Shown here: positions 1 to 64,000 of the stretch, piece after piece
How positions within the stretch are numbered: the stretch's first letter is position 1
Layout of the letters: each line of letters opens with the position of its first letter
Assembly (NCBI GenBank): GCA_030390025.1
Contig: CM059432.1
Coordinates: forward strand, 71,548,001-71,612,000
DNA: 64,000 nucleotides
Direction of reading: 5' to 3'
Origin: Squalus acanthias
Taxonomy: Eukaryota
Program-made: the position numbers and the translations under genes
The notes under the pieces: model-generated
Database searches by the model: none
What the model saw: only the letters and a program-made list of their open reading frames with translations
Told to the model about the DNA's origin: nothing

Positions 1-382
1 TACATTCATTTATGTGAAAGATGTAAAGCCATCAATACTCATGATGTTTCTCATGACAGCACTGGAACTCCTACAGGCTCAACTGCATTATCAGAGCCTC
101 AGTAACTGTTTAGGATTGCAATTTTATTGTATTTTCTATTTAATAAAGTTCATTTTTGAAATATTTTTCTTCCTTCTCCATCTCTGGTTTTTATTCAGTT
201 TAGGAGGACAGGATGAATTGAGCCTTGTCCTCTCCATTACTGATTAATGGTGGTGGGGTGGGGATTGAATAGCAGGAGGCTTGGCTAGAACAGGGTAACA
301 CTGACCATGGTTGTTTTCTCTCTGGCCAAGATGCAGTGCCTCCTTTCCACACATTATTTAATCAGATTGATCTAAATGTTTG

Positions 383-2180
383 GGCCTAGAAATTCGATAC
401 TGCTAAAAAAGGGTGCGGGCACTGCACCGCACCGCAAAATATGCCCTTGCCCATTTAAAAAGCACAGGCAGCACGTCAACTTTGTGCTGCCTACTAATTA
501 TAATGATTGCAGTGCACAGCCTAGCGCAGAATGCGTTGCTGATAGGCTGTGTGCTCAACAGGGGGCCGAAGTTCTCATTGTTCGAGCGAGGCTAGCTTTA
601 CTTAAAGGCAGTCTGCACCTCTTAAAGGTGAGCTGTCTTCTGCTGAACAAAAATGGTAAAAGTGCTTCAGCACTAACACAAATGGCTCAGCAGGCCAGGG
701 AAAGGGCCCCCAGAGTCTCGGATTCAGCACTCGAGCTTTGTGCAGAGGGTCAACATTGGAAGAGAGGCCTTCCAGAAAGAAGGATGTGGGACCAGATCGC
801 CAAGGCCATCACTGCCAGCAGTGTTGCCCTCAGGACCTGGCTCCAGTGCCCAATGAAGTTTCATGACCTCAGATGGGTGGTCAGGTTCAATAAATGCATC
901 TTCAAAGGCCGCCTCCTACCAACTGCACCATTAGCCTCACACACTGCTCAATGCACAACTCCCCCCATCACTCACCTAGCAACAATCTCTACCAAACACT
1001 AGGCATACCTCACATTCCTAGCTTCACCTCACCACCTTGGCGGAGGCGGTGCTGGCCATTCTTGGCAGGGGCATGGCTGAGCCCTTGGCCAGCGGCGAGG
1101 CTGAAAGGATACAAGATGCCTGTATCCTCATACTTCTCATATCCCACTTCCCCCTCATCCCACAATCTCTTTTGATTTACAAGGTGCATATGGTGTAAGC
1201 ATGCACCTCTTGTTTTAACCCCCTCCCCTCATCACAACCCTACCCTTGTACCTTCTTCATTTCAGACTCCCAAGAAATCCAGCCTGCCTAGCTAGTGGTT
1301 GATCAAGAAGAGGGAGAGGAGAGTGAAAAAGAATAAACACTATCACTCGATTTGACACTCCCAGCCACCAGCTCCTCCAGGTTGTCCTGCAAGGCCATCT
1401 GCCATGTCCCCCACTGAAAGTCAACAGTCTTCCACCAGCCATGCTGCAGCCACTGGGGTAGCACTACATAAGAGCACTAGGATAGGCAAAGGCACATGCA
1501 AGACACTCACTAAGGGAATGCACAAGGGTGATTAGTTGATTTCTTGATGTAATATTGGATGCATATATGGATAAAGTTGGATTGGAAAGTTTGTTTTGTG
1601 GTGGTTTTTATTGCAGCATTGTGCTCAAGAGGACGCTGTGATGGTCAGTAACAGAGGGAATGTAAGGTGTGGGACAAATGTTGAAAGGGGAATTGGGGTT
1701 GTGGTCATTGGTACACTCGGCCAGAAAGGGGCTGGCTAGGTTGCCTCCTTCCTTCTGCTTCCTCCTCTTCTGCTTTTTCCTTTTCCTCCTCCTCCTCCCT
1801 CTGTGAGCAGCTTGTCCCCTTTACTGCCTCTGTTCCAACTTATGTGTACATTGCGTGTGTCCCTTTATGAAGCGCTGGCAGTGGGCTTGTTGTACTGCTG
1901 CTTGCATGTCCTGCCATGCGTGCTTTGGAGAGGGCATTAATAAGAGCGGCAATGTCCAAAATACCAGATCGTGCATCAATTCTGCATTGCACACCAATTG
2001 ACGTCACGATCTGGCTCATCTAAATATTTCAAACAAGCTCAGGGAACGGCAGCGCTGCTGACCTGCCCAAAATGGTGGCCACCGCATTCCGCCCCGGAAG
2101 CAGGCGGAAGCGAGGTGGTCGCCATTTTTTCTTCCAAACCAGCCTTAACAGCTGCCGCAAATGGTTCCAATTTCCCAGCC
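383..2180 (+). mobile_element. Non-autonomous PIF/Harbinger derivative ('family B') with decayed Myb/SANT remnants (+) and an acidic transposase-tail remnant (-)
   Basis: Ends GGCCTAGAAATT ... AATTTCCCAGCC. ORF 376-1002 contains MAQQARERAPRVSD...WDQIAKAITA...RTWLQCPMKFHDL (trihelix/MSANTD-like). Colinear with copies at 23470-25628 and 45339-47466. No clean TSD. Confidence 0.75.
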
Positions 2181-2329
2181 ATAAAGTTTACTCCATTGAG
2201 GACGGCAGATTCAAGTGACAGGTAATTTGGGACTCGAAGAATACGCCCTGGAATTTCTCAGACCATTTACCCCAACATCCATACTGATGAGGGATATAAT
2301 AGGATATAACTGATGATGTTCATTAAAAG

Positions 2330-2615
2330 ACCATAAGGAACATAGTGAGAAGTCAGCAATGGGTCATGCTTTAAAATGCATTGCTACTGTTTATGGTATT
2401 TGATAAGTTGTCCCTATGAGACTATTAAAGAAGATTAAGGCTCACAGAATTAATAGAAAAATAGTTGGCTGTAAGACTGGTTTGGTAGATTCAAGCAGAA
2501 AGTGGTGATAAATGAATAAAACCCCATTTGCAAGGACAGCGACTTGTGGAGGCTTAAAAAGATCCCTTCTGGGATGCTGATGTTTACATCTCTTATAAAC
2601 AATATAGAAGAAGGT
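2330..2615 (+). mobile_element. Highly decayed CR1 LINE RT fragment
   Basis: Resembles the KIKAHGI / RQRVVING / QGSVLG-LF region of the better-preserved CR1 at 13940-14130. Confidence 0.5.
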
Positions 2616-3089
2616 ACTTCCACTTGTTTCTATTGTACCCTCTGTCCCTTCTCACTGAAAGCTTATCCTCCATGGAAAGGAAACTCTGGTGTTGTGAAAA
2701 ACGGGCTACCGATTAACTAATAACTTGCTTTGTGCTATTGCTGTAGACCAATTTCATCCCCAACATTTCAGTGGTTTTTAATCCAGAGGGCAGAACACTT
2801 CACGTAACAGCGATGTGTTGACCAAAAACGTATGAAAGCTGAAAGTGGATAAAACAAGTAGGGATCACCTTCAAAATGTTTGCTAACTAATATAAAACAC
2901 AGTGGCAGTCATATGCATTCAAGCTTTTTGTTCCATTGTTTATATTCCCTTTCCCATTTCATGGTAATGTATTTTATCATAAACTACATTTGTTTTAAAG
3001 GATCATTTGGTACTACTAATGATTGCAACAACAAAATGTCAATAAGGTGGTATGCATGATGTATTGTATTACATAGGGAACTGCAGGGT

Positions 3090-3363
3090 ATGTCTCTTCT
3101 CTCCCTCTGTTTTTTTATTCTCCTTACCCCTTCTCTCCCGAAACCAGTGGCTCATTCTCGGATATAACTTCCGGTAGGCCATCATAGCAGAACTAATTCC
3201 CTCCTAAACTATTCACACGCATGTACTCCCATTATGAGGTAACTGGATAAAAATCAGGAGTGGAAACTGTGTAGGTCTTTCCCCTCCCTGAGCCAAGGAG
3301 ATTGATTCCTTTTGTTACACAGACCAAAGTAGCCACAATGGCTGGGGCTGCAAACTCAGCACA
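3090..3363 (-). mobile_element. Old tRNA-type SINE fragment (AmnSINE2-like)
   Basis: Reverse complement shares motifs (TGTGCTGAGTT, GGGAGGGGAAA, CTCCTGAT) with 44225-44600 and 16270-16600. Family name is from recalled consensus, not a search. Confidence 0.45.
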
Positions 3364-4080
3364 TCAGGACATAACCTGAGATTTTCTCACCTCTTTCCCA
3401 ACCCACACATTGGGCTGGATTTTCATGGGGAAGGTGGATTGGGATGGGGGGAGCTCCAATGCGGGTGGGAAACCCAGGAGAATGGGTTTCCCGCAGGTCC
3501 TGCTGACTTTTATGGCAGGGCCTGATTTGCATCTGAACCCTCGGTTTTCCATCTGCAGCCAACCAGATGGAGAGGCGGGCTGGCTCCGGGGTGGGTGGAC
3601 GTGTGGCACTAGGCTGCATAGTGGAAGAAGGGAGGGATTGGGTGGGGGCCGGTGCTGGCCTCCAGAGGATCAGGGGAGGGGGGACAATGAAGATTGTGGA
3701 ATCCGGACGATTGGCGGGGGTGGGGGGGGAGGATAATGAAGATCGGTGCCTCCGGATGATCGAGGGGGGGGGGGCAACGATGAAGGTCGGGGCCCCTGGA
3801 GGATTGTGAGAGGGAAGAGCAGATCGGGGTCAGCCACCAAAGGATCGGGGCTGGCCTCAAGCTCATCGGTGGCGGTGGGGGTGGGGGGGAAGAGCAGATC
3901 GGGGCCAGCGTCAAGATCATCTGTGGGGCGGGGGGGGGGGGGTGGTTGGTGGTGGTCTGGGAAGATGATCGGAGGCCTCGATGGGGGGTCTCTGATTGTG
4001 GGGTGTGAGCTAGGCAGGGACCCTCGATCCAGGAGGTAGGTACAAAGGCACTTACCTCCTGGATGCAGCAGTCCTCGCCT

Positions 4081-6104
4081 TGAAGGGATAATTACTAGTC
4101 CTAGCCCCTTTAGGGCTACCCTGGATCAAGCGTATTCCTCAGATGTTCACTTTCAACTAAAGTTTGAGGTAGCCAAATCCTAAAGACACTTAATTGGGTC
4201 TAAAGGTCCGGACTATCTCACCTAAAGGAAAGGAACAACCTGAAAATGTTACCATCCTCCAGATAACACTTTTAATAAGTTTAGCTAGACTGTAACGTTC
4301 CGGATATTATGAGGGTCCGGAAAACTCCCCCAGAATTCTGCAACTCCTCACCAAAGAGCGTACAGAGATTGAGTTTGCGAGTTTGATACAGAAGTATTAT
4401 GTGAGACAATTCTAAAAATATATAGATTTATTAAAGAACCGACATGTAATTTACAGTTGGTCAGTCAATCACAACATTTACAGTTCCAAAAAGAGAAAGC
4501 TTTATAATCTTATTATCAGATATCCTATTCTCAAATCTTAACTTCGCTAAAGTTTTACAGTTCTTAGTCTTATTCAGGATATCCACCAAAATCAAATACA
4601 GTACCTTGATCCCTGAGATACAAAGGGGTAGAAATTAGGTCGCGCCCCATTTGGGGCGCAAATATCGTCTGGACGCAAATATTAGCGCCTGGCGCTAATT
4701 ATCGGCACTGACTGGAAACTTCACTTTTACCGCCCCGGGAGGTGAGTGGAGCGCTAAATCAGGCGCTGCACACCTGTCTTAAGGCGCAAAGGCCAAGGAG
4801 TGAGGCGCTACCTCAGAGCGCTGGCGAAGCTCATGTAATGTCAGTCAGCAATGGAACACACACACAATGGCACGGGCCAGTTCTTAAAGGGGATGGTTAA
4901 TCTTGCTTTCCATCCACATCCTGTTCATTGCAGCCTTGAATCTCGGCCTGGAGAGACTTGCACATCAAATGTGCTGGAAAGAACAATGGAGAGTACCAGG
5001 CAAAGAGCTCAGAGTGCAGCTCCCACAGTCTCTGCTAAATCGATACAAGGAATGGCAAATCAAAATGAACCTGCAAAGTGCTGCTCAGTACCCAAAACTC
5101 CTTCACACAATGTTGAATCTCTCCAGAAGTCTCTCCCTCTCTCTCTCAGAATGCGTAGTTCAAAAATGCCACCAACAATAAAAGACAGGAAGAGGCCCCC
5201 TTTAAATAGCGCCCCCCCCAGCCCCACAGCGATTGATAGCGTTCCAGTCTTCTGGTCGTTGGATGCGCCAGGCGGTAAGGCAGGGGGCGCCACTCAATTT
5301 CCGCTCCGGGGCGCCACAAGGGCATTGCACCATGGAATGACGTCACAATCTGCGCGCGCAGGTGGTCGCAGCGGTAAGTTTTAGCGCCGCCGCACAATGT
5401 CAACTTAAGTTCCCGAGCGGCGCAAACATCACTGCGCCCGGGCCTTAGCGGCTTTGCGCCCCATTAGCGCCCTCTTAAGGCGCTAACGGGAGGCGCAACC
5501 AACTGAATTTTTACCCCAAAGAGTTGTAGACTTACAGAGCTGCCTCTGAAGCCTGAGAATCGCTTTGCCCCTTTACAGCGAGTCTATTATCCCATTTGAG
5601 AGCTCAATATTTATACCCTTTTCCAGTGGTATCCCTTTAAGGTTTTCTGCTGATGTAAGCTAATTATCTCTAGTCATTTCTCTGCTGACTTCTGCAATTC
5701 TTAGTCACCTCAGTTGGTAGCAATACAGACTCGTGTCTCCTCTAGGTGTTCCAAGCTTACCATAAAAAACGGTGTAACAGCAGGTGCATTTTATTTGATG
5801 TCATTTTTACTAAGGCCTTCTGTTTGTGCCTCTTTACGAAGTGTGAATTAGAACACCTTGTACAGGGTGTACCATTGTCTGCTCCCAAAGATTCAGACCG
5901 TCGGGAGCCTTTAACCTTCTGTTTCAATAAGGTTATTGATTCAGTGTCAACAACTATCTTATCTCTATTGCCAGAATGCTACTACACCTTTTTCAGTTAA
6001 GTTTCCAGATTTCCAAACCCAGTTTGTCATGTTTTAATAAGGCCAGAATTCTTTCACAGAATGGTGTATTTTTCTGAATAGATTATATGGCTTATTCCTT
6101 CACA
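4081..6104 (-). mobile_element. Solo LTR (~1.13 kb after removing the nested MITE)
   Basis: TG...CA ends with short inverted repeat (TGAAGGGATAA / TTATTCCTTCA). 4-bp TSD GCCT at 4077-4080 and 6105-6108. Minus-strand TATAAA (5610-5615) lies upstream of AATAAA (4427-4432). Confidence 0.75.
4625..5517 (-). mobile_element. Young Harbinger MITE (internal-deletion derivative, 893 bp)
   Basis: TIRs GGGGTAGAAATT / AATTTTTACCCC are identical to those of 57879-62191. Flanked by AAA on both sides. Keeps the first codons of the Myb gene (MESTRQRAQ) fused to the transposase start region at 5012/5013. Confidence 0.92.
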
Positions 6105-8199
6105 GCCTTGCAGTAACTGCTGGGTTTTACGAAGTGTGTAAAACCCGACCAGATAGAGTTAAAAACAAAATGATGGTTAAAGAAGAGTCTTCCAGCCTCA
6201 TTAAAATATGTAAATTGACGTCCCGCCTCCGGGCAGCGGATTGGCTGCCCGCCCCAATCCCACCACCCCTGCCCCACCTCCGTTAAAACCGGAAATGGGT
6301 TGGTTGGAGGCAGGCTCAGGTTGGGATTCCGATTTTTAAAAATTTAACCACCCCCACGCTCCAATCCCACCTATTTTTTTTTCAGGTAAAAATTCCCCCC
6401 ATTGTGTTTACCCACTGAACCACTGCGGATAGCATTTTGGGGCTAGGTTATACAGGGGGGATCTTTCCTGCACCCAATTCAATAGTCCAGACTTCTATTC
6501 TGGCACTTCTAATCTGAAGGATTTATGGTTTAGAGCCTTGCAGAATGGAAGTGCAGATCAATGAATTGGGTGCAGCGCTTTACATGCCTGATTCATGGCA
6601 TTCCTAATTTCCTTAAAAAAATATTGAGCCCATGCTGCCACCCAGCGCACCCTTATTATATTTCCCAATACCATGCAAACAAATGGTAATAGATCCCTCC
6701 TCTCCCAATGCCGACTAACCAAAATAAAATGGGTGTATGACTGTTTCATTTGGCATCTTATAGGTGTGTTGGAGTTTCTAGAACTGGTTAAAACTTTGTT
6801 TTTATTACCTAGCTTTATCTATATTTTTTGGTGCATTATCTTGTTGTTAAAAGCTGATACTTTGCATTGCAAGATTTCATGCCCCGGCTCCTCATCGTGG
6901 GAAGATCCTATAGAAGTAAAAAGGAACATTTGTCACTAGTGTCAGGAAGGAATACTTGCTAACAAAGTTAAGAGACCATTGTGTGCCATACTGCAGTTGC
7001 ACAATGCATGCCTGTGAGTGAATGCGTGAGTGTGTGAATGAGAGAGTGTGCAATGAGTGAATGAGTAGGTGGAATAATAAGAGTGATACAGGGTGGACTT
7101 GCTGTGCTGTCGTACCAAGCTTCCAAGCTCAACTCTCCCTAACTCCTTCTGTGGCCTTCATGTCAAAGATTTGGAGGGCACTTTCTTCAAAATGGTTTCA
7201 CCCCAGTCATGAACAGCCTACTCCTGTAATCACAAATAAAATATACAGATATATACTTTGAAAGAACGGAGATTCAGCTACCACTGTGCCCAGCCAAACG
7301 TTCCATGTGCAAGTCCATTCGAATGTAGTTGCATTGTTATTTACAAGCACATTGTACAAAATTGATGTATCATCACAAGCTCATTCAGTGCCATACACAC
7401 AGTATGCGCAAAAGAGAAAACAGGCTGTCTCCGTGCCTCGCAGAAACTGTACTAGGTTAAGAGTGAAGTATTTCTGGCATGTTACGGTGCAAGACCAAAA
7501 TCCAGGTAACCTTACCTTGCCACTCTTTCAATAACAGAACAGTTCTTTTGCATTTTGGTCACATACCCTATAGATGTGGGATATTATTTTCTCCCACCTC
7601 CATCCAGGCACTTGATACAGCCACTCTCATAGCAAAGTGCCCTTCCTCTCCAAATATTTGCACCCTTCTTTGCTGCTCCTCCTGCAGTGAGATCACAAGG
7701 AATTATAATTTAAGAGGGGTGGGGTGGGGATACTTTGATTTCTGCTACTTTCCATTTTCAATCACTGCTTTCCTTTTCATTTCCCTCCTTTCCTGAGATC
7801 CCCTACCCCAGCCAGGAAATTCTGACGCTTCTGTGAGGGTTGTAAAATTGGTCTGTAGCATGAGTGTGAAAAAAATTAAAAGGTTCGTAAGAACCATGAC
7901 AATTTTTCACATATGCTAACACAAATTGCTGTCATACCCATTAACGGGTGCTTATATCTTCAGTGTTAGGCAATACAAACAAGATACCACTTCTGTTGGG
8001 GATGTGCAAGACAAGGCCCCCAGGTCAAATGTGGCCCATGAGTTCCTCTCATCTGGCCCATTTTTCTTTGTGTGCAAACCTCACTTCAACAGCTTTGGAC
8101 TTCAAGACCCTGAAATTCCATGGGGTTCCACCAGTCTCCTGCTGCAACTCCAATTACACCATTTCTCTGGGAGTTCAACTGGTCTCCTGCCAGAGTTAC

Positions 8200-9223
8200 A
8201 TGCAAGACTGAGAGGCCTTACCCACCTAGGGTCTTCTCCTATCGCCACCTAAGCCAGGAGCAGTGTATTCAGCAGCTCCGCTTCACCAAGGAGATGGTCA
8301 CAGAACTCTGCCACGTCTTGGAACCAGATCTGCAGCCTCGGAGCAGGGTGACGGCGGCACTGCCAGTTGCCCTCAAGGTCACCGTGGGCCTGAAATTTTT
8401 TCACCAGTGGATCCTTCCAGGCTGGAATAGGCGTGTAACTAACATCTCCCAGTTCGCCGTCCATTGTTGAATACGTGAGGCCACAGAGGCTCTGTAATCC
8501 AGGAGAAGGGACTTCATTGTCTTCTCTCTGAAGAGAGAGAAGCAGGAGCAGCGTGAATGTGGCTTTGCCAGGATATCGGGTTTTCTCATGGTGCAGGGCG
8601 CTATTGACTGCACACACGTGGCTTTACGGGCACCGCATATCAATGCTGAGATGTACCGTAACCGCAAAGGCTACCACTCTCTTAAAGTGCAGTTGGTTTG
8701 CGACCACGCCCAGCACATCATCATGGTGAATGCCCGGTATCCTGGCAACAGTCATGATGCCTTCATTCTGCACCAGTCCGGTGTGCCAGCAATCTTCCAG
8801 CCACCACATTGAACCCGAGGGTGGCTGTCCGGAGACAAGGGCTATCCACTCTACACCTGGCTGATGAATCCCCTCCACAAACCCACCACTCGTGGACAGC
8901 AATTATATAATGAGAGCCATGCTGCCAAGAGGAACCTCATCGAGCAGACCATTGGGGTGCTCAAGCAACGGTTCCATTGCCTTGACCACTCGGGAAGAAC
9001 TCTCCAGTACTCACAGGAGAGGGAGTCCCAATTCGTGGTAGTCTGCTGCATCCTCCACAAATTGGCCATAATGAGGGCGCAGTCCTTGCCACCACGGGTT
9101 CCGTCACCACCTCAGGAGGAGGAGGAAGAGGAAGAGGAGGAGGAGGAAGGGAGGAGGCAGGCTGCAAATTCCTGTTCCGGATGGGCTGTCTGTGAGCGCA
9201 TCATCAGTCTCTGCTTCCCCTAA
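8200..9223 (+). pseudogene. Harbinger (HARBI1-like) DDE transposase pseudogene
   Basis: Fragments [53 protein letters not shown] and a poly-E tail are split over several frames with in-frame stops. Confidence 0.9.
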
Positions 9224-9394
9224 ATGAAACCCCAGATCCCCTTTGCTCAACACTTCCCCACGTTACCATCCCTCTGTCACAGAACATCACAGGGTCCTCT
9301 TGGGCACAATGCTGAAAACAAACATTCCAAACATAATTTATAAATGATTAATTCCAATATTAAATTACAAAAGTCAACTAATTACCCTTGCGCA

Positions 9395-10790
9395 TTCCCT
9401 TAGTGTCTGTCTTTCGTGTTCCTTTGCCTATTCTAGTGCTCCTACGCAGTGCTCCCTCAGTGGCTGTAGCATGGCTGGTGGAAGGCTACTGACTTTCTGT
9501 GGGGGGAGACTGCAGATGGCCTTGCAGAACGACCTCGAGCAGCTCTGTGTCTAGAAGGCCCGGCTGTAGACTGCACCACCTCGGCATGTGTGGCAGCAGT
9601 CTGGGCTGGCTGGCTGACAGGCAACCGCAAGGGAACTGGCGGAGTGGCAGTGGTGGAAGTACGAATGCTGTCATCCTGAGAGAGGACAGCAGGTTTGTGC
9701 TCCACGGAACCCCTCCCACTCCCCTGAGGCGGCGCCTCAGCATTCCTAGCCATCTGTTGGAGGACAGATTGCTGGGCTGCTGTGAGATCCTGCAAGCCCC
9801 TTTCCACACTCGTAAACCCAGCCACGATGGCAGCAGTCTGATCTTGCACGGCAGCTGTCTGATCTTGCGTGGCAGCAAGCTGAGGCTGCATGACAGAAGT
9901 CTAAGCACTGCAGCACTCAGACGTTGGGACTCTTCCGCTTGTGCTGCAATGGAAGCTGCGACATTGCCCATCACACCCAGCATCATGGTTGGGTCCACAA
10001 GTGCCCTAATGGAGTTGCCCATTACTTTCATCCTGAAAATCATGGACTCCGCGCAATGCCCCGTGAAATGTTAGTGCTGAACTCCTCCATGCTCCTTGAC
10101 ACTGACAAGAGGCTCTCTGGCAGGCCTACCATTGCACCAAGCATTTCTGTGTGCATGCCCATCACCATACTTCTGAAGGCCACCTCATCGAAGTCCTCAT
10201 CTGAGTCTTGTGCAGCAGAACTCGCATGCGACCTCGCCCTCCGGGGAGCTGGCACCTGCGCTACCCTTTCCCCCTGCCCTGGCTGCAGCCCACTCGTGCC
10301 TGTAACTCAACATGTGCAGATCCCGCCTCTATACTACCTTCTAAAGTTTGCGCAGTGCCATTTTATGAGCTGGTCCCTGGGAGTGTCAGATCGAGTGACG
10401 GTGCCTCTTCTTCACCATCAATAAACTCCTTTACTTCTTCAGGCTGGGCTGGTGGCAGTTCTTGGGTATCTGAAAGGAGAAAGGCACAAAGGTCGGGTTG
10501 TGGTAAGGGGAGGTGGGAAAGTAAGATGTGCATGTTTACACCATCAGCAGCTTGTAAGTGAGAAGAAATTGTGGGAGGAGGGGGAAGTGAGATGTGAGAA
10601 AAAGGATTAGGTATGAACATACTGTCATCATCAATGCTTTCAGCCTTGCCGATCACCACGGCCTCAATGATGACCCCACCAATGATCTCCAGCACAGTCT
10701 CCTCCAGCTGGGTCAGGTTTGGCAGCCTTGCTTGCCCCCATCTGTTTGTTCCTGCTCGTGCCGGCTGTGAGCCACCTTGGCCTGCAAGAG
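9395..10790 (-). pseudogene. Harbinger Myb/SANT partner gene, exons 2-3, decayed; SANT exon absent
   Basis: Peptides LTQLEETVLEIIG, GMHTEMLGAM, AVLSQDDSI and AGPSRHRAARGR match the partner genes at 55691-57506 and 59845-61830. Convergent with the transposase. Confidence 0.8.
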
Positions 10791-10904
10791 AGAGGGAGTG
10801 TGTCAGTGAGTGTGGCGCAATGTGTTTGGGTGATGTAGCTGTCATGGTTGAATAGCTGGCAGTGTGTGCAAGCTGAGAGATGTGGGTGTGAAAGGTCTAT
10901 ATAC

Positions 10905-11968
10905 ACATTGTTTTCAGTAAGATAGATAAAAACACAAACAAGACAGTCACTAAGAGAATGCAAATGAGCGATGAGTTGATTTCTTGATGCCATATTGGAT
11001 GGATAGATGTATATAGGTGGATTGAAAAGTTTGCTTGTGGTGGCTTTTATTTCAGCATCATGGCCAAGAGGACGTTGTGATGGTCAGTAACAGAGGGAAG
11101 GTAAGGTGTGGGAGAAATGTTGAAAGGGGAATTGGGGTTGTGTTCATTGGTACCGCGGGCAGATGATTCCATTCAGGATATCCCAGCCAGAAAGGGGCTG
11201 TCTGGGTTGCATCCTTCCTTCTGCTTCCTCCTCTTCTGCTTCCTCCTCTTCTGCTTCCTCCTCTTCTGCTTCCTCCTTTTCGGCTTCTTCCTCTTCTGCG
11301 TCTTCCTCTTCTGCGTCTTCCTCCTCCCTCTGCGAGTGGATGCTGTAAATCTGAACTGACAGCATAAAATGCTGGAAATACTCAGCAGGTCAGGCAGCAT
11401 CTCAACCTGAGACGTGAACTCTGTTTTTCGCTCCACAGATGGTGCCTGACCTGCTGAGTATTTGCAGCATTTTCTGTTTTCTTGGAGGCCTTCCTTTACC
11501 ATCCGAGGCCTTGCAAGCATCCAGCAGCACTCCCAACACACTTAAAAAACCTGATAATATCTATTGCAGCAAGCCACTACTTCAGTAAAATCAAAAAACC
11601 CAGTCCAAAAGCTTAAATGTAAACTTACCTGAAAAATATGTGTGTCCCTTTAAGAGGTGCTGACAGCGCCTCTGTGAGTCTGCTTGCACGCTGGGTTTAC
11701 CAGGCGTGCTTAGGACCCAGCGCTGAACTCAGTGCTCGGGTGGAAATTCACCATGGTGACGTTAAGTCAGCGGTACACGCCGACCAACGTCACCACTCCG
11801 CCATTTTTCTTTGCAGGGCAATACCTCTTAACGGCAGAGCCACCGGGCCCATGAAAATGGAGGACGCTGTGGGACCCGCCACCATCTGGCAAAAGAATAG
11901 TGGCCGCCCTCTTTTCGCCATTTTTTTTGCCGGTATGGGGTGGTGTCAAGCCCCCGAAGTTTTAGCCC
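10905..11968 (+). mobile_element. 3' part of a family-B Harbinger derivative with 15-bp (EEEEA-coding) repeat and captured Penelope hairpin
   Basis: Colinear with 24700-25628. (CTTCTGCTTCCTCCT)n at ~11215-11325, hairpin at 11366-11474, ends AGTTTTAGCCC. Confidence 0.75.
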
Positions 11969-13254
11969 AATAAGTGCTGTTGGCATCATTGGGGGGCTAG
12001 CTTGAAGCTGTTATAAATTCTGGCAGCACAAGGGAACTGAATTAACACAACATAGTTGAAATGGTGTGATTGGTAAAAGCACCCTAGGATAATGATTATC
12101 TCTGCTCACATCAGTTCAACCTCTTCATATTGTTAGGTTCAGTAACCTTTGAAGCCAGTTTCCTCAATTATTTTGAAATCAATCACTGTTTAAAACAAAA
12201 AGAATAACAAATTAATGGCCCTGAAATTACCGTGGGATATAATTACATGAACACTTGATGCAATTGTCTGAAATTTCTCTCTCTGCTATTTTACAGATAC
12301 ATCCTCCTCCCAATTCTCCACCCACAGACTGAATATGACACCCCTGTTCCCTCACTTTATCCTACCCCCACTCCCCTCTCCAGGTATGTCCTGGCCCTCT
12401 TTTCTTCGTGGCCATCCATTGGTTAGGACTCCTCCGTAGGTGTCCAGTGCACACACCTGAAACTAACATCAATTTCAGGCCTCTTTGCACCCTGAATCAG
12501 GCACCCTCGAATGTCCAGACCACTGTGTTTTAAATGCTGGAATTATTTAAAGTGAGTCTGGAACTTTGCACTCAAATGCAATTTGGTTTTTGGGCCAAGG
12601 TCTGACTTAAATTAGTTAACTTTGTTGCAGCACTAGGGGTGCACCATTTACCAAATTTAAACCGTGGGATTTTGGGAGTCCACAATTGCGTTCAGCACCT
12701 CTTAATGCTCCTGCTGGCAGGAGTGCCTCCGACATGAACTGCATAATGTTTTTGCTCCATCAAGATTCAGCTTGTGTGTGAGTATCTACACATCACGTAA
12801 GCAGTATTGGCTGCACAGCTTAATTAAGAGGTGGCAGGGGACCTGTCTACCTTGCCTCTCCTAGTCAGGTTTATTGAATTTCTTTCCACACTGCAGCCAT
12901 GTCATCTGCACACTGCTGTTGGCAGTCAACATATCAACCACCTCCTGCCAAGTTCTTCACCCCACAATTTTGGTAACCTTGCGGTATGGCAGAGGAATAA
13001 TATTTTCTTTCTCTAATCTACTTCCTGGAGCAAGGTCTTGGTGGCCTCTTCATCAGAACAGGGGGCTGTTCTTCTTCCCTCACTGCTGTCAGACATTCTC
13101 CAGGAAAAATAATCAAGCAAAATCAGGAAGACAAAATGATAGTAAGACCTGCAAAAAGGGAATACGAAAAGAAACTTGTGATGGATATCAAGATTAACAC
13201 AAAAAGTCTTTACAATTGTATTAGAAGAAAAAGGGCAGTCAAGGGTAATGAAGG

Positions 13255-13381
13255 CAATGTTTCCCTGAAGGTGTGCGGCCGTGCACCAATCACGAGGTCC
13301 CACACAGGCCGTTTACCAGGTCCGGCCGCTGCAGCAAATTTAAAGGGACCGCGCACAAAAAAATAATTAGAGGGAAGATTG
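13255..13381. mobile_element. Small hAT-like MITE inserted in CR1
   Basis: Imperfect TIRs CAATGTTTCCCT / AGGGAAGATTG. 8-bp flanks AATGAAGG and AATGTGGG (6/8 match). Removal restores CR1 GNVGP. Confidence 0.65.
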
Positions 13382-14222
13382 AATGTGGGCCCTTTAAAAC
13401 AGATGAGGGTAATATGGCAAATGAAAATAAGGAAATAGCAGACTTGTTGAATAATTACTTTGTGTCAGTCTTCACAGTATTACAGTATTGGAGAAAATAA
13501 TGTCACTAAAGACTGACAAATCCCCTGGACCTGATGGTTTCCATCACAGAGTTTTAAAGAAAGTAGGTGAGGAAATTACAGATGCTTTAGCCATAATATT
13601 CCAAAGCTCTCTCGATTCAGGAATTGTACCTTTAGATTGGAAAATTGCAAATGTTTAAGAATTTAAGAAAGATGAGAGAGAGAAACCAAGAAATTATAGA
13701 TCTGTTAGTCTAACATCTATTGTGGGGAAGTTATTGGAATCTATAATTAAGGACAAAGTCTCTGATTATTTAGAGAAATTTGAGTTGACTAGAGAGAGCC
13801 AACATGAATTTGTAAAGTGTAGGTCATGTCTAATCAACCTAATTGGTTTTTTTTGAGGCAGTAACTAAAATAGTAAACAGGGGACTGTCTATGGATATAG
13901 TTTATATGGACTTCCAGAAGGCATTCAATAAGGTTCCACATAAGAGACTGCTAGCTAAAATTAAAGTTCATTGAATTGAAGGCAAATTATTGACCAGATT
14001 AAGAGATTGGTCAGGCAGTAGAAGACAGAGAGTAGACATAATGGGTACGTACTCAAATTGGAAGGAAGTGACTAGTGGTGTCCCACAAGGATCTGTGCTG
14101 GGGCCTCAACTATTCACTATAATTAATGATTTAGATAACATATATCCAAGTTTGCTGATTACACAAAGATAGGTGGCATAGCAAATAATGTAGAAGGGAG
14201 CATAAAATTACAAAGAGACATT

Positions 14223-14987
14223 GGGCCAGAAATTCGGCACTTGCCGGGTGAGTACACGCTGTTTACTCACCCGTAAGGCCACCTGAAGTGCCGGTTTCCT
14301 GCATGCATTGCGCATGCGCGGGAAACCAGAACTTCCGTTCCCCTGAAGGGAGGGGTTCAGAGGTGAACCACGTGCCCGGGAGAGGCTGCGTGCACGCAGC
14401 AAACTTCATTTTTTTTCAGGTTTCTCCGGGAAGGTAAGTATGGAAGAAGCTGCGCTTTTAAAAAGGAGGCGCAAGACCCGTTTTTAACAAGGTAAGTGGT
14501 TAATTAATTACAATTTAAAAAAAATTTCAACAGGTTTATCTTTTTTAGATACTTTAAAGAAAGGTAAGTTTACTTTTAGCACTGTTAAAAAGTATTTTAA
14601 TTTTTTCAAAAATTTAAATTTTTGTTTAAAGTAGTTAATTTATTTAACTTATAGTTATTTTAAAAATGTGATGGTTTTTTAAAAAATTTATTTGAAGTTC
14701 AGGTGTTGTTTTGGGGCCGATTTCAATTCATAGATTTGACAGGTCTTCCTGTCAAATCTATGAATGAAAGATGGTCTGCTGCCATTGGCTCTCCATGGCC
14801 CACGTGACCCCAGGGGACGCATCGCACTAACTACGCCCCTGGGATACGCAAGCACTGCGCGCCAGCAGCTGCAGGAGGCCCAGGAGCTGAAGTCCCCGTG
14901 GGCCCAGAGGTCAACGGCAGGTGCGGTAGGTAGGTGCACGCACGATCCTTGCACCTGCGGGAAGCCAGGGAGCCGAATTTCTGGCCC
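14223..14987. mobile_element. Harbinger-type MITE ('family C')
   Basis: Perfect 16-bp TIR GGGCCAGAAATTCGGC, TSD ATT. The empty site restores CR1 KLQRDIDRL. Confidence 0.92.
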
Positions 14988-16269
14988 ATTGATAGATTAA
15001 GTGAGTGGGCAAATCTGTGGTAGATGAATTTCAACGCAGGTAAGTGTGAGGTCATCCAATTTGGACCAAAAAAGGATCGATCTGAGTAATTTTTTTAAAT
15101 GGTGAAAAGCTAGGAAAAGTGGAGGTCCAAAGAGATTTAGGAGTCCATTTACATAGATCATTAAAATGTAGTGGCCAGGTACAAAAAGACTAATGGATGC
15201 TAGCCTTTATATCTAGAGGGCTAGAATATAAAGGGAAGTTTTGCTACAGCAACACAAAGCCCTGGTTAGACCACATCTGGAGTACTGTGTACCGTTCTGG
15301 CCACTGTACCTTAGAAAGGATATATTGGCCTTGGAAGGAGTGCATCACAGATCTACTTGAATGTTATCAGGGCTCCAAGGGTTAAATTATGAGGAGCGAT
15401 TACATAAACTAGGCTTGTATTCCTTGGAATATAGAAGGTTAAAGGGTGATTTGACTGAGGTTTTTAGGATTTTGAAAGGAATTGATAGGGTAGATAAGAG
15501 AAAAACTTTTCCACTGGTGGGGAAGTGTAGGACAAGGGGACATAATTTTAAAATCAGAGCCAGGCCATTGAGGAGAGAAGTTAGGAAACATTTCTTCATA
15601 CAAAGGGTGGTAGAAATGTGGAACTCTCTCCAACAAAAAGCAGTAGATGCTAGCTCAATTAATAAATTTAAATCAGAGATCGATATATTTTTACTAGCGA
15701 AGGGTATTAAGGGATATGGAGCCAAGGCGGGTGGATGGAGTTAGGATACAGATCAGCGATGATCTCATTGAATGGAGGAACAGGCTCGAGGGGCTGATTG
15801 GCCTACTCCTGTTCCTATGTTCGACCCCAAAGTAAAAGATACAACTATAACTGAAGGCAGAGCAGAAAAAAAAACTCTAAAGGGATCCAGTAGAACATTG
15901 AAGAAAAAAATGCCAAAATCTGGCTGCCTCAAAAAAGAATGCGTTTAAGCTGTTGCTCAGAACTTGTTCCCCATTATAGGCACATGCCTAGTGATAGGAC
16001 GCAACATTCCCTGGAAAACATCCGAATGTGGAAATAGGGGCAGGTTTGGGTGCATTCCATCAGAGCACACTTATGGTGCACTCCACATTCAATGTACTCT
16101 TACACAACAGCCACAAGAAAATTGATTATGTTCCTTCTGCATAATTCCTTTATTGCATCTTAAACAGTTTTGTCACATTATAATTTGTACATTGCTTATA
16201 CCCCATGACCTGTCCTAAACACTTTTTCTTTCAGTACCTGCATGAAGCTGTATAAACAAGCCATCATTG

Positions 16270-16600
16270 TGGAGTGACCCTTCGTGGAAGGTGTGTTTGT
16301 TATGTGGATATCAGGTGAGGACAAGATTGAGCTTGGCTGTGATACCTCTCATGATCAAATAGCTTACTGACACTCAGGGGGTAATTTTAACTTCACCACC
16401 TGGGCAGTAATGTGACATAATGGATCACCCACCCATTGTAGAACTCATCTGAATTTGATTCCATTGAATTCAATGTGATTAAAATCAGACCAATTCTGAT
16501 TTGAGTGATCCCCGCACTGTCCTTGGCTGCCTTGTGAAGAATAGCCACCTGAGCAAGACACCATAGTTTGCATTGCCCTATCTAGTGCGAGCCATCAGTT
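16270..16600 (+). mobile_element. AmnSINE2-like SINE fragment interrupted by a small MITE remnant (~16377-16525)
   Basis: GGTGAGGACAAGATTGAGCTTGGCTGTGAT...AAATAGC...GAAGAATAGCCAC is shared with 44225-44600. The insert starts GGGGGTAATTTT. Confidence 0.45.
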
Positions 16601-17909
16601 CACCCTCTATAACTGTGGTAGAAATGATCCATGAAACAAATAATTCCTATTCCCTAACACTATATATTCTAGAAGATAACAAACAACAGATACCAAGAAT
16701 AATAATGCAAAGTACAGATGGCACTTAGATTTTATTAAATCATCCGAACCCTCTGATAAGTCTTATTACTCACTCCCACATATCCATAATTGTGGATGTT
16801 ATCACTCAGTGCTTTGTAAGCCCAGTGCTGCTTTGCTGAGCAATTCTGTTCTGATGCAAAGAGCACTAATTTGTTGTAGTATATTAGATGATTGATTGCA
16901 TTTAAATTAGTCAAATAAGAAAACATATTTTGTGTTATTGAAAACCGTTATTCAATTTGACGGATTAAAGGGATTTATGGTCCATTGTATCACTCGTAGG
17001 CATCATTTCATCAGCATTCAAATTTAGACTGCTAATCCGTTGGTCATTTACCGTGATAGATGATTTAACGACGGCTGTGGACTCGGCAATGATTGCGAGG
17101 CCAGCATGTGACGCAGATGCATAGTCAAACTCTGTGCTCAGGGGGCAATTGATTTGCGCTTTGCTGCTAGATCTTGTGAACATTTCTCTTTTAAGGTAAC
17201 TTCTAAAGGTTGCGAACATTCCTTGCACAACCAATTATAAGAAAACTGAAAAACATTATTCACCACATTTCTGCAACTGGAACAAATATAACGTTTGAAA
17301 TCATTCTTCGACAATAACAATCAGCGACATTTCATTTGGGGAGGTTATTGAATTCATGCGTTCCACAGAAATGTTGAAAAATTGCATTGCGATGTATCAG
17401 TGCTTTAAAGTGAACTTACTGCTTTAACATAGAGTAATAGGAAAACATTGAAATGATCTGACACTTTGCTATGTTTGTAAACATCTTGTTGTATAGTTCT
17501 TACCAAGACTATGAATGCAAATTTAATAGGCATGCACTGTGTGCAGGCGATGTTAAACTCTGAGCCGGGGAAGGGAGAAGGGTTATGTTCGCAATTTGTA
17601 TCGAAATACATGCACTTAGGATTTTGCCACAATGTAAAAAGGAAATCTTTCCCCTCATGTTTCATAGATACTTCATTTTATTCTTTCTTGAGACTGTAAA
17701 AGTTAAATTATGACAAGATAGAATTGAATTTAACTGGGGCATCTTCTTTTAATATTTCTTTATTGATCCTCATTTATTTTTTAAAAGACTGGACAAAGAG
17801 TTATTATTTTGTTTGAGACTATTTTTCAATGGTCACTACTTGAGGTCATCCTACATTCCTAATAAGGCCACATCATTTTGTACTGTGCTACTGCACAAGT
17901 CATTAATTT

Positions 17910-18218
17910 AGCTGGACTTTGGCCAGCTTTAATTTTACAGATTTTTTTCCTTCATCTTTATTGACATATATAGCTGGACTTCGGCCAGCTTTAATTTTAC
18001 AGATTTGTTTTCTTCATCTTCATTGACATATATAACTGGACTTCGGCCAGCTTTAATTTTACAGATTTTTTTCCTTCATCTTCATTGCCATATATAGCTG
18101 GACTTCAGCCAGCTTTAATTTTACAGATTTGTTTTCTTCATCTTCATTGACATATATAGCTGGACTTCGGCCAGCTTTAATTTTACAGATTTGTTTCCTT
18201 CATCTTCATTGACATATA
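17910..18218. repeat. Minisatellite, 5 x 62 bp
   Basis: Units start at 17910, 17972, 18034, 18096, 18158. Consensus AGCTGGACTTCGGCCAGCTTTAATTTTACAGATTTGTTTTCTTCATCTTCATTGACATATAT. Confidence 0.97.
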
Positions 18219-18259
18219 GTTGAATGTTTTTCAATGATAACTCAATAAGTAGGAAGAGT

Positions 18260-19290
18260 GGCCCTGAATTCGCAATTAGTATGATGGCGTACTCTCAGCG
18301 TCATACCGCCTTTGAAATTGACTGCAAGCTTGGGATTTCGCATGCGCAAAATCACGAACTTGCGATCTGTCAAGTTCCGAATAGACAGGTGATTCGCTGC
18401 GACTATCAAGTTCTCATTCAAATGATGTGCTGGCGAAAAGTTGGGATAATTGCCCACCTACTGAGCATTAATTACCCAGAAAATGTTAATGTCTGGTGCA
18501 AACAGGTGCAGGAGCCTGTTGCACAGCGTAAGGGGAGGAGGGGAGGAGAACATTGTATTAGTTGATGGCTGCTGACTGACTCGTTGAGTGTTTCCAGCAT
18601 TTTCTGATTAAAAATTTACTGACCAGACATCTTTTCATGTGTCAAAATCTTTCCCGATGAGTTTTTCAACCTAAAAATTAAGCACAGTAAACACCGACCA
18701 TAGATTGGGTATATTAGTTTAAGGGCAAAGTTTTTGTGTGCCGATTATTTCTCAACATATTACAATAAAAAAAACTATTTTGTACTGGGGTTTGCTACTT
18801 TATGGGCACAATGGAGCATCTAATGCAATATTCTTACAAATGCAGTATTATTATTTACACATAGTTATGAAAGATGTTTGATAAAATGTATATCTGGCAT
18901 AACTAAAATATAGATACCTACCTTTTTAAATCCCTTCAACCAACATTTCCAATTAAGAGTGGCTATTAAACGCTATGTAGATTGTAAATATATGCCAGTA
19001 GAAGACATCTGTCTTCTATTGACATATATTTACAATCCTGTTTTAGCAATCTCCTCTGTTTCCTGATTGGCTAAGAGTCAGGAAGTGAAAGGAATATCGC
19101 CCCACGTGATCCCAGGTTCGCATACGCACAACGGTGCATCCCTGGGATCCATGGGCTACTACACTGGGCACAACTCTGCAGCGTCTGAAAGCAACGTCAT
19201 GAAGGGAGGTTCGCACGAGGTAAGTGTGGATTTTGTTCAGATGTGGGCGGCGTACTCCTTAGCTATGCTACCGACCGCAAATTCAGGGCC
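18260..19290. mobile_element. Harbinger-type non-autonomous element
   Basis: TIR GGCCCTGAATT(C/T)GC matches 13/14. TSD AGT at 18257-18259 and 19291-19293. CpG-rich subtermini, AT-rich core. Confidence 0.85.
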
Positions 19291-19434
19291 AGTATGTGTT
19301 GTCAAAGTCTGTGAGCCGCACTCAGACTGGGATCTGCAGCTTGCTACTGTTCTCTATGCCCCTGTATATACACTGCAGTCAGTCAGTGTGGCCAAACTGA
19401 CATTAGTTAATGCACCTTATTTGTGCCATTTAGG

Positions 19435-19688
19435 TTTTTTTAAATTCGTTTATGGGATGTGGGCGTCGCTGGCAAGGCCAACATTTATTGTCCATCCCTA
19501 ATTGCCCTTGAGAAGGTGGTGGTGAGCCATCTTCTTCAACCACTGCAGTCCGTGTGGTGAGGGTACTCCCACAGAGCTATTAGGGAGGGAGCTGCAGGAT
19601 TTTGACCCAGCGACGATGAAGGAACGGCGATATACTTCTAAGTCAGGATGGTGTGTGACTTGGAGGGGAACTTGGAGGTGGTGGTGTA
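19435..19688 (-). mobile_element. 3' end of non-LTR retrotransposon (same family as 39540-42037)
   Basis: Reverse complement matches 41780-42030. Confidence 0.9.
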
Positions 19689-20152
19689 ACAAAGACTTGA
19701 TTGACCGTGACAGTGGTAATGTATGCTGAATTTCAAGGCAACTTTATACAGCGGGACTGCCCCCAGTAGGAACTGAGTTGGGGCTGCCCATCTGTATGGA
19801 GCAATATAGTGATTTTAAATTGAGTAGACACTTTGGAATAGGTATCATGATCCATACACCAAAATAATGAGCAGTTGAAGAGCCCTAGTTACAACACAAA
19901 AATCACTTAGTCACTAATAACTAACTATGGAAAAATAGTTTAGTGTAAACACAGTAATTAACAATGAGGCAGGACATTGTGACAACTACAGGGAGCTGAC
20001 ACTAAGTCATTTTGCAGTTGAATTACTTTTGCCTGGGGTTTTTCACAAATTAAATATGACTCAGAAGGTTAATGCTGAATTCTGCAACTTTGTATTGAAA
20101 TAATAAACTTTACATAAGTAACTGGCAGAAACACCAAAAAGGGAAACTTAAA

Positions 20153-20885
20153 GGCCCAGAAATTGATCTCGCTCTGTTCCCGCGGGGGTAAGCCTTCCCC
20201 GCGATGTCTCACCTCGCTTATGCTTTTTCAGATCCAGCTCGCACGAACTTGATGTTCCAGACATCAGCTGTGCTGGGCTTGCGTATCCCAGCGGCGCAGT
20301 GAATTTGTGCGAGCTGTGGGATCACGTGACTCAGTTAGAGCCAATGGCAGCACACCATCTTCCATTCATAAGTCTCACAGCATGGCTGTGAAATCTATGA
20401 ATCTTACACCCTCCCAAAATAACAGCTAAACCTCAATTAAATTTTAAAAAAAACCCATCACATTAATAAAATAAGTATAGTTAATTAAATTAACCATTTT
20501 AAATAAAAAATTAAATTTAAAAATCTTTTAAAAAGTTATAAAAATAAACTTACCTGTCTTTAAAGTCTCTAAAAAAGATATACCTGTAAAAAAAAATTCA
20601 AAAAAATACTTAATTCACTACTTACCTTCTTAAAAGCGGGTCTTACTCCTCCTTTTTACATTTCCAAAATCTTCCCTACTTACCTGCGCGTCCAAAGCAT
20701 GAAGTGCACAGCGTGCGCACAGCCTGTAGCGCGCACGCGATGCACCGAGGACCCGCCCCCTTTTCAGAAGAGCAATTGCCGGTTTTCAGCGCATGCGCAG
20801 GGCATGCAGAAAACCGGCAATTGGAGTGGGAATACGCGAGAGTACGCAGTGCGTACTCTCGCGTCCCGGGATCAATTTTCGGCCC
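20153..20885. mobile_element. Family-C Harbinger-type MITE, inverted relative to 14223 and 21344 copies
   Basis: TIRs GGCCCAGAAATTGATC / GATCAATTTTCGGCCC. Core homologous to 14400-14830. Confidence 0.85.
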
Positions 20886-21343
20886 ATTGAGCAGACTGAC
20901 TGTTCCCAATTGAAAGCAATAACAGCCCTATTTTGGATGAGTGAGCATTAAGGCATCTAAGGAAGTTTTGCAGTGCTAAAAGTGGATACATTTACATGTT
21001 ATAACTTACTGTTGGTGGTAACTTGCTCAGGTATTGCTTGATATTCAAATTTGCCACTTCAGTAAATAGGAGGAAGGTCATTGACCTATGCAAATGAACG
21101 TGACCTCTTATGCCAGTGATGTTAAAGGCAGGAAAGTATCATGTAAAGCAAAAGCACAAAGATGACCACGTGTTTAGAAGCTGGACTTTCACTTTTGCAA
21201 AAACAAGTCAAATAATCAAATAAATATATTTGCTCTTTTTCAGCCCAAATTGTCTTTACCAACCACAAGGTGTAAGAGGGCTTGGTTCATGATAGCACAA
21301 AACAGCAATAACTTGCATTCACAAAATTTGGCTTATAATCAAA

Positions 21344-22331
21344 GGCCCAGAAATTGGGCTACTTACCGCCACTTGTTACCGTCCCAAAGCGCTTTACAGC
21401 CAATCAAGTACTTGTTTTTAAAGTGTAGTCACTGTTGTAATGTAGGAATCGCAGCAGCCAATTTGCACACAGCAAGCTCCCACAAACAGCACTGTGATAA
21501 TGACCAGATAATCAGAAACATTGTGGGCAAAAATGTTTTGAGCTGAAGGGTGCAGAGGCAAGTCTAACTAACGGCAGATGCCATTAGATGCCCTACTACA
21601 GCAAATTCTAGCCCATTGAAAAACTCTTGTGTCTAAGTTCCTGTGCATTGTGGAGATGAAAAATCGGGAGAGATGTATAATGGATGGCTAAATCGATAAT
21701 GCCCATTTTACACTATCACTCAAAGTTAAAAAGACCCCCTGCGCTACAGGCTGCGCGCACGCAGTGCACTTAGTGCTTTGAACGCGCAGGTAAGCATGGA
21801 AGATTTTGCACATAAAGAAAGGAGGCGTAAGACCCTCTTTTAACAAGGTAAGTAGTTAATTAAGTATTATTTTTAAAAATTTTCAACAGGTTTATCTTTT
21901 TTAGAGACTTTAAAGAAAGGTAAGTTTATTTTTATAACTTTTTAAAAGATTTTAAATTTTTTCAAAAATTTAATTTTTTGTTTAAAGTGGTTAATTTATT
22001 TAACTATACTTATTTTATTAATGTGATGGCTTTTTTTTTAAATTTAATTGAGGTTTAGCTGTTCTTTTGGGGGGGTATAGATTCATAGCTTTGACAGCCC
22101 TTGCTGTCAAAACTATGAATGAAAGATGGTGTGCTGCCATTGGCTCTAACTGAATCACGTGATCCCAGAGCTCGCACGAACTAACTCTGTCTCTGGGATA
22201 CGCACACACTGCACAGCTGCAGCCTTGAAACTAAAGTTCGTGTGAGCTCGGAGGGAAAAGGTAGGCGCGCAGTGAGATATCGCGGGGAAGCCTTACCCCC
22301 GCAGGAACGCTCCGTCTTTAATTTCTGGGCC
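21344..22331. mobile_element. Family-C MITE with internal foreign sequence (~21375-21740)
   Basis: GGCCCAGAAATT ... AATTTCTGGGCC. 21760-22310 is the reverse complement of 20175-20720. Confidence 0.7.
21378..21513 (-). mobile_element. Deu-domain SINE 3' fragment
   Basis: Reverse complement reads GATTATCTGGTCATTATCACAGTGCTGTTTGTGGGAGCTTGCTGTGTGCAAATTGGCTGC...ACAACAGTGACTACACTT...GTAAAGCGCTTTGGGA, matching the recalled Deu-domain/L2-tail consensus. Confidence 0.7.
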
Positions 22332-23079
22332 ATTATAAATGCTTATTAGAATGATGCAAATGTGGACTTGAATTCACAATTCGATAGGGGTGCTTTCCTG
22401 GAATTGAATAATTTATTTAATTTGTCATACCACTATTCAATTCTAAACTGGGAGAGATGAGCAGGATTTCCAAACTGAAGGTTATTCAGTGCACATTCTT
22501 TTCATATAATCCGTTAAAATTTGACAAGGCAGTCAGTTTTTAATTTGACTACACGCAATTAAGTTGTCACGGATTGGCTGATGATTCAGCTATGATTTAT
22601 AAATCAGTTAAGAAAATGTAATTATTTACCCTATTTTGCCCAATAATCAAGTCTTTTAACGATTCATGCCCTGAATATAGTATTAAAATGATGAAGCATG
22701 TCTGTCCTGAAGAAGATGGGTTTGTTTGTAAGTGGTTTTATTTTAACTTTAAAGCACCTCTGATGTCACCACATTATCTTGGTTTGCTTGAAATTAACCT
22801 GCTTTAAAATCAGAATTTTTTCCATAGTCAAGCAGCTATGCTTTTTGTAGAGGATACTATGGCTTGAATTCACCTTCCATTGGCGGGTTTGCTGTCCAAA
22901 CAACCGCCTATGTGAAACGGTCACTAACCTGCCACAATTTCCTCTGATAACCCTCATTAGCCGCATAGTGTGGTTTGGAGGCCAGAAAAACACTCGCCAT
23001 TGGCTTGTCACGGCTGGGATTCAGGGAAATACAGTTTTGGGGTGCAGCTAGTTAAAGTGCAACATAACTTCTGAGCAAG

Positions 23080-23360
23080 ATGGCAAAAGAAACAGCAGCC
23101 TCAGTGGTGTCAACAGTTGAAAGGGACACAAGATTTTCTGATGAGTTGGGGAGGTGCGGATTAATGTCTTTCAATGACAGAACTGAGGGCTAGGATCCAT
23201 CTTATGGGCACTGAGGGCAGGAGGCCCATAGGACAGTGGTGCAGGCTGACCGGAGGGAGGCAGCAGAGGTAGTCAGTGCAGCCCACCACCCTAAAAACTG
23301 CCACACAGTGCAGAAAGAGGTTCAATGCCCTCATAAGGGTGGCAAAGATAAGTCAAGGTT
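23080..23360 (+). pseudogene. Ancient Harbinger Myb/SANT exon remnant (probably continued at ~25650-26640)
   Basis: KTATQCRKRFNALIRVAK trihelix motif, followed by a donor-like AAG-ataagt. Confidence 0.5.
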
Positions 23361-23469
23361 CCAGTGCTAATAAACATTCTCTACCACTCATACAGCTTCA
23401 CTCACTCTTAGAGAGAGTGCCGTTCCTCCACAGAAGGGGAGATATGACCGCCCTCTGCTAAGGAGACTA

Positions 23470-25628
23470 GGGGGGGAAAATTTGTGTGCACCAACAAATG
23501 TGCCGTGTCACCAGCAACTCGAGTTGACAGACACTGAAAATGACCGCAGTGCTACCGGTGAAAAATTCGCCCTGGGGTTTGGCGATGTGTAGCACAGCGC
23601 TAACTTACCATGCAACGCCCTCCTAGTGGCGTTGATGGAGGCCTCTGACCCGAAGTTCCTGTCCACAGTCGGCGTTGCATCTTCTTACAGCCTGTGGGAG
23701 CGAGCCTGTGGAGTTCCCAAGGCATTGTGGGCAATTAAAGGGGCTATGAATTAAAGGGCCAATGCATTCAGACCTAATACAAATTACAATGCAGTGAAAA
23801 AATGCGGCTTTCAGCCCTTACTGCCTTTCAATAAAAAAACTACCATTATAAAGAAGTCCCAAATGGGATTCTTCAGCACTTAAAGCTGAGTTCCCTTCCA
23901 AGCCTCAAAAAATGAGAAAAGTACTTCAGCACTAACACAAATGGCTCAGCAAGCCAGGAAAGGGGCACCAAGCACTCCAGCTTTGTGCAAGGGGTCAACA
24001 CTGCAAGAGAGGTCCTCTACCCACAGGGGCCAGGAGGCCCCCAGAAATAAGGAAGTGATACCAGATCACTGAGGCCGTCACTGCCAGCAGTGTCGCCCCC
24101 ACCACCACCTGGCTCCAGTGCCCAAAGAAGCTTCATGACCTCAGACCACTGGCCAAGGTCAGTGAATACATCTTCAAAAGCTGTCTCCTACCAACTGCAT
24201 CACCAGCCTCACACACTGCTCAATGCTCGACTTCCCCCCCGCCGCCAGCCCTGAATCACCTACCAACAATCTGTACCAATCATGAGGCACATCTTCCATT
24301 CCTAGCCTCACCTCACCCCCTTGGAGGAGATGGTGCTGGCCATTCTTGTCAGGGGCATGGCTGAGCCCTTGGCCAGCAGCGGGGCTGAAAGGATACAAAA
24401 TGCTGGTATCCTCATACGTTATCCTCCTTCTCGCATGCACCTCTTGCTTTCCCACCCTCCCCTCAACACAACTCCACCCTTGTGCCTTCCTCATTTCACA
24501 CACCCAAGAAATGCAGCCTGCCCAGCCAGTGGGTGACCAAGAAGAGGGAGAGGGGAGTGAAGAAGAAGAAGAAGATTGATTTGACACTCGCAGCCACCAG
24601 CTCCTCAAGGTCGACCAGCAAGGCCATCTGCAGTGTCCCCCATTGAAAGTCAGCAGCCTTGCACCAGCCATGCTGCAGCCACTGGGGTAGCACTGTGTGA
24701 CATCAGTAGGATAGGCAAAGGCACACACAAGACAGTCTCTAAGAGAATGTATAAGGGGGATGAGTTGATTTCTTGATGTCATATTAGATGGATAGATGTA
24801 TAAAGTTGGAATGGAAAGTTTGCCTTGTGTTGGCTCTTATTTCAGCATCATGGCCAAGAGGATGCTGTGATGGTTAGTAACAGATGGAAGGTAAGGTGTG
24901 GTACTAATGTTGAAAGGGAAATTGGGGTTGTGATCACTGGTACCATAGGCAGATCATTCCATCCCGGATATCCCGGCCACAAAGGGGCTGCCTGGGATGC
25001 ATCCTTCCGTCTGCTGCTTCCTCTTCTGCGTCTTCCTCTTCCCTCTGCGAGCAGATACTGTCAATCTGAAATGACAGCATAAAATGCTGGAAATACTCAG
25101 CAGGTCAGGCAGCATCCCAACTTGTTTCTCTCTCCATGGATGTTGCCTGGCCTGTTGAGTATTTGCAGCATTTTCTGTTTTCTCAGAGGCCTTCTTTTAC
25201 CATCCAAGGTCTTGCAAGCCTCCAGCAGCACTCCGTGCACACTTAAAAAAACTTTTAACATCTATTGCAGCAACTCACTACTTCAATAAAATTAAAAATA
25301 CCTAGTCCAAAAGCTTAAATGCAAACTTACCTGAAAGAAGTGTATGTACTTTAAGAGGTGCTGACAGCACCTCTGTCAGTCTGCTTGCAGGCTAGGTTTA
25401 CCTGGCATGCTTCGGACCCAGCAGGGTCAAAGTTCGCAGTGGTGATGTTAAGCACCACTCTGCCACTTTTTTTTCAGGGCCGCTACTTCGGAACAGCAGC
25501 ACTACCGGGACGTTAAAAATGGTGGACACTGTGGGACTCGCCACCAGCTGGCGGAAGAGCGGACACCGCCGCTTTCTTCACTTAACGGTGCACTCACGGG
25601 TGGCGCTAAGGGAGGGAATTTCTCCCCC
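23470..25628 (+). mobile_element. Family-B Harbinger derivative
   Basis: GGGGGGGAAAATTT ... GGGAATTTCTCCCCC. Colinear with 383-2180 and 10905-11968. Contains the hairpin at 25081-25174. Confidence 0.8.
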
Positions 25629-26964
25629 TTGGGGCCCAGATCTCGGGGACCCAGTCTTAAAGGGGGTAATGATTTGGGAGCATCAATCTCATGTGGAGAC
25701 AGTTTCTATGTGTATTATTGTGATAATGGCCCTGCAGTATACCTTGGAGACAATGACAGCCCAGAAGATTGCTGCAGTTTCAAGATGCTAGGAAGAGCTT
25801 CCAATGACAGTGGTGGCTTCCATTGTGGCATCTGCCAATGCTTTAATAGATGCTTTGATTTCATAAGGCTTCTAATACCTCACTGGGGCAATTAGGTCAG
25901 TGATGACACTGACTAGTAGCACCTCTGAGCCTGCAACTAGCTGCAAGGAGTGGTTGCAGATGTCACTGTCTCTCTGGATGTGGCCGTAGCCTGCTTCCTT
26001 AAGGCCACCTTCAATGCCTTCGCATGAGGTAACTTCAAACATGGGACCACCATCCTTGCTACTCCAAGAGCCAAGCTGCTAGAAGCTGGTCCCTCTGGGA
26101 CAGCAGCTACCCTGAATAAAAGTCACCTCAGGTCTCTAAGGCTCCAGGGGAACCCTCCCAGCCACCCATCACTCAACCGTATACCACTCAGGGAGCACTT
26201 CAAAAGACGAGTAGATTAGGAACTAGAGTAAGTAAACTGGCTGGCACAAACGTTAGTCACGGTGTAATTGTAGCAAGAGAGTATATGTTTTGTTGGCACT
26301 TCCTGGTAAATGCTGTTGTCTCAAGTAATGATAGTTTGATCACATAGAGTTCGGAGTTAATTTCTGTATCTGCTTTCAATTTTTGGTAGTTGGATGATGG
26401 CAAAAGAAATGCAGACTTCTGTCTTATGAAGGACCCTGGCAGAAGTCTTGGAAAGTGAAGGACTTTGTGAGAATGTGTGGGAGAAGAACAGGCAGATATG
26501 AAGTGACATTATTTGGTGACTCAATCTTTATTTATTGAAAGATTTGAGCTCTCATTTGTGCTCTCCTTGCTCTGCGAGCTGGTTTCTGTCTCTCCTGTTC
26601 TAGTTCCTCGCTTTCTTGTGCGCCCTCCTCCTGCTGTGAGATGCATAAGTCAGACCTTCTTAATCTTTCAACCTAGCTAACTAAGTGTCTAAGTGTAAGG
26701 AAGAGATACCTTTGGTAATGCCTGACTCTAAGAGCCTCCAACGTAGTCTCATAGATGTATCTATCCTCCTCCCATTCGCAGCATCAAAATCAAGATATTT
26801 CCATTGAGAAATCTATGGCCTAGAAATTCGGTTGTGCGTCGCCCATTTTTCGGGCGCTAAGCAGTCTCCTAAGCCTCCAATATGGCAGGCAAGAAGTTCC
26901 AGAAATACTGTGTATCAGAGCATTTTCTGTGATTTAACTTGACTTTTAACCCCATATATATAAA

Positions 26965-27690
26965 GGGAATTTTAACCCCCAGCTTGGCGGGAGAGGGGCC
27001 GATGAGGCGAGGGGGGGGTTAAATTCTTAAAAATCAGAAACCCGACCCCAACACGCCACGAATGCGCCTACTTCTGGTTTAACCAGGGTGGTTTGGGGGG
27101 GCGGACGAGTAACCTGTTTTCGAGAGGTGGGTCAGTAATTTAAACATGTTAATGAGGCCGTGTGCCTCACTTTTTTGCAGCCTTTTAGATTTAATGGCTG
27201 CAGGCCGGGTTTCCCAGGGCTCAGGAAACCTGGCAGCTGAAGGGGGCTGGATCCAGCAGGTAAGTGCCTCTTATAGCACTGCTTGCGGTCCACGAGGAGC
27301 AGGAGTGATTCCTCCTGGCCCCCCAAGCAAACCTACTGCGATTCCCACCGCCCCCTCGCGATCCGCCAATCCCCCCGTGATCCACTGACGCCCCTCACGA
27401 TCCGCTGACCCCCCTCCTGCAATCCAATGCCCCTGCGATCTCCAGGCCGACCCATGATCTCCAGGCTGATTAGTGATCCCCCCGGCGAGCTCTCTCCCTC
27501 CTTCTTCTCCGGTTCCCGGCTGCGGTTTTCTAGCACAGGCCTTCCCGCCCGACAGCCAGTCAGTATCTCAATCTGGCTGGCTGCCGGTTGGGAAAAGGAG
27601 AAAAAATTTGGCAGGACCTCCGCATTACCCACATTTCTGGGTTTCACTGCCGCTACAAGTCCCCCTGCTCCATCCCCGCCTCACTGTAAA
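26965..27690. mobile_element. MITE of the 3412-6400 family (inverted)
   Basis: Shared GAAACCCGACCC, CCTCATTAA and C-rich CGATC repeats. Confidence 0.6.
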
Positions 27691-27711
27691 TAGTGTGTAA
27701 AAAGGAAGAAG

Positions 27712-28345
27712 CTTTTTTTTAATTTGTTCCTGGGATGTGGGCGTCGCTGGCAAGGCCAGCATTTATTGCCCATCCTTAATTGACCTTGAGAAGGTGGTGG
27801 TGAGCCGCCTTCTTGAACCGCTGCAGTCCGAGTGGTGAAGGTACTCCCACAGTGCTGTTAGGGAGGGAGTTCCAGGATTTTGACCCAGCGGCGATGAAGG
27901 ATCAGCGATATACCTCCAAGTCAGGATGGTGTGCGACTTGGAGGGGAACTTGGAGGTGATGATGTTCCCATGCGCCTGCTGCCCATGTCCTTCTAGGTGG
28001 AAGAGATTGCAGGTTTGGGAGGTGCTGCCAAAGATGCCTTGGCAAGTTGCTGCAGTGCATCTTGTAGATGGTACACACTGCAGCCACACTGCAGCAATGG
28101 TGGAGGGAGTGAATGTTTAAGGTGGTGGATGGGGTGCCAATCAATCAGGTTGCTTTGTCCTGGATGGTGTCGAGCTTCTTGAGTGTTGTTGGAGGGTCTT
28201 GCTGCATGCAGACATGGACTGCTTCATTATCTGAGGAGTTGCGAATGGCACTGAACACTGAGCAGTCATCAGCAAACATCTCCACTTCTGACCTTATGAT
28301 GGAGGGAAGGTCATTGATGCAGCAGCTGAAGATGGTTGGGCCTAG
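27712..28345 (-). mobile_element. 5'-truncated, internally deleted non-LTR retrotransposon (39540-42037 family)
   Basis: Poly-T at 27713, then reverse complement of 41540-42010 and 41060-41200. Confidence 0.9.
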
Positions 28346-28663
28346 AAATGCAAAGGGATCAATAATTCAATAAGCAGTGACACCAAGTAGCCACCAACCT
28401 CAATTTCTTTTAACATGATAATAACAGTCTAATTCTAATAGCATGATACATCATAGATAAAACGCTTCATATTTGTCCCATTGTGTCCCATTGTGTCTTC
28501 AGTGTGTTTTGTTCTAGAAATTCCCCTTATCCAGGGTATATGGTGTGTGTCTGTTACTTCCTAACTTTGTGCTCCATCTAAATGTCTCCCCAATGGGAAA
28601 AGAAATTGAGGTTGATGGCTACTTGGTGTCACTGCTTATTGCATTATTGATCCCTTTGCATTT
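28346..28663. repeat. 66-bp inverted repeat (64/66 identical), 186-bp spacer
   Basis: 28346-28411 is the reverse complement of 28598-28663. Confidence 0.95.
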
Positions 28664-29579
28664 AAATTCAGTCAGAGAAATAGTTTATGGCCTTGTTCAC
28701 AAATCTATTTATCCCTCTTCATCAACCATCTATCTAATCTATTCTGGAATGTTGATGTGGTCTCTGCTTCAATCATTAACTCCACTAGTGCATTCTACAG
28801 CCTCACAACCTGCTGAGTTTTAAAAAATGTTTCTCCTGCTTTCTGTCCTAAATCTCTCGCATCTAATCTCATATTTGATTTCCCTAATTCTAAACCCCTC
28901 AATCACCGGAAACAGTAGGGGAGAAATTCAACAATGTCACATTCCATTTTACAGTTGTACAATGGGCGCATCAGTGACAGATTTAGCAATGCGATGACCC
29001 AGCCCAACCTGCGCAAGCATTCGGGTGACTACTAAAATAGGAGAATCTGGTGACTGCCTTAAACAGGCGTTAGGCACCTTAATTATGTTAATGAGCTGCC
29101 CAGGCCCTGAACTCTGGAATTCCCTCGCTAAACCTCTTCGCATCTCTCGCCTCCTTTAAGATGCTCCTTATAACCTATCTCTTTCACCTATCCTAATACC
29201 TCCTTATGTGGGTCGGTGTCAAATTTTGTTTGATAACACTCCTGTGAAGCGCCTTGGGACATTTTACTACATTAAAGGCACTATATTTAAGTGCTCCATT
29301 CAGGTTTTCAAGAGTTTGCGGCAACAAACAGGTAATTAAAAAAAAAAAAATGACCTTAATATGGACCCAGAAGAAGCAGGAGCACGGGCTGCTGATGGAC
29401 CGTGATGACCCCCATCTACTCTCATTCCACCCCCCGCACTTCTAGACTTACCCGAGAGCCGCTGTCGGTGAGGCAAGTGAGCCAAAGTTGATCCGACCAC
29501 ACGTGCAAGCTGCCTCTAGAGGCGTAACAGGCGCTGGTAGCCCTGGGCCTCCTGGTTCAGGTGCATACTGGAAACATAC

Positions 29580-30202
29580 GGGGGGAATTTTCCCAGCCCT
29601 GGGGAGGCGGGTATGGAGGCGGGACTACCGGGAAAATGGCAGAAACTGGGAGCGGTTACCGACCCCGCTCCCAACCCGCCTCCATGCCATCTTCCCGGGA
29701 GGTGGGTCCCCGAGTCACACAGGGTCTGCAGGGGTGAGGGGGTCGAAATGTCAGCTGTAGAGGTGAGTGATGGGTGCAAGTGTGGACAGATGAGTATGAG
29801 AGGTGAGTGTAAAGTGTTGGAAAATGTTTCCTTACCTTTGCTTCTTTTTGCAGGCTTCAACCTTTGAGGATCAGGAGGTGCCTCATCTCAACGGCAGAGA
29901 TGACAGAATGGCTGCTGCATTCTCAGATGCAGCAGCCATCTGCTTTCTGCTGAGGAGAGAGGTCAAAGCTGTCAAACGCTGACAATTCATCTGTCAAAAA
30001 AGTTTCGACAGATGAAGCGTCATACGCTGACGTCATCTGTCACCGGCTTTCTCTTAATTGGCCAGTAAGCCCGCTGGGCGGGCTTAACAAAGTCAATCAA
30101 GGGAAAATAGCGTGGGTTAGTCAGACGTCGCTGGGGGCAGGACTGAAACCCGGAAACCAGAAGTCCCGCCTCCAGCACGTCTCCATTGAGAAAATCCAGC
30201 CC
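29580..30202. mobile_element. Harbinger-type MITE
   Basis: GGGGGGAATTTTC ... GAAAATCCAGCCC termini with GC-rich subtermini. No clear TSD. Confidence 0.55.
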
Positions 30203-30914
30203 ATACTGTCCATTATGTTCCCAAAAATGGGCCATAACAAATTTAGATCCTGTCTGCCCCATTCCTTAATAATTTAAATGCCTCTATCAAAACACCACAT
30301 AATCTCCCCTGTTTCAATGAAAACAGACTGAATTTTTCATATCATGCTTTTGGTGTCCTGGTCAACTAACATCACCAAAAAACAGATTAACTAATTATGG
30401 CCTAGAAATTCGTCTCAGGCGGTGGTGCAAAACTGAGGGTATCGGATCGGCCGCCCATTATAGGCCGCGCCTGATATTCAGTTCGATTGCTGCCCGGGGA
30501 GCAGATCTGTTAAGGGTGCAGATATAGTTTGATGTCAGCAGCAATATCTCTCCGTATTATTCCCCACCAGCACATTGCTCTATCTGCCAGCTGATATTCT
30601 GGAATGAGTGTTTTTTATTAACAGCAATGCCTCATTCAGTGTGGAAGTGGGAGAGGTGGTTGTTGTCAGGACTCACACAGGGTGGCTGACCCTGAGTAAG
30701 TTAATCGTGACTCGAAAGGGACTTAGTCATATGAGGCCCACTGTGAAGCAATACACGAATTTGACCTATTTTAAAAAGGTTGGATACCCCCGTAGTAAGA
30801 GTCAGAATAGAGGAGTAGTACTCCAGTGACACCAGAATCCAGGGTGGTTAAAAACTAATTTAATAAGGATCTCTAGAGGTAATAGGGGCTGAGGAAACAT
30901 GTTGAAAACACTGA

Positions 30915-31936
30915 GGCCATGATTTTGCCAGCGCTCAAAGGGCGGCTTCGGAGGCGGGTCAGGTGTTAAATTCAAAATGATTGACAGCAGGTTTGGAACC
31001 CGCCGCGAACCCGCCTCCACGCCAGTTTCCAAAGTGTCGGTTCTGCGCCTTCACAGCAGACCCGACACAAAGCGGTGGGAGAGACACTTAAGGTTGTTAA
31101 CAGCTTGTTAACTCCTTGTTAAATGCTATTTTGCCAGGGTAATTCCATTGTCACACATTTTCAATGTGTTTCACGTCGTTCAGCAACCACGCCAGCTGAG
31201 TGTGTTGGGTCTTCCAACGAACTAAATAGTTCACAGCTGCAAGTGCTGCATATAAACTTACCAATCACATCAGTTCATTTTCAAATGGCTGAAGTTGCTG
31301 AATTCATGATTTGTAGGACACCTTTGAGCTATATTGAGGTTGTAAGTGTGTGCTGTGAGCTCCATATGCACTGTCACCTCCTCGGAATAAGCTCTCTCCC
31401 CATTGACATACTCATGATAACATCTCATCCTCAACTGCCAGATATAATGGCAGAATGGGAACCATTTATACTCTCGCATCCTGGTCCTCCGATTCGGAAG
31501 AGGATCATCCGCGGCAGCAGCAGAACCAGGCACAGCAGCAGCACCAACAAGAGCGCCAACCTTCTCTTCAGCCGTCGGATGCTGCCCAGGGCAGAGGCCA
31601 TCAGGGCTTGGCTGGCCCACGCTGCAGGAGATACCCCCAAAACAGGGTTTACAGGCAGAGGATGAGCTTCCTCAACATGAGTGAGCAACACTGCCAAAGG
31701 AGGCTGAGACTTTCTCGAGAGGTAGTCGCAGACAACTGCTCAATGCTGGACCAAGACTTGCAGCCCAGAGGAGCGGGTGGACATGCCTTACCAGTGGCTG
31801 TCAAAGTCACCACTGCCCTCAACATCTTTGCGCAGGGTCCTTCCAGGAATCAGCAGCAGACATTAGCGGCATCTCCCAGTCGGGCACCCACAGATGCATC
31901 ACGCAGGTTACCAATGCCCTCTTTGCAAAGTCTGCC
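30915..31936 (+). mobile_element. 5' part of a different Harbinger family with truncated transposase N-terminus
   Basis: TIR-like GGCCATGATTTT. Peptide [34 protein letters not shown]...[12 protein letters not shown], then frameshifted and truncated. Confidence 0.8.
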
Positions 31937-32005
31937 AATCAGAACAGCTCAGGCTCAGACCTGCCTTCTCAGAACCTTTATTAGATCTGATTGACTCAAA
32001 ATATG

Positions 32006-32147
32006 GGTTCTAACGAAAGGTCATTGACCTGAAACGTTGACTCTGTTCCTCTCTCCACAGATGCTGCCTGACCTGCTGAGTATGTCCAGCATTTTCTGTT
32101 TTTACAGTATTTCAGATTTCCAGCATCCGCAGTATTCTGCTTTTGTA
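32006..32147 (+). mobile_element. Penelope-type terminal-repeat fragment with mutated hammerhead core
   Basis: CTAACGA-A-AGGTC-ATT-GACCT-GAAACGTT followed by CAGATGCTGCCTGACCTGCTGAG. Confidence 0.75.
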
Positions 32148-33480
32148 TGTTACAAGTAAACAAGTTGACATATGAATTGAATACTGTAAGCTCAAATATG
32201 CCCACATGCGCTCTTATCCAATTCTTTGATAGATGGTGTGCTGATGAACTTTCTAATAAGACAAGCCAATGACATCAAGAAGCTTGTTAACTTTGCAAAC
32301 TACAGAAGTAGCAATTCTCGACATTTTAAAACTTTTCCTACAATGCTTCTCCTAACAACGCAAAACAACAAAGCATGCTGAGCTGTCCCAGATATTCACT
32401 TTTTGTTTTATTTCCTTTTGGGTCAGCTTCTAGCTGGGAAAACCAACCTGCTTTATCTTAATTCCCAGCTCAGGCTCAGACCTGCCTTCTCACAATCTTT
32501 ATTGGACCTGATTGACTCAAAATATGTTTTTTTTCCTCCCTTTTTCGTTAATTGTGACTCCAGAAAGCAGGATCTCACCAGATTACTCTGGCAACTCCCC
32601 CTACTGAGCTCAAACAAATCTAGACATCTCAATCAGAACAGGAGAACTCAAGCCTGGAAGTAATAGAGTGGATAAAGGTTTCAGCAGCAGTGGGAAGAGA
32701 CAAGGGTAGAATTGGATGATGTTTTGAAGCTAAATGGTCTTGGATTTGTGTTTGAAGCTCAGCTCAGAGTTGAGAAGGATATTGAGGTTCTGCACCATTC
32801 GGTTCAACATAAACAAGCTGCTGTTGAGGAAACTAAAGTAGGAAACTAGGCTTCAGTCTTGCCAAATTAAATTGGAAATGCTTCTGGCTCGAACAATTAA
32901 TCTGACAGCATGCGGTGCTTGTGGAGTCAAATGTATCTGAGAGGTAGAGCTGGGTGTCGTCAGCCTTCTTTGTGGAAGGTGAACATAATCCTATGACTAA
33001 TATCACCAACAAGCAATATAAATAAGGAAAGTTGGGGGTGGTGGCAAGAATGGAACCTTGGGGAGTGCGCTGGGATGGGAGTAGAAGCCACTGCTGGAGG
33101 TACGCTGGCTGCTTTAGGAAAGATTGAAGGGAACTTGATCAATGGCTGTGGAGCAGGAATGTAAAACAAAAAAAAATGCTTCATACCATGGAAGATAAAA
33201 AGCTGAAGGTGGGAGAAATGTAATGCTCTAGCAAGCTGTCCTAATTCGGCATCAATTACATAACACAAAAGACATCTATTGGAAAAGATTTATGATGTCC
33301 ACCTTTTAAGCAAAATTGTTACAGCGTTCTTCACACATTTATGATTTCACTATAAGTAGCAAACAATGGACACCTTATTGGCTGCTATGAGCAAACTGGA
33401 TTGGAACATTGACACTGATATTGTGAATGTCAATTAGGTACTGAATCAGAATCCGCATATGGGGAATGTAAATGTGGACA

Positions 33481-35978
33481 GGAACATAGGAAAAGGAGTA
33501 GGCCATTGAGCCCCTCGAGCCTGTTCCACTATTCAATTAGATCATGGTTGATCTGCGACCTAACTCCATATACCCGCCTTTGGCCCATATCCCTTAATAC
33601 CTTTGGTTAACAAAAAGCTATCAATCTCAGATTTTAAATTAACAATTGATCTATCATCGATTGCCATTTGCGGAACAGAGTTCCATGCTTCTACCACCCT
33701 TTGTGTATAGAAGTGTTTCCTAATTTCACTCCTAAAAGGTCTAGCTCTAAGTTTTAGACTATGCCTCCTAGTCCTAGAATCCCCAACCAGCAGAAATAGT
33801 TTCTCTATTTCTCTCTATTTACCCTATCTGTTCCCCTTAATATCTTGAAAACTTCAATCAGATCACTCCTTAACCTTCTAAATTCTAGGGAATACAACCC
33901 TAATTTGTGTAATCTTCATCGTAACTTAACCCTTGAAGTCTGTATATCATTCTTCCTAAGGTGTGATGCCCAGAACTGCTTAAAGTACTCCAGGTGTGGT
34001 CTAACCAGGGTTTTGTATAGCTGCTGCATAACTTCTACCCCCTTGTATTCTTGTCCTCTAGAATAAAGGCCAACATTCCATTAGCCTTTTTGATTATTTT
34101 CTGTACCTGTTCATGATATTTTAATAATCTATGTACCTGGACCCCAAGTCTCTTTGGACCTCCACTATTTTTAGCTTTTCACCATTTAGAAAGTATTCTG
34201 TTCTATCGTTTTTAGGTCCAAAGTGGATGACCTCACATTTGCCTACATTGAAATCCATTTGCCACAGTTTTGCCCAATCACATAATCTGTCGATATCCCT
34301 TTGTAATTTTATGCTTTCACCTACACTGCCTACACTGCCGCCTATCTTCGTGTCATTGGCAAATTTGGATGTATGACTTTCTATGCCATCATCTGAGTCG
34401 TTAATAAATACTGTGAATAGTTGAGGCCCCAACACAGATCCCTACGGGACAGTACTGGTCACATCCTGCCAATTTGAGTACCTATCTATTATCCCTACTG
34501 CCTGTCTCCTGCCGCTCAGCCAATTTCCTAACCAGGTCAATAATATGCCCTCAATTCCGTGGGCTTCTACCTTAGTTCATCTACTGCTGAAACCCTCATC
34601 CCTGCCTTTGTTACCTCTAGACTTGACTATTGCAACACACTTCCCTGAGATATCTGCGCTCCTCTAATTCTGCCCTCTTGAGTATCCCTCATTATAATCG
34701 CTCAACCATTGGCGGCCATGCCTTCTGTTGCCTAGGCCCTAAGCTCTGGAATTCTCTGCCTAAACCTCTCCGCCACTCTACCTCTCTTTCCTTCTTTAAG
34801 ACGCTTCTTAAAACCTACCGCTCTGACCAAGCCTGCCCTAATTTCTCCTTATGTGGCTCGGTGTCAAATTTTTTGTCTTATAATACTCCTGTAAAGTGCC
34901 TTGGGACTTTTAATACGTTAAAGGCGCTATATAAATACAAGTAGTTGTTGGTTCATAGTTAACAGTCTCTTATGTGGAACTTTATCAAATGTTTTCTGGA
35001 AGTCCATATAAATAACAGCCATAGACATTCCCCTATCCACTACTTTAGTCACGTCCTCAAAACATTCAATCAGGTTTGTCAGGCATGACCTACCTTACAC
35101 AAATCCATGCTGGCTCTCTCTGATCAACTGAAAATTTTCAAGGTGTTCAGTCACCCTGTCCTTAATTATAGACTCTAGCAATTTCCCGACAACAGATGTT
35201 AGGTTAACTGGTCTATAATTCCCTGGTTTCCCTCTCGCGCCATTCTTAAATAGTGGAGTGACATGCGCAATTTTCCAATCTAAAGGAACGGTTCCTGAAT
35301 CGAGAGAACTTTGGAAGATTATAGTTAGGGCATCTGCAATGTGCTCACCTACTTCCTTTAAAACCCTGGATGGAAACCATATGGTCCTGGGGATTTGTCA
35401 CTCTTTAGTGCCATTATTTTCTTCATTACTGTTATTTTACTTACGATAATTTTAGTCAGTCCCTGTCCCTGATTCAATATTAGTTTCCTTGGGATTTCCA
35501 GCCTGCTATTCTCTTCTTCTATTGTAAATACTGACGCAAAGTAATTATTCAACATGTCCGTCATTTGCTTATTATCATTGACAATATCACCGCTTTCAGT
35601 TTTTAAGGGGCCAACGTTGCTCATGACCACCCACTTTTTCCTAATATAATTGTAAAATAATTTTGTGTTGATTTTGATATCCCTTGCCAGTTTCTTTTCA
35701 TACTCCCTTTTTGTAGCTCTTACTATCTGTTTTGTGACCCTTTGCTGTTCTTTGTATCTTTCCCGCTCGCCAGGATCTGTGCTATTTTTTGCATTTTTGT
35801 ATGCTTTTACTTTTAGTTTCATGCTGTCCCTTACCTCTTTAGTCGTCCATGGCTGTTTTTTTTGGCAAGTAGAGCTCTTGCCCCTCAGGGGTATAAACTG
35901 GTTCTGTATCACCTTGAATTCTTTTTTGAACATCTCCCAGTGATCTTCTGTCACTTTACCCATTAACAGATTTGCCCA
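33481..35978 (-). mobile_element. 5'-truncated CR1 LINE
   Basis: ORFs 35358-35990 and 34121-34435 are CR1 ORF2 (KSPGP, KFANDTKIGG, WQMDFNVGKCEVIHFG). 3' tail at 33481. Confidence 0.92.
34580..34950 (+). mobile_element. L2-type LINE 3' end nested in CR1
   Basis: SRLDY, LRSS, GPKLWNSLP and FKTLLKTY motifs. Tail GCGCTATATAAATACAAGTAGTTGTTG. Confidence 0.8.
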
Positions 35979-36129
35979 GGACAAGAACAATCAGCTTGGA
36001 AATTATTACTTGGCACATAAAGTAATGAAAGCTTAGAAAAAGCTTTTCACATCGAGCTCATGAATGAAAATAAACTTTAAGTGGGTTAATGCTTCCGTTT
36101 AAAAAGCAAAGGAAGGTATTTCACATGTT

Positions 36130-36780
36130 GGGGATAATTCTAACCCTCCATGATGGGCAGGAGAGAGGCGGGAGGGGTTAAATTTGATAAAATGGGAAAC
36201 CCGACCCAAACTCACTGTGAACAGGCCTACTTCCGTTTCAACTGCGGTGGGTTTGGGTTGGAATTGTAACCCATTCTACAGAGGCAGGTCGGCAATTATA
36301 ACATTTAAATGAGGTTGCATGCCTCAGATTTTATTATCAATTTCGATTTAAAGCCTGCGGGCTGGGTTTCCCAGGCAATCTCTCTTCCCCCTCAATCTCT
36401 CTTTGCCAGAGATATCTCTCCCACGTCCCCCCCACGTGATCTCTAATCCCCCTGCGATCTCTCTTCCCCTGCAATCTGAGCGCCTTGTGATCTGAGCCCC
36501 CCTGCGATCTGAGACCACCCTGCACCGAGCCCCGATCTTCTCAATTGCCGGGGACCATCCCCAGCGGTCCCTGGCTGGTGCTTTGTAGCACAGGCTTTCC
36601 CACCCGACAGTAGCCAGCCTTCAATTTGGCCGGCTGTCGGGCGAGAAACGGAGTAAAAAAACTCGAATGAGGTCATTCCATTATATCTGGCAGGACCTCC
36701 GTGTTTCCAGTATTTCCGGGTTTCCCGGCTACTGACAGATGCCCCCGCACCCTCCCTGCCTCCCCATAAATATCGGGGCC
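36130..36780. mobile_element. MITE of the 3412-6400 family
   Basis: GGGGATAATT ... AATATCGGGGCC, flanks GTT/ATT. Colinear with 26965-27690. Confidence 0.65.
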
Positions 36781-39019
36781 ATTGTGTCAGTATGTTAGTA
36801 TCCTATTGTATCATTTCAAGGCCAAAGTTACATTTGTTTCTTGTTATGAGATTACTAGAGATTTTTATTATAAATGCTGTTCTGAAACTTCCTTAGGCCA
36901 CAGTGTACCTGTGCCTGTTTCTGATTGAACAGCAACAACTTGTATTTATATAGCACAGAGAAATCCATTAACGGAGAAATCTCCCAAGCTGCTTTGCAGA
37001 AGCGTAATCTGACAACGAAAATAATAATCTGATGAATATCTCTATTCTTTATGGAATTCCAATTGTGTTTTTAAATAATGTTAAGTCTCTCGATCATGCA
37101 TGGCAATGCAAAAAACTGACAAAAACTGACATAGTTTCAAAAAAGCTGATGGACCATAAACAGCCTTAATTATAGGCCTGATGACATTTGGAAAAAAAGG
37201 AATTGGACTAAAGGTGCAGTGGGGGACAGGCTTGTCATAATTTAAGCTGCAGGTTTACTTGACATTCCATGATTTTTAGTACAGAAGAAAAGTGCAGTTA
37301 GCAGCAGTGGTGGATTTAGACCTTATAACAACAAGAGGTGAGTGATGAAGTTGTGAGATTTATTTTCTAAGGGGATTCGGGGGCAGCCCCGGAAAATTTT
37401 GACTTCGACACTTTGGTGTATTTTCTGATATTTTGGAACCTCCTGTAACTTTGCCTTTCAAGCCAACAATAATTTCTGCTGCAAGGGTTACAGATATTTT
37501 AAATATGAAAATAAAGTAGTTGGAGGGACATCAATACAACCTTAAGGATCCTGTAAATCTGACCCCAGATACATCATGATAATTTGTGAACTGAAATATT
37601 TATGATACACACCTACAATAAACCCAAGCAGCAATACATGCTACATGCAGAAAACAACACTGTCGGACAATCTGTTTGTGTCCCCAGGCAGCCCAGAGGA
37701 AGCATTGTGTATCTGAGTTGAGTGAATGCTGCTATTTTAAATAAACGTGTGTTTATTATTAAGTTGGCTTCAGTCAATATCATTGAAACAGGACTGTAGA
37801 ACCAAGTTCTGATAAAGGGTCATACCCAAACATTAACCTGACTTTTCCTCTTTTAGATGCTGATCACCTTGCAGTGCATTTCAAACATTTTATAACACGC
37901 AGCTAGAAAATACTGTTGATGCTAATAATGGATGAATGTTTAACATGCATGTATGGCTCTCCTCTGTTCGCTATTTTAACAGAAAGGGTAACCTATTTTA
38001 AAACAATAGAATCGTGCCCTTTAACAGTAATTTCTGGCCTATATTCTTAAAGGTTTATTTTCTTGTACTGGAAATAAAAACTATTGCACACTACAATCAA
38101 TAATAAAAAAAACCCTAAAATGTACAAAAACATGAATTTCAGAAATGAGATCTGAATTTTGTGCTCTCATATAATTGACTAGCTCCAGTGTGGGGTTTGC
38201 AATCTATTATACTCATATTGATCACTAACGTCACTCCTCACATCTCCCCATTGATGTTGACAATAAAATGGATGCTGTGGCCTGCAACAAAGGGACCTCC
38301 ATCAGGAGCATGTAAACATACTGAAAACTGCAGAACTACAGAACATAACTGGTCTCTACAACTCACAATAAACAGGTTAACTCTCTGCATCAAACATCGC
38401 ATGAGACAGTTGCTGGGCATGCTTTAGAAAGTTGCTTTGAGGAAAATAATATTTTTAAAAGCTGCATTTAGTACCTTGCTTGTTATTCATAACTTCTTCA
38501 GGGACAAACAATGAACGCACCTGCAATTGCAACTCTCAGAAACCATCAGCTGAGCTGAAAATATTTTTGCTTCAAGTTCTTGCACAGCTAACAGTGGGAA
38601 AAACTTCCAGCCGCCATAAACTTGAGCTCATCCAAAACTCTGCTGCCTGTATCCGAACTCGCATCAAGTCCCGTAGACCCATCAACCCTATGCTCACTGA
38701 CCTACATTAGCTCCCGGTCTGGTAATGTCTTAATTTTAAAACGCTCATCCTTGTCTTCAAATCCCTCATGGCCTCGCCCCTCCCTATCTCTGTAACCTCC
38801 TCCAGCCCTACAACCCTCTGCGCTCCTCCAATTCTGACCTCTTGCGCATCCGCGATTTTAATCGCTGCATAATTGACGGCCATGCTGTCAGCTGCCTAGG
38901 CCCTAAGCTCTGGAATTCCCTTCTTTAACTTCTCCGTCTCTCTACCTCTCCTCCTTTAAGACGCTCCTTAAAATCTACCTCTTTGACAAGTTTTTGCTCA
39001 TCAGGCCTAATATCTCCTT

Positions 39020-39204
39020 AAGCAAAAACAGAAAATGCTGGAAATACTCAGCAGGTCAGGCAGCATCTGTGGAGAGAGAAACAGAGTTAACGTTTCAGGC
39101 CGATGACCTTTCATCAGAACAGATGCTGCCTGACCTGCTGAGAATTTCCAGCATTTTTTGTTTTCATTTCAGATTTCCAACATCCGCAGTATTTTGCTTT
39201 TGTA
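39020..39204. mobile_element. Penelope-type inverted terminal-repeat insertion
   Basis: 13-bp TSD CTAATATCTCCTT (39007-39019, 39205-39217). Inverted arms. Confidence 0.85.
39085..39120 (-). ncRNA. Minimal hammerhead ribozyme motif
   Basis: Minus strand: GUU-CUGAUGA-A-AGGUC-AUC-GGCCU-GAAA-CG-UU-AAC. Confidence 0.7.
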
Positions 39205-39539
39205 CTAATATCTCCTTCTATGGCTCGATATCCAATTTTGTTTGATAATGCTCCTGTGAAGTGACTTCGGACATTTTACTACATTAAATGTGCTATATAA
39301 ATGCAAGTTGTTGTTGTTGTGGTTTCTAAAAGCTGTCCGTCCCGACACTCAACGAATCTGGGTGATACTGACAATTCCCAATCCTAATGAAAAAGCTGAC
39401 TTTTCATGTATATCAGACAAGCTGACACATGGTTTAAATAGCTGACACGTGACTTGAATATTCAATGTTTTTTTGAATGAATGTTTGACTTGTAAAGAAG
39501 GAGGGAGTTGACTAGATCACAGTGTTTTCCTAAAGAGTG

Positions 39540-42037
39540 GATTCAGTACTCCTCCATGTTGAACACCACTTGGAAGAAGCACTGAGAGTAGCAAGGGCAC
39601 AGAATGTACTCTGGGTGGGGGACTTCAATGTCCACTACTACTGACCGAGCTGGCCGAAGGACATAGCTGCCAGTCTGGGCCTGCGACAGGTGATGAGAGA
39701 ACTAACACGAGGGGAAAACCTACTTGACCTTGTCCTCACCAATCTACCTGTCGCAGATGCATATGCCATGAGAGTATTGGTAGCAGTAACCACCGCACAG
39801 TCCTTGTGGAGACAAAGTCCCATCTTCACACTGAGGACACCCTTCATCGTGTTGTGTGGCACTACCACCGTGCTAAATGGGGTAGATTCAGAACAGATCT
39901 AGGAGCTCAAAACTGGGCATCTATGAGGCGCTGTGGGCCATCAGCAGCAGCAAAAATGTATTCCACCACAATCTGTAACCTCATGGCCCGGCATATCCCT
40001 CACTCTATCATTACCATCAAGCCAGGGGACCAACCCTGGTTCAATAAGGAGTGTAGAAGAGCATGCCAGGAGCAGCACCAGGCGTACCTAAAAATGAGGT
40101 GCCAACCTGGGGCAGCTGCAACACAGGACTACATGCATGCTAAAAAGTGGAAGCAGCATGCTATAGACAGGGCTAAGCGATCCCACAATCAACGGATCAG
40201 ATCAAAGCTCTGCAGTCCTGCCACATCCAGTCGTGAATGGTGGTGGACCATTAAACAACTAACGGGAGGAGGAGGCTTCATGAATATCCCCATCCTCAAT
40301 GATGGCAGAGCCCAGCATGTGAGTGCAAAAGACAAGGCTGAGCGATTGCAACCATCTTCAGCCAGAAGTGCTGAGTTGATGATCTATATCGACCTCCTCC
40401 TGAGGTCCCCACCATCACAGAAGCCAGTCTTCAGCCAATTCGATTCACTCCACGTGATATCAAGAAACGGCTGAGTGCACTGGATACAGCAAAGGCTATG
40501 GGCCCCGACAACATCCCGGCTGTCGTGCTGAAGACTTGTGCTCCAGAACTAGCCGCGCATCTAGCCAAGCTGTTCTAGTACAGCTACAACACTGGCATCT
40601 ATCCGACAATGTGGAAAATTGCCCAGGTATGTCCTGTCCTCAAAAAGCAGGACAAATCCAATACAGCCAATTACGGCCCCATCAGTCTACTCTCAATCAT
40701 CAGCAAAGTGATGGAAGGTGTCATCGACAGTGCTATCAAGCGGCAGTTACTCACCAATAACCTGCTCACTGATTCCTAGATTGGGTTCCGCCAAGACCAT
40801 TCGGCTCCCGACCTCATTACAGCCTTGGTCCAAACATGGACAACGGAGCTGAATTCCAGAAGTGAGGTGAGAGTGACCGCCCTTGACATCAAGGCAGCAT
40901 TCGACGAGTGTGGCATCAAGGAGCCCTAGTAAAACAGAAGTCAATAAGAATCAGGGGCAAATCTCTCCACTGGCACAAAGGAAGATGGTTGTGGTGGTTG
41001 AAGGTCAATCATCACAGCCCCAGGACATCACTGCAGGAGTTCCTCAGGGCAGTGTCCTAGGCCCAACCATCTTAAGCTGTTTCATCAATGACCTTCCCTC
41101 CAACATAAGGTCAGAAATAGGGATGTTCGCTGATGACTGCAGTGTTCAGTGCCATTCACAACTCCTCAGATAATGAAGCAGTCCATGTCCAGATGCAACA
41201 AGACCTGGACGACGTTCAGGCTTGGGCTGATAAGTGGCAGGTAACATTCGCGCCACAGAAGTGTCAGGCAATGACTATCTCCAACAAGCGAGAGTCTAAC
41301 CACCGCCCCTTGACATTCAACAGCATTACCATCACCGAATCCCCCACCATCAACATCCTGGGGGTCACTATTGACCAGAAACTTAACTGGACCAGCCACA
41401 TAAATACTGTGGCAACAAGAGCAGGTCAGAGGCTAGGTATTCTGCAGCGAGTGTCTCACCTCCTAACTCCCCAAAGCCTTTCCACCATCTACAAGGCACA
41501 AGTAAGGAGTGTGATGGAATACTCTCCACTTGCCTGGATGAGTGCAGCTCCAACAACACTCAAGAAGATCTGCACCATCCAGGACAAAGCAGCCCGCTTG
41601 ATTGACACCCCATCCACCACCTTAAACATTTACTCCCTCCTACACCGGCGTACCGTGGCTGCAGTGTGTACCATCTACAAGATGCACTGCAGCAACTTGC
41701 CAAGGCTTTTTCGGCAGCACCTCCCAAATCCACGACCTCTTCCACCTAGAAGGACAAGGGCAGCAGGCGCATGGGAACACCACCACCTCCAAGTTCCCCT
41801 CCGAGTCACACACCATCCTGACTTGGAAATATATTGCTGATCCTTCATCGTCGCTGGGTGAAAATCCTGTAACTCCCTCTCTAACAGCACTGCGGGAGTA
41901 CCTTCACCACACGGACTGCGGCGGTTGAAGAAGGCGGCTCACCACCACCTTCTCAAGGGTAATTAGGGATAGGCAATAAATTCTGGCCTTGCCAGCGACG
42001 CCCACATCCCATGAATGAATAAATAAAAAATAAAAAA
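39540..42037 (+). mobile_element. APE/RT non-LTR retrotransposon (CR1/L2/Jockey group, distinct from the vertebrate CR1 copies), 5'-truncated and decayed
   Basis: VGDFN and LDLVLTN (APE); GPDNIP, NYx[29 protein letters not shown] and YKAQVRSVMEY (RT). A-rich tail. Frameshifts and stops. Confidence 0.9.
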
Positions 42038-43057
42038 ATCAGTTCTATATTAATGAGCTGCATGTTTCTAAAGATAATACAGAATGGATTTGGGATGAAT
42101 TTGGCAACTCTCTATTTGATTCTTTAAATCTACAAAAATAACTTGAAAGCAAAATAATTTTACCGGCTTTTAATCTGACATTCACTGTAGCTGTGGATTC
42201 TGAGTATAGCTGTGAAAACGTTGTTATTTCTATGTCTCAAGAACTAATTACAAAAGTGTCCCCTTTTCTGTTCAATGTACCTTTTATTATGATGTCCTGA
42301 AATACAACAAAATGTATTCTTATATTACTTAATACTTTCAAACTTCTGACAGCAGTGTTTAAATGTTAGCTGCAGATCTGTATTAATACAACTGTATTAA
42401 GATTAACACAAATGGACTTTCTCATTTCTGTTATGCTGTTAAAATGCCATCTGGTGTCAGCAGTTTATTATTTGTGTGTTGTAACAAGGATTCATTTTGA
42501 TTTACCTCTGATTTTATTGAGACTCAAAGGTTTTTTTTTAAGATCCATGTTGCAGTCTCTTGTCAGTATTTATTCAAAACCTCATCCTTTGGAATTAGTG
42601 GGATTTGAGATTTGTTTTCAGAAACAGTTTACAACCTTGTTCCTCTGTAATAGCCTAGTGTTATCCTGCCACCATTTTAGAAGCATTTTGTCCTCCTGTT
42701 CTATAAAACCCTGTCATTAATTATAATCAATGAAATATTTGTTAAAATGGTCAATTTTAAATTTACTCATGGTGTTGTGTTACACAGCCCCCCCAAAAAT
42801 CCTCAAGCTGCAATCCCAGCATTTATATCGGGATCACACAAGCTGGTGCCCTCCAGTACTGACCCTGGCAGAGTATGCAGGGTCAATGGGATGGCTCCTC
42901 TTTTGAATGGGGCCGACAGGTGGGTGGGCACATCTCAGATGCCCACCAGCCCCACACTGCTGCAAACTCTGGCTCACAGTCGGGTGGGGTTGGGGTGGGG
43001 TGGGGAGAGGCGCTCTGTCACCCCAGGAAAAAAACTTTTTGTGCCGCCTTACATTAT

Positions 43058-43842
43058 GGGTTGGATTTTCATTGACCCGTGGAGGTGGGTTTGGAGGCGT
43101 GTGGGAGGTTAAAATTGCGAAAACTGGCAGGCGGGCACAAGCCCGCCTCCATCCGCCTCCACGCAATTTTCATTAAATCGTGTCTGCTGGTCCCGACTCC
43201 GTCCCGCCTTTAAGAGGTGGGATAGGCTGTTAAGGCCCTTAACAAGCACTAAATTGCCTCTATAATGCCATTTTGAAAGGCCTTTGTGATTTTAATCCTT
43301 TTTCTACGTGAAGCACGCCTGTTCTGAACCACGAATGTGAAACCTGGCGGGAGCACATTTGGCTGGCTGACATTTGGCTGGCTGGCTGACATTTGGCTGA
43401 CTGGCTGGCTGGCTGATCGATCTGGGAGTGGTGATGGATGGATGGATGACATATCTGGGAGTGGTGGTGGATGGGAGACATATCTGGGAGTGGTGGTGCA
43501 AAAATATCTGGGAGCAGACTTAGGGCTGCTGCTGCTCATTTTGCATCCAGGTCCTCTCACAGCAAAGGCCAGGCAGTCTCTGAAGACCTTCAATGCAGCA
43601 GCAATGATGACATCATCAGAGGTGACTTTCAGACTGAAAACACTAATTGTGTCATGGCTTCCCACATGCTGGAACTCAATTGCCCAATTAGGTGAAAATC
43701 GCATCAATCTCCCACATCCAATTGCAGTCGGGTGGATAACACGAAAAGTGGATGACACGACCCCAACCTGCCCCAGTATCAAAATCCAGCCCGAAAAGTG
43801 GATAACACGACCCCAACCCGCCCCAGTATCAAAATCCAGCCC
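43058..43842. mobile_element. Harbinger-type MITE with duplicated right end
   Basis: GGGTTGGATTTT ... AAAATCCAGCCC. 50-bp tandem duplication 43743-43792 / 43793-43842. Internal (TGGC)n and ATATCTGGGAGTGGTG repeats. Confidence 0.7.
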
Positions 43843-44224
43843 TGAGTGTCCAGGCTGCTTCCCTGGTCTGGATTCCACCAGTGAGGGCCACTTGCATCCT
43901 TCTGGAGGCTGGTGTGTCTCATTTAACTCAGCATGCCAGTCTCCAAACTGATTCAATTAGGGCCAAGGAAGCAGGAATTCCCAGCGTAGTGAGTCCTTGC
44001 CCTCTCCGCATCAATGGCCTTGTTTGGGGCAGTCGTTGGCTCCAGCCCAAAACAAGGCCACTGTAAACTCCTGTTTAAAGCTGGGACGTGGTAAAGTTTC
44101 TGGCCATTCTGTCGGAGTAGTTACAGAAGGCGGCCAGCGGAACAGCCGAGTAACTTCAGCCCTATATTCATTCTTGTGCTGGATTTGACAAGATTGAATT
44201 TAAGTAAGCTGCCAAACTAAAAGC

Positions 44225-44600
44225 TGCCTCAGTGGGTCAGTTAGTAAATGCACAGCCCATGGTAGAACTGAGCCATAGTAACAAAGGTCTTAGTCTTCCC
44301 AGTTGTGCTGAGTTAGCTAATCACATCTGGGGTGGCAGTAAAAGTGCTAAACTTGGGCCTCAGTGGCCCCAGCCTAGGGGGGAGAAAAATTATCAAAGGA
44401 CCCTACTCCTGATAACTATATAGTGTGCATGAATGGAATTCAGGTGTGGCCTGGCTATGATGTCCGCCATGATAAAATAGCCTGCCATCACTAATGGCTA
44501 CTTAACTGAGGCACCAGAGGGTGACCAATAGCCATGCAACTATACTCCAGTTTCAGTCAGGAGAGGAAGGCAGAAAAGTTGAGGGAGGGGAAAAAAAATA
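44225..44600 (+). mobile_element. AmnSINE2-like tRNA-derived SINE, decayed
   Basis: TGTGCTGAGTTAGCT...GGCCTCAGTGGCCCCAGCCTAGGGG...CTCCTGAT...AAATAGCCTGCC. Name is from recalled consensus. Confidence 0.5.
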
Positions 44601-45338
44601 AAAGAAAGGTCAAACCACATGCTCCACGTGTACTATGCATTAGTGTACCAGTATGTTGTGTGACCCAGTGGTAGGACATTGGCTGTACTCCCAGTTCCTT
44701 ACACAGCAAATGTCTGATCTCTGCTGGGCTGCGTGGACCAGGCACTAAGTAGTGGCAAGCTACTTCCCCAGAAATCAGGAAGGAACATCATGTACCTTCT
44801 ATTGATGAGTTGAGAATGAAAAAATTAATGAGCTGTTCATAAGATGAATACGTCAGTGGTTAGGCTGAAAGATTGGAAAAACATGTATCTAATTGTTAGA
44901 TACCTAAATAAGAATTGATTGATTTACATATGCTTACTAGATATACGTATTCTTAATATTTGACCCTTAACAAACTTGAAAAGGAATTAATATTGATGAA
45001 AGGAAATGATAAATCAATAAAACTACATCTTCCCTTTTTTATCTTAAAGATTAACACATTCTTGTGTAATTTAAATGTAATTGAATTTTATATTGAATAT
45101 ATTTCACTGGTTTTCTCCATATTAGCTTATCTTACTGTTGTGGCAGTTTTGTGCAAGACAAATCCCATAGCCATGCAGGCTGGAAATAAAATGTAAGAGA
45201 AAGAGGTGCTAGTGCCTTTCAAAGTGACACTTTATTCGTGAAAGAGTTTTTGACAAAACTTCCCCCCCACCCCTAACAAATTGAGAAGAGCCAAAAGATT
45301 ATCTACCATCTAGGGTCCCTTCCATCTTTAAAGAACAC

Positions 45339-47466
45339 GGGGGAGAAATTCCCTACCTTATCGCCACCTGGTTGAGCTGCTATCCTGGCGAAAAATGGCG
45401 GTCGCCACTCTAATGCCTTTCTCTGACGTGGGACTCGGCGGCCGCCATTTTGGTGAGGGCCTTAGCGGTGCCGATAGCAGCGCTGGCCCTGGAGATGTAA
45501 ATGGGGAGAACATAAGAACATAAGAAATAAGAGCAGGAGTAGGCCATACGGCCCCTTGAGCCTGCTCCACCATTCAATAAGATCATGGCTGATCATCGAC
45601 CTCAACTCCGCTTTCCTGCCTGATCTCCATATCCCATGATTCCCCTACAGACCAAAAATCTATTTATCTCAGCCTTGAATATACTCAAAGACTCAGCATT
45701 CACAGCCTTCTGGGGCAGAGAATTCCAAAGATTCACAACCATCTGAGTGAAGAAATTCCTCCTCATCTTAGTCTTAAATGGCCTACCCCTTATCTTGAGA
45801 CTATGCCCCCTAGTTCTAGACACTTCAGCCAGGGGAAACAACCTCTCAGCATCTACCCTGTCAATCCCCTTCAGAATCTTGTATGTTTCAATGAGATCAC
45901 CTCTTATTCTTCTAAACTCCAGAGAGTATAGGGGAGAGCATGACATCAGTCAGCGAGCAACACCAACTTAACGTCATGCTCTGCGAACTTCGACCTTAGC
46001 GTTGAGTTTAGCGCTGGGTCCTAAGCTCGCTCTGAAAAGCCAACGTTCAGCAGACTGACAGAGACATTGTCAGCACTTCTTAAAGGGACACACACACACA
46101 TCCTTCAGGTGAGTTTGCATTTAAGCTTTTGGACTGGATTTTTTTTTATTTTATTGAAGTAGTGGCTTGGTGCAATACAGGTTAAAAGTTTTTTAGGTGT
46201 GCAGGGAGTGCTGCTGGATGCTTGCACGTCAGGCAGCATCTATGGAGAGAGAAACAGAGCTCACGTGCTGCCTGATGTGCTGAGTATTGCCAACATTTTC
46301 TGCTTTTATTTCAGATTTAGAGCTTCCGCTCACAGAGGGAAGAGAAAGACACAGAAGAGCAGGAAGCAGAAGAGGAGGAGGCAGAAGAGGAGAAAGCAGA
46401 AGGAGGGATGCATCCCAGACAGCCCCTTTCTGGCCGGGATATCCGGGATGGAATCATCCGCCTGCGGTACCGGTGACCAAAACCCCAATTCCCCTTTCAG
46501 CATTAGTCCTGCACCTTACCTGCCCTCTGTTACTGACCATCACAGCCTCCTCTTCGCAACAATGTTGAAATAAAAGCCACCATAAAGCAAACTTTCCAGC
46601 TAGGAATGGGAGGTGTGCCTCATGTTTGGTACAGTTTGGTAGGTGAGTGATTGGGCGATGGGGGGGGTGGGGGGGGGGCGGGGGTGGGGGGCAGTTGGTG
46701 TCGCGCATTGAGCAGTGTGTGAGGCTAGTGGTGCAGTTAGTAGGAGACGGCTTTTGAAGATGCATTCACTGTATTTGACCACTGGTCTGAGGTCATGAAG
46801 CTTCTTTGGGCACTGAACCAGGTTGTGGGGGTGACACTGCTGGCAGTAACGGCCTCGATGATCTGGTCCCACATCCTTCTTTCTGGAGGGCCTCCTGGCC
46901 CCTGTGGGTAGAGGACCTCTCTTCCAGTGTTGACCCCCTGCACAAAGCTGGAGTGCTGCGTGCGAGACGCTGAGTGCCTCTTCCCTGGCTTGTTGAGCCA
47001 TTTGTGATAGTGCTGAAGCACTTTTCCCATTTTTTTTAGGTGCGGAAGGCAATGCAGCTTTAAGAGCTGAAGACTCCCATTTGGGAATTCTTTTTAATGT
47101 TAATTATTTTTCAGAAGGCAGTTGAGCTGTAAGGGCTAAAAACTGTATATTTTTACATCATTTTTATTTTTTTTAATTTCGGAAGGCATTTCCCCTTTAA
47201 GAGAATGAACTGCTTTCTGAAAGGACAGCCTTGCTTTAAGAGAAGACTGTTCTTGCTGCAGTGATGCTATGGCCATGCTACATTGGGGCCTCCTGCCAGG
47301 ACGAACGCCACCAGAATAGCGTTGCACTGTAAGTTTAGCACTGGGCTAATGTTAATTAGCCACCAGCGGCAATTTACCGGTCCTGCCAGCGCCACCATTT
47401 TCAGCAGCAGGTAACAGCAGCCCACGGTGGCACCAGCAGGTTTTATCGATATCAAATTTCTAGGCC
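45339..47466 (-). mobile_element. Family-B Harbinger derivative (reverse orientation)
   Basis: GGGGGAGAAATTCCC ... AAATTTCTAGGCC. Myb remnant RRPPERRMWDQIIEAVTA on the - strand. Confidence 0.8.
45510..45930 (-). mobile_element. CR1 3' fragment nested in family-B element
   Basis: LYSLEFRRIRGDLIETYKI. (TTCTTATG)-type tail. GGGGAGA flanks both sides. Confidence 0.9.
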
Positions 47467-47883
47467 TATACATCTTCAACATATTGCAGGAATGCGGCCT
47501 CACTTGATATGTTCTGTGAAAACCATGTGCTGAATGCATACATAACAATTTTCCTCATGATGGTACAATTGAGTAGTGATGGTACATGTAAAGGCCGGTG
47601 TTATGAATGGGAGTTCCTGGTGGGGAGCCTCAGCAGTTGGGAGTATATATTTGAAAATCAGCCTTGTGGTCTTCTACTCCCCTGTTGTATAAAGCCCAGG
47701 ACCTGCAATGTTGCGTCTGTTCCTTTTGACTTGAAGATACTAAGTAAATAAGTAACACTAGCCTCCCCAAAACTATACATAAACATGATAGCAAAATACT
47801 GCGGATGCTGGAAATCCAAAATAACAACAGAAAACGCTGGAAAAACTCAGCAGGCCAGGCAGCCTCCGTGGAGAGAGAAACAG

Positions 47884-47920
47884 AGTTAACGTTTCAGGTC
47901 GAAGACCCTTCGTCAGAACT
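47884..47920 (-). ncRNA. Minimal hammerhead ribozyme motif
   Basis: Reverse complement of 48299-48335. Confidence 0.75.
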
Positions 47921-48298
47921 GGAAAAAAGCAGGAAATGAAATAGATTTAAAGCAAGTATAATGCTGGGAAAAGGGGGAGGGGATGAAAGAACAAAAGGGA
48001 AGGTCAGTGGTAGTATAGAAAGCAAGAGAGATTAAGAGACATTGAGAGATATTAAAATTCTTCCCTCCCTGAAGCTGCCAGCTGTCCTTCATTCCGCCAG
48101 CGCATTTCAAACTTCATCTAGCCTCAACCTGTTACATTACCACCTCCTCTTGTCTTGAATATCTCTTAATGTCTCTCAATGTCTCTTAATCTCTCCTGCC
48201 TTCTATACTACCACTAACCTTCCCTTTTGTTCTTTCATCCCCTCCCTTTTCCCAGCATTATACTTGCTTTAAATCTATTTCATTTCCTGCTTTTTTCC

Positions 48299-48335
48299 AG
48301 TTCTGACGAAGGGTCTTCGACCTGAAACGTTAACT
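48299..48335 (+). ncRNA. Minimal hammerhead ribozyme motif
   Basis: AGUU-CUGACGA-A-GGGUC-UUC-GACCU-GAAA-CG-UU-AACU: conserved boxes, stem II, stem I AGUU/AACU, palindromic ACGU loop 3. Confidence 0.75.
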
Positions 48336-49147
48336 CTGTTTCTCTCTCCACGGATGCTGCCTGGCCTGCTGAGTTTTTCCAGCGTTTTCTGTTGTTATTA
48401 TACATAAACATGGATTGAACTAGAATTTACATCAATGTCAAACAGGCACTGAAGATGCTACAGAATATTTGAAACATCACATGTGATAGGAGAAATTAAC
48501 TTAGTAGAATGCCATTACACAAACTTTTTCATTTTTCATTATTAGCACTGTAAGTGAATCCTGCAGGTCAATGATTTAACAGTTGTTAACAAGCCATTAA
48601 CTTGAACATCTCCAAGGCAGACACAATAATTTATCCCTTTTCCAAACTGTGACAGGAGGTCTCTCTTGTGAGGCAGTGGGATCCTATCGCTACTCATTGT
48701 CACGATGCTTGAGAAGCATGGTTTGTGAGCCAATAAAGGGTTTTGCTCTTATCTTTTGAACGATTAGTGAGATCACAGAAAATGGAGGTGACACATATTG
48801 AAATTTTAATTTCCAGGAATAGGAGAGACAGTCAAGTTTCCAAGCTGATGTGACCTTTGTTCTCAAGAAGAAACACAAAAGCTAGTGGTTGTAATAAGGA
48901 GAGGGATGGAACAGGGCACTACCGGGATGTATCAACTCCTAAAATGATCCCTGCAGATGGGCTTTGCATTGTATCAGGGACACATCTGTTACCATAGTCA
49001 ACATTAGGGGAGGCTGCTGTCAAAATTGTGTTGTCCCTTGTGACCACCCATGTGAGATCCAGGGCTAAGTCCTGGTTGAGAAAGGGAGACTGTTCAGGGA
49101 ACCACTGGCTGAGAAGATTCATCCTAAGTGGTCTCACGACAAATTTT

Positions 49148-50038
49148 GGGGGAAAAATGTGGTTGCTTTGTGCCTCACGTTAGCGCCCTGAGAGGACGCT
49201 AATGAGGTGCAAAGCAACTAGCGCCCGGGCGCGACGATGTTTGCGCCGCTCACAAAATTGACCAGACATTTTGCAGCGGCGCTAAACACTACCGCCATGA
49301 TCTCCTGCGCCCGCAGATCGTGACGTCAGTCGAGCGTGCAATGCCCCGGTAGTGCCCTGAACCGGATATTGAGTGGCACCCCCTGCCTTACTGCCTGCCG
49401 CTAGCAATGACAGGTTGAGGGGAACGTTTTGCAGTCAGGAAGGGACTGGGGGAGCGCTATTTAAAGGCGGCCGCTTCCTGTCTTTTTTTGTCAGTGACAT
49501 TTTTGCACCACGCATTCTGAGAGAGAGAGAGAGACTTCTGGAGAGATTCAATGCTGTGTGAAGGAGTTTTGGGTACTGAGCAGCTCTTTGCAGGTTCATT
49601 TTGATTTGACCTTCCTTGCATCGATTTAGAAGAGACTTTGGGGGCTGCACTCTGAGCTCTTTCCCTGGGCCTCTACATTGTTCTTTCCAGCAGACTTGAT
49701 GTACAGGTCACTCCAGGCCGAGATTCAAGGCTGCAATGAGCAGGGTGTGGATGGAGAGCAAGATCGACCCTCCCCTTTAAGAACTGGCCGGCGTCATTGT
49801 GTCTGTGTTCCATTGCTGACTGACATTACATGAGCTTCGCCAGCGCTCTGAGGTAGCGCCTCGCTCCTCGGCGTTAGCGCCTTAAGAGAGGTGTGTAGCA
49901 CCTGATTTAGCGCTCCAATCACCTCCAGGGGCGATAGAAGCCAAGTCTGCAGTCGGAGGTGATAATTAGCGCCAGGCGCTAAACTTTGCGCCCGGCCGAT
50001 AATTGCGCCCCAAATGGGGTGATACCGAATTTCTCCCC
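49148..50038 (+). mobile_element. Harbinger MITE (same deletion junction as 4625-5517)
   Basis: GGGGGAAAAAT ... AATTTCTCCCC, flanked by TTT on both sides. Termini match 53255-57867. Junction GCTGCACT|CTGAGC at ~49651. Confidence 0.9.
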
Positions 50039-51209
50039 TTTTGACTTTGGGAACTACAACGATAGCTGCTGTCATCATATGTAAAAATCTTAAATAACCT
50101 TTTACTAAGATCTATGACCTTACCTTTAAGAGGGATGTGTGGTCAGTAAGTATTGCAAATTGGTCTGCCAGGAGGAACACTTTTCCCTGGATCATATGGA
50201 CTGTGCAAGAATATCAAATCCTATTGGGTTGTAGCTGGAACTTCTTGTAACTGATGATGAATCCAAGCCTTCGTACTGCATTGACTATTTGTCATACAGC
50301 TACAGTGGCAAATCTCAAGAACAAGGCTCAGACATTTAGGTACAGATTTACTTGGAGACATTGCATCTATTGAAAGGCACTTTGTGAAAGCCCTGGATGC
50401 TGACAAAAGAGCCTTGTACTAACAACTTTGTTCCTTGAAATTTAACTTGAGAAACTTCTGATTGTGTTCCCATATAGTGATATGGAAGTAGGTATCTTTT
50501 AGTCCTATGCTAGATAACCAGTCTCCTGAGCATAATGCCTGGATAATCTGTGGTAGTGTTACCATCCTGAATTTATTGGTTGAGTGTGGGAGCTCCGAAG
50601 AGGATTGTTGTCATAGCAAATATACGCCATTTTTTTTTCAAATCTTTCCCATCAATAGGTGGTCATAATAGCTATTGCTGTACCTCTCATGAGAATGACA
50701 CTAAACACAGCCATGCTAGTCTGTGGAGCAATATATCAAAAGCCATGTATCTTGTTGAGTCTAGGGTGTTTCTTATTACAGTGTAACAGCTTGCACTTCA
50801 CCTTCAATTAGTGTAGCAACAGATTTTGAAAATGCTTCAATCTGTTTTAGCAGCTGCCTAGAGATATGTGCTCTTTTATTGAACAAATCATACTCCATTA
50901 GACTTAGTAGCATGCTATCCTAATCTAATTCGACTGTTGGTGGTAAATTCAATGGCTGAGTACATCCATTTACTTGGATTCTTGGTCAGAAGTCCAGCGG
51001 TGCTTATCTCTTTCGAGGTGGACTTCCTATACAATCAAGTCTGTGACTAGTACACTTGATAAGACTTCCTTTTAATCAAGGTTGATTTTGTACGTTGGTC
51101 TATTTTAAAGTTAGATGTGTTTAATTTGCCCAGATTTTTGCAACCATGGTTCATAGGGATGAGCTATAAGGTTTCCTGTAACAGCTGCCTTCTGAGGATC
51201 TGAAGGAAG

Positions 51210-51540
51210 GAAGCTGCACTCATTCAGGCAAGTGGAGAGTATTCCATCACACTCCTGACTTGTGCCTTGTAGATGGTGGAAAGGCTTTGGGGAGTCAGGA
51301 GGTGAGACACTCACCACAGAATACCTGGCCTCTGACCTGCTCTTGTAGCCACAGTATTTATGTGGTTGGTTTGGTTAAGTTTCTGGTTAATGGTGACCCC
51401 CAGGATGTTGATGTTGGGGGATTCGACGATGGTAATGCCGTTGAATGTCAAGGGGCAGTGGTTAGACTCTCTCTTGTTGGAGATAGTCATTGCCTGGCAT
51501 TTGTGTGGCGTGAATGTTACTTGCCATTTATCAGCCCAAA
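51210..51540 (-). mobile_element. Internal fragment of the 39540-42037 LINE family
   Basis: Reverse complement of ~41220-41550. Confidence 0.85.
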
Positions 51541-51547
51541 CCTACAT

Positions 51548-52203
51548 GTTAACTTTCTGTGATTTATGTACAAGGACACCCAGGTCTCCCTGAATATCAA
51601 CATTTCCCAGTCTCTCATTATTTAAAAAATATTCTGCTTTTCTATTTTTCCTCCCAAAATGGATAACTTCACACTTCTCAACATTTTATTCCATCTGCCA
51701 TGTTTTGCCCACTCACTTAACCTATCTATATCCCTTTGCAGCCCCTTTGCGTCCTCCTCACAGCTTACTTTTCCACCTAACTTTGTATCATCAGCAAACC
51801 TGGATACATTACACTCGGCCCAAGCACTGATCCTTGTGGTACCCCACTAGTTACAGCCTGCCAACCCGCAAATGACCCATTTATTCCTACTCTCTGTTAT
51901 CTGTCCGTTAATCAATCCTCAATCTATCTTAATATATTACCCGTAATCCCATGAGCCCTAATTTTGTGTAATAACCTCTTGTGTGGCACCTTATTGAATG
52001 CTTTTTGAAAATCCAAATATACTACATCCATTGATTCCCCCTTATCTACCCTGCGAGTTACAAACTCAAAAAGCTCTAACAGATTTGTCAAACACGATTT
52101 CTCTTTCTTTTTGACTCTGCCCAATCATGTTATGATATTCTAAGTCCCTGTTACCACGTCTCTAATAATAGATTCTAGCATTTTACCTACTACTGTTGTC
52201 AGG
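51548..52203 (-). mobile_element. CR1 RT fragment
   Basis: KSCLTNLLELFE, YLDFQKAFNKVPH and FADDTK motifs. Confidence 0.88.
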
Positions 52204-52213
52204 AAAGTTGAGT

Positions 52214-52284
52214 AGGCTCAGTGAGACTTGAACTCACCACCCCTGGTTTATGAAACCAGTGCTCTAACCCTTAGTTATGGAGCC
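52214..52284 (-). pseudogene. tRNA-Thr-like pseudogene or SINE head
   Basis: Minus strand GGCTCCATAACTAAGGGTTAGAGCACTGGTTTCATAAACCAGGGGTGGTGAGTTCAAGTCTCACTGAGCCT resembles vertebrate tRNA-Thr. Anticodon stem CTGGT/ACCAG and GTTCAA box present. D-arm and acceptor stem damaged. Confidence 0.65.
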
Positions 52285-54441
52285 ACCTACATATGGTGGA
52301 AAGGGGGGAAGTGGAGCACATAGGATGGGGAACCAAAGGCACAGTTGGAAGAGGAGAGTTTTCAGAAGGTTTTTAAAGCAGGAAAGGATGTAGTACAGCA
52401 TAGGGAACTGAGTAGAGAGTTGCTGAAGGCAGCAGCGCAATGACTGGACAAGCACTCCCAAATGGTGGAGTACAGGGACCGAGGGGCAAGGAGAAGGGTG
52501 GTATTAGAGGAATGCAGGGTTCTCAGGCAGGCAGAGATAACTAAGGTAATGGGATAAAGCAATGATGAGATTAGAAAACAAGGGTGGGAATTTTGAAATA
52601 AACATGCTGAAGCATGGAGGCCAATGGAGCTTGTGGAGGGCCTGCCTGCGGCGAGGGTCACACATTCCTCCCGCAACCCGGGACTTAAAATACTGGCCGG
52701 CATGAATATGGTGTGAAGTTGGAAGGCAGGACACTGCCTCTACTTCAACCACACCTTGTTCTGTTTGGGCATGGGGGTTAGAATCGGCCCTTTTGTTTGT
52801 TTTAATGCAGAGAATATATTGCCTGGGACAGTGCTGGAGAGCATACTGAATGTTAAGATTCCATTTGTGCCTTAGTCCCTTGTAAGCTATTGTTCCTGTT
52901 TATTTGTTTCTCCTTGCTTTATTTGCTTTCTATAAAGGGATTCCCTGTCTCCTAGCAGGGAATGAATTTTGCAGGGAACACATCAATAATGTTTGGTTAA
53001 TCTAACCTAATCCTTGTAGAAAGGCTGGGACTTTGTCCAAAACAAAGGCAGCAAAGTGCTGTTCATTGGAGATAAACAAACTGGCACAATGTTCATATGA
53101 CTCAGGAATATGACACCACATGCAGCATCAGCAATCTGCAATGTCACAAGGGCATTTCCATATGTATTCTCAGAACATGATTTCCTTTGCACCGATAAAG
53201 TTAGGTTAGACTTCTAGGGGGAGAAATTCGGTATAACCCCGTTTGGGGCACTAAGGGGAAAAATTCGGTTGATTAGCGCCTCCCGTTTGCGCCCTAAGAG
53301 CAACTAGCGCCCGTGCGCGGCAATGTTTGCGCAACTCGCAAAATTGACCAGAGATTTTGCGGCGGCGCTAAACTCTATCGCCACGAACTCCTGCGCCCAC
53401 AAATCGTGACGTCAGTCGAGCGTGCAACACCCCTGTGGCGCCCCGGACCGGATATTGAGTGGTGCCCCCTTCCTTTCCGCCTGCTGCTAGCAACGACAGG
53501 GAGAGTGAAAGGTTTTGCAGTCGGGAAGGGGCTCGGGGAGCGCTATTTAAAGGCGGCCTCTTCCTGCCTTTTTTTGTGGGAGACATTTTTGCACCACTCA
53601 CTCTGAGAGAGAGAGAGCGATTCTGAGAGAGAGAGAGAGAGACTTCTGGAGAGATTCAACGCTGTGTGAAGTAGTTTTGGCTACTGAGCAGCACTTTGCA
53701 GGTTCTTTTGGATTTGATCTTCATTGCTTCGATTGTCAAGGGACTATGGGGGCTGCACTGATTCGGGGCGTCGTCCTGCGCCTGCAGAATCAGAGGCATC
53801 AGAGACGCAGAGAGAGAGTGGCAAACATAGCCAGAGAGAGGAGGGCCAACAGGCCTCTGCACAGGAAACCTTACCCTCCCAGGGTAGTCCGGGAACAATT
53901 CTCCTACATTCATTTGTCTGAGGAGCAGTGTTTGCGCAGGCTGCGCTTCAGCAAGGAGGTGGTCACTGAGCTCTGCCACCTGCTGCAGCCAGATCTGCAG
54001 CCTCGACTGAGGATCAGGACGTCTCTGTCGGTGGCAGTGAAGGTCACAGTGGCTCTGAATTTTTATGCCACCGGCTTCTTTCAAGCAGCTACTGGGGACA
54101 TCACCAATATCTCCCAGTTCACGGTCCATTGCTGTATCCGGGAGGTGACAAATGCCCTCTATAAAAGGAGACGCCAGTACATCTCTTTCCCGATGACCCG
54201 GGCCAAACAACATGAACGTGCATTTGACTTTGCAAGGATAGCGGGCTTCCCCATGGTGCAGGGCGCCATTGCCTGCATGCATGTGACATTTTCTGAAACC
54301 GCAAGGGCTACCACTCCTTAAATGTCCAGTTGGTCTGTGACCACAGCCAGCTGATACTCGCCATCAATGCCCGCTATCCTGGCAACAGCCATGATACTTT
54401 CATCCTGCGCCAGACTGGTGTGCCAGACCTTTTCCAAGCAC

Positions 54442-55069
54442 ACTGAGACAACGTATGAACGGACACCGCGCAACAATCGCCAGGCAGGATTGTTACCTCC
54501 CAGTTGGGGAACACTTCAGCAGTCAAGGACATTCAGCCTCGGATCTGCGGGTTAGCGTTCTCCAAGGCGGCCTTCGAGACACACGACAACGCAAAATCAT
54601 CGAGCAGAAACTGATAGCCAAGTTCCGCACCCATGAGAACGGCCTCAACCGGGATCTCGGTTTCATGTCACGCTACAGGACGTGACTAGAGTCGAGGCTA
54701 GAGTCCAGACTAGAGTCGTCGTTGTCTTGTTCACAGATGTGATTTCCAGTTTTAAAAAAAAAGTAAAAAGCTTAACTGCAGACTGCAGCATTTGACACGT
54801 TGGACCCCCTGTGACCCCACCTCATTGTCTTAGCTGTATTCTGCTGTGTCTTTGATGTAATGCCTCCCTGACGGATTGTATCTCTGCAGACACATTGTCC
54901 TCTGTCTATATATGCTTTGTAACTGATTCGTAGTCCCTCACTGTACCTGACGAAGGAGCAGCGCTCCGAAAGCTCATCATTTCAAATAAAACTGTTGGAC
55001 TATAACCTGGTGTTGTGTGACTTCTCATTTTTGTCCACCCCAGTCCAACACCGGCATCTCCGCATCATG
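54442..55069 (+). mobile_element. Penelope-like retroelement 3' fragment (GIY-YIG endonuclease C-terminus and terminal repeat)
   Basis: LRQRMNGHR...VGEHF...GH...RKIIEQKLI.KF.T...GLNRDLG. TATA-like site ~54905, hammerhead motif, AATAAA 54985-54990. Confidence 0.88.
54943..54980 (+). ncRNA. Minimal hammerhead ribozyme motif (stem I degenerate)
   Basis: CUGACGA-A-GGAGC-AGC-GCUCC-GAAA-GC-UC, predicted cleavage after C54975. Confidence 0.7.
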
Positions 55070-55690
55070 GCCACTACCAGGAACATCATTGAGCAGACGA
55101 TCGGCGTGCTCAAGCAACGGTTCCGCTGTCTGGACCACTCAGGAGGAGCCCTGCAGTACTCTCCTGAGCGAGTCTCCCTCTTCATAGTTGTGTGCTGCAT
55201 TCTTCTTAACCTGGCAATCCTCAGGACCCAGCCAATGCCACCAGGCATTGGTGCACCACCGGAGGAGGCGGAGGAGGCGGAAGAGGATGATCAGCAGCAG
55301 CATCAAGGCAGGAGGGAGGCCCACAATGTTGAAACTGCAAGGGCCGTCCATCAATGGCTGATAACAAGCCGCTTCTAGGCCCCTACTGAGAAGATGGCTT
55401 CTGGCATGGAGAACAACATGATGGAAAGCAATCCGCAACCCCTATAGCTGGCCAAGGCAGCAATGATTCCAAAGGCCAAACCTGTGCATTTTGAATACAA
55501 CAACCTTTTTATTTTACAAACTCTGTGTATGTCATTTATTCATGACAAACTAATAGAAACAAACACAACAAATCATTAATTTACATAACTGGTTCTCACA
55601 AGCTGGAGATAATGGCCAAAACACTAAACAAAAGTTATCAGACGAACCTCGGCCTTTAATAAAAACATTCCCAACATTTCTTGAGACCTT

Positions 55691-57506
55691 CTACTTTTTG
55701 CCCTTTGAGGGTGATCTCCATCCCTTGCGCACTTCCGCCCTTCCCACCCTACTGCTCCTCCATAATGGGGCCCCAGTGGCTGCAGCAAAGCTGGCGGAAG
55801 GCTGCTGATTGTCAGATCCTGAGACTACAGATGCCCTTGAAGGACGCCCTCGACCAGCTCTGGGCCTGGAGGGCCCGGCTGCAGACTGCACCAACTCTGT
55901 ATGGGCGGCTGTGTTGCAGGCGGTGGCAAGTGCAATGGGAAGTGACAGTGGTGGGAGCAGGAATGCTGTCATCCTGAGAGAGGACAGCACCTCCCTGCTC
56001 GACCGACACACTGGTGATCCCACGGGGCAGCACCTCAGCATCCGGAGCAATCTGCTCGAGCACAGATTGCTGGCCTGCTGCAGCGCCGTGAGAGCCCCAG
56101 GGCAATGTGGCCGAACCAGCGACGATGACAGCAGTCAGTGCTTGCGTTGCCTCAAACTGAGACTGCATGAGAGCAGTCTGAGATTGGATCACAGCAGCCA
56201 GTAACTGAATTGCAGCACTAAGCAGTTGCGTTGCATCCGCCTGTGCTGCAGCGGACTGCTCCACACTCCTTGCCAGTCCATCAATGCTTTCGGGCACCCT
56301 TCCCATTGCACCCATGAACTCAGTGTGCATGTTCACTGCCTGGGTGTTCATTTCAGCGATGAGCCACTCCTCCTCTGCGTCCAGTGCAGCAGGACTCGCT
56401 GGCCTGCTCTCCCTCCGGGGAGAAGGCCCCCGAGCTTCCCTACCCCCATCGCGTTGCTGCAGCCCGCTGGGTCCCGGAGCTTCACCCTCATCAGACCCTT
56501 CTGCCCTGCTCCCCTCCAGGGAAGACGTGGTCCCTGTGTGGGCATGGGCTTCCTCGGGAGAGGGTGGCACTGAGGTTCTGGCTTCCTCTTCCTCCTCGCC
56601 TGCGACTGCGCTCCCACTGGCTGGTTGAGGGCCCGAGAGTCTCCTCAGCTGGTGAATCACCATCTGAAAGCAGGGAGGTACAAGAGTGGCTTTAGCGTGA
56701 GGACAGGGGGGCAGTAAGGGAGCAAGGTCTGGAGCAATTTAGTCAGTTGGATTGAAAGTGTAAAAGGCTTGTGTTGTGAGGGATAAGTGGAGTGAGAGAG
56801 GAGAGAAAGCTGATGACCTTACCATTGCTGTCCCGAACAGGGTCGGCCTCTTCAGGAGCGACGGGACCAATCACCCGGCTTGCCACAATCCTGTGGACGT
56901 GCGCCTCAAGATCGCTGAGGGGTTGCAGCTGAGGCAGCCCTCCACCCGTCCGTTGCTGCTGCCGCCTGTTATGAAATAGCTTGGCCTGCAAGGAAAAGGA
57001 CGGCGTCTGAGTAAATATGCAGCCATGTGCTTACCTGATGTGCCTCCCATAGTTGAATAGCCCTTAATGTATGCTGCCAGGTGCTTGTCTGATGTGCCTC
57101 CCATAGTTGAACAGCCCTTAATGCATGCAAGGTGTGGAATGTGCGTGTGTGTTTTATGAGATGGCCATAGGTCTTGGATGAGTGTTGGGCATTGGGGTTT
57201 TTACACCCTCTGGCCATAGAGTGAGGTTGAGATGGAGAGATGGAGTGGTATTGAAAAGCAGCCACTCACCCTGACCACCCGAGTGAGGTCGTTGAACTTT
57301 TTCTGACATTGTGTGTGGGTCCTGGGCACCATGCTCCTGGAGGAGACGTGCTGAGCCACCTCCCTCCACACTCTTCTATAGTCGCGGGGCAATGGCCTCC
57401 TGCCACTCTCTGGGTACAGTATTGATCTTTGGTGCTCCACTGCGCCAACCAGAGCCACCAAGGCCCGGTCGCTGAAGCGCTGAGCTTGTTCCCTGGCCCT
57501 CTCCAT
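55691..57506 (-). pseudogene. Myb/SANT partner gene of element 2 (exons 57506-57270, 56985-56823, 56663-55691)
   Basis: GT-AG sites and exon sizes (237, 163 nt) are identical to element 1. 4-bp insertion near 56640 and a deletion near 55935 frameshift exon 3. Confidence 0.85.
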
Positions 57507-58050
57507 ATTCCTTTGCAGCAGCTTTGAGGTTGAGGTCTCTCCAGGCCGAGATTCAAGGCTGCAATGAGCAGGTGGTGGCTGGAGAGCAAGATCGACCCTC
57601 CCCTTTAAGAACTGGCCGGCACCAGTGTGGCTGTGTTCCATTGCTAACTGACATCACCTGAGCTTCGCCCGCGCTCTGAGTTAGCGCTTCGCTCCTCGAA
57701 CTTTGCGCCTTAAGACAGGTGTGCAGTGCCTGGTTTAGCGCTGCAATCACCTCCAGGGACGAAAGAAGCCAAGTTTGTAGTCGGAGGCGATAATTAGCGG
57801 CAGGCGCTAAACTTTGCACCCAGCCGATAATTGCGCCCCAAACGGGGCGATACTGAATTTTTCCCCCTAAAACTTTAAGGGGTAAAAATTCACTTGGTTG
57901 CGCCTCCCGTTAGCGCCTTAAGAGGGCTCTAATGGGGCGTTAAGCCGCTAACGCCCGGGCGCAGCGCTGTTTGCGCCGCTCGAGAACTTAACTTGAGATT
58001 GTGCGGCGGCGCTAAAACTTACCGCTGCGACCACCTGCGCGCGCAGATTG

Positions 58051-58195
58051 TGACGTCATTCCATGGTGCAACGCCCTTGGGGCGCCCCGGAGCGGAAATT
58101 GAGTGGCGCCCCCTGCCTTACCGCCTGGCTCTTCCAACGACCGGAAGACTGGAACGTTATCAATCGGTGTGGGGCTGGGGGGGGCGCTATTTCAA
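58051..58195 (+). promoter_or_regulatory. Putative transposase promoter (CRE, ETS-like, TATA-like)
   Basis: TGACGTCA 58051-58058, CGGAAAT ~58093, TATTTCAA 58188-58195. CRE and TATTTAAA are conserved at 53407/53544, 49321/49458 and 5338/5201. Confidence 0.55.
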
Positions 58196-58389
58196 GGGGG
58201 CCTCTTCCTGTCTTTTTCTGTGGTCGACATTTATGCACCACTCGTTCTGAGAGAGAGAGAGAGATTCGGGGAGAGAGAGAGAGAGACTTCTACATTGACT
58301 CAACGCTTTGTGAGGTAGTTTTGCCTATTCATCCTAACTTTGTTGCTACTTTAGTTGCTGTACCTCATTACTTTTCTGGCAAAGAGAAT

Positions 58390-59550
58390 ATGGGGGCTGC
58401 AATGATTGGGGGCGTCGTCCTGCTCCAGCTGAATCGGAGGATACAGAGACGCAGACAGAGAGTGGCAATGATGGCCAGACGGAGGAGGGCCATCAGGCGC
58501 ATGTACAGGAGAGCTTACCCTCCCAGGGTATATCGTGAACAGCTCTCCTACATCCATATGTCCGAGGAGCTGTGTTTGCGGAGGCTGCGATTCAGCAAGG
58601 AGGTGGTCACTGAGCTCTGCCACCTGCTGCAGCCAGATCTGCAGCCTCAGCTGAGGTCCAGGACGTCTCTGTCGGTGGCAGTGAAGGTCACAGTGGCTTT
58701 GAACTTCTACGCCACTGGCTCATTCCAAGCTGCTGCTGGGGACCTCGCCAATATCTCCCAGTTTGCGGTGCATCGCTGCATCCGTCAGGTCACCAATGCC
58801 CTCTTCAGAAGGAGACGAGACTTCATCTCTTTCCCTATGACCCCAGACAAGCAGCGTGACCGTGCTCTGGGCTTTGCGAGGGTAGCGGGCTTCCCCATGG
58901 TGCAGGGCGCCATTGACTGCACGCATGTGGCTTTGCGTGCTCCGCGAGAGAATGCAGAGGAATTCAGGAACAGGAAGGGGTTCCATTCCTTGAATGTGCA
59001 GTTGGTCTGTGACCACAGACAGGTGATACTCGCTGTCAATGCCCACTATCCGGGCAGCTGCCACGATGCTTTCATCCTGCGCCAGACTACTGTGGCAGAA
59101 GTTTTCGAGGCACCGCATCAGCCAGTTGGTTGGCTTCTGGGGGACAAGGGGTACGCATTGAGCACCTGGCTGATGACACCGCTCCGTACGTCAAACACCC
59201 CTGCTGAGCTGCGGTACAATGAAAGCCATCAAGCAACCAGGAACATTATTGAGCGCACAATCGGCGTGCTGAAACAACGGTTCCGCTGTCTGGACCATTC
59301 CGGAGGAGCCCTGCAGTACTCGCCTGAGCAAGTTTCGAACTTCGTAGTCGTGTGCTGCATGTTGCACAACATGGCAATCCTCAGGACCCAGCCAATGCCA
59401 CCAGGCCTTGTAGCACCACCAGAGGAGGAGGAGGAAGAGGAGGAAGAGGACGAGGACGATGATCATCAGCAGCACCAAGGCGGGAGGGCGGCCCACAATG
59501 GTCAAACTGCAAGGGCCGTCCGTCAACGACTAATAGCAAGGCGCTTCTAG
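58390..59550 (+). CDS. Intact Harbinger DDE transposase (HARBI1-like, 386 aa)
   Basis: Uninterrupted ORF from the conserved ATG (MGAA). HTH region, [35 protein letters not shown], acidic tail. Confidence 0.93.
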   Translation: MGAAMIGGVVLLQLNRRIQRRRQRVAMMARRRRAIRRMYRRAYPPRVYREQLSYIHMSEELCLRRLRFSKEVVTELCHLLQPDLQPQLRSRTSLSVAVKVTVALNFYATGSFQAAAGDLANISQFAVHRCIRQVTNALFRRRRDFISFPMTPDKQRDRALGFARVAGFPMVQGAIDCTHVALRAPRENAEEFRNRKGFHSLNVQLVCDHRQVILAVNAHYPGSCHDAFILRQTTVAEVFEAPHQPVGWLLGDKGYALSTWLMTPLRTSNTPAELRYNESHQATRNIIERTIGVLKQRFRCLDHSGGALQYSPEQVSNFVVVCCMLHNMAILRTQPMPPGLVAPPEEEEEEEEEDEDDDHQQHQGGRAAHNGQTARAVRQRLIARRF

Positions 59551-59844
59551 GGCCCCTGCCATTGCTACAAACACTAATCAACCCAGCACGCAACCCCTAA
59601 GCCGGCCAAGGCACCAATAATTCCAAGCACCAGCCATGTATATTTTGAAAACAGAAACTTATTTATTTTACAAACTCTGTGTGTGTCAATTCCTCATGAC
59701 AAACTCATAGAAATAAACACAAAAAAACAGTCAATAACATAACTGGTTCTCACAACCTGGAGATAATGTCCAAAACACTAAACAAAAGTTGGACCACGAC
59801 CCTCGGCCTTTAATAAAAAAATGACCAGCATTTTGGCACACCTC

Positions 59845-61830
59845 CTACTTTTTGCCCTTCGAGGGTGATCTCCTTCCCTTGCGCACTTCCCCCCTTCCAA
59901 CCCTACTGCTCCTCCGTAATGGGACCTCAGTGGCTGCAGCAAGGCTGGTGGAAGGCTGCTGCTCGTCAGACCCTGACACTGCAGATGCCCCTGAAGGACG
60001 GCCTCGACCACTTCTGGGCCTGGAGGGCCCGGCTGCAGACTGCACCAACTCTGCATGGGCGGCAGCAGTCTGTCCTACAGGCGGTGGCAAGTGCAGTGGA
60101 GAAGTGACAGTGTTGGCAGTAGGAATGCTGTCATCGTGAGAGAGGACAGCAACTCCCTGCTCGCCCGACACACTGGCACTCCCACGGGGCAGCACTTCAG
60201 CATCCGGAGCAATCTGCCGGAGAACAGATTGCTGGCATGCTGCGGCGCGGTGACAGCCCCGGGGACATGTGCACGAACCATCGAGGTTGGCAGCAGTCTG
60301 TGCTCGCGTGGCCTCCATCTGAGTCTGTATGAGAGCAGTCAGAGGTGGGATCACGGCAGCCAGTGACTGAATTGCAGCACTAAGCGTTAGTGTGGCATCC
60401 GCCTGTGCTACAGCGAAGTGCTCCACACTCCTTGCCAGTGACTCAATGCATTCAGGCACCCTTCCCACTGCACCCATGAGCTCAGTTTGCATGCCCACCG
60501 CCTGGCTGTTCATTTCTGCAATCAGCCGCTCCTCCTCTGCGTCCATTGCAGTAGGAGTGTCTGGCATACTCTCCCTCTGGGGAGAAGGCCCCCGTTCTTC
60601 CCTACCCCCCCCCATGGCGTTGCTGCAGCCCACTGGGTCCTGGAGCTTCACCATCATCAGCCCCTTCCCCCCTGCTCCCCTCCGGGGAAGGCGTGTTCCC
60701 AGTGTGGGCATGGGCTTCCTCGGGAGAGGGTGGCACTGATGCTCCGGCTTCCTCTTCCTCCTCAGCTGCAGCATCACTCCCAGTGGCAGCTTGAGGGCCC
60801 GTCTCCTCAGCTGGTGAATCAGCATCTGAAAGCAGGGAGGTACAAGAGTGGCTTTAGCGTGAGGACAGGGTGGCAGTAAGGGAGGAATAAGTGCAGCGAG
60901 TTAGCAAGTTGGATTGAAAGTGTCAAAGGCTGGTATTGTGAGGGACAAGTGGAAGGACAGAGGACAAAAAGGTGATGACCTTACCATTGCTGTCCACAAC
61001 GGGGTCGGCGTCTCCAGTGGCGACGGGACCGATCACCCGGCTTGCCACAATCCTGTGGACGCGCTCCTCCAGATCGCTGAGGGGTTGCAGCTGAAGCCGC
61101 CCTCCACCCGTCCGTTGCTGCTGTCTCCGATTATGAGCCAGCTTAGCCTGCAAGAAAAAGGACAGCATCTGAGTAAATATACAGCCATGGTCTTGCCTGA
61201 TGTGCCTCCCATAGGTGAATAGCCCTTACAATATACAGCCATGGTCTTGCCTGATGTGCCTCCCATAGGTGAATAGCCCTTACAATATACAGCCATGGTC
61301 TTGCCTGATGTGCCTCCCATAGGTGAATAGCCCTTACAATATACAGCCATGGTCTTGCCTGATGTGCCTCCCATAGGTGATTAGCCCTTACAATATACAG
61401 CCATGGTCTTGCCTGATGTGCCTCCCATAGGTGAATAGCCCTTACTGTATGCAAAGTGTAGAATGTGTGTGTGTGTTTGATGAAAGGGCCATAGGTGTTG
61501 GATGAGTGTTGTGCATTGGGGTTTTAAGACCCTCTGGCCATAGAGTGAGGTTGAGATGGAGGGATGGAGAGGTATTGAGAAAAAGCCACTCACCCTGACG
61601 ACCCGAGTGAGGTCGTTGAACTTTTTGCGGCATTGAACATGGGTCCTGGGCACCATGCTCCTGGAGGAGACGCTCTGAGCCACCTCCCTCCACACTCTTC
61701 TGAACTCGCGTGGCAAAGGCCTCCTGCCACTCTCCGGGAACAGCATACATCGTCTGCGCTCCACTGCGTCAACCAGAGCATCCAAGGCCCGCTCGGTGAA
61801 GCGATGAGCGCGTTCTCTCACCCTCTCCAT
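59845..61830 (-). CDS. Myb/SANT (trihelix) partner gene, 3 exons (61830-61594, 61147-60985, 60825-59845); one frameshift in a G9 run
   Basis: MERVRERAHRFTERALDALVDAV...W.EVA...RTHVQCRKKFNDL. Canonical GTGAGT/GTAAG donors and YAG acceptors with compatible phases. The spliced frame hits TAG at 60604-60602. Confidence 0.85.
61177..61446. repeat. Intronic minisatellite, 5 x 54 bp
   Basis: Unit ATATACAGCCATGGTCTTGCCTGATGTGCCTCCCATAGGTGAATAGCCCTTACA, near-perfect. Two diverged units at 57015-57120. Confidence 0.97.
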
Positions 61831-63717
61831 GCTTGGCAGCAAAATGGATTACAGGTCTCTCCAGGCTGAGATTCAAGGCTGCAATGAGCAGGGTGTGGCT
61901 GGGGAGCAAGTGGCCCCCCCCCCCCGCTTTAAGAAGTGGCCGGCGCCAGTGTGTCTGTGTTCCCTCGCTAACTGGCAGCAGCTGCGCTGCGCTCGTGCGC
62001 TGAGTTAGCGCCTCACTCCTTGGCCTTTGCGCCTTAAGACAGGTGTGCCGCGCCTGCTTTAGCGCTCCACTCACCTCCCGGGGCGGTAAAAGTGAAGTTT
62101 CCTGTCAGTGCCGATAATTAGCGCCAGGCGCTAATATTTGCGTCCGGACGATATTTGCGCCCCAAATGGGGCGCGACCTAATTTCTACCCCTAAAAGTTG
62201 AAAAATTAGCGCCAGGTGCTAATCAGTCTCACCTACCACAAAATTGAGTTTTAGCGCTCCAAGAGGGAAGTGGAGCACTAAATCAAGCGCTAACCACTTC
62301 TCTTAGGGCGCTAAAGTCTGAGAGCGGGGTAGTAGTGGCAGAGCGCTAAACAATTTCAAGCGTATTGTAAACGCCACTCTTTCATCACAGAGGCTGCTTC
62401 CCTCGCTTAAAGGGAAGGGCCAATGATACTGCACAAGCTAGTTGTCATCACTTCTGTTTTGCAAGGCAACCTGGGCAACTGCCATTACAGCCCTAAAGAC
62501 TTTCACAAAGTGGAGGGCTTGGACATCTTGCACCAATGAAGCATTAAAAACTTTGCACAGACTGGTGCAAATAATAAAGGTTGCACTGGCTGAAAAGCAT
62601 TCCCTTTAATTACCGCTCTCGAAGCGGCCAGCCGAGTTCACTGGCGTTGTCGGCGCAAGGCGATAAAGCACGGGGCGAGAGTCAATTTTCCATCCGGGGC
62701 AATAACGGGGCACTGCACTCTTTATGACGTTACGATCTGCGAGGTGCTAGAGGCCCAGGCGCTAGCGGTAACAGGCACTGAAGTTCACGGGCGTCGCTGC
62801 ATTCACCACGCCCGGCCGCTAACCCATTAACGCCCCCGCCAGGAGCTAACATACCGAATTTCTAGCTCTCTATAGTTTGTGGTGGATGTAAAATGAGAGT
62901 GCATTTTTAATTGAAATGAAGTTGTGCACAAATAATATGCAGATGCATTTTGACATGATTTACGCTGTGAGTTTAAAATCAGAATCACTCACTGACTGAT
63001 GTCCAATTTAGATAATTTCCTTGAATATTTTTATAACTTCAGAGCAGGAACACAATATTGCATTAATAGATGCCCTGCTTTGCCTGTGGTAATATGATTG
63101 TGCTGTGACTTTATTACTGATGAATCACTACAATGGCTATCAGCTATTAATTCTCCTTACAATCTTATATAATAAAATAGATCTTCATGATCTTACTGAA
63201 GGGCATTTCTCTACAAAATGACTATGTGGAATTTGTTGCCATCATGTATTTTATGTAGAAAGTTTTATTCAGTGATGTCCTGAATAGGGAACACTCTCCT
63301 CGTCTTACTTTATCACATAAAAGATTATGTTTGTCAGTCCAACTGTTTTCAGCTATTTCATTGGTCCATGTTAATTACTAGACTGGTTTTCAAGGACCCA
63401 TCAGATGCAAGTGCTGCACTCTCCAGCCTCTGCTTTGCTCCCCTACACATCTGTGTTCTATTCCCTGGACCCACCCATCTTCTGATTTCTGCTCTCCACT
63501 CTGCTGTGCTTCTGTGTTCCATTTCACTGCCTCTGCTGTGCTCTGCTCATCGCCCTTCCAGCCCAGTCGAGCCCAGATGCCACACTCTCACACCCCAACT
63601 CCCAGTTTCATTCCCAGCCAGGCTGGAGGGAAAGTCATTGATGAAGCAGCTGAAGATGGTTGGGCGCAGGATGCTGCTCTGAGGAACTCCTGCAGCAATG
63701 CCCTGGGGATGAGATGG

Positions 63718-63925
63718 TTAAATCTGAGGCTGCCAACCTCATTAAAATATTTAAATTACCAACCTGCCTCCTGAGAGTGGGTTGGCTGCCCGCCCCTTGT
63801 TCCGCCATGGTTAAACCCGGATGTGGGTGGGTTGGATGTGGGTTGGGATCAGGGTTCAGATTTTTTAAACTTTAACATCTGTTCTGACACCAACCCACCT
63901 GTTTTTGGCTGTTAAAATTCAGCTC
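63718..63925. mobile_element. Right end of a 3412-6400 family MITE
   Basis: Matches 6195-6400 (CCTCATTAAAATAT, AAACCCGGA..TGGG, AAAATTC). Confidence 0.6.
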
Positions 63926-64000
63926 CCTGTTGTCAACTCCTCCCATCACATTATCGATGATTGGAAGTAGGCTGATATGACGGTAATTGGCCGGTTGGAT

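Follow-up and report, generated by a model that had tools for sequence, protein, structure and literature searches.

Two Harbinger transposons 8 bp apart in the end of a related MITE in Squalus acanthias: an extended target consensus and a likely local effect of resident ends

Architecture of the nested locus

The window, a 64,000-nucleotide stretch of Squalus acanthias contig CM059432.1, contains two distinct full-length Harbinger elements, E1 and E2, located 8 bp apart within the end of an older Harbinger MITE and each flanked by its own TAA duplication (Table 1). Both carry a DDE transposase of the Harbinger/IS5-like type, a second gene with a Myb/SANT-like domain (Myb_DNA-bind_5), short TIRs and a 3-bp TSD that is mostly TWA, and both share the extended palindromic target preference of PIF/Harbinger elements. 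The transposase gene of E1 is broken, with DDE_Tnp_4 detected by domain search on its 3' piece (E 6.5e-10), and the left TIR lacks one G. The translation of the 635-bp insert in this gene resembles what we take to be the GIY-YIG end of Penelope-like elements. E2 shares 98-99% identity with further full-length copies; judged by identity to its nearest relatives, E1 is likely the older of the two insertions.

Table 1. Features of the nested locus, in window coordinates.
Feature	Position	Strand or side	Remarks
Host MITE TSD, CTA	53214-53216	left flank	Flank comparison
Host MITE left end	53217..53251	+	TIR and first GGGGC[G/A]CTAA motif; aligned to uninterrupted copies
Site 1, left TAA duplication of E1	53252..53254	+	Empty-site comparison
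E1, full-length broken Harbinger, 4,613 bp	53255..57867	+	88-91% identity to nearest fetched relatives
E1 transposase gene	53746..55378	+	Broken by 28-bp deletion near 54289 and nested insert; DDE_Tnp_4 on 3' piece
Nested repeat fragment in E1, 635 bp	54441..55075	+	Interrupts E1 transposase gene
E1 Myb-like gene	55812..57506	-	Split into exons, borders inferred; Myb_DNA-bind_5, E 1.8e-7
Right TAA TSD of E1	57868-57870	+	First part of TAA-AACTT-TAA junction, 57868..57878
Host spacer AACTT, 5 bp	57871-57875	+	Between E1 and E2 TSDs
Site 2, left TAA TSD of E2	57876-57878	+	Last part of junction
E2, full-length Harbinger, 4,313 bp	57879..62191	+	Young family
E2 transposase	58390..59550	+	Open frame, 386 aa; DDE_Tnp_4, E 3.4e-39
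E2 Myb-like gene	59845..61830	-	Three inferred exons; Myb_DNA-bind_5, E 4.5e-9
54-bp tandem repeat	61176-61453		Inside inferred intron of E2 Myb-like gene
Right TAA duplication of E2	62192..62194	+	Empty-site comparison
Remainder of host MITE	62195..62869	+	Begins AAGTTGAAAAA-TTAGCGCC-A-GGTGCTAA; degenerate right TIR
CTA after host MITE right TIR	62870-62872	right flank	Flank comparison

The host is Tourist-like: about 720 bp long and non-coding, with Harbinger-type TIRs, a 3-bp TSD and many copies, 181 of which share an exact 19-mer by genome match. Its CTA duplication has one extra base on the right side, and its first motif at this locus has decayed at a CpG to GGGGCAC. The left end of the host is similar to the right end of E1 and E2. 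As the initial annotation had described, these two are oriented alike and opposite to the host.

That annotation also read the locus as two independent insertions into a related MITE end, and this is confirmed by the coordinates and TSDs, which fall at host nt 36-38 (E1) and 44-46 (E2). Excision of both elements with one TAA each yields GGGGCAC-TAA-AACTT-TAA-AAGTTGAAAAATTAGCGCC, and this rebuilt empty site aligns without gaps to uninterrupted host MITE copies elsewhere in the genome, as proposed. At 78-84% identity, E1 and E2 belong to different subfamilies and are not tandem duplicates. Examined at 29 other loci, the same MITE end was intact in about 20 and carried an insertion in 6, the remainder being truncated or deleted.

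Target consensus and occupancy of the MITE sites

Flanks of 86 and 144 independent insertions gave a consensus target of approximately TWARASWY-[3-bp TSD, mostly TWA/WWW]-RWSTYTWA, and the preferred target genome-wide is a palindrome of ~15-19 bp. Palindromes of 9 bp in plants and 15 bp in vertebrates are reported for PIF/Harbinger elements (PMC2836001, PMC3016246). No other stretch of the host MITE fits the target as well as site 1 (9.8 bits) and site 2 (9.9 bits), which fall in the top 1e-4 of background; the next-best site scores 5.6 bits. The two sites lie 8 bp apart because AACTT is both the right flank of site 1 and the left flank of site 2. Palindrome symmetry was rejected as an additional factor, as 52 full sites showed no excess of left-right symmetry (2.42 versus 2.44 shuffled).

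Site 2 was filled independently in 22 of the 100 listed host MITE copies, by several families of varied sizes and in both orientations, and is a true insertion hot spot. Orientation at 23 site-2 insertions was the same in 11, opposite in 9 and unassigned in 3 (P=0.82), and a same-orientation rule was rejected. Two sister MITEs were compared, the first of which shows that the motifs do not suffice. In one, the motifs and their spacing are the same but C replaces A at -4, leaving no good target, and it was filled in 0/100 copies (P=2.5e-4 against the 22/100 above, tested against ~42 exact-TAA rows). The other, with A at -4, was filled in 4/100 copies, or 4/~72 sites against 0.15% predicted; by this comparison A at -4 is required for filling. 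Where the left flank of a site-1 insertion could be read, the adjacent GGCGCTAA motif was retained in 0/7 cases, although other motif copies persist 20-30 bp away. These insertions occurred in copies mutated toward the target consensus, with A at -2 in 5/7 and A at -4 in 3/7. An intrinsic extended target consensus is the main determinant of landing spots. The initial annotation had overlooked this consensus. The hit rate of the site far above chance and the excess near resident ends agree with its reading, but its view of the motifs finds no support: they do not suffice at the C(-4) sister, and the adjacent one is dispensable at site 1.

Site 2 is nonetheless filled more often than its sequence predicts: under a strict end pattern, occupancy was 13% versus 1.1% from the motif model (P=1e-10), roughly 10x expectation. 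The model was well calibrated for the site-2 half-site outside the MITE, with ~3.7e-4 observed versus 5e-4 predicted in a hand calculation. The identical 13-mer palindrome AACTT-TAA-AAGTT was found at 0/32 non-host ends with both flanks read, and ~300 empty sites with this 13-mer are present elsewhere. Part of the 10x excess may come from unmodelled sequence or shape, since the motif model also scatters widely at sites with no resident end (A and B below).

The proposal of homing did not hold. Site-specific DNA transposons, of which Pokey in rDNA is given as an example (PMC10288884), keep most copies in one target, and this class was rejected for the elements here since only ~0.1% of ~72,000 element ends are located at the host site. 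Sampled E2-type ends were at the host site in 0/86 cases; like the other samples of this analysis, these were the earliest matches from the largest contigs and are non-random. A single site of an unrelated repeat contains 666 insertions.

Clustering near resident ends

This unrelated, motif-free repeat carries two target sites, A and B, separated by 30 bp. Site A was filled in 666/7,171 copies (9.3% versus 2-4% predicted), a value biased high by the choice of this site after its repeated appearance in the sample; site B was filled in 4.4% versus 4-5% predicted. Score-matched sites in two further repeats, which we take to be CR1-like and SINE-like, were filled in 0/100 and 0/100 copies; score was the sole criterion for selecting these repeats, of which the SINE-like one is young. 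Both A and B were filled in 30 copies, A only in 60, B only in 56 and neither in 608, giving an odds ratio of 5.4 (P=1.5e-9), or 4.3 after subfamily correction. The doubly filled copies mostly pair different families, and 7/30 pair two E2-type elements. The free flanks of this repeat showed no enrichment to 1.5 kb (1 end in 82 kb), nor did the surroundings of filled control copies show a kb-scale regional signal of open chromatin; at 0.4-5 kb, however, pooled flanks held 8 ends versus 3.5 expected.

Counted per focal end, a second end lay within 400 bp of 10/150 sampled ends versus 1.1 predicted, and the other 140 had no such neighbor. Beyond 400 bp there was 1 neighbor end versus 0.5-0.6 predicted. 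Allowing 5x, the pair clustering weakens to P=0.056. The ~400 bp range is broader than a rigid tether would give. At some loci, element and spacer recur in tandem.

Age complicates the co-filling, as the insertion waves are only slightly younger than the A/B repeat. Roughly one in three empty copies is diverged by no more than 0.7% (9 among the lowest 26 of 30 values); such young copies may have missed some waves, inflating the odds ratio. Filled copies were 1.9% diverged versus 1.7% for empty copies (P=0.13). The E2 and 773-bp waves, at 0.4-1.0%, are younger than most control copies (median 1.4%). The enrichment near resident ends expected of self-tethering is present, with an odds ratio of 4-5 and the 10/150 neighbors above, in line with the initial annotation.

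Target choice and its alternatives

Taken together, the data suggest that the palindromic target sets the landing spots while a resident Harbinger end raises the local rate 3- to 10-fold, a combination that we hold to be probable. A resident end likely draws new insertions locally by a few-fold, and the likeliest cause of this boost is putative tethering by the Myb-like protein or the transposase. The host MITE end offers two overlapping good copies of the preferred palindromic target; divergence points to the order host, then E1, then E2. A Myb-like protein or transposase on resident ends may capture incoming transpososomes of related families, with insertion following at whichever good target is nearest.

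It is also conceivable, if rather unlikely, that sequence alone accounts for the pattern with no role for resident ends. Site 2 would be underrated by a position-by-position model, owing to a flexible TpA step between T- and A-tracts, and co-occupancy would reflect copy age and local chromatin. The ten-fold scatter of observed over predicted values between motif-free sites A and B, the need for A at -4, the dispensable motif at site 1 and the slightly greater divergence of filled control copies are all consistent with this. Against it stand the 0/32 result for the same core outside the MITE, the calibration of the half-site model, the lack of excess symmetry, and the non-significant age difference together with the youth of the E2 and 773-bp waves.

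Local hopping beside a donor, or amplification of host and insert as one unit, could produce the seven pairs of E2-type elements and the tandem loci, but we consider it very improbable: the inserts vary in family, size and orientation, doubly filled copies are mostly of mixed families and E1 and E2 are well diverged. Composite amplification was rejected, as the bodies of filled host copies resemble one another no more (0.83) than do those of empty copies (0.85), with a maximum of 0.94.

The first proposal, in which targeting depends chiefly on a Myb-like protein bound to TTAGCGCC motifs and yields self-targeted safe-harbour arrays, is highly improbable. The 22% occupancy between two motif blocks, the clustering and the Sleeping Beauty precedent (PMC4786924) speak for it, but the host site holds few of all ends, most sampled ends have no near neighbor, the sister with C at -4 bears the motifs and is empty, site-1 hits lose the adjacent one, the 666 insertions lie in a motif-free repeat, and no observation favors a safe harbour. 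An assembly artefact at 57868-57878 is very unlikely, as the TAA pair of each element matches, natural copies agree with the empty site, and sites 1 and 2 are each filled singly at other loci. The junction is also spanned by short contigs drawn from sequencing runs of two studies (57849-57895 with 0 differences, 57841-57895 with 1), even though they extend only 17-27 letters per side, under the 31-letter threshold that no searched contig reached on both sides. Contigs at the left junction, with unique flank, ended at 53245-53249 in both runs, none bridging site 1.

The zebrafish Harbinger3_DR (Sinzelle et al. 2008, as cited in PMC3016246, PMC2836001) has a DDE transposase, a Myb-like ORF1, a 3-bp TSD and a ~15-bp palindromic target, and shares this two-gene arrangement, TSD and palindrome with the elements described here. 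Its flanks, AAACAC...GTCTTT (PMC3016246), are near ARASWY...RWSTYT, but its target center is CWG, whereas here it is mostly TWA/WWW. The available text of these two sources does not mention that resident ends influence where elements insert, in contrast to the excess seen here. Tourist MITE multimers in maize and rice (Jiang and Wessler 2001, summarised in PMC5172404) arose from PIF/Harbinger-type MITEs inserting independently inside other MITEs, and Ditto (PMC5172404) receives many families, as does the host MITE; those cases are from plants, while this one is base-resolved, needs the target consensus and was set against matched control sites. Sleeping Beauty insertions are enriched within ~100 bp of sites its own protein can bind, for which tethering by bound excess protein has been proposed (PMC4786924). 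The enrichment here is likewise near resident ends, where binding is putative, but the Sleeping Beauty data are de novo and concern a one-protein Tc1/mariner element, while ours come from past insertions, across families, of elements with two proteins. IS30, which inserts into hot-spot sequences and beside its own inverted repeats (PMC9333248), offers a parallel to the combination of target sequence and own-end proximity suggested here; it is a bacterial copy-out-paste-in element with IR-IR junctions, whereas insertion here uses a distinct good target, at a distance of 8-400 bp, with normal TSDs. Our literature search, which covered mostly openly accessible main texts, found no study of vertebrate Harbinger insertion beside resident ends, although a binding motif for the Myb-like protein or an analysis of proximity may have been published and missed. 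The smaller proximity effect is here told apart from the sequence preference already known.

The locus provides a base-resolved, measured natural case of a vertebrate DNA transposon accumulating in the ends of its own relatives. Which Harbinger protein chooses the target is an open question (PMC2836001), for which the MITE-end variants (22%, about 5% and 0% filled) and the A/B repeat are natural substrates. If tethering is false, the locus is an ordinary outcome of known target preference; if true, the separate DNA-binding subunit would offer a means of steering insertion. Tentatively, and with somewhat less confidence than in the local effect itself, we suggest that vertebrate Harbingers may choose targets in two ways, by read-out of the palindrome and by capture through a Myb-like protein or transposase on resident ends of any related family. 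Old immobile MITE ends would then serve as sinks, in which a single base can be filled in as many as a fifth of the copies, and clusters of elements would self-nucleate.

The double insertion in the host MITE

E1 and E2 are full-length Harbinger elements inserted in the left end of an older non-autonomous Harbinger MITE (the host) in a 3.7 Gb genome, whose repeats appear shark-like; the window spans C8:71548001-71612000. Removal of both elements with one TAA each was expected to give natural host sequence, and uninterrupted host copies do align gap-free with the reconstructed empty site. Both are ordinary Harbingers; in each, the plus strand bears a DDE_Tnp_4 transposase and the minus strand a Myb-like gene. 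E1 has lost 28 bp and carries a 635-bp nested repeat, both of which break it. E2 matches other full-length copies at 98-99% identity, and its last Myb-like exon points to a pair of compensating frame shifts in this insertion. Because non-CpG divergence falls from 3.4% in the host family to 1.6% in E1-type and 0.4-1.0% in E2-type elements, the likely order of arrival is host, E1, E2. In runs of two studies, short contigs span the central junction (57868-57878), each extending less than 31 letters to either side.

Positions in the window of the double insertion and related features
Feature	Position	Strand	Observation
E1	53255-57867		TAA on both sides
E2	57879-62191		TAA on both sides
Spacer between E1 and E2 TAA duplications			AACTT
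Nested fragment in E1	54441-55075		41 more matches among fetched loci and window; translation presumably GIY-YIG-like
Last Myb-like exon of E2	60600-60830	-	Open; ~70 codons in another frame than E1
893-bp MITE derivative, E2 family	4624-5517	-	In ordinary DNA; own 3-bp duplication
893-bp MITE derivative, E1 family	49149-50038	+	In ordinary DNA; own 3-bp duplication
Older Harbinger	8235-10856		~70% identical to E1/E2 across transposase and Myb regions
GC-rich repeat with central TTAAAACTT-TAA site	63770-63900		Possible further member

Recurrent insertion at site 2

The initial annotation had called this locus a homing site. The general Harbinger end pattern has 72,698 matches (reversed-pattern control, 554) and a single E2-type end 10,469. 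Ends preceded by AACTT-TWA number 253, and 31 of the 100 listed lie in the host as judged by eye. Homing to the host site was ruled out, as that site takes ~0.1% of all ends; among the first 90 E2-type left ends listed on contig 1, 86 are distinct and none of these lies there.

Host copies were sought by exact match to the 19 bases starting at site 2, the TAA target of E2; 181 were found and 100 listed. Among those listed, 22 (window included) have a Harbinger end immediately ahead of the TAA, bearing out the claim that this spot is filled far above chance, and one further copy has an irregular junction. Three listed copies (C2:13442290, C4:26907911, C6:18620778) lack the 8 bases separating the two TAAs, which could reflect TAAAA-repeat slippage or a double insert having been excised cleanly through its outer ends. 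All 22 other filled site-2 loci were fetched, and the host left end with a matching TAA was recovered in 19. Inserts span 455 to 7,035 bp with at least six kinds of end; counting the window, 11 lie one way, 9 the opposite way and 3 are unassigned. Filled host bodies are 83% alike and empty ones 85%, indicating that the insertions are separate events at a recurrent hot spot. Site 1, the target of E1, is less often filled, with 0/100 in one listing and 8 matches genome-wide, 7 of them true junctions.

Insertion position is decided by a palindromic target

Flanks of 86 E2-type ends yield a palindromic consensus: A occupies -4 (counted leftward from the target duplication) in 81-91%, -1 is a pyrimidine, and there is a weak T-W-A at -8 to -6. 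The consensus is close to the Harbinger3_DR target quoted as AAACACCWGGTCTTT in a passage of PMC3016246. According to passages of PMC2836001, plant Harbinger-type targets span 9 bp and vertebrate ones 15 bp, and the protein responsible for target choice is not known. Trained on 144 flanks, none from the host, a weight matrix ranks site 2 first in the MITE (9.9 bits) and site 1 second (9.8), the next scoring 5.6; both are within the top 1e-4 of a 384 kb background. Since one 5-mer fits both the right-flank and left-flank consensus, the 8-bp spacing requires no special cause; octamer tails also contain pairs 8 bp apart (L102, L148).

Two natural controls show that the palindromic target decides insertion position. 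In one sister MITE, which shares the motifs and has a TAA in almost the same place but C at -4, 0/100 copies are filled, ~42 of them with the exact TAA; a sister MITE retaining A at -4 is filled in 4/100. None of the seven site-1 insertions with a readable flank keeps GGCGC-TAA; three have A at -4 and five A at -2, versus about a quarter of copies generally (P=0.03). Mutations that ruin the adjacent motif yet better the target favour insertion at site 1. Another GC-rich palindromic repeat family has repeated insertions at a central TTAAAACTT-TAA site (L232, L238, L243, L249, L341).

Occupancy near resident ends

Near resident ends, occupancy exceeds the palindromic-target prediction. At site 2 the matrix predicts 1.1%, and junctions matching the same strict end pattern number 13/100 (P=1e-10); the A(-4) sister site is filled in 4 of ~72 versus 0.15% predicted. 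Two control sites in unrelated repeats, selected on score only (9.5 and 9.1 bits), are filled in 0/100 each. The site-2 13-mer (AACTT-TAA-AAGTT) is empty outside the MITE ~300 times (185 matches before correction) and occurs at 0/32 non-host ends with both flanks read; 25 more of the 57 examined lack a readable far flank, and several of these ends occupy the corresponding position in sister MITEs. Counting against the site-2 excess, the matrix is loose, since site A in a motif-free repeat is 9.3% filled (666/7,171) versus 2-4% predicted; site B in that repeat is 4.4% filled (108/~2,440) versus 4-5%.

The proposed enrichment near related ends appeared in an unselected sample, where another end lies within 400 bp of 10/150 focal ends versus 1.1 predicted (five within 60 bp; P=0.056 once a five-fold matrix error is allowed, one pair belonging to a tandemly repeated unit of element and spacer) and at 0.4-1.5 kb from 1/150 versus 0.5-0.6. 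Three Harbinger insertions fall within ~350 bp (L154) and ~100 bp (L512) of original sequence.

A cleaner comparison comes from sites A and B, which are separated by 30 bp of identical sequence and so permit a two-by-two count: both filled 30, only A 60, only B 56, neither 608 (odds ratio 5.4, P=1.5e-9), with B-empty copies from one subfamily and B-filled from all. The ratio is 4.9 without three possible duplicates and 4.3 with subfamily correction. On average, empty and filled copies are of like age (1.7% and 1.9% divergence), and the empty ones predate the E2 and 773-bp waves; roughly one in three of the empty copies, however, is so young that some waves may have passed it by, and the true neighbour effect may therefore be closer to 3. 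In free flanks out to 1.5 kb, a single end was found in the 82 kb next to singly filled copies and a single end in the 89 kb next to empty ones. Tandem arrays in which an entire MITE is repeated together with the 33-bp A-B spacer (L127/L368-369, L496-497) perhaps come from unequal crossing-over between elements at A and B.

We propose that proteins sitting on resident ends would capture incoming complexes, because ORF1 binds element ends and transposase (passages of PMC2836001 and PMC9179366), TTAGCGCC/GGCGCTAA blocks are common to all families here, and Sleeping Beauty insertions are enriched within 100 bp of its binding motif (passages of PMC4786924). Local chromatin opening by the resident end, instead of protein capture, would give the same counts. 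Local hopping is argued against by the double-filled A/B copies, only 7/30 of which pair two E2-type elements; each element has its own target duplication wherever both ends were recovered.

MITEs struck by other MITEs are already known in rice and maize (passages of PMC5172404), as is dual targeting in IS30 (abstract of PMC9333248). Passages of PMC2213677, PMC10288884, PMC13668399 and PMC12595863 describe nesting or target duplications and no proximity effect. New here are a hot spot resolved to the single base, accompanied by natural negative controls, and a neighbour effect measured at 3- to 5-fold.

Follow-up and report, generated by a model that had tools for sequence, protein, structure and literature searches.

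A two-gene Harbinger element inside an older MITE

The window, that is, the whole 64,000-nucleotide stretch of Squalus acanthias DNA that was analysed, contains a PIF/Harbinger element (element 3, E3) with the following boundaries and surroundings:

57879..62191, plus strand: PIF/Harbinger element (element 3), 4,313 bp, delimited by its terminal inverted repeats (TIRs) and TAA duplication
57876..57878, plus strand: left target-site duplication, TAA
62192..62194, plus strand: right target-site duplication, TAA
57879..57890, plus strand: left TIR, 12 bp
62180..62191, minus strand: right TIR, 12 bp
53255..57867, plus strand: neighbouring element 2, ~78-84% alike to element 3, with a TAA duplication, G5 at the run and both genes decayed
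62195..62868, plus strand: right part of an older Harbinger-type MITE, other pieces of which lie at 53217-53254 and 57871-57878

Element 3 has the TIRs, the 3-bp TWA target-site duplication (TAA on both sides) and the two genes, a DDE transposase and a Myb/SANT second gene, by which PIF/Harbinger elements are recognized, and the preliminary description was right to call its TIRs and duplication intact. The left and right TIRs match at 11 of 12 bases, and their pattern occurs 7 times in the 64-kb window, where 0.23 matches are expected; the left/right asymmetry appears to be a family trait, since a short element at 4625-5517 has the same one. Elements 2 and 3 were inserted into the older MITE 8 bp apart: the MITE pieces align gap-free over both junctions to short elements at 4625-5517 and 49148-50039, and taking out element 3 with one TAA restores a collinear MITE. 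The TAA inside the MITE would have been a preferred insertion site; it is flanked by T and A, and some related short elements in the window sit at AAA or TTT sites. Membership in NuwaI (CWG duplication) was ruled out by the TAA duplication, and that in NuwaII (C|TNA|G target) by the flanking bases. A domesticated gene of the HARBI1, NAIF1 or MSANTD kind, single-copy and without TIRs or duplication, was ruled out by the TIRs, the TAA, the related copies in the window and the very high read depth.

The two genes are convergent, the partner gene having three exons on the minus strand:

58390..59550, plus strand: DDE transposase open reading frame, single exon, from the ATG at 58390 to the stop at 59550, 386 aa, with D176, D252 and E288
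61594..61830, minus strand: partner exon 1, Myb/SANT domain, 79 aa (PF13873, E 1.3e-9)
61148..61593, minus strand: intron 1, 446 bp, GT-AG
61176-61445, within intron 1: 54-bp minisatellite, 5.0 copies
60985..61147, minus strand: partner exon 2, 163 bp
60826..60984, minus strand: intron 2, 159 bp, GT-AG
60602..60825, minus strand: exon 3 up to the premature stop (acidic low-complexity linker, G run, stop codon)
60605..60613, minus strand: G9 run (C9 on the plus strand), one base longer than in the in-frame G8 form
59845..60612, minus strand: partner C-terminal half, 255 aa, out of frame as assembled (a long helical region, then a disordered part with a basic end)

The transposase carries domain PF13359 (E 3.4e-39), and its closest relatives are found in other cartilaginous fish; no solved structure resembling it by sequence was found. 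The DDE motifs reported earlier are all present. That the transposase as a whole is intact holds for its open frame and for its agreement at 93 of the 93 columns conserved at at least 80% among 120 homologs, but has to be qualified by four unusual residues, P152, A236, T267 and S268, which depart from residues held by 70, 85, 74 and 87 of the 120 homologs, respectively.

In the partner gene, exon 1 appears to be under constraint, with a dN/dS of 0.42 (CI 0.21-0.82) against element 2. The splice sites, previously described as intact, are GT-AG in both introns; the intron 1 junction is shared by gene models P0124 and P0129, and one contig of run X17, which is probably RNA, joins 60985 to 18 letters matching 60808-60825. 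The predicted exon-3 acceptor is therefore spliced to exon 2 in this one probable-RNA contig, which speaks against the different acceptor usage that had been named as a possible objection. Alternative splicing round the premature stop was rejected by inspection of three acceptor candidates with a pyrimidine tract: the acceptor at 60929 enters the frame of the C-terminal half (the tail) but meets a stop near 60901, and that at 60576 could be reached only from a weak donor at 60736 or across an intron of 29 bases.

The G run and the C-terminal tail of the partner

As assembled, the spliced partner frame reads CAT GGG GGG GGG TAG across the run, exactly as first reported, and stops after 207 aa, just past G9. 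Shifted by one base, the frame stays open to 59845, and G8 would, as proposed, restore the full frame. The long form of ~459 aa is ancestral, since shark gene models carry the C-terminal half in frame; the truncated product retains the Myb domain and the acidic low-complexity linker and lacks the helical tail. With 207 of ~459 aa encoded by the partner, the assembled copy does not have the two intact genes of an autonomous element. Element 2 has G5 at this place, as had been noted, and is no intact comparator because it is broken further down exon 3 and in the transposase. In all seven of the aligned relatives covering the position the run is as long as G5, which makes the longer form a recent trait of the element 3 lineage. 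A second run in element 3, C12 at 61914, also exceeds the length in its neighbours.

A HMMER search found homologs of the tail in 10 shark proteins, and in models from three shark genera the tail has stayed in frame; the model P0124 matches the partner collinearly from the Myb domain to the tail (residues 5-456, 37% identity, E 5e-85). Of the two alternative tail frames, one matched 1 of the 10 homologs (P0128, its C-terminal 59 aa) and the other none. Exon 3 of element 2 found zero homologs among 4,978 word-matched candidates, and an exon 1 query found one longer protein among 158 candidates, whose likeness to the tail alone (E 0.093) was not significant. In the predicted structure, the tail forms helices at 20-50 and 52-114, mostly with pLDDT >90, and no solved structure of matching fold was found for this model. 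A prediction of the complex between transposase residues 38-335 and tail residues 20-140, computed without alignments, scored 0.27, the mark being 0.34.

Between neighbouring elements, the tail shows no amino-acid constraint in these comparisons, with a dN/dS of 1.24 (0.68-2.41) against element 2 and 0.84 (0.54-1.28) against element 1; the probability of its remaining stop-free by chance is 0.16, and elements 2 and 3 are without ~45 aa of tail present in other sharks. Any importance of the tail accordingly rests on homology and analogy. The same near-neutral dN/dS, beside a constrained exon 1, would fit a reading in which the 207-aa product is sufficient, the tail dispensable and element 3 autonomous as it stands, and the partner of the reconstructed zebrafish Harbinger is reportedly ~220 aa long. 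We consider this reading highly improbable: the tail is in frame in the three shark genera and confidently helical in the model, the short form keeps merely an acidic low-complexity linker beyond exon 2, and the C-terminal region of HDP2 is required for partner binding.

Run length among copies and the origin of the ninth G

In a search of public runs, 20 rows from 12 studies, none of them listed as RNA, contain part of the stretch, with a best share of words of 0.78, at which an exact copy of element 3 is not shown in any run. The read comparison covered 4 of 23 runs, none of them from organisms B to G (word shares 0.35-0.51), and positions 59700-61170 only, and it reports differences from the assembly only, so G9 contigs are not displayed. 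Two samples of organism A, the DNA runs X1 and X2, gave the G8 form in 4 and 9 contigs, at summed depths of 33,951 and 14,964, and the G5 form in 3 contigs (798) and 5 contigs (1,062), respectively. Partner forms in frame, G8 as well as G5, are thus abundant in organism A, and the only X17 contig over the run is G5 and in frame. The G8 rows make up ~4.5% of summed depth at 60605, where the total also counts contigs that terminate within the run, and the share of G9 in the family could be large. From ~12% of the raw RNA run X21, 0 reads aligned, and the run pattern was absent from the metagenome contigs searched. The inspection of reads and tabulation of run lengths proposed earlier therefore yielded the G8 and G5 forms in DNA contigs and no run length anchored to the locus.

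Element 3 has aged, because over 1,471 bp it differs from the rest of the family at five nearly fixed positions; at each of them the family letter accounts for at least 91% of depth in both X1 and X2 and is also the letter of element 2. Substitutions so nearly private make a very young copy less likely; three of the five are missense in the partner, and with these and the four unusual transposase residues the earlier claim that G9 is the only lesion is not established.

We regard element 3 as a genuine copy of a very large shark PIF/Harbinger family, probably an ageing one that suffered a real +1 slip and is complemented in trans. The ninth G would then be real at this locus; there is roughly an even chance that the slip is private to this copy, and a distinctly smaller one that it was inherited from an amplified defective sub-lineage. 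The glycine-coding run would have passed from an ancestral G5 to G8, in frame in the abundant lineage, and to G9 by a one-base slip, upon which translation would halt at 207 aa, with the DNA-binding domain kept and the helical tail lost. By comparison with known Harbingers, the spliced ~459-aa Myb/SANT protein of the family would bind the element ends and would recruit and import the transposase, which would cut and paste the element. Element 3 may thus serve as a transposase donor with intact ends, its partner function being supplied in trans by in-frame copies. The initial choice between a sequencing error and an on/off switch left no place for what is likeliest, namely that one among very many ageing copies really slipped while in-frame G8 and G5 copies elsewhere make up for it.

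Long-read assemblies typically retain errors of one base in homopolymers, and an assembly error, with a true C8 at the locus, both genes open and a candidate autonomous element, is the foremost rival, although an unlikely one. It is consistent with the abundance of G8 in the two samples of organism A and with the open transposase that matches all the strongly conserved columns. Against it, the near-private substitutions show that there was time for real mutations, and G/C runs of eight mutate much faster than single sites; moreover, the G8 run at 58177 of element 3 equals in length the C8 run at 5212 of a related short element. Even if the locus were C8, activity would be only putative, given the four unusual transposase residues, and element 3 would not stand out from its family, in which G8 is abundant already.

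The other original proposal treats the run as a slippage switch or split gene in which G5 and G8 are on and G9 is off, a DNA-binding-only protein occupying the ends and repressing transposition; small amounts of full-length or tail-only protein may also arise, either through slipping of ribosomes at the G run or by initiation at an ATG, 10 bases ahead of the stop, that the G9 length brings into the frame of the tail. From the sequence and established knowledge, the stop lies in the last exon, where junction-dependent decay would spare the mRNA; the break separates the Myb domain and linker from the helical tail, three run lengths exist, the G9 share may be high, and in a herpesvirus enzyme mutant a G string is reported to give a net +1 frameshift. 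However, the long run is not conserved at the same place across relatives, as phase variation would demand, and the sole RNA-guess contig over it is G5. By chance, the ATG would fall in frame one time in three, and element 2 has it out of frame; a per-copy switch should have little effect among very many trans-acting copies. Among the literature matches listed for homopolymer phase variation with a transposase, all are on bacteria. The switch has thus gained no positive support, and we judge it very unlikely; equally improbable is its strongest version, in which G9 is a frequent, expressed allele and run length a dial: the family as a whole would be repressed by a DNA-binding-only protein that resists decay, and the tail would come from separate synthesis or from slipping on the G run. 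If true, it would be a built-in slippage brake, i.e., self-regulation of a eukaryotic DNA transposon by repeat slippage.

Relation to known Harbinger systems

As it stands, element 3 is one more decaying copy. For a cell assay of a natural two-protein Harbinger with TAA-centred targeting, the family, rather than this copy, is a sensible place to look, since its partner occurs abundantly in frame as G8 and G5 and one probable-RNA contig is spliced. The gain would be a wider toolbox and not a new question, because publications already describe intact vertebrate Harbingers and a reconstructed one that is active.

Close counterparts are shark models annotated as 'putative nuclease HARBI1' and uncharacterized Myb proteins (P0002, P0124, P0129), with up to 70% identity in the transposase, a collinear partner and the same exon joins; they are predictions only, from other species and subfamilies, and retain the ~45 aa missing from the element 3 subfamily. 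The zebrafish Harbinger3_DR is said to have a CWG target core and a partner about half as long as that of the element 3 family. Its reconstruction, which is active in human cells (Sinzelle et al. 2008, as cited in PMC2836001, PMC3158080 and PMC9392472), resembles the mechanism proposed here in its two proteins, its Myb protein that binds the ends and imports the transposase, and its extended target preference. It is a consensus reconstruction, which a tool built from element 3 would repeat.

According to Han et al. 2015 (PMC4482050), PIF/Harbinger elements of the PHIS superfamily have a TWA duplication, DDE transposase and Myb/SANT genes and an average length of ~4.1 kb; element 3 is alike in duplication, gene pair and length (4,313 bp), but as assembled falls outside the 'potential active' class, in which both genes are intact. 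Harbinger-Snek, of which one sea krait has 2,263 transposase-only copies and 269 that are fully intact, is likewise a very abundant, expressed vertebrate Harbinger in which intact and one-gene copies coexist (PMC8437027). In that account, its one-gene forms likely arose by large deletions and the element arrived by horizontal transfer, whereas in element 3, as assembled, one base in a run puts the partner out of frame, and the closest relatives are in other cartilaginous fish. Finally, in Harbinger-1M_cIno of Caenorhabditis inopinata, the transposase and DNA-binding functions also lie on different copies and trans action was inferred; there, a DNA-binding-only branch has expanded and a fresh insertion was caught (PMC13668399).

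Anatomy and insertion site of the element

The copy under study, element 3, carries two convergent genes, a transposase and a Myb/SANT partner, and comprises the following features:

57879-62191 (4,313 bp), plus strand: PIF/Harbinger element, with TAA flanks at both ends and 12-bp terminal inverted repeats (TIRs), 11 of 12 bases alike
58390 (ATG) to 59550, plus strand: transposase open reading frame, 386 aa (PF13359, E 3.4e-39)
61830-61594, 61147-60985 and from 60825, minus strand: partner gene in three exons, both introns GT-AG
61830-61594, minus strand: Myb/SANT domain, partner exon 1 (PF13873, E 1.3e-9)

The TIR pattern has seven matches in the window, where 0.23 would be expected. The spliced partner encodes 207 aa, followed by a stop directly after a run of nine guanines (G9; 60605-60613, minus strand), and the frame one base on is open for 255 codons, down to 59845. 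Element 2, the neighbouring copy at 53255-57867, has five guanines (G5) at this position, and element 1, a distant, decayed relative at about 8200-10500, is likewise four bases shorter. Sequence anatomy and domain matches bear out the TIRs, target-site duplication, open transposase frame, GT-AG splice sites and G9-then-stop of the preliminary description, and comparison of the copies confirms the G5 it gave for element 2. The 3′ ends of the two genes may overlap, since poly(A)-like signals lie at 59712 and 59812 (plus strand) and at 59814 and 59667 (minus strand), within 59667-59814. Partner intron 1 contains a 54-bp minisatellite, with 5.0 near-identical copies in element 3 (61176-61445) and 2.1 in element 2 (57016-57129).

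Elements 2 and 3 were inserted 8 bp apart, head to tail, at two TAA sites at the end of one older Harbinger-type MITE of about 720 bp (53217-62868). When both are removed, each with one TAA, a 720-bp MITE remains, and its alignment with the short elements at 4625-5517 and 49148-50039 is gap-free across both junctions. Around TAA, the sequence flanking element 3 forms a palindrome and fits A-N-N-Y / R-N-N-T, a motif fully matched, by eye, at three of the four insertion sites examined; an extended target preference is described as established for the Harbinger group in PMC2836001. The two short elements, which are non-autonomous and about 900 bp long, have ends in common with elements 3 and 2 (91% over 398 bp for the left end shared with element 3), and their duplications are AAA and TTT, not TWA. 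The element 2 transposase is split by inserted sequence of at least about 430 bp (54441-55076) and also has a 28-bp deletion.

The long form of the partner

The predicted exon-3 acceptor agrees with one contig of X17, a run whose RNA label is a guess: exon 2 extends to 60985 and is followed by 18 letters equal to 60808-60825 at 17 of 18 places, the sole mismatch being the family letter at 60822 (this contig is among the loose-end rows listed, with 349 more beyond these). Shark gene models P0124 and P0129 have exon joins at the same places, and inspection found no strong alternative splice route skipping the partner stop. When translation is continued past the break, with X standing for it, the partner and P0124 align over residues 5-456, at 37% identity (E 5e-85). 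An HMMER search with its C-terminal half (the tail; 59845-60612, out of frame as assembled) against 1.84 billion representatives gave 10 matches, all in three shark genera, two of them with a Myb domain ahead of the tail. AlphaFold predicts long helices over tail residues 20-114 (pLDDT mostly >90) and disorder in the remainder (pTM 0.31). By analogy, the tail may bind the transposase: the C-terminal region of HDP2 is reported to be required for HDP1 binding (PMC5339849), and citations in PMC2836001, PMC3158080 and PMC9392472 credit the zebrafish Harbinger partner with both binding and importing its transposase.

Amino-acid constraint on the tail is absent in the dN/dS comparison, which counts against the long form as the real one. 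Against element 2 the values are 1.24 (0.68-2.41) and 0.70 (0.39-1.27), and against element 1 the value is 0.84 (0.54-1.28), compared with 0.42 for exon 1 and 0.49, 0.29 and 0.16 for the transposase; the probability of the tail staying stop-free by chance is 0.16. That the short protein of 207 aa is sufficient is given very little credence. Although dN/dS is near 1 over 59848-60609, the reading frame of the tail is preserved from one shark genus to another. At 0.135, the synonymous distance of the tail to element 2 is roughly half the 0.30 measured for exon 1; recombination or a constraint acting on something other than the protein may account for this. Compared with element 1 and other sharks, elements 2 and 3 are both missing ~45 aa of the helical tail, removed in frame (60400-60420, minus strand). 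In the shark gene models P0123 and P0127, partner exons are fused to a PML/TRIM-like protein and an immunoglobulin-domain protein; these fusions may be prediction artefacts or exonization.

Run length and further lesions

In two DNA runs of organism A (X1 and X2), an in-frame run of eight guanines (G8, one letter left out at 60605) is carried by four X1 contigs with a summed depth of 33,951 and by nine X2 contigs (14,964), and G5 (four left out at 60605) by three X1 contigs (798) and five X2 contigs (1,062); therefore, both in-frame forms exist in two samples. Depth at 60605 is 758,318 (X1) and 326,041 (X2), but it includes contigs ending inside the run and the table gives differences only, so that the G9 share is not readable and may be nil or large. 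The best share of exact words in any run is 0.78, and no run is demonstrated to contain element 3 itself. An assembly error, the first of two readings in the preliminary description, is doubtful.

The second, a regulated switch, is very improbable. In its favour, the partner stop lies in the last exon, G9 places an ATG (60616-60614) in the tail frame, 10 bases ahead of the stop, and frameshifting by a net +1 at a string of guanines has been described for a herpesvirus enzyme mutant. However, the long run is not conserved: in an alignment of the partner with six of the ten matches whole, a seventh represented by its C-terminal part, and element 2, the seven rows that span the run are all of G5 length and so are one residue shorter there than G8. 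The sole X17 contig over the run (guessed RNA; 248 bases, five other letters) is also in frame, with G5.

The likeliest single reading, about as probable as not, is a slip private to element 3; inheritance of G9 via a defective sub-lineage is unlikely. Most probably, the family is a standard two-protein Harbinger in whose abundant lineage the run lengthened in frame from G5 to G8 and then slipped once more to G9, and element 3, which keeps its ends and an open transposase, relies on in-frame partners from other copies.

The partner had also been described as broken only by G9. The frameshift is present in the assembly, but its exclusivity is unproven, given five near-private substitutions and four unusual transposase residues, and element 3 is old enough to have mutated. 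At 59800, 60120, 60454, 60487 and 60822, both DNA runs have another letter in at least 91% of depth; element 2 has the family letter at all five near-fixed sites, and three are missense. Among 17 sites picked from 40 of 59 difference rows, several of them subfamily differences near 50%, the family letter occurs in element 2 at 15; 12 of the 17 are missense. The transposase matches all 93 columns conserved at ≥80% among 120 listed homologs. Its residues P152, A236, T267 and S268 differ from those present in 70, 85, 74 and 87 of these 120. They may be peculiar to element 3 or typical of its subfamily; at positions 152 and 236, elements 1 and 2 both have the common residue.

Family size and comparison with known systems

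Transposase homologs number 205 at E ≤1e-60 among 4,574 candidates, and among the 120 listed, cartilaginous-fish gene models rank highest, with identities of up to 70%, which points to a shark or ray as the host. Over 59700-61170, summed word depths in X1 and X2 are 1e5 to 1e6, from 8,618 and 12,269 contigs, the mark of a very large family, although depth does not equal copy number. Runs coded as six other organisms hold 0.35-0.51 of the exact words of 57700-63200 in the word-share listing, and these shares alone raise the possibility of near-identical copies in different species. Harbinger pieces crowd the window; decayed ones from more distant subfamilies lie at 8200-10500, 376-1650, 24580-25040, 31620-31940 and 46340-46600. 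Among the literature matches listed, no title concerned the shark Harbinger family of element 3.

Element 3 is another copy of an already known element type, PIF/Harbinger. It shares the features set out for such elements in PMC4482050, but as assembled does not have both genes intact, the test applied there. Harbinger expression has been reported in fish (PMC9179366). One sea krait is reported to hold 269 fully intact versus 2,263 transposase-only Harbinger copies (PMC8437027), and a nematode Harbinger family is described in which the two functions are divided between different copies (PMC13668399).
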